Source of the DNA: Rhodothermales bacterium
GTDB lineage: Bacteria > Bacteroidota > Rhodothermia > Rhodothermales > VXPQ01
Direction: 5' to 3'
DNA: 35,122 nucleotides
Assembly: GCA_040904565.1 (NCBI GenBank)
Contig: JBBDTI010000049.1
Coordinates: forward strand, 1 to 35,122
The notes beneath the pieces were generated by a model. It was not told the DNA's origin, did no database searches, and saw nothing but the letters and a program-made list of their open reading frames with translations. A program made the translations under genes and the position numbers. Of the stretch, positions 1 to 35,122 are shown piece by piece; position 1 is the stretch's first letter; each line of letters opens with the position of its first letter.

Positions 1-777
1 GGACAGCAGATTCCAGGCTGGATGTCGTCGCACCCGGACCCCGGTGAGCGGGAAGAAACCATTCGCCAGCTGGCGTCGGAGTGGCAGACCCGCGTCGAGA
101 TGACCCGAATCGAGCAGGATGACCTGTATGACCGGCTGGACGGTATCGTGCTTGGGGACAACCCGCGCCAGGGCTTCGTCGAAAACGGCGTTTTCTATCA
201 CCCCGATCTTCGCTTCCAGTTTCCCGTCCCGTCTGGATTCTCCGTCATCAATCAGCCGACGCAGGTAGTCCTGGTCGAGAATGAGGAGCGGGCGGTGCAG
301 ATCTTCTCGTTTTCAGATGCTGCCACGCCGCGGGCCGCGGTCGAAGAGTTTCTACGTCAGGAGGGTATCCAGCGCGTGGACGCGGGGCCTGCGAGCAGCA
401 ACGGGCTCGTGGCGCATTACGCGGTCGCGGATGCGCAAACCGAACAGGGACAGACCGTTCGCCTGTTCGTCTATTACGTATCGTACGACGAGCAAGTATA
501 TGGATTTATTGGGTATACGCTGCAAGACGCCTTCGCGACGTACGAGAGCGCTTTCCGTAGTACGGCCGCGGGTTTTGCGCAACTCACCGATTCGCGCATC
601 CTGAATATCGATCCCGCGCGGATCGCTGTCGGACCCGCGGGTCGTGCCGCACCCTTCCAAGTCTTCGTGTCCTCGGAGCTGCCCTTCGAACTGACGCCGG
701 AAGATCTCGCGATCATAAATCAGGTCGAGCTGCGACAACCCATCGAAGCCGGACGCTTGCTCAAACTGGCGCAATAG
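1..777 (+). CDS. M48 family metalloprotease, C-terminal part (5' truncated by window edge)
   Basis: Frame is open from base 1 (GQQIPGWMSSHPDPGER), containing the SxHP motif of M48 peptidases. Followed by LDGIVLGDNPRQG..FYHPDLRFQF and a LysM-like tail (LAIINQV..PIEAGRLLKL). Confidence 0.8.
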   Translation, partial: GQQIPGWMSSHPDPGEREETIRQLASEWQTRVEMTRIEQDDLYDRLDGIVLGDNPRQGFVENGVFYHPDLRFQFPVPSGFSVINQPTQVVLVENEERAVQIFSFSDAATPRAAVEEFLRQEGIQRVDAGPASSNGLVAHYAVADAQTEQGQTVRLFVYYVSYDEQVYGFIGYTLQDAFATYESAFRSTAAGFAQLTDSRILNIDPARIAVGPAGRAAPFQVFVSSELPFELTPEDLAIINQVELRQPIEAGRLLKLAQ

Positions 778-779
778 GC

Positions 780-812
780 ACGTTTAGTATAAGTCTATTA
801 TAATTAAAACGT
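780..812. terminator. AT-rich imperfect inverted repeat between convergent genes, possible bidirectional terminator
   Basis: acgtttagtataa-gtcta-ttataattaaaacgt fills the 37-bp gap between two convergent stop codons. The stem is weak and AT-rich. Confidence 0.35.
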
Positions 813-814
813 TA

Positions 815-1252
815 TTAGGTCATCTGAGGTCCTTTCTCATCGTCCTCCGAAGGCGGGATGATGGTTGCCTCGCCACCCATGGCGATGCGGTCTTCGTGGT
901 AGATGTAGACGCGGCCTTTTACGTGCTTATGCTTCTCCACCTTTTCGCTGATCTTGATTTCGACGGTGATTTCCGAGCCGACGGGCACGGGGCGTAAGAA
1001 ACGGCAGGAGATGGCGACGGCAATGCTTCCCGCGCCCGGGAAGTCTCGGCCCAGGACCTTGGAAATGATGCCCAGGAGCAGGACGCCGTGTACGATGGGT
1101 TTTCCGAAGCGGGTCGAACGGGCATATTCCTCATCTACGTGAATCGGGTTATCATCGCCCGTCAGGTCTGCGAACGTCCGTACGTCTTCAGCCGAAAGAA
1201 AGCGCGTGGTTGAGAACGAATCACCAATCTGTATGCTCTCGTACGTGTTCAT
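815..1252 (-). CDS. MaoC/PhaJ-like hotdog-fold (R)-enoyl-CoA hydratase/dehydratase
   Basis: FADLTGDDNPIH hydratase motif, PIVHGVLL and FLRPVPVG. Start placed at MNTYES (1252) rather than at the longer ORF start. Confidence 0.9.
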   Translation of the reverse strand: MNTYESIQIGDSFSTTRFLSAEDVRTFADLTGDDNPIHVDEEYARSTRFGKPIVHGVLLLGIISKVLGRDFPGAGSIAVAISCRFLRPVPVGSEITVEIKISEKVEKHKHVKGRVYIYHEDRIAMGGEATIIPPSEDDEKGPQMT

Positions 1253-1260
1253 CGCTGCGG

Positions 1261-1299
1261 ACTGTGGTGTGATACTGTGGGGTGATATCGTGGTAGGAT
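1261..1299. repeat. Three tandem 13-bp direct repeats upstream of the MaoC gene
   Basis: actgtggtgtgat / actgtggggtgat / atcgtggtaggat, read directly from the sequence. Confidence 0.7.
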
Positions 1300-1546
1300 A
1301 GAGCTTTCTAATAAACGAACCTCCCATGAGAATCGAAACCAGCGCAGGGTAGACACGGCATTCAGCGTGCCGGAACATCCACTCCAACCTCTTGTTTTCG
1401 TCCGTCCTTCACGGGGTCGATGCCTGCGGCGCCGCCTCATTCAGGCGGCATGCCTCGAGGGGTATGGTGTAGGCGTCGAACTTCAGGAGTCTGAGGCGGG
1501 TCCGGTAAGCAAGACGCAAAGGTGTAGGGTTTCCGGTTGAGCAACC

Positions 1547-2938
1547 ATGTCTCGCGACAAGCGCATTCTCCTCTTTGCACCGTACTTCCTACCGCGCCGG
1601 CGCGTCGGATCCATGCGTCCGTTTCGATTTGCCATTCATCTGCGGGAGCATGGATGGGATCCGACCGTCCTGACGATCGCGACGCCGGACCAGACGCTGA
1701 CGAAAAAGGAAGCGGATCTCCTGAATGGGGTTGCTATACGGACGGTGGACGCTCCGATGGACCGGACGACGAAGTCGGAGAGCCAGCTGGGGGCGGCATC
1801 TACCCCGCGATCGACGCGAGATGCAACCATCCTCGCGCGGCTCCTGAACACGATCGATCGGCAGTTCCCCGTCGATACGTGGTTGATATTGTTTGCTCTT
1901 CGATTTCGATCGATGGTTCGTCAGGTTCGGGAGGTCGACCCGCACGTACTCTGGGCGACGGGGGACCCGTGGTCCGGCCTCGTCGTCGGGCGCCGGCTCA
2001 GCCGGCGACTTCAGATACCGTACATCGCGGATTTCCGCGATCCGTGGACCCTCTCGGACGTCAGAACGGATGGACAATGGGACCTTTCGAGACGGGTGGA
2101 CCGCCGGTCCGAGCGGAGGGTGATTGCGTCGGCCGATCTGGTGATGTTTCAGGCCGAGCAGGTCGAGGCCATGTATCGAGCGCACTACGCGGACCTGGCG
2201 CCGCGGACGAAGACGATTCGAAACAGCTTCGACCCGTTGATCTTCGACGATCCGGTGTACGTGCCGGGGCAGGCGGCGCCTGAGGGGGGGATCCGGGTTG
2301 CGTCGCACACATCAGGTGATGGCACACGAGATGAAGGGGACGCTCGAAGAGATCTTCATATCGGATTTTTCGGACGCTTTCGTGAGATGTCACCTGCAAC
2401 GCTCATGATCGATGTCCTGTCGGACCTTCGCCGCCGGCACGGCTCTGCGTCGGGAAGCGTATTCGTCCACTCCTTCGGCCCGCTGAGCGCCGCCGATGCA
2501 GCATACGCCCGGTCGCTGGGCGTCGAAGATCTCTTTGTGGCACACAACGCCGTGCCTCTCCAGCAGTCCCTGTCGGTGTTGCGGCGCTTCGATCTTCTGC
2601 TCGTCAGCACCGAGCCTCGCCGCCGCCATATCATTCCGGCGAAGCTGTTCGAATACCTCCCGGCAGGTCGCCCCATTCTGTCCCTCTCCCGGAATCCGGA
2701 GGTGGACGGGATCCTGCGTCGCACCGGAACCGGCGTTCAGATGCTGGACCGTCACGCCGTGGCGGACCTGCTGGCCTCCTGTCTGGACGCTCTGGCGAAG
2801 GGGGAGGCGCTGCCCGTACCCTACGAGCCGGATGGCAGCGAGATCATGAAATATGACGCCGCCACGAGCACGGCTGAACTCTCCCGCGTCTGCGACGAAC
2901 TGCTTGCGTCGTCTGGGGCAGGCTCGTCAGCCGGGTAG
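1547..2938 (+). CDS. GT-B fold glycosyltransferase (GT4-like)
   Basis: N-terminal ILLFAPYFLP..VGSMR..HLREHGWDPTVLT, DFRDPW motif and C-terminal IPAKLFEYLPAGRPIL. Confidence 0.85.
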   Translation: MSRDKRILLFAPYFLPRRRVGSMRPFRFAIHLREHGWDPTVLTIATPDQTLTKKEADLLNGVAIRTVDAPMDRTTKSESQLGAASTPRSTRDATILARLLNTIDRQFPVDTWLILFALRFRSMVRQVREVDPHVLWATGDPWSGLVVGRRLSRRLQIPYIADFRDPWTLSDVRTDGQWDLSRRVDRRSERRVIASADLVMFQAEQVEAMYRAHYADLAPRTKTIRNSFDPLIFDDPVYVPGQAAPEGGIRVASHTSGDGTRDEGDARRDLHIGFFGRFREMSPATLMIDVLSDLRRRHGSASGSVFVHSFGPLSAADAAYARSLGVEDLFVAHNAVPLQQSLSVLRRFDLLLVSTEPRRRHIIPAKLFEYLPAGRPILSLSRNPEVDGILRRTGTGVQMLDRHAVADLLASCLDALAKGEALPVPYEPDGSEIMKYDAATSTAELSRVCDELLASSGAGSSAG

Positions 2939-4572
2939 ACGAACCGGTCGAGCATATGGCCATAGTCCGCGCTGCCGGGATCCGAGTCGTAGTGCCACTC
3001 CCACTGCTGAATCTCAATGCGCCGGATTCTATCGGGCTCCGCCGCGTGCCGATTCCACCGTTCTATGACGACGTCGAGGAACGCCTGCGTCTGATGCGAC
3101 TCGACCGGGTTGAACGCTCGGGCCAGTACCCGGCGAAATCGACCGTCCGACATCGCAGGCACGCTCTTCTCGATCGGTGCGCGTATGACGTCGCCCGAAT
3201 GAAGGTGCGCCAGAACCCGCTCGTAGACCACGGGCTCTGACCGTTTCTGGGAGAACATCTGCATGCCGGTAAACGGATAAAACTCCACGCGGAAGACCCA
3301 GCACGCCGTCACGACCACGACGACCGCCACGGTCAGGCGGCGTCCCGGATCCGCGCTTCGGGTCGGCGCCGGGCGATGGGGGGCAGCGGTGAAGAATCCA
3401 CGGCTCCGGAGTCCGGCCCCGATCTGCGCGAGAAGCCGGTCGAGCACCAGGATTCGATCGGAAGCCGCGCTCAGGATGGGCCGGAAGTTAAGATAAATGA
3501 GCTGCAGCAGTATGAGGTCGAAAAACAGAATATTCTGCAGCAGCAGGATGCCGACGTGCATCAAGAGCATCAGGACGGGCATGACCCACCTGGCCTTTCT
3601 CGAGAACAGTACGAGTCCGTATAGCAGCTCTCCCACGAGGGCGGAAAGCGCGAGCGCCTCGAACAACCAGGGCGGTGCCGTGGCGAGCTCCAGCGAGATG
3701 CTGAAGTCGAACTCCATGGGCCGAAGGGTGCTCTGAAACAGGATGAACTTGAAATTAGAGGCATCCCACCACGTAAGACCGCCATTGCGCAGCTTGCTGA
3801 GTCCGGCAGCGACGTAGGGCAGCGCCATGGTTGTCCACACGGCATAGCGAGCCCATCCAAAGCGGCGCGACGGTACGTCCGGCTCGACGGCCTCGCCACG
3901 TCTTCGCTGCCGGATCCGATCGATCGAAAGGCCGCGTCCGGAAGGCAGAAACGCAAGAACGGCCTGAAGGTAGAGTGCGAGAAGGCCCGTATGATAGAAC
4001 CAGGCGTACTGGCGGAGCCATCCCCCTAGAATGAGATACATCACGGCTCCAAACGGTACCGTCCACCGCGCCTTCCACCCGATCGCGCTGAGGAACAGGA
4101 CGAGAGCCGTGAACCACTTGAGAAACGTGAGAGCGCCTGCGGAGGCTGCAACGCTCTCGTAGCCGGGCAGGAGGGCGAGCAGGTGCATCACGCCGAGCGG
4201 CTGCATCATCTCCGCCGGCAGCGCTGCCGTACTGGCCGGATCTTCCCAGAGCGTACTGATGAGCAGGGTCGAGGAAACGAGCGCACGAATGGCCCCCAGG
4301 TCGGAGGGACGCGCATCCGGTACGATGCGTGCGGAAAAATCGGGCGACTTGAGCCCACGCACGAAAACGTAGCCCGCCGTTCCCGCGGCGAAGCCGTACA
4401 CGACGATACCGTACCACTCCCCCAGGAAAAAGCCAAGCGGACGATTCGAGATCGCCGGGATCAGTCCGGAGGCGTGGATCCACTCGAGGAGCGGCGGAAC
4501 CGCGGCGAACCCGGCTACCAGCCAGGCGATCGCAGACGCCGCGTACACATGCCATCCGGAGCGAGCGGACAT
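2821..4572 (-). CDS. HTTM-like (VKGC/SdpB-related) polytopic membrane protein with fused C-terminal extracytoplasmic domain
   Basis: Many hydrophobic segments. Motifs WFYH, LSID, YVAAGLSKLRNGGLTWW, GELL, MHVGILLLQNILFF and EFYPFTGMQMFSQ. Confidence 0.7.
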   Translation of the reverse strand: MSARSGWHVYAASAIAWLVAGFAAVPPLLEWIHASGLIPAISNRPLGFFLGEWYGIVVYGFAAGTAGYVFVRGLKSPDFSARIVPDARPSDLGAIRALVSSTLLISTLWEDPASTAALPAEMMQPLGVMHLLALLPGYESVAASAGALTFLKWFTALVLFLSAIGWKARWTVPFGAVMYLILGGWLRQYAWFYHTGLLALYLQAVLAFLPSGRGLSIDRIRQRRRGEAVEPDVPSRRFGWARYAVWTTMALPYVAAGLSKLRNGGLTWWDASNFKFILFQSTLRPMEFDFSISLELATAPPWLFEALALSALVGELLYGLVLFSRKARWVMPVLMLLMHVGILLLQNILFFDLILLQLIYLNFRPILSAASDRILVLDRLLAQIGAGLRSRGFFTAAPHRPAPTRSADPGRRLTVAVVVVVTACWVFRVEFYPFTGMQMFSQKRSEPVVYERVLAHLHSGDVIRAPIEKSVPAMSDGRFRRVLARAFNPVESHQTQAFLDVVIERWNRHAAEPDRIRRIEIQQWEWHYDSDPGSADYGHMLDRFVYPADEPAPDDASSSSQTRESSAVLVAASYFMISLPSGS

Positions 4573-4587
4573 ATAGGTCCCCGGTTG

Positions 4588-5340
4588 CTACGATTCCTTC
4601 TGAAATACGGCGACGATGTGCGCGCCGCGCCGCGGTGACACGTCGCTCGTGAAACGGTCGTGGAGACCGAGCAAGACGTGTTTGAACGGCCCGAAGTTCA
4701 GGTTCACGTAGCGATTGGCCAGCAGTTTCGAAACAATCTGATAGAGGAGATTTCGGCGTGCCGTAACGTAGTGAACCTCTCGTACGGTGTAATCGGGGAA
4801 GTAGGACGCGAGAAGGTCCAGGTCGTAGTGCCGGAAATGCTTCTCGATCACCGGTCGGACCGTCGAGGGCACCGAGACGATCAGGTGTCCGCCCACCACG
4901 AGGAGACGGTCGATCTCCGAGCAGAACGCGTGGATATCCGCGTCAGGTATGTGCTCGAAGGTCTCGACGGTTGTGATAAGATCGAAGGAGGCGTCGTACC
5001 TAGCGAGATCCTTCTCGAGAAACTGCACGTCAGGCAGGTCGTGCCCGAATGCCTTTGCGAACTGTATCGCCTTGCCGTCCACGTCGATGCCTACGGCCTG
5101 CCGTCCGGTCAGGAGATCCGTGTGGCGCGCCAGATGATTGAGCAGGTACCCGTCGCCGCATCCTACATCGAGCACGCCCTTCCCGATATACTTCGCAACG
5201 AGCTCCATGACCTTTTTCATGTAGGTCAGGTAGTCGAGTCCCCAGTCCAGATTGCGAACGAAATCTTCTCGTTCGAGATCGACGAGATAGTGGTAGGGGA
5301 ACCGGTACTGTGCCGCCTGGATGTCGGTCTTATCTCTCAT
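4588..5340 (-). CDS. Class I SAM-dependent methyltransferase
   Basis: Motif I VLDVGCGDG, GID, FDLITTVETFEHI and GGHLIVSVP. Confidence 0.9.
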   Translation of the reverse strand: MRDKTDIQAAQYRFPYHYLVDLEREDFVRNLDWGLDYLTYMKKVMELVAKYIGKGVLDVGCGDGYLLNHLARHTDLLTGRQAVGIDVDGKAIQFAKAFGHDLPDVQFLEKDLARYDASFDLITTVETFEHIPDADIHAFCSEIDRLLVVGGHLIVSVPSTVRPVIEKHFRHYDLDLLASYFPDYTVREVHYVTARRNLLYQIVSKLLANRYVNLNFGPFKHVLLGLHDRFTSDVSPRRGAHIVAVFQKES

Positions 5341-5362
5341 GCGTACGACGTGCTGCGTGGGG

Positions 5363-6253
5363 TCAGGTATAACGGATACTGACGCGTTCGATGCCGTGCA
5401 TCCAGGGCTGGCGCGCCGTCAGGGCGTCGAGCCATGCCGCCCAGGGCAAGGCCAGCAGTACGAGCTCGTAGACGGCCAACGTGAAGAAAATATTCATCAC
5501 GAGATAGATGCCGATGTGTAATGCGATGACGGCCAGAAGGGCCGGCGTGCGCGTCCGCTTCCACCAGGCGAGAAAGGCAAACAGCTCCGTCAGGAGTCCG
5601 ACCGTAAGAAATGCCGTGGCCGTACCCTGTCCGCTCAACACCAGCTCCTGTAGGACATTGAGGTCGTACGTGCCCGTCTTCGCCAGGTTGTCGACGCTCT
5701 TCTCATAGACCCACAGCCAGAGATGCCGGCCGTCCGACCAGTTTAACCCCGTTCCTATCAACTTGGAAATGCCGGCGAGCGTGTAGCCGAGTCCGACGAA
5801 GAAGTACGTGAACCCGAGCGTAAAGCGCCGCCGGTGCAGTCCGTCTCGGAAGACCAGCAAGGCGATGGCGAGGCCGAGGAGCGTCATCCCAAGCATGTTC
5901 GAGCTATGGGGGATCTCTCCGAGTGAAAACCGCGCGGCATACTGCAGATGAAGGAGCAAAAACGCGCCGAGGTAGGCCCCTCTCCACAGCCGGAAAAACC
6001 CGATGACGACAAGCACCGTGATCGCTCCGGCATTGGCCAGCGGAAGCCGGCCGTCGAACATGAAGCTCACGTCGACGTAGCGAGCCATCCCGAGCGGAAG
6101 CACGACGTCAGAGATGCGCAGCGTATACAGGCCCCATTCCCACGCGAGCTTGACGGAGGCCAGGGCGACGAACAGCTCGAAGATCTTAAAAAATATCGCT
6201 TCGCCCGCCGACGGCTTGCGCTCGTAGTCGAAAAGATTGTCAAGCAGTTCCAT
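5363..6253 (-). CDS. HTTM-like membrane protein (transmembrane half only)
   Basis: Motifs EIPH, YTLAGISKLIGTGLNWSDG, TELF and LHIGIYLVMNIFF occur in the same order as in the 583-aa protein. Confidence 0.7.
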   Translation of the reverse strand: MELLDNLFDYERKPSAGEAIFFKIFELFVALASVKLAWEWGLYTLRISDVVLPLGMARYVDVSFMFDGRLPLANAGAITVLVVIGFFRLWRGAYLGAFLLLHLQYAARFSLGEIPHSSNMLGMTLLGLAIALLVFRDGLHRRRFTLGFTYFFVGLGYTLAGISKLIGTGLNWSDGRHLWLWVYEKSVDNLAKTGTYDLNVLQELVLSGQGTATAFLTVGLLTELFAFLAWWKRTRTPALLAVIALHIGIYLVMNIFFTLAVYELVLLALPWAAWLDALTARQPWMHGIERVSIRYT

Positions 6254-6265
6254 ACACTCGACCGG

Positions 6266-6733
6266 TCAACGGGGCAGGTGGTCGCTAGACATCGTTTCGT
6301 CGTGCGTCAGCAGGACGTACGGCTCGAAGGAAAGAATCACCAAATCTGACGCGGAAATTCGGCCGCGGGCTCGCAAGACGAGCAGATGACGCCGGTCCAG
6401 CTCGTCCTCACCGAACATCTTGCGGAGCGCGGCGAGGCGGTCGTCATCCCATATTTCCGTCTTGGATACGAAGTTGGCCAGGTCGATGTGGTCGATCCCG
6501 TGTTGCGCCAGCGGATAGGGATCCCCGGGGAGATGCTCTAGACGGGTGGACTCCCACCGCACGCTGTCGTCCGGAACCTCGCGTACGACGGCTCGGGACC
6601 AGGGGATACCGCCCTGAGAGAACATGGGATAGATGCTAAACGGCCAGAACTCACCCAGATTCGTCGCTACGAGAAAGGCATAAACCAGGAGCGTGCCGAG
6701 CAGCACACGTAGGGACTTCTTCTGGCGGGTCAC
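6266..6733 (-). CDS. Membrane-anchored ~155-aa protein, probable partner (C-terminal half) of the HTTM protein
   Basis: 3' part of ORF 6266..7615, with probable GTG start (MTRQKKSLRVLLGTLLVYAFLVAT). One TM helix, then EFWPFSIYPMFSQ. Ends 12 bp before the next gene. Confidence 0.7.
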   Translation of the reverse strand: MTRQKKSLRVLLGTLLVYAFLVATNLGEFWPFSIYPMFSQGGIPWSRAVVREVPDDSVRWESTRLEHLPGDPYPLAQHGIDHIDLANFVSKTEIWDDDRLAALRKMFGEDELDRRHLLVLRARGRISASDLVILSFEPYVLLTHDETMSSDHLPR

Positions 6734-6985
6734 GGGACGTAGCTGGACGATGGCTGCATTTACGATGACGCGTTTACCGCCGCGGCGGTCGGTCACGCCG
6801 GGCGACCGGTGGATCCGGCGCCGTCCGACGCGCTGAACCGTCGTTCTCCTACCTAAGACGAACGTCGACGCTCGAGGTTCAGGCTCCGGATTGACTCGCC
6901 ATTTATTCGTAATGTCTCGTGGACGCGGGTCCGTGTCCGGCCCGCTACCTTCTCCACGTGCTTGATTCACGCCTATCCATCCTAT

Positions 6986-8008
6986 ATGAACGTACGCGAG
7001 ATACGAAAACGCTGGAGCGACTTCACTTCGACGCGGCAGGGTGAGCGCCTGGTGAAGGGAATGCGGGCGCTCTTTCTGGCGGTCATTGTAGGCGTGCTGC
7101 TCTATCAGGTGTCCGGCATCGGATGGAGCCGCGTCCTGTCGTCCCTGCCGACGCAGCCCGCGTTCTACCTCCTCGTCCTCGCCATGTACTTCGTGCTGCC
7201 GGTAACGGAGTCGCTGATCTACGGACGGCTGTGGGGGCTGAGGCCGATGGAGTGTCTCGGCGTCATGATTCGCAAGCGGGTTTTGAATGTGGATGTCGTC
7301 GGATATTCCGGGGAGGTCTACCTCGTCCTCTGGGCTAAAACGCGCGTACGCGAGGGTACGGCGTTCGTTGTAGGCACGGTGAAGGACAACCTGATCGTCT
7401 CCGCCGCCTCGTCCCTGATCGCGGCCGCCATGCTCATCGGCATCCTGCTCGCTGCCGGACAGATTCCGCTTGCCGATGTTGTCGATGTGCCAAGCCCATT
7501 CTACGTGAGCCTGGGTGCCATCGCCGCCGTGTTCCTGGGTGTCGTCGTCTATCGATTTCGACACGTCATCTTCTCTCTCTCCCGCCGTACGCTCGCCGCC
7601 CTGTCGGCCGCCCACGTCGTACGGTTTTTCGTCGGATACGTGCTACAGGTCGCGGCCTGGTGGATCGTCATCCCGACAGCCTCGTTCCAGACATGGGCCA
7701 TCCTCCTCGTTCTGTTCGTCGTCATTAATCGCATTCCCTTCTTGCCGTCAAGCGACCTGGTCTTCGTGAGTGCCGGAGCGGGATTGACGCCTTTGCTCGA
7801 CGTACCCGTGGCGCCCGTCGTAAGCATGCTGCTGGTTCGAAGTGCCGCCGACCGTCTGTTGAACCTCGTTTTCTTCACTTCGAGTGTATGGTTGGAACGT
7901 CATGCGATGTCTACCACAGAGGATGAAGAAGTGGACGCTCGAGCCATCCAACAGGAGCTGGAAGGCGTTGGCAGCGTGGACGCGCCTCCGGATGATTTGA
8001 ATAGTTGA
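6986..8008 (+). CDS. UPF0104 / lysylphosphatidylglycerol-synthase-TM (flippase-like) membrane protein
   Basis: About 8 hydrophobic helices, LN..VGYSGEVY motif resembling the family N...GE signature, late RIPFLPS and R..D elements. Start at ATG 6986. Confidence 0.6.
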   Translation: MNVREIRKRWSDFTSTRQGERLVKGMRALFLAVIVGVLLYQVSGIGWSRVLSSLPTQPAFYLLVLAMYFVLPVTESLIYGRLWGLRPMECLGVMIRKRVLNVDVVGYSGEVYLVLWAKTRVREGTAFVVGTVKDNLIVSAASSLIAAAMLIGILLAAGQIPLADVVDVPSPFYVSLGAIAAVFLGVVVYRFRHVIFSLSRRTLAALSAAHVVRFFVGYVLQVAAWWIVIPTASFQTWAILLVLFVVINRIPFLPSSDLVFVSAGAGLTPLLDVPVAPVVSMLLVRSAADRLLNLVFFTSSVWLERHAMSTTEDEEVDARAIQQELEGVGSVDAPPDDLNS

Positions 8009-8095
8009 TCAACACGGTGACCTTGGCATCGAACTTGTTTCTCGTAGTATCCTCAGGTTGCGCCATTCGATAGGCCGTGATTACAGGACCTGGTT

Positions 8096-8797
8096 ATGAA
8101 GTCGTTATTCGTCCTTTGTTTGCTATTTCTGACGATGGAGCCGAATGGCTCGACGTATCCTTGGGGGGACAGCTCCGTCGTCGTAGCCGACTTCGAGGGC
8201 GATACGCCGGGAGCTTTGCCTTCCGGATGGGGATATCTTTCGAGCCGAAATCGTCGCTTCCAGTCGGCCGTGGCCGTAATGGATCCGAATCAGAAATTCG
8301 AAGTGCACGCGGAAGAGGGAAACCGCTTCGTACGCGCCTATACGAAGGGCGAAGCCCAGCGTATTTCTCTGCGCGCTGAGGCGCTGGACTGGAAATTGTC
8401 GGAGTATCCGCGCCTGCGGTGGTCGTGGCGGGCCCTTCGTCTACCGGAAGGAGCACGAGAGGATCGCGTCAACGATTCGGGAGGTGCCATCTACGTATCG
8501 TTTTCGAAGACGGATTGGTTGGGCCGGCCGCTGAGCATCAAATATACGTACAGCTCCACGCTGCCCGTAGGCACGGTCGTTTCTACGGGGAACGTCAAGA
8601 TCATCGTGGCGTCAAGCGGCCTGAACGGCATCGGCAGCTGGCTAACGGTAGATCGAAATGTGGTAGATGATTATCGGAGGGTTTTTGGGTCCGATCCGCC
8701 CGACGAACCGTTTACCATCACGCTGTGGAGCGACTCGGACAATACCGGTTCGATAGGGGAAGTCGATTTCGATGATATAGAGATCGTGACGGAGTGA
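8096..8797 (+). CDS. DUF3047 domain secreted/periplasmic protein
   Basis: Signal-peptide-like N-terminus. YPRLRWSWR, ND.GGAIYVSF, IKYTYSS, W..VDRNVVDDYRRVFG and SDSDNTG motifs. Confidence 0.8.
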   Translation: MKSLFVLCLLFLTMEPNGSTYPWGDSSVVVADFEGDTPGALPSGWGYLSSRNRRFQSAVAVMDPNQKFEVHAEEGNRFVRAYTKGEAQRISLRAEALDWKLSEYPRLRWSWRALRLPEGAREDRVNDSGGAIYVSFSKTDWLGRPLSIKYTYSSTLPVGTVVSTGNVKIIVASSGLNGIGSWLTVDRNVVDDYRRVFGSDPPDEPFTITLWSDSDNTGSIGEVDFDDIEIVTE

Positions 8798-8877
8798 GGA
8801 TTGGGATCGCCGAACGGATGCGCCGTACACGCAGCCTTCGACCGGCGCATAACGCAAGAGCTAGATAGACGAGCGAG

Positions 8878-11433
8878 ATGAGCCGTATTTTTGATGTATT
8901 TCGCCCCGTCATTCGGGTGGTCGTGAGACGTGCCTGGGCGGTGGTCGTCGTGGCTGCCCTGATGACGGTCGTTGGATTCTATTTTGCCCGCCAGCTCAGC
9001 ATCGATACGGACTTCTCGAACCTCATTCCGTCCGACTACGCCAGCGTTCAGGCACTGGAAGCGCTGCGCGAAACCGTGGGCAGTGAGACGACGGCCGAAG
9101 TCGTGATCCGGAGTCCATCGTTCGACGCGAATAAGGCATTCGCTGAGGCATTTATTCCGCGGGCGCTCGAGCTGGAGGACCCCGCAACGGGTGAGCCGTA
9201 TCTGGCCCGCGTCGATTACGAGAAGGATACGGAATTCCTCGAGCGGAACGCCCTCTATTTCGCAACGAGCGCCGAGCTGGACAGCCTGGAGAGATACCTG
9301 CGGGATCGAATACGGGACGCGAAACTGGAGGCCAACCCGTTCTATTTCGACCTCGATGACGAAGAGGACGCCGCCGAAGATGAGGGCTTCGACATCGAGC
9401 GGGGCCTTCACGAGGTCTACGATCAGGTTGTCGGGAAGCGCTATCCCATAAACGACGATAGCACGATCATGGTGCTTCGTTTCTATCCGACGGGCTCCCA
9501 GACCAATATCGGTTTCATCGAAGGTCTCTACGACGACCTTGAATCCCTCGCCGGCGAGCTCGACCCGGCATCGTACCACGCGGAAATGGACGTGATCCTG
9601 GCGGGGCGCCTGCTCAGGCAGCTCGTAGAGATACAGGCCATCACTGGAGACGTGGTCACGTCGTTTGCGGCCGGCGTCGCGTCGGTACTTCTGGTCGTTC
9701 TCCTGTATTTCTTCTACAAGGGATATACGGCTCGGGCCGGACATCGCTTTGCCGGCCGGGTCTTCCTTACGCAGGTCGCACGCACGCCGGCCATGGCCGT
9801 GTTGATAGGCGCGCCACTCCTGATGAGTCTGGCGTGGACGTTCGGTGTGGCGTACCTGACGTACGGAACGCTGAACCTGATGACATCTACACTGGGTCTG
9901 GTGCTGTTTGGGCTCGGTATCGATTACGGAATACACTTCTACGCTCGATACTCGGAGGAGCGACGTTCAGGTTTGAGCGTGGCGGAGGCGGCAGAGGTGA
10001 CGTTCGGCACGACGGGACAGGCGATAGCCGTGGGTGCCATGACGACGGCGGGGGCGTTATACGTGCTCATGTTGGCAGACTTTCGCGGGTTCAGCGAGTT
10101 TGGATTTATTGCCGGAACGGGCGTTCTTTTCGCACTCGTATCCATGACGGTCGTCATGCCCGCGCTGCTCGTCCTTTTCGAACGCCATCGCCTGCTCAAT
10201 ATGGAATCCAACGAGGGGGCCCAGTTGTCGGCGGACGGTTTTCGGAGGCGGCTGCCTGGAGCGCGTGCGATCATTCTCGTCAGCGTGGCGGCCGTCGTGG
10301 CAGCCCTGGTATTTCTTCCCCGGGTGGGGTTTGAGTATGACTTCGGTGCCCTCGAGCCGGAATACGAGTCGTACGAGGCGAAGAGAGATCTCGTGCGTGA
10401 GGTGTACTCCAGCCGGGGCAGCAATCCGGCCTACGTCCTGGTCGACGACCCCGCTGATGTACGCGAGGTGGTCGACGTGATCGAGCGCCGTATGGCCGAA
10501 GACACGCTCTCCCCTACGATCGACCGCGTCGAGACGCTTCAGGACCGCTTTCCGACGACCGACGAAGGACGTCAAGAGAAGCTCGATCACATCGCGGATA
10601 TACGAGAGCTGCTCTCCGATCCACTCGTGCAGGCAGACTTGGAAGGGGATACCGATTTAGCACGTATCGAGCGGGCGGCCCAGACGACGGAGCCGCTGAC
10701 GGTCGATCAGGTCCCCGAGAGCATTCGCAATCAGTTCACATCGAAGTCGGGCGCGGTCGGCGGTTTTGTAATGATCTATCCAGCCGTGGGTCTGTCGGAC
10801 GGTCGCCTTTCGATGGCGTTTGCCGAGGACGTGGGAACGATCGTTACGCCGCAAGGAGTCAGTTATCATGCGGGGTCCACCTCCCTCGTCGCCGCCGACA
10901 TGCTGCGCCTGATGTTGAAGGAGGCGCCGTACATGATTGCCCTCACCTTTCTGATCGTCGCCCTCCTGATGTGGGTCAACTTTCGGTCGATTCGATGGGC
11001 GGCACTGGCGACCGTACCGCTCGTAGTGGGCGTTCTCTGGATGCTTCTGACGATGGAAATGATCGGACTGAGATTAAACTTCTACAATCTCGTCGTGCTG
11101 CCCGCCGTGCTGGGCATCGGTAACGATGCCGGCGTCCACCTCGTGCACAGGTATCGGGAGGAGGGAGAGGGCTCGATGCTCCGCGTACTGCGCTACACCG
11201 GTGAACATATTACGATGGGCTCCCTGACGACCATGATCGGATTCGGAGGCCTCATGTTGAGCTTTCATCCCGGCCTTGACTCGATCGGCCGTCTGGCCGT
11301 TGTCGGGATCGGGATGACGCTTCTGGCCGCCATGATCTTTCTGCCTGCCCTGTTGCAGTGGCTCGAGGACCGGGGGGATGCACCGGCGTCCGACGTCGGC
11401 GAACGGCCTGACGAAGTGATGGTGAAGCCGTAG
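8878..11433 (+). CDS. MMPL/RND family lipid exporter
   Basis: 851 aa with two repeats of 1 TM + large loop + 5 TM. LSIDTDFSNLIP, GLGIDYGIHF and GIGNDAGVHL motifs. Confidence 0.9.
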   Translation: MSRIFDVFRPVIRVVVRRAWAVVVVAALMTVVGFYFARQLSIDTDFSNLIPSDYASVQALEALRETVGSETTAEVVIRSPSFDANKAFAEAFIPRALELEDPATGEPYLARVDYEKDTEFLERNALYFATSAELDSLERYLRDRIRDAKLEANPFYFDLDDEEDAAEDEGFDIERGLHEVYDQVVGKRYPINDDSTIMVLRFYPTGSQTNIGFIEGLYDDLESLAGELDPASYHAEMDVILAGRLLRQLVEIQAITGDVVTSFAAGVASVLLVVLLYFFYKGYTARAGHRFAGRVFLTQVARTPAMAVLIGAPLLMSLAWTFGVAYLTYGTLNLMTSTLGLVLFGLGIDYGIHFYARYSEERRSGLSVAEAAEVTFGTTGQAIAVGAMTTAGALYVLMLADFRGFSEFGFIAGTGVLFALVSMTVVMPALLVLFERHRLLNMESNEGAQLSADGFRRRLPGARAIILVSVAAVVAALVFLPRVGFEYDFGALEPEYESYEAKRDLVREVYSSRGSNPAYVLVDDPADVREVVDVIERRMAEDTLSPTIDRVETLQDRFPTTDEGRQEKLDHIADIRELLSDPLVQADLEGDTDLARIERAAQTTEPLTVDQVPESIRNQFTSKSGAVGGFVMIYPAVGLSDGRLSMAFAEDVGTIVTPQGVSYHAGSTSLVAADMLRLMLKEAPYMIALTFLIVALLMWVNFRSIRWAALATVPLVVGVLWMLLTMEMIGLRLNFYNLVVLPAVLGIGNDAGVHLVHRYREEGEGSMLRVLRYTGEHITMGSLTTMIGFGGLMLSFHPGLDSIGRLAVVGIGMTLLAAMIFLPALLQWLEDRGDAPASDVGERPDEVMVKP

Positions 11434-11440
11434 AGGTTGA

Positions 11441-12607
11441 CTAAGCCGGAACGGCCTCGGGCATGAAGGCCGGCTCGATCACGGATTCCATGATGTCCAC
11501 GTATTTTTGCGCGACGGCGTGCCAGCTGAAATGCCGTTCGACATATCGGGCTGCGCGGGACCGCGCAGCCTCCAGTGCATCATGTTCGTGGTAATACCGC
11601 ATTACGGCCTCCGAGAACTCCCAGGCGTTACCGCTGGATACGAGGTGACCGTTCTCGCCCTCTTCAATCACGTCCGTAATGCCTTCCAGGCTTGACGCGA
11701 TCGTCGGGAGACCGCAGACGCCGGCCTCGAGCATCACGACGCCAAACCCCTCCATGTCGCCCGGTACGGGGATATTCGGCATCACAAACAGGTCGGCGCC
11801 CCTGTAGAGCAACTGTAGATCTTCTTCGGAGACCCGGCCGAGCAGTTTGACCCGGTCCCGGGCGTTGCCGGCGCGTGCCGCCGCAGCGATCTCGTCGGCT
11901 TCGGGCCCGTCGCCGGCCAGCCAGTAATGTACGTCCTCGGGAAGAAGCGGAAGTACGTTCTCGATGAACCAGGCGAACCCTTTGCGCTTCACCTGCCGGC
12001 CGACGCTGCACAGGAGTAGACCGCGGTCCGGCACCGGTCGGCCGTTTCCAAAGCGGTGGAGAAGCTCTGCTCGGACGTCCTTCTTCGAAGGCGTCGTGCC
12101 GAATCGCCCCACGGATACGCCGTTCGGGATCACATACACCTTGTCAGAATGCAGTCCGCGTGCGATGCAGGCATCGCCCGTTGCCCGACTGACGGGAAGC
12201 ACGGCATCGAGCGCGTCGAATATATGCGGTACCAATGTCTGGTACGGCGCCAAATCCATCGTCACGTCTCGACCGTGAACGATGGCCGCAGCGTACACCC
12301 CGTTCCTCTCCAACAAAGGCTTCAAAAGGGCCGCGAGCGATGCCGTCACCATGGAAGAGAACAGTACCACATCCACCTCTCCACGTTGCACCACGCGACG
12401 GATCTCGAAGAGGGCTCTCAGCAGGAAAGGTCCCGTCTTCACGTGTGTCCACTGCCAGGATGAGCGTAGGACGAGGGATGAATACTCGACGTCGTCGCGT
12501 GACGAGAGGGCGGCGTGCAATTCCGTCGATACGCGCTGCATCCCACCGATATTCGACAGTGGGCGGTCGGCCGGTGGAAAAGAATGTGAGACGAAGAGTA
12601 CGCGCAC
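11441..12607 (-). CDS. GT4 glycosyltransferase (PimA/PimB-like)
   Basis: MRVLFVSHSFPP..GGMQR, HGRD, VGRQVKRKGF and EGFGVVMLEA (EX7E). GTG start. Confidence 0.9.
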   Translation of the reverse strand: MRVLFVSHSFPPADRPLSNIGGMQRVSTELHAALSSRDDVEYSSLVLRSSWQWTHVKTGPFLLRALFEIRRVVQRGEVDVVLFSSMVTASLAALLKPLLERNGVYAAAIVHGRDVTMDLAPYQTLVPHIFDALDAVLPVSRATGDACIARGLHSDKVYVIPNGVSVGRFGTTPSKKDVRAELLHRFGNGRPVPDRGLLLCSVGRQVKRKGFAWFIENVLPLLPEDVHYWLAGDGPEADEIAAAARAGNARDRVKLLGRVSEEDLQLLYRGADLFVMPNIPVPGDMEGFGVVMLEAGVCGLPTIASSLEGITDVIEEGENGHLVSSGNAWEFSEAVMRYYHEHDALEAARSRAARYVERHFSWHAVAQKYVDIMESVIEPAFMPEAVPA

Positions 12608-12625
12608 GGGTAAGGGGATGCCGGC

Positions 12626-13834
12626 TTAGCTGTGAACAGAAGCGGTCGGTGGTGCAGACTCGTAGAAACCGATAGCGGATCCGTCGCCAGAATGAGAGGC
12701 GCCCGGGCGCAGGATCTCGTCGTAATACCCGATCATGTTCGACAGCACGGTGCTCCAGCTATAGTCGCGTGCACGAAGCTCGGCCTCGGCTCCCATCCCG
12801 CGGCGCTTAGGATCGTCGGCGATCAGAAGACGTACGGCATCCTCGAAGCCCTTCACGTTACCCGGCGGCACGAGAAGTCCCGTCTCCCCATGCTCGACGA
12901 GCGTACGGCTGCCCGTCGCGTCAGCGCAGACGGTCGGGATTCCGGATGCCATCGCTTCCAGCGTCACATTGCCGAACGTCTCCGTATCGCTCGGGAACAG
13001 AAACAGGTCGGATGAGGCGTACGCGCGCGCCAGCTCCTTCCCTTCCAGATAGCCGGTAAAGACCGTATCCGGCAGACGTGCTCGCAATTCGTCGAGCGCC
13101 GGACCGTCGCCTACGATCATGCTCCGATGTTTGACGCCTTTCCGCTGAAGGGACTCAATGACGTCGGCGAAAACACCCAGGCCTTTTTCCCAAACGAGGC
13201 GCCCGATGAAGCTCACCAGCACGGCGTCGTCCTCTACTCCTCGTTCACGTCGCCACTCCAGTGACCGATGCGACGGGTTGAACCGGGCCGTGTCTACTCC
13301 ACGCGCCCAACGGCGGAGACCGCGATCGATTCCGTGTGAATGCAGAACGTCCTCGATCGAGGAAGAAGGGACGTAGACGTGACGGCAATGGCCGTAAAAC
13401 ATGGCCAGGTATTTCCACATAAGCCGTTCCAGTGCGCCAACGCCGTAATACTTCAGATACGAGCTGAAGTGGGTGTGATACGAGGCGACGGCCGGAATTC
13501 CTTCTCGTTCAGCGAGACGCAACGCCTGGAAACCGACGAGGTCAGGCGTTGCGATGTGAAAGAGATTCGGACGGAACGATCGGATGATGGACCGCGCGGA
13601 GGGTGTGAGTCCGACCGAAATCCTGTATTCCGGACGGCCGGGCACCGGAATGGACGGTACCGGAATCAGCGTACCGGCATGCTCGACCGGTGGATCGTCG
13701 ACCGTCGGGGCCACGACGAGCGTCTCTGTGTCGTGGTCCTCCAGATAGGCAACGAGGCGATTGAGCGTAAGGGAGACCCCATCGGCGATGTGGTTGTAGG
13801 CACCGGTGAAAATGACGACGCGACGTTCCGTCAT
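12626..13834 (-). CDS. GT4 glycosyltransferase, MgtA/SqdX/Agt-like lipid-acceptor subfamily
   Basis: DGVSLTL, HIATP, SYHTHF, WARGVD..RFNP, GRLVWEK and ETFGNVTLEAMASG. Start uncertain (13834 or 13885). Confidence 0.85.
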   Translation of the reverse strand: MTERRVVIFTGAYNHIADGVSLTLNRLVAYLEDHDTETLVVAPTVDDPPVEHAGTLIPVPSIPVPGRPEYRISVGLTPSARSIIRSFRPNLFHIATPDLVGFQALRLAEREGIPAVASYHTHFSSYLKYYGVGALERLMWKYLAMFYGHCRHVYVPSSSIEDVLHSHGIDRGLRRWARGVDTARFNPSHRSLEWRRERGVEDDAVLVSFIGRLVWEKGLGVFADVIESLQRKGVKHRSMIVGDGPALDELRARLPDTVFTGYLEGKELARAYASSDLFLFPSDTETFGNVTLEAMASGIPTVCADATGSRTLVEHGETGLLVPPGNVKGFEDAVRLLIADDPKRRGMGAEAELRARDYSWSTVLSNMIGYYDEILRPGASHSGDGSAIGFYESAPPTASVHS

Positions 13835-14280
13835 CGTCCGGTAACGCGCTCGCGTCCGATCTAATACTGCGATGTCTGTTCCCATATATGATACTGCCGG
13901 GATTCGACAGTGAAGGTTTACTAGATACTGATTCACGCGCGCCGCACGCATCACGATACGGCGGGCACCTTCGCACTCATTGAGTCGGCTGGCCCGACGT
14001 ATCGTTACGCGCTCCTCTACGGGACCTCCGGAATTAAAGATTCTAAGGAATGACGACGCGGCGCCTCGCAGAACCTATCCTCCCTGGAATTCATTCCGAA
14101 CTCACTCCCCGAATGCGATGCCCTCGATCTCTCCGTGCGGATCGATCGGCGGCGCGACGGATCGGGAAACCCGCCTTGAATAGATTAAGCCGCATGCAGG
14201 GCCGAGGAAGTAACACGCCGGGTCGAAATTGTCGGGTCGGAGAGCCTTCAGAAGAACGCACCGGTCTTCCGCGGGTTGGA

Positions 14281-17160
14281 TTACAGGACGTCCTTGAGGT
14301 ATCGGCCCGTATGGCTGTCCGGTGACCGCGCGATGTCTTCGGGCGTGCCTTCCGCGACGACGAAACCGCCGCGTCGACCGCCTTCGGGTCCCAGGTCGAT
14401 AACCCAGTCGGATGATTTGATGACGTCCAGATTGTGTTCTACGAGGATGACGGAATGCCCTTCATCCACCAGCGCGTTCAGCGCCCCCATGAGCTTCTTG
14501 ATGTCGTCGAAGTGAAGTCCGGTCGTCGGTTCGTCCAGCACGTACAGGACGCGATCGCGGGTCGACTTACCAAGGAAGGAGGCGAGTTTCAGGCGCTGTG
14601 ACTCGCCGCCCGAAAGCGTGTTGGATGGCTGTCCGAGCGTGAGATAGCCGAGGCCGATATCCTGCAGCACACTCAGCTTGTTTGTGAGCGCCGTCTGGTC
14701 GTCGAAGAAGTCCGCCGCTTCGTCGACCGTCATATTCAGGATATCGTCGACGTTCTTGCCGTCGTAATGGATGTCGAGCACTTCCTGCTTGTACCGGCGC
14801 CCCTTGCACGCCTCACATTGCAGATAGAGGTCGGCCAGAAACTGCATCTCCACTTTTACGACCCCCTCACCCTTGCATGCTTCGCAGCGTCCTCCGGGTA
14901 CGTTGAATGAGAAATATCCGGGTTTGTGGCCGCGGATGCGGGCCTGATACGTATTCGAAAGCAGGTCGCGTATGTGATCGAACGCCTTCGTATATGTGGC
15001 CGGATTCGATCGAGGGGTCTTCCCGATCGGGTCCTGGTCGACCATCTCGATCTGGTCGACGAGCATGTGACCGCGAATAGCGTCGTGCGTGCCGGCGCCA
15101 TCGTCCACGCTCAGGCCCTTCAGGCGTGCCAGCCCGTTATAGAGCGTGTCGTGGACGAGCGTCGATTTACCCGATCCGCTGACGCCCGTCACACACGTGA
15201 TCATTCCGAGCGGAAACCGTACGTCGAGCCGTTTGAGATTGTGCTGCCGCGCGTTTTCGACGCGAACAACGTTCTCCTCGTCCAGTGGGCGGCGATCGGT
15301 CGGGACGGGTATCTGCTCGCGCCCGCTCAGGTAGGCGCCGGTGAGCGACGTTTCGTCCGTAAGCAGGGCGTCGTACGTACCCTGAAATATAACCTCTCCC
15401 CCGAAGCGACCGGCACCCGGACCCAGGTCCACGACCTGGTCTGCTCGCTCCATCATCGCGGCTTCGTGCTCGACGACGATGACGGTATTGCCGATGTCTC
15501 GGAGGTTTTCCAGAATATTGATCAGCCGGCCGTTGTCCCGCGGATGCAGCCCGATCGACGGCTCGTCGAGTACGTACAGCGAGCCGACGAGCGAAGAACC
15601 GAGAGACGTGGCCAGATTTATGCGCTGGCTCTCTCCGCCCGACAGCGTTTGTGACAGCCGGTCGAGCGTAAGGTAATCCAGACCGACCTCAACGAGATAC
15701 TTCAGTCGTTTCCTGATTTCCTCCAGAACCCGGCCGGCCACTTCCTCCTCATACTCGGTCAGATCGAGCGTTTCGAAGAACTGCCGTGCGTCCTGCGTCG
15801 TGAGCTCGCAAATCTGCCCGATATGATGGTCCTGAATGCGGACGTGCCGAGCCGCCTCTCGAACGCGATATCCATGGCATGCCGGACATCTGGAATACCC
15901 TCGAAAACGGGCCCGGAAGATGCGGTAGTGCATCTTATAGTTATGCTTCTCGAGAAAATCGAAGAAGCCGTGAATGCCGATATAATCCCCCTCGCCGTTC
16001 CAGATGAGGTCCTTTACCTCCTCCGGGAGCAGGCGGTACGGTGCGTCGATGTTAATCCGCCGTTCGGCGGCGATGCGGATCAGCTCGCGAAAGTTCTTGC
16101 CCCATTGATCGGTTCGGAACGGAGCGATGGCCCCCTGCCTGATCGACAGATCTTCGTTGGGGATGATGAGATGCTCGTCGAGGCCGGCTACGCGGCCGAA
16201 TCCCTGGCATTTCGGGCAGGCGCCGACCGGACTGTTGAAGGAGAACAGGAGCGGCGTCGGTTCTTCGAATCGAATGCCGTCGCGTTCGAAATATTCGCTG
16301 AAATAGAGCGTCTTGCCGCCGCGGATGCGGACGACGCAGCGGCCGTTGCCCTCTCGAAAGGCCTGGTCTACCGAATCCGCCGCGCGCGATCGCGCCGCAT
16401 CGTCGTCCTTCCGTACAGCCAGCCGATCTACCACGACAAGCAGCCGGTCGCGTGCAAAATTATTGACTTCATTCGGAGGGGTCTCGTTCAGGTCAAACAG
16501 CTCTGCCCCGGCTCCTGCTTGCTGCTGCCGTTCCGTGGGAAGAAGCAGGATCCGAAAGAAGCCCCGCTGGCGCAGCGCGCTCAACTCTTCCTTCAGCGTC
16601 GTGTCTTCGTGCTCGGGGACCGGAAAGCAGAGGTAGAAGCGCGTACGATCGTCGTACCCATCGAATACCTCGTCCGCGACGGACCGGGGCGAGTCTCTCG
16701 TCACTTCCCGGCCGCTGACCGGAGAAATCGTTCGGCCGATCCGTGCGTAGAGCAGCCGCAGATGATCGTAGACCTCCGTCTGCGTCGCCACCGTTGAGCG
16801 CGGATTCTTCGACGTGGTCTTTTGCTCGATGGCGATGGCCGGGGCAAGTCCCGTAATCAGGTCGGCGTCCGGCTTATCCATCCGCTCCAGGAATTGACGG
16901 GCGTATGCGCTCAGGCTCTCCACGTACCGGCGCTGCCCCTCCGCATAGATGGTGTCGAATGCGAGGGAGGACTTGCCCGACCCGGACGGCCCCGTAAATA
17001 CGATCAGCTTGTTGCGGGGAAGGTCAAGATCGACCCCCTTCAGATTGTGCTGGCGGGCGCCTCGAATAACGATGTGCGTCCGGGCGGCACGCTTGGCTTC
17101 AACGTCGGCGTGTGCACCGACAGGTGCCTGAGAGGTGAGGGATTCCGTCGTCGTGGCCAT
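14281..17160 (-). CDS. uvrA: Excinuclease ABC subunit A (UvrA paralog)
   Basis: GARQHNLK, two Walker A motifs (GPSGSGKSS, GVSGSGKST), EGQRRYVESLS, LSGGESQR twice, LDEP twice and CxxC zinc modules. Confidence 0.95.
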   Translation of the reverse strand: MATTTESLTSQAPVGAHADVEAKRAARTHIVIRGARQHNLKGVDLDLPRNKLIVFTGPSGSGKSSLAFDTIYAEGQRRYVESLSAYARQFLERMDKPDADLITGLAPAIAIEQKTTSKNPRSTVATQTEVYDHLRLLYARIGRTISPVSGREVTRDSPRSVADEVFDGYDDRTRFYLCFPVPEHEDTTLKEELSALRQRGFFRILLLPTERQQQAGAGAELFDLNETPPNEVNNFARDRLLVVVDRLAVRKDDDAARSRAADSVDQAFREGNGRCVVRIRGGKTLYFSEYFERDGIRFEEPTPLLFSFNSPVGACPKCQGFGRVAGLDEHLIIPNEDLSIRQGAIAPFRTDQWGKNFRELIRIAAERRINIDAPYRLLPEEVKDLIWNGEGDYIGIHGFFDFLEKHNYKMHYRIFRARFRGYSRCPACHGYRVREAARHVRIQDHHIGQICELTTQDARQFFETLDLTEYEEEVAGRVLEEIRKRLKYLVEVGLDYLTLDRLSQTLSGGESQRINLATSLGSSLVGSLYVLDEPSIGLHPRDNGRLINILENLRDIGNTVIVVEHEAAMMERADQVVDLGPGAGRFGGEVIFQGTYDALLTDETSLTGAYLSGREQIPVPTDRRPLDEENVVRVENARQHNLKRLDVRFPLGMITCVTGVSGSGKSTLVHDTLYNGLARLKGLSVDDGAGTHDAIRGHMLVDQIEMVDQDPIGKTPRSNPATYTKAFDHIRDLLSNTYQARIRGHKPGYFSFNVPGGRCEACKGEGVVKVEMQFLADLYLQCEACKGRRYKQEVLDIHYDGKNVDDILNMTVDEAADFFDDQTALTNKLSVLQDIGLGYLTLGQPSNTLSGGESQRLKLASFLGKSTRDRVLYVLDEPTTGLHFDDIKKLMGALNALVDEGHSVILVEHNLDVIKSSDWVIDLGPEGGRRGGFVVAEGTPEDIARSPDSHTGRYLKDVL

Positions 17161-17399
17161 TTCAGCGCGTGGAACTGCATTCAAACGTACAACCAACTTC
17201 AACGCGGCTGGTGATGCAATGATGCATAATTGTCGCACCGCAATGTCGCATCGTGCTGGAGATCGGCTCGACGGAACTGGGCGTTCTCGGCCTCAGTAGC
17301 AACCATCGGCCGCATCTCCACGCTTGGTTGTACGGGACTTTCGTCCGGGTCCGCGACGGACCGTCAACCGTCCAACCGCCAACCGCTCCACCGTCTTAC

Positions 17400-19538
17400 A
17401 TGGAATTTCTTAATCCGCTGGCTCTTGCCGCGCTTGCCGCGGCTGTCATTCCGCTGATTATCCACCTGTTTAATTTCCGGCGGCCCCGGAAGGTGGATTT
17501 CAGTTCCCTGGCGTTTGTGAAGGAACTCCAGAAGTCGACGATGCGACGCGTGCGCATCAAGCAGTGGCTGCTGCTCGTCCTGCGCATCCTGGCTATCGCA
17601 TGTCTGGTGCTGGCCTTCGCAAGGCCGACCCTAACGGGCAACGTAGCCGGGGCGGTGGGAGGGCGTGCCGCCTCGTCGGTTGCCATCGTTATCGACAATT
17701 CGCCGTCCATGAGCCTCCGCGACGCGGAAGGCGAGTATCTGCGCCAGGCCAAGGACATTGCCGCCGGCATCATCGATGCGCTGGCCGACGGCGACGAACT
17801 GTTTCTGGTGCCGACGTCCGGAGTCGGCGCGACGTGGGATCGATTTTCGACTACGGGCGCGGCCATGGAGGCCGTCGAGCGCATCGAGGTTCGTCCGGGC
17901 GGACGTACGGTACCGGAAGCGACGGCCGAAGCGGGGCGCGCGCTGGAAAGCGCCGCCCATATTAATCGAGAGATTTACGTGATTTCCGACCTGCAGGAGT
18001 CCGCCATGCCCGACTCCACTGCCTCCGACGGCGGTGGGGGCACCTCGACGTATCGAACGTATCTGCTGCCGATCGGCGACCGGATTCATGCGAATGTGGC
18101 CGTCACCGACGTACAGGTGGAAAGCCGCATCCTCGAGATGGGGCAGCCGATGCGCCTTTCGGCGACGCTGGTCAACTACGGCACGGACCCGATCGAGGGC
18201 GACGTGGCGAGCGTGTTTCTCGAAGGGCAGCGTCTCGCGCAGACCACCGTCGACCTCGAACCCCGCGTTCCGACGACGGCGCACTTCACGGCCTCGCCCC
18301 AGCAGCGGGGATGGTTGTCCGGCATCGTTCAGATCGGAGATGACGGCTTCGTTTTCGACAACGAGCGCTATTTTACGGCGCACGTTCCCGACCGCCGATC
18401 GGTGCTCGTCGTGCGCGGTGATGGGCAGGACGCCGGCTATCTACAGCTCGCCTTTTCACCCGATCTCGGGCGAGATCGGGTGGCTTTTGACGTCGAGGCC
18501 ATTCCAGAGACCGGACTTCCGGCCGCTGACCTGAGCCGATTCGACGTCGTCGTTCTCGTCGGGCCACGCTCCCTGTCGACCGGCGAGGTCGCATCACTTG
18601 AGAGGTACGTCTCGGCGGGCGGGGGCCTGTTCATCACCCCTCCGAATGAGCCGGTGCCTTCGGAATACGACGACCTGCTCGGAGTGCTCGGTGGCGGCTC
18701 CCTCTCCGGTTTCAGTGGATCCGTAGAATCGAATCGCAGCATCGCGGCCTTCGAGCGCGTGGAGCTGGAGCACAATCTCTTTGAGGGCATGTTCCGCGAC
18801 CGACCCACGGACTCGGAGCGGGCCGTGGAGAGCCCGGACATCTACCGAGCCGTCAACTACGCGCCGGGGCCGGGCAACGAACAGTCGCTTATCAGCCTTT
18901 CAAACGGCTATCCCTTTCTCCAGGAGATCCGGCACGGACGCGGCGTCGCGTTCCTTATGGCCGTAGCCCCCAACAGGATGTGGAGCGACCTCCCGGTGCG
19001 CGGTCTCTTCATTCCGTTGATGTATCGGACCATGTACTATCTCTCCGCATCCGAATCCGTTGCCGGCGAACAGCTAACGGCGGCATCTCCCGCGGAACTG
19101 CGCGTTCCGCGCGTTTCGGATGCGGCGCAGCTCCGTATCGTGAGTCCGGATGGGACGGAATATGTGCCCGAGCAGCGGGATCTCTTCGGGGCCTCCCTGC
19201 TGACGATCGACGGTGCCGTGATCGAGCAGCCCGGCATCTACGACGTACGTGCCGGAGAGGACGTCGTAAGGCGCGTCCCGGTGAACGTGGACGAGGCCGA
19301 GTCTGACCTATCCACGCTGGAGGATGAGGAGGGGCGTGCCCGCCTGGCCTCTTCGCTTGGCTGGGATGTCGACCTCATTCCGGCAGGCGGACGCGCACCT
19401 GGCGATGTCGTGGCCTCCGTCGCACAACAGCGAATGGGGGTCGAGCTGTGGAACCTGTTCCTGCTCCTGGCCCTCGCGTTTCTGATTGCTGAAACCGTCG
19501 TTGCGAAGCGGTGGCGCCCGGAAGGCGTGCCGGCTTAG
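17400..19538 (+). CDS. BatA-domain / vWA membrane protein
   Basis: MEFLNPLAL..IPLIIHLF..FSSL..WLLLVLR..LAFARP BatA N-terminus, MIDAS DNSPSM and ISD, DN.RY, and C-terminal ELW..AE TM. Confidence 0.9.
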   Translation: MEFLNPLALAALAAAVIPLIIHLFNFRRPRKVDFSSLAFVKELQKSTMRRVRIKQWLLLVLRILAIACLVLAFARPTLTGNVAGAVGGRAASSVAIVIDNSPSMSLRDAEGEYLRQAKDIAAGIIDALADGDELFLVPTSGVGATWDRFSTTGAAMEAVERIEVRPGGRTVPEATAEAGRALESAAHINREIYVISDLQESAMPDSTASDGGGGTSTYRTYLLPIGDRIHANVAVTDVQVESRILEMGQPMRLSATLVNYGTDPIEGDVASVFLEGQRLAQTTVDLEPRVPTTAHFTASPQQRGWLSGIVQIGDDGFVFDNERYFTAHVPDRRSVLVVRGDGQDAGYLQLAFSPDLGRDRVAFDVEAIPETGLPAADLSRFDVVVLVGPRSLSTGEVASLERYVSAGGGLFITPPNEPVPSEYDDLLGVLGGGSLSGFSGSVESNRSIAAFERVELEHNLFEGMFRDRPTDSERAVESPDIYRAVNYAPGPGNEQSLISLSNGYPFLQEIRHGRGVAFLMAVAPNRMWSDLPVRGLFIPLMYRTMYYLSASESVAGEQLTAASPAELRVPRVSDAAQLRIVSPDGTEYVPEQRDLFGASLLTIDGAVIEQPGIYDVRAGEDVVRRVPVNVDEAESDLSTLEDEEGRARLASSLGWDVDLIPAGGRAPGDVVASVAQQRMGVELWNLFLLLALAFLIAETVVAKRWRPEGVPA

Positions 19539-19788
19539 AGGGCGCTCCAACCAGGAACGATGCGGCGGCGATCGCATAGGCGGCGGCGCGGCCACGTCCT
19601 AAGACCTTATTTATAGCGGGCTTGGATCTGACGTGCCGCGGATGAGGACGCTGCCGCGACGGACGGCGGGCATGCAACAGTCGGCCCGCTTAAGAGTTAA
19701 TACTATGACAGTTGTTTAATACGGTCGGCCTCCCTAGCTTCCGGGCCGATGCGTGCAGTGATTACGTAGAACAAGCCGGCAGTAGCCT

Positions 19789-21114
19789 TTGCACGAGTAC
19801 AAGCCTGTAGCGACGGAATCGGCCGTCCTCGTGGGCGTCGTTACGCCCGACACCACTCGATGGAATGTGGAGGATTCCCTCAACGAGCTTGCGGAACTGG
19901 CAGACACGGCGGGCGCCGCCGTCACGGACCGCATCACACAGTCCCTTACGAAGCTGAATCCCGCTACCTATATCGGAAAGGGCAAGGTAGACGAGGTGAA
20001 GCGCCTGGTGACCGCACGCGGCACCGATCTGGTGATTTTCGACGACGACCTGTCTCCCGTGCAGATTCGAAACCTCGAACGAGCGCTCGACTGCAAGCTG
20101 GTGGATCGATCGGCTCTCATCCTGGATATTTTTGCGACTCGAGCAAAGACGGCCGTCGCCAAGACGCAGGTAGAGCTCGCGCAGCTTGATTACCTGCGTA
20201 CCCGGCTGACGCGGCAGTGGACGCACCTCTCCCGGCAGAAAGGTGGAATCGGAACGAAGGGTCCGGGTGAGACGCAGATCGAAACTGACCGTCGCCTGAT
20301 CGGCGATCGCATTTCGACCCTGAAAGATCGTCTGGAGAAGATCGATCGGCAACGAACGACGCAGCGCAAGGGACGCGACCAGTTTTCACGCGTCTCGCTG
20401 GTCGGGTATACCAATGCCGGCAAGTCGACGCTGATGAACGCATTGGCCGGGGCCGACGTGTTTGCGGAAAACCGGCTGTTCGCTACGCTGGACGCTACGA
20501 CGCGCCAAGTCGAGCTCGCACCCAATAAGGAGGCGTTGCTGTCCGATACCGTCGGCTTCATTCGCAAGCTGCCCCACAAGCTCATCGAAAGCTTCAAGAG
20601 CACGCTCGACGAAGTGCGGGAGAGCGACGTTCTCCTGCACGTCGTCGACGTGACGCATGCGCGGTACGAGGATCACATCCGGGTCGTCAATGAAACGCTG
20701 AGGGAGTTAGGCGCCGGGGAAAAGCCCGTCCTTCTCGTGTTCAATAAAGTGGACATGGTGGAGGAACCCGGCCTGTTCACGGCGCTTCGTGCTCAGTACG
20801 AGGACGCCGCGTTCGTGTCTGCCCTGCGAGGGATCGGGCTGGACGACCTGCGGTCCCGTCTTCTGGACGTGATCGAACGTGATTTCGTGGAGCGGATTGC
20901 CTATCTCCCCGTGACGGAATCGAAGACCATCGCGCGCATCCATCGCGTCGCGGACGTGCTCTCCGAGGACTACATGTACGCCAGGAACGGCAATCCGGAC
21001 GACCGGCCGCTTGCCGTCGCACGGCTGCATTTCCGGTGCGCGCGACACTTCGAGCGCGGCCTCGAGTCCGTCCTGGCAAGATTTTCCAATCTTAAGCCCC
21101 TGGTTGACGGGTGA
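19789..21114 (+). CDS. hflX: Ribosome-splitting GTPase HflX
   Basis: GPGETQIETDRR, GYTNAGKS, LFATLD, DTVGFI, NKVD and SA motifs. TTG start. Confidence 0.95.
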   Translation: MHEYKPVATESAVLVGVVTPDTTRWNVEDSLNELAELADTAGAAVTDRITQSLTKLNPATYIGKGKVDEVKRLVTARGTDLVIFDDDLSPVQIRNLERALDCKLVDRSALILDIFATRAKTAVAKTQVELAQLDYLRTRLTRQWTHLSRQKGGIGTKGPGETQIETDRRLIGDRISTLKDRLEKIDRQRTTQRKGRDQFSRVSLVGYTNAGKSTLMNALAGADVFAENRLFATLDATTRQVELAPNKEALLSDTVGFIRKLPHKLIESFKSTLDEVRESDVLLHVVDVTHARYEDHIRVVNETLRELGAGEKPVLLVFNKVDMVEEPGLFTALRAQYEDAAFVSALRGIGLDDLRSRLLDVIERDFVERIAYLPVTESKTIARIHRVADVLSEDYMYARNGNPDDRPLAVARLHFRCARHFERGLESVLARFSNLKPLVDG

Positions 21115-21537
21115 TCGGCCTGCCGGACGTCGTTTAGCTGTCGTCGAGAACGGTGGAGCATACCCCGGATGGGTCCTTTCGGACGTCGGCACCGCGATTC
21201 AGCGGCAGCGCGTGCGATTCATAACGGCATTAAGGCCGTTCATCGCCACGATCCGTCAAATCTCCTCGTCTTTGCGTATTCTTCTTTGTGATGTCGGCGA
21301 AGGGATGTGCCGCCGCATCCGTAACGGATTCCGGATACCGCGTCACGAACCTGAGGGCGCCCATCCATCATGGATGTTGCCAGAGCGTCGCATGCAACGT
21401 GGACCAGAGGAGAACGGCACGTCAATTGCGGCATAAGACTATAAGCGCAACGACTAAAAGGTAGAACCAACGACTACATCGACCGTCGACCATTCCTTCT
21501 TCATGAAAGTATGACCGAGTGACCCTCGAAGGACGAC

Positions 21538-22203
21538 ATGACGATCCGAGACCTTATCAGTACATCGGCACCGCATTTGAAGCCCCTTGATACGGCGGAG
21601 CACGCGCTCGGCCTGCTCATGGAGCTTCGCGTTCGTCACCTTCCGGTCGTGGACGAGGGCATGCTGGTGGGTGTCATCTCTGAGGATCTGCTCCTGGAAA
21701 ACGCTTCGGGGCCGGATGCGAACATCGAATCACTCCTGGGTCGAGAGCCTGTTTCGGCGGAGCCGGACACGCACCTGTTCGACGTGACCAAGACGATGGT
21801 GGAGCACGACCTGACCACGCTGCCGATCGCCGAGGCGGATGGGACGTATGTGGGACTGGTAAAGCGCCACGACATCTTCAACCAGTTTGCAAAGATGCTG
21901 TCGACCCAGGAATCGGGGGCGATCGTAGCGCTTGAGGTAAATCCGCGAGATTATTCGCTCTCGAAGCTCGTCTATACGATCGAGCAGAACGGCGTCAAGA
22001 TTCTCTCGATTGCATCGGAGGCGCCCGAGAGCGAGACGGGACAGATTCGCGTGACGCTGAAGCTGAACGTAAAGGACGCCACGCGGGTGCGCCACATGCT
22101 CGAACACTACGGATACCACGTCGTGGCCACCTTCAGCGACGAGGCTGCCAGCGAGGACATTCAGGCCCGCGTGCAGGAATTCATGCGGTATCTGGAAGTA
22201 TAA
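21538..22203 (+). CDS. CBS domain pair + ACT-like domain protein (AcuB-like)
   Basis: HLPVVD..LVGVIS and LPI....YVGLV CBS motifs. C-terminal DYSLS..IEQNGVKILS..VTLKLN..FMRYL. Confidence 0.85.
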   Translation: MTIRDLISTSAPHLKPLDTAEHALGLLMELRVRHLPVVDEGMLVGVISEDLLLENASGPDANIESLLGREPVSAEPDTHLFDVTKTMVEHDLTTLPIAEADGTYVGLVKRHDIFNQFAKMLSTQESGAIVALEVNPRDYSLSKLVYTIEQNGVKILSIASEAPESETGQIRVTLKLNVKDATRVRHMLEHYGYHVVATFSDEAASEDIQARVQEFMRYLEV

Positions 22204-22227
22204 GAGGGCATCTCTTCGGTATATTCC

Positions 22228-22261
22228 AGGGCGTCTCGACGAGGATTGGGGCGCCTTTTTT
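22228..22261 (+). terminator. Intrinsic terminator after the CBS gene
   Basis: Stem agggcgtctcga/ttggggcgcctt (with G-U pairs) running into a 6-T tract, 25 bp after the stop codon. Confidence 0.7.
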
Positions 22262-22333
22262 GGTTAATTATTTTTGGTGGCTCCCATCGAATACGGTGGC
22301 GGACACCGCCTTAGAAATAATCCGCATCGATCC

Positions 22334-22864
22334 GTGATCCATTCCGATCGTGAAGAGAACGCGCTGGTGCGTTCCCTGGTGCTCATGTCCGCCATGTCGA
22401 CCGCGGCGGACCTGGTCCATGGCATGGGAGCGCGCCGAAACGGCGACGATCCCACGCACGGCCAAGAGCCCGGCGTGACGCGTCCGTACCTCGTGTCCGC
22501 CGCCGACGAACTCGACGATCACCTGATCGCCCTGCGTGCAGGCCGGGTGCTCCGGCGAGGCGAGGCGTCCACGCGCCGAATCCGGTTTGCGCGAAGTGTA
22601 AATGAAGTGCTTCTTCTGAATCGCATCGCACGCTTGTTTCACGGCATCCATCAGCGTCTCCTCAGCCTGTATCCTGCCGTTCCCGAAGAGCTGGTCGAGC
22701 AGGCACGCATTCTCGAGAAGTTGTTTGGCGAGGAGCGCGATCGCGTGGGGCCTGACGAGTCTAACGGACTCCTGGGGGAGGCGGAGATCTTCAACGTCGC
22801 CCTCCGTGCCCTGGTAGCCGACGATTCGCCCGATCACGGCCCTACGCCGCGTGCAAACATCTGA
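22334..22864 (+). CDS. Hypothetical helical protein upstream of gyrB
   Basis: Fills the gap between the terminator and gyrB on the same strand. Amphipathic-helix pattern (LLNRIARLFHGIHQRLLSLYP.V.EELVE.AR). Start uncertain (22274, 22334 or 22385). Confidence 0.6.
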   Translation: MIHSDREENALVRSLVLMSAMSTAADLVHGMGARRNGDDPTHGQEPGVTRPYLVSAADELDDHLIALRAGRVLRRGEASTRRIRFARSVNEVLLLNRIARLFHGIHQRLLSLYPAVPEELVEQARILEKLFGEERDRVGPDESNGLLGEAEIFNVALRALVADDSPDHGPTPRANI

Positions 22865-24925
<2,061 letters not shown>

Positions 24926-24986
24926 CGCACTTTCGCGCCAGCCATCTCCCTTCGCCGTGCCCGACGGAGCCACATCACGCAAGAAC

Positions 24987-26039
24987 GTGCTAGACAGCAC
25001 TTCCGCGGACACCGTCCGACGCGCGGCCGAGTCCGCTCCCGATGCTCCCGCAGAGAGTGCAGACGCGCCGCTCGACGTATCCGTCGTCGTGCCCGTCTAC
25101 GACGAAGAACAATCGCTCCCCGAACTGGCCGATCAAATTCGTTCGACGTGCTCCGACGCCGGGTTGACGTTCGAAGTATGGTTCGTCGACGACGGGTCGA
25201 GAGATGCCTCCTGGAGCGTCATCACGCGTCTGCACGAGGGAGATCCGCGGTTCCGCGGACTTCGCTTTCGGCGCAACTACGGCAAGTCGGCCGCACTGGC
25301 GCTGGGGTTCGAGCGGGCTTCCGGCTCGTACGTCGTTACGATGGACGCCGACCTCCAGGACGATCCGGCCGAGATTCCAAATCTGGTCGCCAAGCTGAAA
25401 GAAGGCTACGACCTGGTCAGCGGTTGGAAGAAGACCCGTCACGATCCGATCGGCAAGCGCGTGCCGAGCAAATTTTTCAATGCCGTCACCCGCGTTATTT
25501 CGGGCATTCCCCTCCACGATTTCAACTGCGGCCTGAAGGCGTATCATCTCGACGTCGTCAAGAGCGTCAACGTCTACGGGGAGCTGCATCGATACATTCC
25601 ACTCCTGGCGAAGTGGGAGGGCTACGACCGGATCTCCGAGATGCCGGTGCGGCATCGCCCGCGGGAGTACGGCCGTAGCAAGTTCGGGCTGGACCGCTTT
25701 ATCAAGGGCTTTCTGGATCTCATCTCGGTCGTCTTCCTGACGCGGTTCGCAGCACGGCCGATGCACTTTTTCGGGACGTTCGGAACGCTGGCTTTTGTAG
25801 CCGGACTCGTAGTCTCGTGCTGGATTTCGATCGACAAGATCGTCTTCGGCAATCCGATCGGGGACCGTCCCCTGCTCCTGCTCGGCGTGCTGATGATCAT
25901 CGTGGGCGTGCAGATGTTTACGACCGGTTTGCTCGGCGAAATGATGATCAAGCGCGAGATGGAGAAGACCTCCTCCTATCATGTGACACGGGAGCTTTCA
26001 CCGACGCGCCGCCTCGAATCGGACAAGGGTAGACGATAA
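24987..26039 (+). CDS. GT2 polyprenol-phosphate glycosyltransferase (ArnC/GtrB/DPM-like)
   Basis: SVVVPVYDE, VDDGSRD, RNYGKSAAL, MDADLQDDP, HDFNCGLKAY and two C-terminal TM helices. Probable GTG start at 24987. Confidence 0.9.
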   Translation: MLDSTSADTVRRAAESAPDAPAESADAPLDVSVVVPVYDEEQSLPELADQIRSTCSDAGLTFEVWFVDDGSRDASWSVITRLHEGDPRFRGLRFRRNYGKSAALALGFERASGSYVVTMDADLQDDPAEIPNLVAKLKEGYDLVSGWKKTRHDPIGKRVPSKFFNAVTRVISGIPLHDFNCGLKAYHLDVVKSVNVYGELHRYIPLLAKWEGYDRISEMPVRHRPREYGRSKFGLDRFIKGFLDLISVVFLTRFAARPMHFFGTFGTLAFVAGLVVSCWISIDKIVFGNPIGDRPLLLLGVLMIIVGVQMFTTGLLGEMMIKREMEKTSSYHVTRELSPTRRLESDKGRR

Positions 26040-26066
26040 CATGAGCCGGCAATCCATTGAACGCGT

Positions 26067-27224
26067 ATGAGTGACCGGATACGACGACGCATTGCTCTTA
26101 TCGGTCCAGCAGCGCCGTTTCGGGGCGGAATAGCACAGTTTACGGACACGATAGCCGAAGGATTGCGCGACCGCGGTCATCACGTATACGTCGCCACCTT
26201 CCGACGACAGTATCCGGCCTTCCTCTATCCAGGCACGTCGCAACAGGATCCTGACAAGAAGGCCATCGCAACGGCCGAGCGACTGATCGATACCGTAAAC
26301 CCCGTTACGTGGGTCAAGACGGCCAGGGAAGTCGCTCGGCGCGACGTCTCGGCCGTTTTTTTCCAGTACTGGATGCCCTATTTCGCTCCGGCATACGCGA
26401 CGATTGCCGGGCGGCTGAAGAAGAGGGGTATTCGGGTATATGCCGTGGTGCACAACGTCGTGCCCCACGAAAAACATGTGGGGGACGACCGTCTGGGGCG
26501 GTTCTTTCTGGAGAAGTGCGAAGGCTTCGTCACGCTTTCGGATGCCGTGGCAGAGGACCTCGACGAGCTCGGGATGACGGCGCCGCGCGAGACGGTGGCT
26601 CATCCGGTTTATCAGCATTTCGGCGACCGGGTCGATCGCGATGAGGCTCGAAAACGGCTCGGCGTCGATGCCGACGTAGAGCTGCTGCTTTTCTTTGGAT
26701 TCGTTCGTCCGTATAAGGGGCTCAAGAATCTCCTCCGCGCGATGCCGGGTATCGTTGCGGCGCGCCCCAATGTCCGGCTCATCGTAGCCGGCGAGTTTTA
26801 CGATCGCGAGGAGCCGTATAGAGAGATAATCGATCGTCTGGGGCTGACGGATGTCGTCGACGTTCGAAACGACTACGTCCCCGAGGAAGAGGTCAGTGAC
26901 TATTTTTCCGCCGCCAACGTGGTCGTCCAGCCGTACGAGACGGCGACGCAAAGCGGCGTGGTGCAGACGGCTTATAACTTCGACCGTCCGGTAATCGTGA
27001 CCGATGTGGGCGGACTCGCAGAGGTCGTACCCGATGGCGAGGCGGGATATGTCGTGCCTCCAAACGATCCCGACGCGCTCGCGGCCGCCGTCGCCCGTTA
27101 CTTCTCCGAGGAGAAAGAGGCAGACTTCACGGAAGGGGTCCGACGTGAAAAACAGCGCTATACCTGGGCGCGGCTCCTGGATGTGCTGGAAGAAATGACG
27201 GGCGACGCAATTACCGTACAGTAG
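26067..27224 (+). CDS. GT4 glycosyltransferase
   Basis: GPAAPFRGGIA, HNVVPHE, FFGFVRPYKG, ATQSGV and PVIVTDVGGL. Confidence 0.9.
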   Translation: MSDRIRRRIALIGPAAPFRGGIAQFTDTIAEGLRDRGHHVYVATFRRQYPAFLYPGTSQQDPDKKAIATAERLIDTVNPVTWVKTAREVARRDVSAVFFQYWMPYFAPAYATIAGRLKKRGIRVYAVVHNVVPHEKHVGDDRLGRFFLEKCEGFVTLSDAVAEDLDELGMTAPRETVAHPVYQHFGDRVDRDEARKRLGVDADVELLLFFGFVRPYKGLKNLLRAMPGIVAARPNVRLIVAGEFYDREEPYREIIDRLGLTDVVDVRNDYVPEEEVSDYFSAANVVVQPYETATQSGVVQTAYNFDRPVIVTDVGGLAEVVPDGEAGYVVPPNDPDALAAAVARYFSEEKEADFTEGVRREKQRYTWARLLDVLEEMTGDAITVQ

Positions 27225-27236
27225 CACCGGAAGGGC

Positions 27237-28052
27237 ATGCACTACGACCCGATCAAGGATGCGCTGGGTGCGTTCTTTAGCAGCCACCCCGCGCTCCAGA
27301 GGCTCTTCTACCTGCTGCTGCATCTTGTTTTTCTGCGGTCGTGGTACGTACGAAGGGCCCTGCGTGACATCGCAGCGCGGTGGCCTTCTGACCGGCGGAT
27401 AGACGTTCTCGACGCGGGAACGGGGTTCGGGCAGTACGCCTACTACATCGCGCGTCGGAATCCGAACGCCCGCGTGCTCGCCGTCGACATCAAGCCCGAC
27501 TACCTGGAGAATGCACGCCGGTTTGTCGATCGAACCTCGTGTCGCGATCGGATCATTTTCGAGCGACAAGATCTTACGGATCCGGACATTGAGCGCCGTT
27601 TCGACGTCATCGTCTCGGTAGACGTGATGGAGCACATCGAGGATGACCGAGCCGTTTTTCGACACTTCGAACGGTTGCTAAAGGATGGGGGGCACGTCAT
27701 CATCAACACGCCGTCGGACCGCGGTGGCTCCGACGTCGAGGCAGAAGGCGAGGAAGGCTTCATCGACGAACACGTCAGGCCCGGATACAACATGGACGAG
27801 CTATGCCGGAAGCTGGAGGAGGCCGGGCTGGAGCCCGTGGAGGCCCGCTATACGTACGGCACCTACGGATCGCAAGCGTGGCGGCTTCTCATAAAGCATC
27901 CGATGCGCCTGCTTTCCCGCACGAAGCTCGCGTTTGCCATCCTGCCGATATACTATCTCGTGGCACTTCCCGTCGGGACCGTCTTGAACTGGATGGACGT
28001 ACGTACCGATAACGCGTCGGGAACCGGACTGATCGTAGTCGCCGGAAAATGA
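27237..28052 (+). CDS. Class I SAM-dependent methyltransferase
   Basis: VLDAGTGFGQY, FDVIVSVDVMEHIEDD, GGHVIINTP and EHVRPGY. Confidence 0.9.
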   Translation: MHYDPIKDALGAFFSSHPALQRLFYLLLHLVFLRSWYVRRALRDIAARWPSDRRIDVLDAGTGFGQYAYYIARRNPNARVLAVDIKPDYLENARRFVDRTSCRDRIIFERQDLTDPDIERRFDVIVSVDVMEHIEDDRAVFRHFERLLKDGGHVIINTPSDRGGSDVEAEGEEGFIDEHVRPGYNMDELCRKLEEAGLEPVEARYTYGTYGSQAWRLLIKHPMRLLSRTKLAFAILPIYYLVALPVGTVLNWMDVRTDNASGTGLIVVAGK

Positions 28053-28101
28053 CGGGCGCTTGCTGCTGACCGCGAGCGATCAAAGGGGGACGGCATTCGA
28101 C

Positions 28102-28130
28102 TTGGAACCCGGCCGCCCGGGAGGTATTTT
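28102..28130 (+). promoter_or_regulatory. Putative sigma70-type promoter of pyrG
   Basis: TTGGAA-17 bp-TATTTT in the intergenic region. Confidence 0.4.
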
Positions 28131-28254
28131 TAATCCCGAGTGCGGACGACACCACGCGGCGGATCGTGGACGTTCGAACTCGCCGCCGCTCTTCGATGGC
28201 CCATCGGGAGAGCGCGTCACCGCGTCACCGATCATATGACAGGCCGGGGAACTC

Positions 28255-29955
28255 GTGCAGACTAAGTATATCTTCGTTACGGGAGGCGTAACGTCATCGC
28301 TCGGTAAGGGGATCGTCTGCGCGTCGCTCGGCCGGCTGCTCGAGGCACGGGGGCTTCGCGTGACGATCCAGAAATTCGATCCATATATCAACGTGGATCC
28401 GGGGACGATGAATCCCTACGAGCATGGGGAGGTCTACGTCACGGAAGATGGCGCTGAGACGGATCTCGACCTGGGACATTACGAGCGATTTCTTGGACGG
28501 CCTACCAGCCAGGCCAACAACGTGACGACCGGCCGTGTGTACCTGGAGGTCATTACAAAGGAGCGAGCCGGAGCGTACCTCGGCAAGACCGTTCAGGTCG
28601 TGCCGCACATCATCGACGAGATTAAATACTGGATGCTCAAGCTCGGAGAGACGGGCCGGTACGACGTCGTCATCACCGAGATCGGCGGTACGGTCGGCGA
28701 CATCGAGAGTCAGCCTTATCTGGAGGCGATCCGCCAGCTGCGCTACGAGGTCGGTGTACGAAATACGCTGGACGTTCACCTGACGCTGGTGCCCTACCTG
28801 CAGGCGGCTGGGGAGCTGAAAACCAAGCCGACCCAGCATTCGGTAAAGACGTTGCTGTCGTACGGGCTGCAGCCGGACATCCTCGTGTGTCGGTCGGAGC
28901 ATCCGCTCGAAGCCGATCTTCGCAAGAAGATCGCTCTCTTCTGTAACGTGGAGCCTCGGGCCGTGATCGCGTCACTCGATGCCGAATCGATCTACGAAGT
29001 ACCGCTCCTGCTTAAGGAGGAGGGCATGGACGACATTGCCCTCGAACTCCTCGGGATTCCTTTCGAAGGAGACGAGCGAACCGTAGCCTCGGAGCCGAAA
29101 CTGGACGAATGGATCGAGTTCCTGAAGAAGCTCAAATCGCCGGAAGGCAAGGTTCGGGTGGCGCTCGTAGGCAAATACGTCGAACATCAGGACGCCTATA
29201 AGTCCATCACCGAAAGCTTCATCCTCGCGGGGGCGGCGAACGGCGTTCAGGTCGATATTAAGCACGTACTGTCCGACGAGATCACCGACGAGAATGTCGA
29301 TGAAGTGCTCGCCGACGTCGCGGGGGTCGTCGTGGCACCCGGGTTCGGCGATCGGGGCATCGACGGCAAGCTGATTGCCGTTCGGTATGCGCGCGAGCAG
29401 AACCTTCCCTTCTTCGGTATCTGTCTCGGCATGCAATGCGCTGTTATCGAATTCGCCAGGAACGTGTGCGGGTGGACGGATGCCCATTCCACGGAGTTCG
29501 ATCCGGAGACGCCGCATCCGGTGATCGACATCATGGAAGAGCAGAAGCGATTGACCGACAAGGGCGGGACGATGCGTCTCGGCGCGTATGACTGCCAGGT
29601 TGTCGAGGGATCCCGGGTCGCATCCATTTACGGTGTACCGGAGGTGTCGGAGCGACATCGACATCGTTACGAGGTCAATAACGTCCTCCGCTACAAGCTC
29701 CTCGAGCACGGCATGGCGTTCACGGGGATCAATCCTGGTCGAGACCTGGTCGAGATCATCGAGCTCCCTGAGAACCGCTGGTTTGTCGGCGTGCAGTTCC
29801 ATCCCGAATACAAGAGCACGGTCGGCCACCCGCACCCGCTCTTCAATTCGTTCGTGAATGCGTGCGTCGAATTCGCGCGCGAAGAAGACCTGCTGGAGTC
29901 GCCGCGCCCCCCGCATCGTCGAAAAGTCGTTCAACTGGCCTCGGCCAAGATGTAA
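28255..29955 (+). CDS. pyrG: CTP synthase
   Basis: [50 protein letters not shown] and QFHPE. GTG start. Confidence 0.98.
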
Positions 29956-30346
29956 CCGGACCGTCGTTCGAGCAATGCTCCGCGGCCCGTCTGCCAGGCC
30001 GGTGCTTTCTTCCGGTTACGTCCAGCATACCCCTACGCTCCTCGTCCGTCTAGCTCCAGGCTTTCCACGTCGTTTCCGGGCACGATCGTGCTGCCCGACA
30101 CCCGCGCTGATCCTCGCTCCGTCGCCCACCGTACGGCCAGGTTGTCTCCCACGCTCCGGCCACTTTGTCGCCCATATCTTCGCGCGGCCTCCCCACCCCC
30201 CCGCCTGAATCCGTCCCCGCCTGATTCCCGATTATCTCACGGGAACGGAAGACGCACTCCGCCACCTCAGCGACTACACATATTTATTACATATTTTTAT
30301 ATATCTAAAGAGTAGAGCGAAGTACCAATTTTTTCTGGCTGATCAC

Positions 30347-30374
30347 TTGACATTCCAAATAAATGCAGTACTTT
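30347..30374 (+). promoter_or_regulatory. Putative dcw (Pmra) promoter
   Basis: Perfect TTGACA at 30347, 16-bp spacer, TACTTT at 30369. AT-rich tract upstream. Confidence 0.6.
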
Positions 30375-30383
30375 GGATTGTGC

Positions 30384-30400
30384 GTGGGGAAAAGTGGGGA
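30384..30400 (+). promoter_or_regulatory. MraZ-binding direct repeats
   Basis: GTGGGGA at 30384 and 30394 (10-bp period), just downstream of the promoter. Matches the known GTGG/TGGG 10-bp-period MraZ boxes. Confidence 0.75.
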
Positions 30401-30506
30401 ACAATCCCATGCATGAATCGCTTAACGGTCAGCATGCTGATAGTTGACGCGCCGGCGGGGTCCTCGCCGACCGGCGCTTCGTGGGCACAACGGGCTCTTT
30501 GGCTTA

Positions 30507-30950
30507 ATGGCAAGCTTCAAGGGACAGGCAGAGTACTCCGTCGACAGCAAGGGTCGCGTAGCGATCCCGGCGAAGATGAGGAATGCCCTGAGCCCGGAGG
30601 CAAAAAACAGCTTTACGATCACGCGCGGCTTCGAGCAGTGCATCAACCTCTATCCGTTGGACCAGTGGGAAAAACGGGAGGCGGAAATCAGTGAGCTGAA
30701 TACGTATCGCAGCGAGGCGCGCGACTTCGTGCGCACCATCATGATGTGGGCCGATGAGGTCACGCTGGATGCGCAGGGGCGCATCGTGGTACCAAAACCG
30801 CTGCTGAAGTTTGCCGGGATCGAGGATCAGGCGCTGATAATCGGTGCGCTGGATCACATAGAGATATGGAATTCGGAGTCCTTCGAGGCCTACCAGGAAG
30901 GCATCGGATCTGATTATCCGACCCTTGCGGAGCGCGTGCTTGGGATGTAA
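30507..30950 (+). CDS. mraZ: Transcriptional repressor MraZ
   Basis: Two DxxGR motifs (VDSKGRV, LDAQGRI) and DHIEIW. First gene of the dcw cluster. Confidence 0.97.
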   Translation: MASFKGQAEYSVDSKGRVAIPAKMRNALSPEAKNSFTITRGFEQCINLYPLDQWEKREAEISELNTYRSEARDFVRTIMMWADEVTLDAQGRIVVPKPLLKFAGIEDQALIIGALDHIEIWNSESFEAYQEGIGSDYPTLAERVLGM

Positions 30951-30974
30951 CCGGGGGCTTCCTCCATCACGCAT

Positions 30975-31988
30975 ATGGCTGGAAGCGACAGACAAAATGA
31001 CGGTACGGACGGCGGCGGTGCACGACGCTACGCCTCGGCTTTCCATACCCCTGTTCTTTGCAAAGCTGTTGTACAACGACTTGTTACCAAATTAGGCGGC
31101 GTGTACGTGGATACTACCTTGGGTGGGGGTGGACACAGTGCTGCACTGCTCGATGCGCTTTCATCGAGAGGCAGGGTGATCGGCATCGACCAAGATGCTG
31201 AGGCGCTCGATGCAGCTCGCAGCAGACTCGCCGCCGACATTGAGCGCGGACGGTTTACGGCCCTTCGTGGCAACTTCGAGGAGATCGAGCGCTTGCTCGA
31301 CGAGGTGGGTGAGCCGCTGGTGGACGGCCTTTTGGCCGATCTCGGCGTCTCGTCCCATCAACTCGATACCGCATCGCGTGGATTCAGTTACAGCTCCGAG
31401 GGCGAGCTCGACATGCGCATGGATGCGCGCGGCGGGCTCTCCGCTCACGACATGGTAAATGAGTGGGAGGAGCACGAGCTAAAAGACGTGTTTTCGGCGT
31501 ACGGCGAGGAGCCGCGGTCGGGGCGCATCGCGCACGCGATTGTGGCTGCCCGGCCCCTCGAAAGCACGACCGAACTGGCAGACGTCATACGTCGCGTCGT
31601 GCCGGAAAGGGAGGAGGTGAAGACGTTGTCTCGGGTGTTTCAGGCGCTGCGAATCGCCGTGAACCGGGAAATTGATGCACTCGAGCGCGCGCTCCAGGCG
31701 TCGGTTGGCGTCGTTCGGCCCGGGTGTCGTATGGCAGTGATCAGTTACCATTCGCTCGAAGACAGGCGGGTCAAGAGGTTTTTCCGATACGGCAATTTCG
31801 AAGGAGAGCCGTTGCGCGACCTTTACGGCAATTTACTGGCTCCGTGGAAGGAACTGACGCGGAAGCCGATCCGGCCCGGAGAGGCTGAGGTGGCTGCGAA
31901 TCCGCGAGCACGCAGCGCAAGGCTACGCGTCGCGGAGCGTACCGAATTGGAATGGCCGCCGGCACAGGAGGCACTTAAGGCGAGGTGA
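30975..31988 (+). CDS. rsmH: 16S rRNA m4C1402 methyltransferase RsmH
   Basis: HTPVL, DTTLGGGGHS, DLGVSSHQ, LDMRM, FQALRIAVN, SYHSLEDR and NPRARSA. Confidence 0.97.
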   Translation: MAGSDRQNDGTDGGGARRYASAFHTPVLCKAVVQRLVTKLGGVYVDTTLGGGGHSAALLDALSSRGRVIGIDQDAEALDAARSRLAADIERGRFTALRGNFEEIERLLDEVGEPLVDGLLADLGVSSHQLDTASRGFSYSSEGELDMRMDARGGLSAHDMVNEWEEHELKDVFSAYGEEPRSGRIAHAIVAARPLESTTELADVIRRVVPEREEVKTLSRVFQALRIAVNREIDALERALQASVGVVRPGCRMAVISYHSLEDRRVKRFFRYGNFEGEPLRDLYGNLLAPWKELTRKPIRPGEAEVAANPRARSARLRVAERTELEWPPAQEALKAR

Positions 31989-31992
31989 ACCC

Positions 31993-32259
31993 ATGGAATT
32001 ACGCATAGACATACACGGCAAGGTCATCGAGTGGCTCTCCTCTATGGGCTACCCGGTTTCCGGGATGCCGGTAGAGCTGCTGCGCGGCATGCTTCTTCGT
32101 GAAGCCCGCCAGTGGCAGGTGTCACCCGAGCGGCTTGAGACCATGATCCTCGAGGAAGCTCGGCAGCCGGACCGGGAACGGACGGGTTTTGCTACGTTCG
32201 AGCGCGATCCGCGTGCCGTCGCCGGCGTGAGCGGGACGACGGTCGAAATGGCGCACTGA
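31993..32259 (+). CDS. Hypothetical 88-aa protein inserted in the dcw cluster
   Basis: ATG 4 bp after the rsmH stop, with GAGGTGA Shine-Dalgarno overlapping that stop. Fills the rsmH-ftsL gap. Confidence 0.7.
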   Translation: MELRIDIHGKVIEWLSSMGYPVSGMPVELLRGMLLREARQWQVSPERLETMILEEARQPDRERTGFATFERDPRAVAGVSGTTVEMAH

Positions 32260-32302
32260 TCGCCGGGCGGATTCGCCGAAGCCCCAATGGAGTACGTGCG
32301 AC

Positions 32303-32758
32303 ATGGCGACAACACAACGCGAAACACGGTATAGGTTGAGGAAAGCGAGGCCGTCTCCCGGGCGGCCTCGCTCCGTCCGGTCAAGCCCTAGTCGGGGCCA
32401 TAGCACGTCTCAAGCGCTGCCTGGTTGGAACGACCTCGCCGGATCTAACGAGCGGACGCGGCCCCGTTCGGGGCGGGCGTCTGTTCTAGAACGTGTGTCG
32501 ACGACCCGGTTTACGTTGCTCGTCTCCGGACTGGCGCTGCTGTTTACGGTGTACATAGGTCACGTTCATGCGACGCAAAACCTGCTAAACGAGCTCCAGC
32601 AAGAGCGCCGCGAGAATCTCCGCCTACACCTGAAATACAATCGCCTGAAGGGAGACTTCGACGAAATGGTCGGACCCTCCGTCATATATCAACGTGCGCG
32701 AAGCCTTGGCCTCGTAGAGGATCCGGCATTCGGTCCTTCGATTGAGGTAGATAACTAA
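32303..32758 (+). CDS. ftsL: FtsL-like cell division protein
   Basis: Position directly before the PBP gene. Cytoplasmic N-terminus, single TM (FTLLVSGLALLFTVYIG), heptad coiled coil and I..RARSLGL tail. Confidence 0.75.
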   Translation: MATTQRETRYRLRKARPSPGRPRSVRSSPSRGHSTSQALPGWNDLAGSNERTRPRSGRASVLERVSTTRFTLLVSGLALLFTVYIGHVHATQNLLNELQQERRENLRLHLKYNRLKGDFDEMVGPSVIYQRARSLGLVEDPAFGPSIEVDN

Positions 32759-32806
32759 TGTCGCCCGCACACACGTCGCGACGAGCAGCAGCAGGAGGCA
32801 TCCCAC

Positions 32807-34945
32807 GTGGAACCGAGAGATTCGATACTGGCCAGAATGTACGTAGTGCTGACGTTGCTCAGCCTGCTGCCGCTGCTGGTCGTCGCGCAGATTGCGCGAA
32901 TCTACGTCACACAGGGCGGTGAACTGCGGGCTCAGGGTGAACGCCAGGCCAGTTCTTTCGTGAATATTCCCGCCATCAGGGGGGCGATATATGATCGGGC
33001 TGGGCGCATGCTGGGCGTCAACACGGCCCGTTACGACCTGGCACTCGATCCCACGGTAACGGGATTTGAGCAGCAAGCACGTTCGTTCTTTGAAAGGTTG
33101 TCAAAGCTAACCGGCACGCCCGCGTCTCAATTGCAGCGGCGCGTTGCACGGCGTTCGAGCCCCAAGTACGTACAGCTCGTGCGTGGCGTTACGGAACAGC
33201 AGAAGGAAGAGATCGAAAGCTGGGGAGTCCCGGGTCTTATGCTCGATCCGACGTTCGCGCGGCGCTATAACTACGGGCCAACGGCCGCCCACGTGCTGGG
33301 CTACGTGAGTCCGGAAGGATCCGGCCTCGCCGGCCTTGAGCTGCACTACGACCAGCAGCTAACGGGAACGGATGGGCGACGCGCCGTCAAACGCGATCGG
33401 CTCGGACGCATTCGCGCCTACGTGGATGGACAGGTCGTGGAGCCCGAACATGGGGAGTCGCTGATCCTGACGATCGATCTGATTCGCCAGACGATCCTCG
33501 AAGAAGAGCTCAAGCGCGGCGTGGCCGAGGCGGGTGCCAGGGCCGGGTCGGCTGTGGCCCTCGACCCCCGGACGGGTGCGATTCTGGCAATGGCGAACGT
33601 GCCGACGTTCGATCCGAACCGCGCAGGCACGTACTCCGCTGAGTCGCGGCGTAACCGTGCCATCACGGACCGGCTCGAGCCCGGATCTACGTTCAAGCTC
33701 GTTGCGGCCGTCGCCGCCATCGAGCAAAACCTGATCGAGATGGAGGATACCGTCGATACCGGTGACGGCTGGGCGGTCTTACAAGGGAGAACCCTGCACG
33801 ACACGCACGCCCACGGCGAGATTCCCTTTCGGGAAGTCATCGCCGTCTCGAGCAACGTGGGTACGGCGAAAGTCGTGTCCGATCTCGACGCCGGAACGTT
33901 CTACCAGTACGCGCGCAATCTCGGGTTCGGGCAGCCTACGTGGGTCGACCTGCCAGGCGAGATCGCCGGAAGGCTTAAGCGGCCGGCAGAATGGAGCGGT
34001 ACGACGCTGACGTCGATGGGGATCGGCTACGAAGTCGATGTCACGCCGCTGCAACTGGCCGTTGCCTACGCGGCGCTCGCCAACGGCGGCCTGCTCGTCC
34101 AGCCATACGTCGTCTCGGAACGACGCGATATCACGGGAAACGTTACGTGGAAGGTGACGCAGGATTCCGTGCGGCGGGCCTTTCGAAGCAGAACGGCTCG
34201 AACCATCCTGCCTGCTTTTGAAGATGCCGTATCCGCGGGGACCGCGACGAACGCACAGGTCGCCGGCTTAACGATCGCTGGAAAAACTGGTACCGCACGG
34301 AAGGTAACGGATGGATCGTATGAACCGGGCGCCTACCGTGCGTCCTTCGTCGGATTCTTCCCGGCGAACGATCCGCAGGTCGTGCTCGCCGTCGTCATCG
34401 ACGAGCCACAGACGTCCAGTTACGGAGGGGCGTCAGCAGCGCCGATCTTTCAGCAGACCGCCCGCCGGTGGATCTCGACGTTCCCGATGATTGCACAGCA
34501 GGTTGCACCGCCGCCGATGCTTCCGGAGAAGCCCCGTTATCTGGTACCGAACGTCGAAGGGCTGCCCCGGCGCATCGCCGCCCGGCGTCTCGCGGCATCT
34601 GGACTTCGGGCCGCTCCAGCGACTAACGCCGCACTGACCGTGACGGCCGCGCAGGAGCCGGAAGGGGGATCACTCGTATCGCCGTTTCAGCACGTGCACC
34701 TGTCCGGCCCCGATCCGTCGCCAGAACGAGGATCCGTCATCGACGTGGGAGCGGCTACGACAGTGGGGGAGCGCACGGACTCCGGTACGACACCAGATTT
34801 CCGCGGATGGAGTGCCCGCGAGGCTGTGTATTGGCTCGCCCGGCACGACGTACATGCACAAATTGAAGGCGAGGGTCTCGTCGCAAGCCAGCATCCGTCA
34901 GCCGGCCGGCCTCTCACGGACGTGGTGGTGCTACGATGCCGGTGA
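32807..34945 (+). CDS. ftsI: Class B penicillin-binding protein FtsI/PBP3 with C-terminal PASTA-like domains
   Basis: RGAIYDR, RRYNYG, GLAGLE, SxxK (EPGSTFK), SSN and KTGT motifs. PASTA-like VPNVEGL and PDFRGWSAREA. AGGAGG before the GTG start. Confidence 0.93.
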   Translation: MEPRDSILARMYVVLTLLSLLPLLVVAQIARIYVTQGGELRAQGERQASSFVNIPAIRGAIYDRAGRMLGVNTARYDLALDPTVTGFEQQARSFFERLSKLTGTPASQLQRRVARRSSPKYVQLVRGVTEQQKEEIESWGVPGLMLDPTFARRYNYGPTAAHVLGYVSPEGSGLAGLELHYDQQLTGTDGRRAVKRDRLGRIRAYVDGQVVEPEHGESLILTIDLIRQTILEEELKRGVAEAGARAGSAVALDPRTGAILAMANVPTFDPNRAGTYSAESRRNRAITDRLEPGSTFKLVAAVAAIEQNLIEMEDTVDTGDGWAVLQGRTLHDTHAHGEIPFREVIAVSSNVGTAKVVSDLDAGTFYQYARNLGFGQPTWVDLPGEIAGRLKRPAEWSGTTLTSMGIGYEVDVTPLQLAVAYAALANGGLLVQPYVVSERRDITGNVTWKVTQDSVRRAFRSRTARTILPAFEDAVSAGTATNAQVAGLTIAGKTGTARKVTDGSYEPGAYRASFVGFFPANDPQVVLAVVIDEPQTSSYGGASAAPIFQQTARRWISTFPMIAQQVAPPPMLPEKPRYLVPNVEGLPRRIAARRLAASGLRAAPATNAALTVTAAQEPEGGSLVSPFQHVHLSGPDPSPERGSVIDVGAATTVGERTDSGTTPDFRGWSAREAVYWLARHDVHAQIEGEGLVASQHPSAGRPLTDVVVLRCR

Positions 34946-35122
34946 TGACCTTCTCCGCGCTGACGGACAGACTGCGGGAGGCCGGACTACTACGTGAGAC
35001 CTACGGGCGCTTTGACGACTTGAGGATCGACCATCTGGCCGGCGACAGCCGGCGGGTGCGACCGAATGGGCTTTTCGTCGCGGTTCGCGGCACGGAGGCC
35101 GACGGTCACCTGTTCATTGACA
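34945..35122 (+). CDS. murE: UDP-MurNAc-tripeptide synthetase MurE, N-terminus (3' truncated)
   Basis: TGATG overlap with the ftsI stop. Translation MTFSALTDRL..IDHLAGDSRRVRPNGLFVAVRGTEADGHLFID contains the DSR.V...LFVA..G...DGH.F Mur ligase start, and the gene follows ftsI. Confidence 0.9.
   Translation, partial: MTFSALTDRLREAGLLRETYGRFDDLRIDHLAGDSRRVRPNGLFVAVRGTEADGHLFID

Follow-up and report, generated by a model that had tools for sequence, protein, structure and literature searches.

Pumps of the MmpL family export glycolipids in mycobacteria. The gpgSDF genes of Pseudomonas aeruginosa and the hexSDF genes of Clostridioides difficile combine a glycosyltransferase with a deacetylase and a UPF0104 flippase candidate (PMC12713373), and HpnN has been proposed to form a lipid shuttle together with the MlaC-like protein HpnM (PMC12324291). 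For HTTM proteins, the substrates named in the available text of the literature are peptides or proteins, the exception being one viral hypothesis (bioRxiv 10.64898/2026.08.19.745780, 10.64898/2026.03.26.714578). The latter concerns giant-virus modules of VKOR and a carboxylase-like epoxidase-desaturase, which carry an HTTM/epoxidase-like domain with K218 (bioRxiv 10.64898/2026.03.26.714578). The literature search returned no published description of a system in which an HTTM cassette is combined with the export of an envelope glycolipid, which is the combination proposed here.

The window, i.e. the whole stretch of 35,122 nucleotides that was analysed, is an entire contig of a Rhodothermales bacterium (G000:C49). 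The ten contiguous genes of the earlier note were recovered at or near the same coordinates and with the same close packing. The minus-strand operon g2 to g5 has intergenic gaps of 12-22 bp, the plus-strand operon g6-g7-g8 gaps of 80-87 bp, and the glycosyltransferase pair g9/g10 a gap of 18 bp; g8 and g9 converge with 7 bp between them, while g1 and g2 converge with an overlap of 118 bp. The HTTM cassette and the g6-g7-g8 operon point away from each other, and in the stretch that separates them (6797..6985) a scan for consensus promoters found no excess of sites over shuffled sequence. A MaoC-like dehydratase (815..1387, minus strand; Pfam MaoC_dehydratas, 88 bits) is possibly associated with the locus, as 14 of 32 loci have its orthologue no more than 10 kb from HTTM2, with the adjoining cluster member varying by family.

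Comparison across the class (32 loci under 15 family codes) confirms that the cluster is real and conserved, and divides it into two layers. The base locus, which is widespread in the class, consists of GT4N (g1), a flippase-like protein (g6), an exported DUF3047 protein (g7), an HpnN-like MMPL/RND pump (g8) and the convergent GT4b-GT4a pair (g10 and g9); in relatives it additionally holds MlaC, TolC-like and Wzx-like genes and a further glycosyltransferase-like protein. The second layer is a four-gene cassette of partner (g5), HTTM2 (g4), methyltransferase (g3) and HTTM-fused (g2). The cassette is missing from two otherwise syntenic loci of the sister genus (L087 and L088), where g1 orthologues with 54-55% identity directly adjoin g6 and g1 opens the base operon. 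Just one of the 32 class loci has HTTM-fused and its methyltransferase, and g3 accompanies g2 only in L055 and in a KSB1 genome. The idea of one indivisible ten-gene system is not supported by these distributions. Of the 32 loci, 23 have an orthologue of the pump, 22 of DUF3047 and 20 of g6 no more than 10 kb from HTTM2, and 28 have at least one of the three. HTTM2, with 417 homologues, is present in 83 of 201 class genomes and DUF3047 in 170, which shows that the pump module can do without the cassette. The same gene set, variously ordered, reappears in other class families and in the KSB1 genome, which holds nine of the ten genes in a different order but with the partner-HTTM2-methyltransferase-HTTM-fused block retained (50% identity for GT4b, 41% for GT4a, 348 bits for the counterpart of g1; no match to g6 was found in that genome). 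This recurrence marks the clustering as beyond chance and upholds the earlier proposal of a conserved functional neighbourhood.

Among the three glycosyltransferases, GT4N (g1; 1547..2938, plus strand, 463 aa) is matched by Pfam in its N-domain only (Glyco_trans_4_4, 38 bits; Glyco_transf_4, 30 bits) and has no sequence match among solved structures. The nearest solved relative of GT4a (g9; 11441..12607, minus strand; Pfam) is PimB' (PDB 3okc, E 2e-16, residues 65-375). GT4b (g10; 12626..13834, minus strand; Pfam and NCBIfam) is nearest to GpgS, the GlcNAc-phosphatidylglycerol synthase family (NCBIfam NF053787, 170 bits, next model 86 bits), and matches MshA (E 5e-19) and PimA (E 2e-15) over its full length in the PDB. 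The suggestion that the GT4 enzymes are lipid-directed is thus supported for two of them by their proximity to GpgS, PimA, MshA and PimB'. As in gpgSDF and hexSDF, a GT4 of the lipid-head-group kind, nearest to the GpgS family, is encoded beside a polytopic flippase-like protein. The differences are that GT4b, at 170 bits, falls short of the family cut-off (480), that no GpgD- or HexD-like deacetylase is found at the locus with Pfam or NCBIfam, that g6 falls outside UPF0104 at the sequence level, and that two to three more glycosyltransferases, an RND pump, DUF3047 and the HTTM cassette are added. The PimA/PimB' pathway provides the nearest solved structures for GT4b and GT4a, but the similarity is only E 1e-15 to 1e-16 and the host is a diderm from another phylum than the mycobacteria.

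The g6 product (6986..8008, plus strand) is a polytopic membrane protein with seven hydrophobic segments which had been annotated as flippase-like, with a UPF0104 domain. Its predicted fold agrees with this, as an ESM Atlas structure search gave TM 0.83 to a cluster auto-named as the TIGR00374 family and TM 0.67 to a cluster with PF03706 in all members. At the sequence level the assignment does not hold: there is no NCBIfam match, HpnL included, no Pfam match even at E<=1, and a profile-profile comparison (hhalign) revealed no relationship (probability 0.3%) to 25 canonical PF03706 proteins from relatives. The protein is therefore flippase-like by predicted fold only.

The pump (g8; 8878..11433, plus strand; Pfam MMPL, 111 bits) is an MMPL/RND transporter of the HAE3, HpnN-like kind. 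Its NCBIfam scores (HpnN 286 bits, cut-off 752; HAE3 203 bits, cut-off 352; sterol transporter BstA 201 bits) bear out the proposed role as lipid exporter, although none of GT4b, the pump and g3 reaches the curated cut-off of the named family nearest to it. Since HpnN and BstA are the best named models, and since glycosyltransferase, UPF0104-like protein, RND pump and MlaC-like protein parallel hpnI, hpnL, hpnN and hpnM (PMC12324291), the cargo could be a glycosylated isoprenoid lipid of the hopanoid, sterol or carotenoid type. The shared architecture is that of an HAE3-type RND pump, an MlaC-like periplasmic protein and a flippase-like protein near a lipid glycosyltransferase. Such a cargo is nevertheless highly improbable: a search of the genome (94.9% complete) revealed no squalene-hopene cyclase domain, the HpnN score is far below its cut-off, g6 does not match HpnL, and the glycosyltransferases here are GT4 while HpnI is GT2. 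DUF3047 is not named for hpn clusters in the available text of PMC12324291 (0 occurrences). Anchors of the ceramide, capnine or hopanoid type find no support.

A glycosylated lipid, probably with a phospholipid head group, which we consider the best reading, would have to be carried onwards from the pump. The DUF3047 protein (g7; 8096..8797, plus strand; Pfam DUF3047, 101 bits) is exported and has a beta-sandwich resembling carbohydrate-binding modules; its AF2 model (pLDDT 91) matches the beta-sandwich domain of glucuronyl C5-epimerase with Z 15.5 and CBM11/16/30 with Z 11-12. Fusions of MlaC with DUF3047 exist in other bacteria, including a KSB1 locus, L053, and are found in 10 of the 15 longest among the 150 best DUF3047 representatives. 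An operon of TolC-like, MlaC and GT-A-like (c7) genes lies on another contig of the same genome (C89), and in other families of the class these genes are inside the locus itself, MlaC and a TolC-like gene each being present at 10 of the 32. The extent first assigned to the locus was therefore too small.

The fold of DUF3047 also fits a different product, namely a lipid-linked surface glycan resembling a capsule, an exopolysaccharide or an O-antigen. Here, the GT4 enzymes would build an oligosaccharide on a polyprenyl or other lipid anchor, the flippase would move the product out, DUF3047 would bind it, and the RND pump would place it together with outer-membrane proteins. Three to four glycosyltransferases per locus and the sugar-type O-methyltransferases (TylF/Methyltransf_24) of L002 and six loci are in line with this. 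The remark that Wzx, Wzy and ABC export genes are missing is correct for the window, where Pfam and NCBIfam find none of these families and no phosphoglycosyl-transferase or nucleotide-sugar family among the ten genes, but not for relatives and KSB1: Wzx/MOP-type flippases are present in the KSB1 locus and in six of the 32 class loci, and a Wzi-like outer-membrane protein in seven, so the lipid-linked glycan stays alive as an explanation. We nonetheless regard it as unlikely. An initiating phosphoglycosyl transferase, Wzy, Wzz, Wza and an ABC exporter are all absent from the ten window genes (Pfam), the pump and MlaC are members of families that transport lipids, and the enzymes most similar to GT4b and GT4a attach sugars to phospholipid head groups. 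In a second KSB1 locus, this pump and MlaC-DUF3047 are coupled to a CDP-alcohol phosphatidyltransferase, which is a phospholipid enzyme.

The cassette itself is built around two HTTM proteins. [quoted passage not shown] K260 and H194 are invariant among 18 sequences and correspond to K218 and H160 of GGCX, a mapping that runs via a BLASTP alignment of E 0.2. It shares 12-14% sequence identity with GGCX, and there is no known Gla-type substrate or propeptide. HTTM2 (g4; 5363..6253, minus strand, 296 aa) is a short, divergent HTTM-core membrane protein with no Pfam match, identified by its profile-profile relation to the g2 family (hhalign probability 94%, E 9e-8), with K164 aligned to K260; the catalytic lysine thus appears to be kept in both. 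The small partner (g5; 6266..6733 or 6266..6796, minus strand, with a GTG start at 6733 or 6796) has an N-terminal membrane helix, an invariant GEFWPFSIYPMFS motif and a domain of about 120 aa, and no Pfam match. A long ORF at g5 reaching to 7615 was rejected as a spurious antisense frame. The label of HTTM partner is justified by its position next to g4 in 32 of 32 loci (gaps of 0-171 bp) and by a 16-column motif common to the C-terminal part of g2, but not by domain-wide homology, the motif being the only link to g2. Together, g4 and g5 resemble the split HTTM form of a core with a one-helix partner (bioRxiv 10.64898/2026.08.19.745780). The fourth gene, g3 (4588..5340, minus strand), encodes a class I SAM-dependent methyltransferase without membrane segment (Pfam Methyltransf_25/11/23/12/31, E 1e-13 to 3e-16; no NCBIfam model at or above cut-off).

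Unlike GGCX and other HTTM systems, the cassette sits in a context of glycosyltransferases and lipid export which the available text of the literature does not describe for bacteria. It may therefore be asked whether it belongs to the glycolipid genes, or whether it landed there or is co-regulated with them and matures or modifies an exported peptide or protein, as GGCX, LMF1 and a published HTTM protein with a small partner would suggest. Apart from its absence in the sister genus, this separate role agrees with further observations: 36 of 48 loci, drawn from many phyla, have a g2-family gene without the rest of the cluster; many g2 homologues are fused to a DCC thiol-disulfide oxidoreductase, for which the KSB1 locus has a gene of its own; and HTTM proteins of known substrate have peptide targets (bioRxiv 10.64898/2026.08.19.745780). 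The position of HTTM2 and its partner speaks against it: in varied gene orders, 26 of 32 loci have a glycosyltransferase homologue no more than 3 kb from the pair, 25 have an export or flippase gene at that distance and 30 have one or the other, whereas only 2.5%, 0.5% and 2.6% of the bases of the genome itself are as close to such genes. Related genomes are not independent, however, and the locus counts overstate the evidence. Furthermore, the entire set moved jointly to or from KSB1, a GT4 domain is fused to one g2 homologue (P0045), acidobacterial g2 genes have GT4 flanks in five of eight loci, and no candidate precursor peptide gene was seen at the locus. Neither HTTM2 nor its partner contains a cysteine, which makes it improbable that the two act in thiol redox chemistry. 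On balance, a cassette unconnected with the glycolipid is doubtful.

We give about an even chance to the locus making a glycosylated membrane lipid, probably one based on a phospholipid head group, and moving it outwards. At the cytoplasmic face, the GpgS/PimA-like GT4b would add the first sugar, and the PimB'-like GT4a and GT4N would lengthen the sugar part. The g6 protein may then transfer the glycolipid to the periplasmic leaflet, from which the HpnN-like pump would pull it out and hand it to the exported carriers, DUF3047 for the sugar and MlaC as binder of the lipid tail; together with the TolC-like protein encoded beside MlaC on C89, these would bring it to the outer membrane.

The weakest step of the proposal is what the HTTM enzymes take as substrate. 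That they act on the glycolipid, as the earlier note had it, is something we infer, while the other HTTM proteins with known or proposed substrates in the available text of the literature target peptide or protein. The giant-virus modules, where an HTTM domain is proposed to modify lipids instead of carboxylating proteins (bioRxiv 10.64898/2026.03.26.714578), are the exception and offer a parallel, but the viral partner is a desaturase rather than glycosyltransferases and an RND pump, the viral case is itself a hypothesis, and the VKOR homologue of this bacterium is encoded elsewhere in the genome. MenA is present. HTTM2 with its one-helix partner and HTTM-fused would be carboxylase/epoxidase-like membrane enzymes, most likely drawing on menaquinol and oxygen to form a strong base on the periplasmic side and thereby alter the molecule being exported, for instance by carboxylating it, while the soluble methyltransferase would work on the cytoplasmic side. 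We propose that in this lineage the four-gene cassette was added to the base locus.

The window is a complete contig (G000:C49, 35,122 bp). All ten genes listed by the earlier note were confirmed in its four-block layout. The glycosyltransferase gene GT4N (1547-2938, +) is followed by a block of the HTTM-fused gene (2821-4572, -), a SAM methyltransferase gene (4588-5340, -), the HTTM-like gene HTTM2 (5363-6253, -) and a one-helix "partner" gene (6266-6733/6796, -). The third block comprises g6, which encodes a polytopic membrane protein (6986-8008, +), a DUF3047 gene (8096-8797, +) and an MMPL gene (8878-11433, +), and the fourth consists of the glycosyltransferase genes GT4a (11441-12607, -) and GT4b (12626-13834, -), both again of the GT4 type. 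Gaps within the blocks measure 12-22, 80-87 and 18 bp; the MMPL and GT4a genes are convergent with 7 bp between them, and GT4N and the HTTM-fused gene converge with 3' ends that overlap by 118 bp (2821-2938). So long an overlap is unusual between convergent genes; convergence of this pair recurs in L055, another of the loci fetched. Two of the labels first given to the genes are weaker than written, as g6 ("flippase-like") has no family match by sequence and what the partner ("HTTM partner") shares with the HTTM-fused protein is limited to a short motif. A 449-codon open reading frame at 6266-7615 was rejected as a gene; most of it runs antisense to g6 and is an artefact, the partner gene being confined to the final ~155-176 codons. 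A promoter and terminator scan found sites no more numerous than in shuffled sequence.

The locus is flanked by a MaoC-like (R)-hydratase/dehydratase gene (815-1387, -) and by uvrA (14281-17238, -), which opens a downstream stretch (14281-22203) with genes for a BatA/VWA protein, an HflX-type GTPase and a CBS-domain protein, apparently unrelated to the locus. In 14 of 32 loci of the class a MaoC-like gene is found no more than 10 kb from HTTM2; it may be a member of the lipid pathway rather than a bystander, because it adjoins different cluster members in different families.

The ten genes fall into a base unit and a separate cassette. DUF3047 is present in 170 of the 201 sampled genomes of the class as against 83 for HTTM2, which was found in 38 of 74 genera; in a phylum-wide sample, the 35 of 301 genomes with HTTM2 all belong to families of this class. 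Fourteen loci were collected around DUF3047 genes of the window's type from genomes without an HTTM2 match. Two of them, from a sister genus (genus code g2) in the window's own family, have the order uvrA-GT4b-GT4a-MMPL-DUF3047-g6-GT4N-MaoC, which is the arrangement of the window minus the four-gene HTTM cassette, cleanly absent between g6 and GT4N. A GT4N-g6-DUF3047-MMPL operon and the GT4b-GT4a pair that converges with it thus make up the base unit, and the cassette (partner, HTTM2, methyltransferase, HTTM-fused) is an insertion, or was lost in the sister genus.

In other families the base locus is fuller, with genes for a TolC-like protein, MlaC, the soluble protein c7 (~330 aa), in some cases a Wzi-like protein, g6, a GT2, DUF3047 and MMPL. 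Among the 14 loci without HTTM2, MlaC and a TolC-like gene occur in 8, c7 in 7 and g6 in 10, and 9 have an MMPL match of 600 bits or more. The window's own genome carries an operon of TolC-like (536 aa), MlaC (231 aa) and c7 (325 aa) genes on another contig (L102, G000:C89, 6044-9594, -), which together with a HAD gene lies between rho and ftsZ; in other families the same trio sits inside the DUF3047/MMPL locus. The system therefore reaches past the ten-gene interval that had been taken for the whole of it. The cluster to which c7 belongs is automatically named nucleotide-diphospho-sugar transferase, and going by this name c7 is probably a GT-A-type glycosyltransferase.

Linkage was followed most widely around HTTM2, within ±10 kb, in 32 loci from 31 genomes and 15 family codes, counts which include related and non-independent genomes. 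The partner adjoins HTTM2 in every locus. The MMPL orthologue is near in 23, DUF3047 in 22 and g6 in 20; at least one of these three is near in 28 loci and all three in 14. GT4a (10/32), GT4b (8/32) and GT4N (7/32) are less frequent, and the HTTM-fused and methyltransferase genes were each found in a single locus. Within 3 kb of HTTM2, a glycosyltransferase homologue lies in 26 loci, an export or flippase gene in 25 and either of these in 30, whereas in the own genome, by a rough baseline with the same queries and thresholds, only 2.5%, 0.5% and 2.6% of the sequence, respectively, is equally close. As gene order around HTTM2 differs between families, this linkage is more than inherited synteny. 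The check proposed by the earlier note, conserved co-localisation, is borne out by cluster genes near HTTM2 in varying orders across the 15 family codes and in a KSB1 genome. A rival explanation is that the cassette is functionally separate from the base locus and modifies a protein or peptide; this linkage speaks against it, and the absence of the cassette from the sister genus speaks for it. A search for longer or fused forms of HTTM2 found none, which is weak evidence.

Searching 185,579 species genomes with an 18-sequence alignment of homologues of the HTTM-fused protein retrieved 48 loci, to which the window proteins were compared by tblastn. All ten genes were found in three, but these are Rhodothermales MAGs that share the flanking genes as well, so that their full matches are uninformative synteny. 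A 6.4-kb contig holds a partial set, seven loci have only weak GT4 matches, and in 36 the HTTM-fused homologue stands without other cluster genes. The remaining locus, from the KSB1 genome, matched seven genes, and extension of its contig revealed GT4b (50% identity) and GT4a (41%) immediately upstream of the MMPL gene, which brings the total to nine of the ten, with g6 the missing one. The KSB1 order differs from that of the window: GT4b, GT4a, MMPL, a DCC oxidoreductase, c7, GT4N, a Wzx-like gene, DUF3047 and a MacB/FtsX-like gene are followed by the partner-HTTM2-methyltransferase-HTTM-fused block in the same order as in the window. A 325-aa KSB1 protein (c54/c7) considered as a g6 homologue was rejected, being soluble and unrelated to g6. 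A second KSB1 locus (L053, G001:C251:9000-28999, ~9196-15904) encodes a CDP-alcohol phosphatidyltransferase, a Wzx-like protein, an MMPL protein that is the best match to that of the window (38% identity) and an MlaC-DUF3047 fusion. Between the methyltransferase and HTTM-fused genes of a related Rhodothermales MAG there is an extra TylF-type O-methyltransferase gene (L002, 9127-9915, +), and Methyltransf_24 genes recur in six other loci.

GT4a and GT4b are nearest to lipid-directed GT4s. PimB', the closest solved structure to GT4a, transfers the second mannose onto a phosphatidylinositol mannoside, and the closest solved structures to GT4b are MshA and PimA. Among NCBIfam models GT4b scores best, by a wide margin, on the GlcNAc-phosphatidylglycerol synthase GpgS (NF053787), at 169.7 bits against 86 for the runner-up, a score below the curated cut-off of 480 bits. 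The lipid-type assignment made at the outset is thereby upheld by nearest relatives (GpgS, MshA, PimA, PimB') and not at the level of family membership. A GT4b paralogue (50% identity) is encoded elsewhere in the genome (L103, G000:C58, 9623-10933, -), beside large FG-GAP/ASPIC repeat proteins.

The pump is a clear member of Pfam MMPL (111 against 20.5 bits). Its best NCBIfam models are HpnN (TIGR03480; 285.7 bits against a cut-off of 751.85), HAE3 (TIGR00921; 203.1 against 351.9) and the sterol transporter BstA, and it reaches none of the three cut-offs. The product could on a rival reading be an isoprenoid glycoside, but this is weakened by the finding that no squalene-hopene cyclase (SQHop_cyclase_C) matches in the window's own genome (4.0 Mb, 95 contigs, 94.9% complete).

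By sequence, g6 stands apart from UPF0104, the LPG_synthase_TM family (PF03706, TIGR00374) to which GpgF, HpnL and the N-domain of MprF belong. Neither g6 nor three orthologues have a Pfam match at E<=1, g6 has no NCBIfam match, a genome-wide PF03706 search found two other genes and not g6, and when 34 g6-family sequences were compared by hhalign with 25 canonical PF03706 members the probability was 0.3%. Over 297 residues, the ESM Atlas model of g6 has TM scores of 0.67/0.68 to a cluster made up wholly of PF03706 members; to a cluster automatically named TIGR00374 family its TM score is 0.83, predicted models being compared with predicted models in both cases. This predicted fold makes g6 a candidate UPF0104-like flippase.

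A lipid-linked surface glycan is another possible product. Pfam and NCBIfam identified no initiating phosphoglycosyl transferase, Wzx, Wzy or chain-length/export protein among the ten window genes; the loci of relatives, on the other hand, do contain Wzx-like and Wzi-like genes, which favour this rival. The absence of Wzx claimed by the earlier note accordingly applies to the window and does not extend to related loci.

DUF3047 offers the strongest single hint of a glycolipid cargo. The window protein scores 101 bits on PF11249 against a gathering score of 27, and its model (pLDDT 91) is a beta-sandwich similar to the one in glucuronyl C5-epimerase (Z 15.5) and to numerous carbohydrate-binding modules (Z 11-12). 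The family comprises 1406 representative clusters; among the best 150, 15 are at least 400 aa long and ten of these carry an N-terminal MlaC domain. The hint lies in a lipid-tail carrier and a sugar-binding fold being joined in one protein next to a lipid pump, as in the second KSB1 locus. We know of no function previously assigned to the family, and in the literature searched (subscription journals and supplements lay outside the search) DUF3047 is only named, within a metagenome correlation cluster. Because of the recurrent MlaC fusion and the sugar-binding fold, we put forward as a first concrete functional hypothesis that DUF3047 may bind the sugar head group as one half of a glycolipid shuttle in the periplasm. 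The DUF3047 genes of the class form two groups by Pfam score, ~200-265 and ~100-130 bits, with that of the window in the lower; many class genomes have both, sometimes in tandem.

The HTTM-fused protein passes Pfam HTTM (PF05090) narrowly (29.4 against a gathering score of 27.7 bits); HTTM2 has no Pfam match and matches the family profile of the HTTM-fused protein (hhalign probability 94%, E 9e-8). For the AF2 model of the HTTM-fused protein (pLDDT 84.7), gamma-glutamyl carboxylase (GGCX) was the sole fold matched: the top 16 Foldseek hits are all GGCX, as are all 16 chains at Z of at least 8 in VIA (Z 14.1-20.7; next fold Z 6.7), the best of which superposes with an rmsd of 4.4 Å over 315 residues. 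Sequence and profile searches against solved structures found no GGCX, which was detected by the fold search alone. In GGCX, the region 374-418 is needed for carboxylation.

A canonical HTTM protein elsewhere in the genome (L001, G000:C95:4691-8458; 287 bits on PF05090, open frame of 1176 codons) aligns through its N-terminal 280 residues to human GGCX (E 4e-32), with K168 and H110 opposite K218 and H160 of GGCX. K260 and H194 of the HTTM-fused protein align to these two residues through a weak BLASTP alignment (E 0.2), K164 of HTTM2 aligns to K260 by hhalign, and the aligned residues of both window proteins are invariant in the family alignments A1 and A2. Equivalents of GGCX K218/H160 thus appear to be kept, by a transitive mapping whose middle link, from the HTTM-fused to the canonical protein, is weak. 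According to one preprint, it is K218 that acts as the base in deprotonating vitamin K hydroquinone (10.64898/2026.03.26.714578). The presence of MenA in the own genome makes a naphthoquinone cofactor available, and a VKOR homologue is encoded elsewhere in it; together they make a quinol cofactor for the HTTM enzymes only plausible. No DCC thiol-disulfide oxidoreductase was found in the own genome. HTTM2 and the partner contain no cysteine, and this makes a thiol-redox role unlikely for either of them. Many homologues of the HTTM-fused protein are fused to a DCC-family domain (PF04134; for example P0023, P0031 and P0037) and one (P0045) to a GT4 domain; the DCC gene of the KSB1 locus is free-standing.

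In both the partner and the post-HTTM part of the HTTM-fused protein, the motif EF(W/Y)PF..MFS comes after a helix. Homology between the two was not upheld by BLASTP (E 0.037 over 13 residues) or hhalign (probability 6% over 16 columns). A split form of HTTM with DUF5819 is described, in which a one-helix partner completes a GGCX-like architecture, and the fused bacterial carboxylase MloH acts on a natural-product intermediate (10.64898/2026.08.19.745780); HTTM2 and its partner resemble the split arrangement as described there.

Taken as a pathway, lipid-directed GT4s would make a glycosylated (phospho)lipid at the inner face, g6 would flip it, the RND pump would extract it, and DUF3047 with MlaC would carry it to a TolC-like protein at the outer membrane. 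Tailoring of this lipid would fall to the cassette: the methyltransferase would act on the cytoplasmic side, the HTTM enzymes on the periplasmic one. Two published paradigms exist for such a route: gpgSDF/hexSDF (PMC12713373), and HpnN together with HpnM, which is MlaC-like, and HpnL, which is UPF0104-like (PMC12324291). A deacetylase, the D gene of the gpgSDF/hexSDF type, has no counterpart by Pfam or NCBIfam among the ten genes. The least secure step is the substrate of the HTTM enzymes: the modification of the glycolipid might be a carboxylation, and the target could instead be its DUF3047/MlaC carrier. That menaquinol/O2-driven, carboxylase-like HTTM enzymes modify an envelope glycolipid in the periplasm on its way to the outer membrane, in this class and the KSB1 lineage, is a tentative proposal that we consider rather unlikely to hold.

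Lipid head-group glycosylation with a flippase candidate and RND export was rated as a system of known kind, to which the carboxylase-like cassette is the unusual addition. The earlier note knew of no characterised pathway of this composition, and a literature search (outside subscription journals, supplements and unsearched PMC articles) likewise found no description of HTTM genes combined with glycosyltransferase, MMPL and DUF3047 genes. To our knowledge, the delivery of special lipids to the outer membrane in diderms beyond the model proteobacteria is largely unknown, and the locus presents a compact, testable route that would run from synthesis through a candidate flippase, an RND pump and carriers in the periplasm to a TolC-like protein. 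Core genes are carried by cultured members of the class, which makes lipidomics and genetics feasible. The analysis assigns two carboxylase-like HTTM enzymes to a cassette that is both defined and variable and adjoins lipid and glycan genes, and sister genera with and without this cassette constitute a natural experiment for the bacterial substrate of the carboxylase fold. If the proposal is true, DUF3047 would gain a function as the sugar-head-group binder of a periplasmic glycolipid shuttle, and the fold of the vitamin K-dependent carboxylase would gain its first role in a lipid pathway and in envelope biogenesis.

Follow-up and report, generated by a model that had tools for sequence, protein, structure and literature searches.

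The Bacillus gene pair sdpA-sdpB consists of a small gene followed by an HTTM gene, and its products SdpA and SdpB serve the maturation of the SDP toxin. For GGCX, two studies describe N159, H160 and Y395 as holding the Glu carboxylate, with K218 and D263 acting together to deprotonate the quinol (PMC12647623, PMC13486548). The giant-virus gamma-carboxylase-like epoxidases (VKE/VKED) retain the catalytic Lys and have Glu in place of D263 and Ile in place of N290, and a lipid-modifying role is proposed for them; the segment corresponding to GGCX 374-418 is wholly missing and no small ORF supplies it (PMC13486548). Split HTTM enzymes have already been described in a 2026 preprint: this AF3 study proposes the same split architecture as considered below for DUF5819 + HTTM, exemplified by a DUF5819 + HTTM-DCC1 pair of Melghirimyces thermohalophilus, with MloH of malonomycin biosynthesis as the fused form (bioRxiv 10.64898/2026.08.19.745780).

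The window, that is the whole 35,122-nt stretch of Rhodothermales DNA analyzed here, contains four minus-strand ORFs encoding proteins of 155, 296, 250 and 583 aa, separated by gaps of 12, 22 and 15 bp (Table 1). No convincing terminator was found between the four genes. The operon claimed in a first-pass annotation was thereby reproduced from the ORFs, and the motifs quoted there were all recovered in the translations. An upstream GTG at 6796 offers an alternative start for the small gene and leads to a 176-aa form, as in the protein database (P0005).

Table 1. Positions of the genes and codons discussed, counted from the first nucleotide of the window.
Feature	Position	Strand	Remark
GT4-type glycosyltransferase gene	1547..2938	+	convergent; 3' end overlaps 3' end of 583-aa gene by 118 nt
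583-aa single-chain GGCX-like protein gene (P0003)	2821..4572	-	
Motif codons E430-Q442 of 583-aa protein	3247..3285	-	putative counterpart of small-subunit motif
250-aa class I SAM-dependent methyltransferase gene (P0004)	4588..5340	-	Methyltransf_25 match
296-aa minimal, divergent HTTM-like membrane protein gene (P0002)	5363..6253	-	
K164 codon of 296-aa protein (AGISKL)	5762..5764	-	proposed counterpart of GGCX K218
155-aa protein gene, putative small subunit (P0001)	6266..6733	-	GTG start
Conserved-motif codons E28-Q40 (EFWPFSIYPMFSQ) of 155-aa protein	6614..6652	-	nearly invariant in 44 family members
348-aa polytopic membrane protein gene, no family match	6962..8008	+	divergent; homologue in 47/80 related loci
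DUF3047 protein gene	8096-8797	+	E 8.1e-29; in 43/80 loci
MMPL/HpnN-like RND lipid transporter gene	8878-11433	+	MMPL E 6.3e-32; in 46/80 loci

Taken as a whole, the locus is best explained, with a probability of about 0.6, by a two-subunit integral-membrane enzyme of the GGCX (HTTM) type formed by the 155- and 296-aa proteins, to which the 583-aa protein and the methyltransferase have been added as a single-chain paralogue.

The 583-aa protein begins with two extra N-terminal helices, followed by the HTTM core, a TM helix (residues 409-426), the motif EFYPFTGMQMFSQ (residues 430-442) and an alpha/beta C-domain; its tail (residues 556-583) is unconserved. Within the motif P433 is invariant among 60 sequences of the family, and E430 and M439 are nearly so. 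With 29.4 bits against a cut-off of 27.7 (E 7.6e-7, residues 152-364) the protein passes the Pfam HTTM model (PF05090) marginally. The structural comparison of its AF2 model (pLDDT 91.2) supports the fold proposed in the first-pass annotation: the top 16 Foldseek matches in the PDB are all GGCX (best E 4.0e-6), and VIA-align superposes 319 residues on human GGCX (9l6q_A) with Z 20.7 and an rmsd of 4.2 Å, compared to Z 8.2 for the best chain other than GGCX. As judged from this model, the protein has the GGCX/HTTM membrane fold. Since model residues 72-481 are aligned on GGCX 38-436, the likeness extends beyond the core through the subsequent TM helix and the motif, where an aromatic-Pro/Gly loop is found at the place of L394-Y395-G396 in GGCX. 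The best viral structural match is a Yasminevirus protein (E 3.7e-5). Sequence identity to GGCX is, however, only 11-15%, and with a C-domain of only about 120 residues the window proteins have no propeptide-binding clamp of GGCX size. LMF1 (PF06762) shows a similar layout of an HTTM-like core and a C-terminal extracytoplasmic domain, but it is located in the ER of eukaryotes, and the 583-aa protein falls outside this family with 19.8 bits against a cut-off of 27 (E 9.3e-4). The SdpB model (TIGR04033) has a cut-off of 178.4 bits; the 583-aa protein scores 12.6 bits with it, and the 296-aa protein has no match.

The relation of the 296-aa protein to the TM core of the 583-aa protein, likewise proposed earlier, is confirmed by BLASTP (E 3e-7, 25% identity over 199 columns) and by hhalign of the two families (probability 96.9%, E 1.6e-10, 122 columns). 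By these alignments it is a distant HTTM paralogue. The Pfam HTTM model detects none of the 44 members of the 296-aa family at E<=1, and hhalign against one canonical HTTM sequence of the same genome reaches only E 0.025; BLASTP against P0125, a third paralogue, gives E 2e-4. A recent frameshift split of a 583-type gene into the pair is ruled out by the small-gene-first order and the identity of only 25%, in agreement with the previous statement that the arrangement is not a simple frameshift break. The suggestion of one and the same enzyme in fused and split versions had to be given up: the proteins are old paralogues, and the 583-aa protein together with the methyltransferase is accessory.

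H116, N119, K164, W172, E223 and H246 are invariant in the 44 sequences of the 296-aa family, as are H194 and K260 in the 60 sequences of the 583-aa family. K164 pairs with K260 in both BLASTP and hhalign, and K260 aligns with the lysine of 'AGVKKL' in GGCX, in a weak alignment (E 6-9) that is non-significant alone. The motif-by-motif match claimed for the two proteins therefore stands for the lysine; the 'IPH/FYH' histidines are left unpaired by BLASTP, and their pairing is supported via the bridging paralogue P0125 (KINH...YSYDGL vs EIPH...FRDGL) and by the weak GGCX alignment. On this assignment the equivalents of H160 and K218, as well as the second His, are invariant in both families and an acidic residue is found at the spacing of D263, consistent with the expected retention of the catalytic Lys and of two His residues. 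The K217 position is Ser in both proteins (SKL), a loss also foreseen, and the N290 position appears to be Ile (H-x-G-I), as estimated from the spacing to the equivalents of D263 and H287. Quinol binding may for these two reasons differ from that of GGCX. The resulting putative Lys/Glu/Ile pattern is the one described for VKE/VKED.

The 155-aa protein comprises a positively charged N-terminus, a single TM helix (residues 3-24), the motif EFWPFSIYPMFSQ (residues 28-40) and an alpha/beta domain of about 110 residues. Ten motif residues (E28, F29, W30, P31, S33, I34, P36, M37, F38 and S39) are invariant among 44 family members. The protein has 464 relatives with lengths of 85-272 aa, and no Pfam domain was found in the 120 of them that were listed. 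No solved structure, not even GGCX, is matched by its AF2 model (pLDDT 85.3; lowest Foldseek E 0.36), and the best VIA Z against 48,161 chains is only 3.8. The protein is without known family or fold. Neither the SdpA (PF17418) nor the DUF5819 (PF19136) model detects any of the 44 family members at E<=1, and six-frame searches of the genome with both gave nothing at the small-protein gene; with Bacillus subtilis as the control genome, matches were obtained for the SdpA and HTTM models. The architecture of such partners is nevertheless found here, with an N-terminal TM helix, an extracytoplasmic domain, a gene adjoining an HTTM-type gene and a predicted complex.

The small protein and the C-terminal module of the 583-aa protein have in common a TM helix, the motif E-F-[WY]-P-x5-M-F-S following it and the order of secondary-structure elements. 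BLASTP of the 155-aa protein against the 583-aa C-terminus finds 8 of 13 residues identical (E 0.031). With the C-terminal part alone, hhalign of the small family yields 18 columns (score 26.0, P 9e-4); the reversed control gives a score of 12.6 and P 0.21, so that the motif match is above chance but modest. Whole-family hhalign returns a probability of 2.2% (E 0.021), and outside the 13-18 residue motif neither program detects similarity. When the DSSP strings are superposed on the motifs without gaps, 100 of 155 positions agree, which is rank 2 of 429 offsets (mean 60.4, sd 10.3), in a comparison partly favoured by the confinement of strands in the 583-aa protein to its C-terminus. From the motif and the matching order of secondary structure we infer that the small protein is equivalent to the fused C-terminal module. 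Of the Rosetta-stone match advanced in the first-pass annotation, motif and element order are hence retained, but not a similarity beyond the motif.

A convergent helix and aromatic-Pro-Met loop would lead to another conclusion: the small protein would bind the 296-aa core as an unrelated accessory subunit, and the operon would not be a true Rosetta stone. The shortness of the alignment and the lack of a structural match of the small domain to GGCX are in line with this, as is the only fusion found, which has another paralogue as its core and is possibly a read-through product (see below). We consider convergence unlikely, as conservation in both families is highest in the motif, which lies at equal distance after the TM helix, all later secondary-structure elements coincide ungapped over 155 residues, the corresponding segment of the 583-aa model belongs to the region aligned with GGCX, and the motif sits on the His/Lys site in the predicted complex.

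The small gene directly precedes the 296-type gene on the same strand in all 80 related genome loci. The estimated gap, resting on heuristically chosen starts, has a median of 2 bp, and a 4-bp overlap occurs in 22 of the loci. The families are similar in size (464 matches for the small protein, 417 for the 296-aa protein), and of 151 genomes sampled from the class Rhodothermia, 68 contain the small-protein family, covering 32 of 60 genera. Prediction of the 155+296 complex gave ipSAE values of 0.89, 0.89 and 0.87, compared to 0.00 for the best of three controls; the mark used for this score, which is the model's own confidence and was obtained here with our own alignments as input, is attained by 116 out of 157 complexes of solved structure, but by only 2 out of 215 mismatched pairs. 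The runs show at least 95% contact agreement and partner pLDDT values of at least 86. In the predicted complex the small-subunit helix (residues 3-18) packs on core residues 126-152, and residues 28-42 contact residues 102-123, including H116 and N119, as well as 156-196, including K164. According to these predictions, the two proteins most likely assemble as a two-piece relative of GGCX. Both the obligate partnership assumed for the 155-aa protein and the confident heterodimer looked for are in accordance with the strict adjacency and the predicted complex.

P0125 is the only natural fusion found. It joins the core of the third HTTM paralogue, rather than one of the 296-aa type, to a following small-subunit homologue (63% identity). 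It is represented by one cluster with a single member, and in five related loci a stop separates the two genes, in L002 as a single in-frame stop; P0125 may hence reflect read-through or an error.

As in the DUF5819/HTTM-DCC1 system described in the preprint, a small protein with one TM helix and an HTTM membrane protein are encoded by neighbouring genes, their predicted complex is similar to the whole of GGCX, with the small-protein helix completing the bundle and the domain at the site of the GGCX lumenal domain, and a fused counterpart is known. The small protein of the window is, however, not DUF5819, the 296-aa core has no DCC1 domain and goes undetected with Pfam HTTM, the context is one of lipid export and glycosyltransfer, and the fused paralogue lies inside the same operon. 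VKE/VKED, as far as reported, are devoid of the segment that is fused in the 583-aa protein and would act in trans for the 296-aa protein. In GGCX this module is part of the chain, whereas the 155/296 pair would have it as a polypeptide of its own, with its gene upstream of that for the core.

The 250-aa protein is a class I SAM methyltransferase (Methyltransf_25, E 3.4e-16) with UbiG as best NCBIfam match (43.8 bits, far under the cut-off of 102.95); UbiE is also sub-threshold. Among 80 genome loci, 4 have the genes for this enzyme and the 583-aa protein beside the pair, as have 2 of 42 metagenome loci, and the four-gene order of the window recurs in L003, L007, L008, L039, L085 and L086. This order, the short gaps, the apparent lack of terminators and the affinity to quinone methylases would suit a single pathway in which the fused and split enzymes share one substrate and the methyltransferase modifies the common product or the quinone cofactor. 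We regard such a pathway as rather doubtful, since 76 of the 80 pair-bearing loci lack both the methyltransferase and the 583-type gene, and of the 42 metagenome loci with a 583-type gene, 40 have neither the pair nor a P0004-type methyltransferase, 20 of these 40 including at least 3.7 kb upstream. In addition, a search of 300 further genomes sampled from the phylum (E<=1e-10) yielded no 583-type gene, whereas the pair is common in the class. P0004 accompanies the 583-aa gene only in window-like loci. The methyltransferase and 583-aa genes are an accessory two-gene insert. They may represent a cassette with a complete single-chain paralogue, gained in a small clade, and the 583-aa protein probably performs a step related to, but separate from, that of the pair.

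For the two-subunit enzyme the following mode of action can be proposed. The 296-aa protein would be the catalytic helical core, with H116 corresponding to H160 of GGCX, K164 to the quinol-deprotonating K218 and E223 probably to D263. The 155-aa protein would supply in trans the C-terminal module that is fused in GGCX and the 583-aa paralogue, namely a further TM helix packed on the core, the aromatic-Pro loop of the motif, covering the region of the active-site His and Lys, and a cap domain in the periplasm. This loop may be the counterpart of the substrate-carboxylate loop of GGCX (393-404, with Y395). By analogy, a membrane quinol (menaquinol) and O2 would give rise to a strong base on the periplasmic side of the membrane, which could bring about a modification, possibly a carboxylation, of the substrate there. 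From the context, an envelope lipid, glycolipid or glycan made by adjacent GT4 enzymes and moved by the HpnN-like RND transporter is a candidate.

The gene order shared with the sdpABC operon, the weak LMF1 match of the 583-aa protein and an HTTM domain that the linaridin paper PMC9927463 reportedly mentions could also point towards a machine that matures or chaperones an exported peptide or protein, instead of an enzyme modifying small molecules or lipids; SdpA/SdpB for the SDP toxin, linaridin-cluster HTTM proteins and LMF1 for lipases would be the models. This function seems improbable to us. The SdpA, SdpB, DUF5819 and LMF1 models all remain below their cut-offs, and no toxin-precursor or immunity gene and no conserved small precursor-like gene is seen beside the pair, whose recurrent neighbours are the RND lipid transporter, DUF3047, the polytopic membrane protein and GT4. 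Unlike a bacteriocin cluster, the pair is single-copy and present in about 45% of the sampled genomes of the whole class.

For the two-subunit enzyme, a substrate gene, a Gla-type target and a DCC1-like partner were looked for and none was found; with no Gla-type substrate evident, the pair differs from GGCX. The neighbouring genes are in keeping with a lipid or glycan as the target, and the glycolipid or glycan proposed earlier is compatible with the GT4 and transporter neighbours. That the pair is driven by menaquinol and O2, acts on the head group of a membrane lipid or glycolipid and not on a protein, and passes its product to the outer membrane via the RND transporter is a speculative idea with the odds against it. 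If true, it would be the first bacterial carboxylase or epoxidase of the vitamin K type to be directed at lipids, and substrate choice would be delegated to an exchangeable small subunit usable by cores of the 296-aa type and of the third paralogue.

The MMPL protein reaches 285.7 bits with the HpnN model (TIGR03480), under the cut-off of 751.85. GT4 is present in 53 of the 80 pair loci, and a GT4 homologue convergent to the 583-type gene was also observed in L003, L007, L008, L085, L086, L089 and L091. Of the 12 long metagenome loci examined, 7 have glycosyltransferase genes adjoining 583-type genes; as glycosyltransferases are common genes, this proximity is weak evidence. Elsewhere in the genome a VKOR homologue was detected with 74.7 bits.

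The four-gene minus-strand arrangement described in the first-pass annotation was borne out. Open reading frames were located for all four genes, with intergenic gaps of 12, 22 and 15 bp (Table). A terminator scan gave nothing convincing between the four genes (5 sites versus 3.3 +/- 1.9 expected), and a promoter scan of the same locus returned 0 promoters. The small gene starts at either GTG 6733 or GTG 6796. A 449-aa ORF (6266-7615, minus strand) was rejected as the true small gene, as homologues begin about 20 residues ahead of the TM helix and a plus-strand membrane-protein gene occupies the opposite strand; it resembles a GC-rich open frame rather than a gene. At their 3' ends the 583-aa gene and the convergent GT4 gene share 118 nt (2821-2938). 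The overlapping part encodes residues 556-583 of the 583-aa protein, a tail with pLDDT <50, and the homologue alignment ends near residue 546-550.

Table. Coordinates and annotation of features at the locus and of related genes elsewhere (window positions unless a contig, locus or residue range is named)
Feature	Location	Strand	Basis or remark
Small gene, 155 aa, GTG start	6266-6733	-	ORF; alternative upstream GTG 6796 gives the 176-aa database form
296-aa gene	5363-6253	-	ORF
250-aa gene (methyltransferase)	4588-5340	-	ORF
583-aa gene	2821-4572	-	ORF
Motif EFYPFTGMQMFSQ of 583-aa protein	residues 430-442		loop after TM helix 409-426
Convergent GT4 gene	1547-2938		
Membrane-protein gene	6962-8008	+	348 aa, polytopic, without family; flanks the pair
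DUF3047; MaoC dehydratase			flanks of the pair
MMPL/HpnN-like RND transporter			flanks the pair; HpnN model 285.7 bits, under cut-off
Three GT4 glycosyltransferases			flank the pair; one GlcN-phosphatidylglycerol-synthase-like, 169.7 bits, under cut-off
UvrA-like double ABC ATPase	14281-17238	-	985 aa
BatA/VWA aerotolerance-type protein	17253-19538	+	761 aa
Third HTTM paralogue	L002:8855-9976	+	
Canonical HTTM domain	contig C95, L001:1477-3768	+	287 bits, E 2.1e-85
VKOR homologue	contig C83:12269-12670 (L127)	-	74.7 bits; 452-aa open frame

The proposal that the 155-aa protein is the partner of the 296-aa protein proved largely right, on the evidence of strict gene adjacency and a predicted complex. 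Scanning one genome for each species revealed 213 stretches with relatives; the best 80 loci were retained and are for the most part from Rhodothermales and Balneolales. In each of the 80 the small gene is directly followed by a 296-type gene on the same strand, with an estimated median gap of 2 bp and a 4-bp overlap in 22 of them (starts picked heuristically). SdpA and SdpB share this gene order. Of 151 genomes sampled from the class, 68 carried the small gene, as did 32 of the 60 genera. Four pair-bearing loci (L039, L041, L066 and L081) carry the labels of KSB1, Nannocystaceae, Marinilabilia and Reichenbachiella MAGs, owing either to horizontal transfer or to errors in binning.

When the complex was predicted with the alignments of the two families, ipSAE came to 0.89, 0.89 and 0.87, and the best of three controls scored 0.00; in the benchmark, 116 of 157 solved complexes attained this mark, as against 2 of 215 mismatched pairs. 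At least 95% of the contacts agreed between runs and the partner pLDDT was at least 86. In the model the small-subunit helix packs on core residues 126-152, whereas its conserved E-F-[WY]-P-x5-M-F-S type motif (residues 28-42) lies on core residues 102-123, including H116 and N119, and 156-196, including K164. In human gamma-glutamyl carboxylase (GGCX), according to the available text of PMC12647623, the substrate carboxylate is held jointly by N159, H160 and Y395. The predicted position of W30-P31 beside H116 would mirror this arrangement.

A GGCX fold had been suggested for the single-chain 583-aa protein, and the predicted structure supports it. The AF2 model, calculated with 60 relatives as alignment, reached a pLDDT of 91.2 and a pTM of 0.89, and its best 16 Foldseek matches in the PDB are all human GGCX (top E 4.0e-6). 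VIA-align superposed 319 residues on GGCX with Z 20.7 and an rmsd of 4.2 Å, the next unrelated chain giving only Z 8.2. Since model residues 72-481 cover GGCX 38-436, the match spans the helical core, the TM helix and the motif loop. The best viral structural match was the Yasminevirus epoxidase-desaturase (E 3.7e-5). At the level of family models, Pfam HTTM was passed narrowly (29.4 bits versus a cut-off of 27.7, E 7.6e-7), and the LMF1 (19.8 bits, cut-off 27) and SdpB (12.6 bits, cut-off 178.4) models stayed under their cut-offs. A PDB sequence search with the family returned GGCX rows only, at a non-significant E of 6-9. The family is populous, with members of about 550 aa and 1038 cluster representatives at E<=1e-3 (263 at E<=1e-30). 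H194, K260, W268 and H339 are invariant and E315 is nearly so.

No Pfam or NCBIfam model detects the 296-aa protein or any of 44 family members, and a PDB sequence search with this family gave no matches. Its relation to the 583-aa protein is evident from BLASTP (E 3e-7, 25% identity over 199 columns) and from hhalign of the families (probability 96.9%, E 1.6e-10, over 122 columns that begin at the Lys motif and finish with the core). Against the single canonical HTTM sequence of contig C95 both the 296-aa (E 0.025) and the 583-aa family (E 9.9e-4) scored weakly, because one sequence makes a poor profile. This canonical domain, encoded elsewhere in the genome than the putative operon, heads a much longer ORF with an open 3' end (open frame of 1176 aa).

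Invariant residues of the 296-aa family include H116, N119, K164, W172, E223 and H246. A weak profile alignment of the 583-aa family to GGCX (E 6-9) sets 'HTGL' on 'NNHSYL' and 'YVAAGLSKL' on 'YFIAGVKKL'. The first His is misplaced in the BLASTP alignment of the 296-aa and 583-aa proteins; H116 was equated with H194 and GGCX H160 by way of a bridging paralogue, the 539-aa fused database protein P0125 (KINH...YSYDGL versus EIPH...FRDGL). Judged by spacing, E315 and E223 would occupy the position of GGCX D263, and I342 and I249 that of N290. In its available text, PMC13486548 reports the same D263/N290 replacement pattern for giant-virus carboxylase-like epoxidases.

The 464 relatives of the small protein range from 85 to 272 aa. 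A Pfam domain is absent from all 120 among the matches listed, no family member matches the SdpA or DUF5819 models at E<=1, and six-frame genome searches with these two models miss the small gene. Likewise, a PDB sequence search with the family gave no matches, and the ESM Atlas contained unnamed clusters only. The AF2 model (pLDDT 85.3) exhibits a TM helix at residues 3-24, a low-confidence motif loop and an alpha/beta domain. Neither Foldseek against solved structures (best E 0.36) nor VIA-align against 48,161 chains (best Z 3.8) found a meaningful match, which is evidence neither for a new fold nor against a GGCX-like domain.

The first-pass annotation had further equated the small protein with the C-terminal module of the 583-aa protein. 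In either family the motif is the best-conserved stretch and comes after a TM helix. Aligned with the C-terminal part alone, the small family scored 26.0 in hhalign (P 9e-4), compared to 12.6 (P 0.21) for reversed rows. Confident alignment ends at 18 columns, the whole-family probability is 2.2%, and global mode or a low mact lengthened the motif alignment without confidence. With the motifs aligned ungapped, 100 of 155 positions agree between the DSSP strings, which places this offset second among 429 (mean 60.4, sd 10.3), a comparison favoured by strands occurring only at the 583-aa C-terminus. The elements common to both run helix, strand, two or three helices and two long strands. Motif and secondary-structure order speak for homology, which they do not prove.

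One natural fusion was found among longer proteins. P0125 carries a small-subunit homologue (63% identity) behind its HTTM core, showing that the order of core then small module is viable; as a single sequence, it could be a product of read-through or an error. The core is that of a third HTTM paralogue, which measures about 365 aa, is present in 16 of the 80 loci and is absent from the genome of the window. In five of the 16 (L002, L004, L012, L020 and L059) this paralogue is an ORF of its own immediately upstream of the small gene, from which a single in-frame stop parts it in L002; in the 11 further loci it is on the opposite strand.

A recent fusion or fission linking the 583-aa gene and the pair was rejected on account of the 25% identity, the opposite gene order and the differing phyletic distributions. 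The methyltransferase and the 583-type gene are accessory to the pair, which they follow in only four of the 80 loci (L003, L007, L008 and L039). Metagenomes were scanned for 583-type genes with 12 closer sequences as query, the 60-sequence alignment being too diverse. Two of the 42 loci with such a gene repeat the arrangement of the window (L085 and L086); the other 40, 20 of them with at least 3.7 kb upstream, are without pair and methyltransferase, except that L091 has a fragment of the small gene; a convergent GT4 gene occurs in L089 and L091. A search of 300 further genomes sampled from the phylum brought up no 583-type gene at E<=1e-10. The two versions are thus old paralogues that came together in a small clade, not a single enzyme in two states. 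The earlier reading of one enzyme in two versions serving one pathway therefore needs correction: the 583-type gene stands beside the pair in few loci.

To our knowledge, bacterial HTTM proteins are numerous and nearly all without a known reaction. The principle of a split HTTM enzyme is already known from a 2026 preprint, which limits the surprise: as far as its available text goes, DUF5819 and an adjacent HTTM-DCC1 protein are predicted as a whole-GGCX-like complex, and MloH is the fused form of this type (bioRxiv 10.64898/2026.08.19.745780). Searches of the literature on bacterial HTTM, on DUF3047, and on HTTM in Rhodothermus, Salinibacter, Rhodothermales or Balneolales turned up no description of the present family. 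New are the small-subunit family without Pfam or NCBIfam model, an HTTM core that escapes the Pfam model, the strict class-wide pairing, the lipid-export and glycosyltransferase context, and the single-chain paralogue in the same putative operon. The locus is a natural experiment with one-piece and two-piece GGCX architecture side by side, and points to a part of GGCX deliverable in trans: TM helix, Y395-type loop and cap. The two unannotated families each occur in about 45% of sampled Rhodothermia genomes, and some carriers are cultivable; the loci scanned appear to include several Rhodothermia isolates.

The 80 loci differ in length; MMPL was found in 46 of them and DUF3047 in 43, while 47 have the membrane protein and 53 a GT4. 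Glycosyltransferases also surround 583-type genes in 7 of 12 long metagenome loci, and an LPG-synthase-TM protein, a GtrA/PMT fusion, a sulfatase-type enzyme, a DAG kinase and a GDPD occur in one metagenome locus each. Such neighbours suggest chemistry on envelope lipids or glycoconjugates, although genes for glycosyltransferases are common. Chemistry and substrate of the pair are what we infer: vitamin K-type chemistry would reach past protein/peptide carboxylation should the target prove to be a lipid or glycolipid. A DCC1-like protein was not found in the genome (94.9% complete). The VKOR homologue, encoded away from the window, could act in quinone-epoxide recycling or simply in disulfide formation. 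Within the window, the UvrA-like ATPase and the BatA/VWA protein appear unrelated to the pair.
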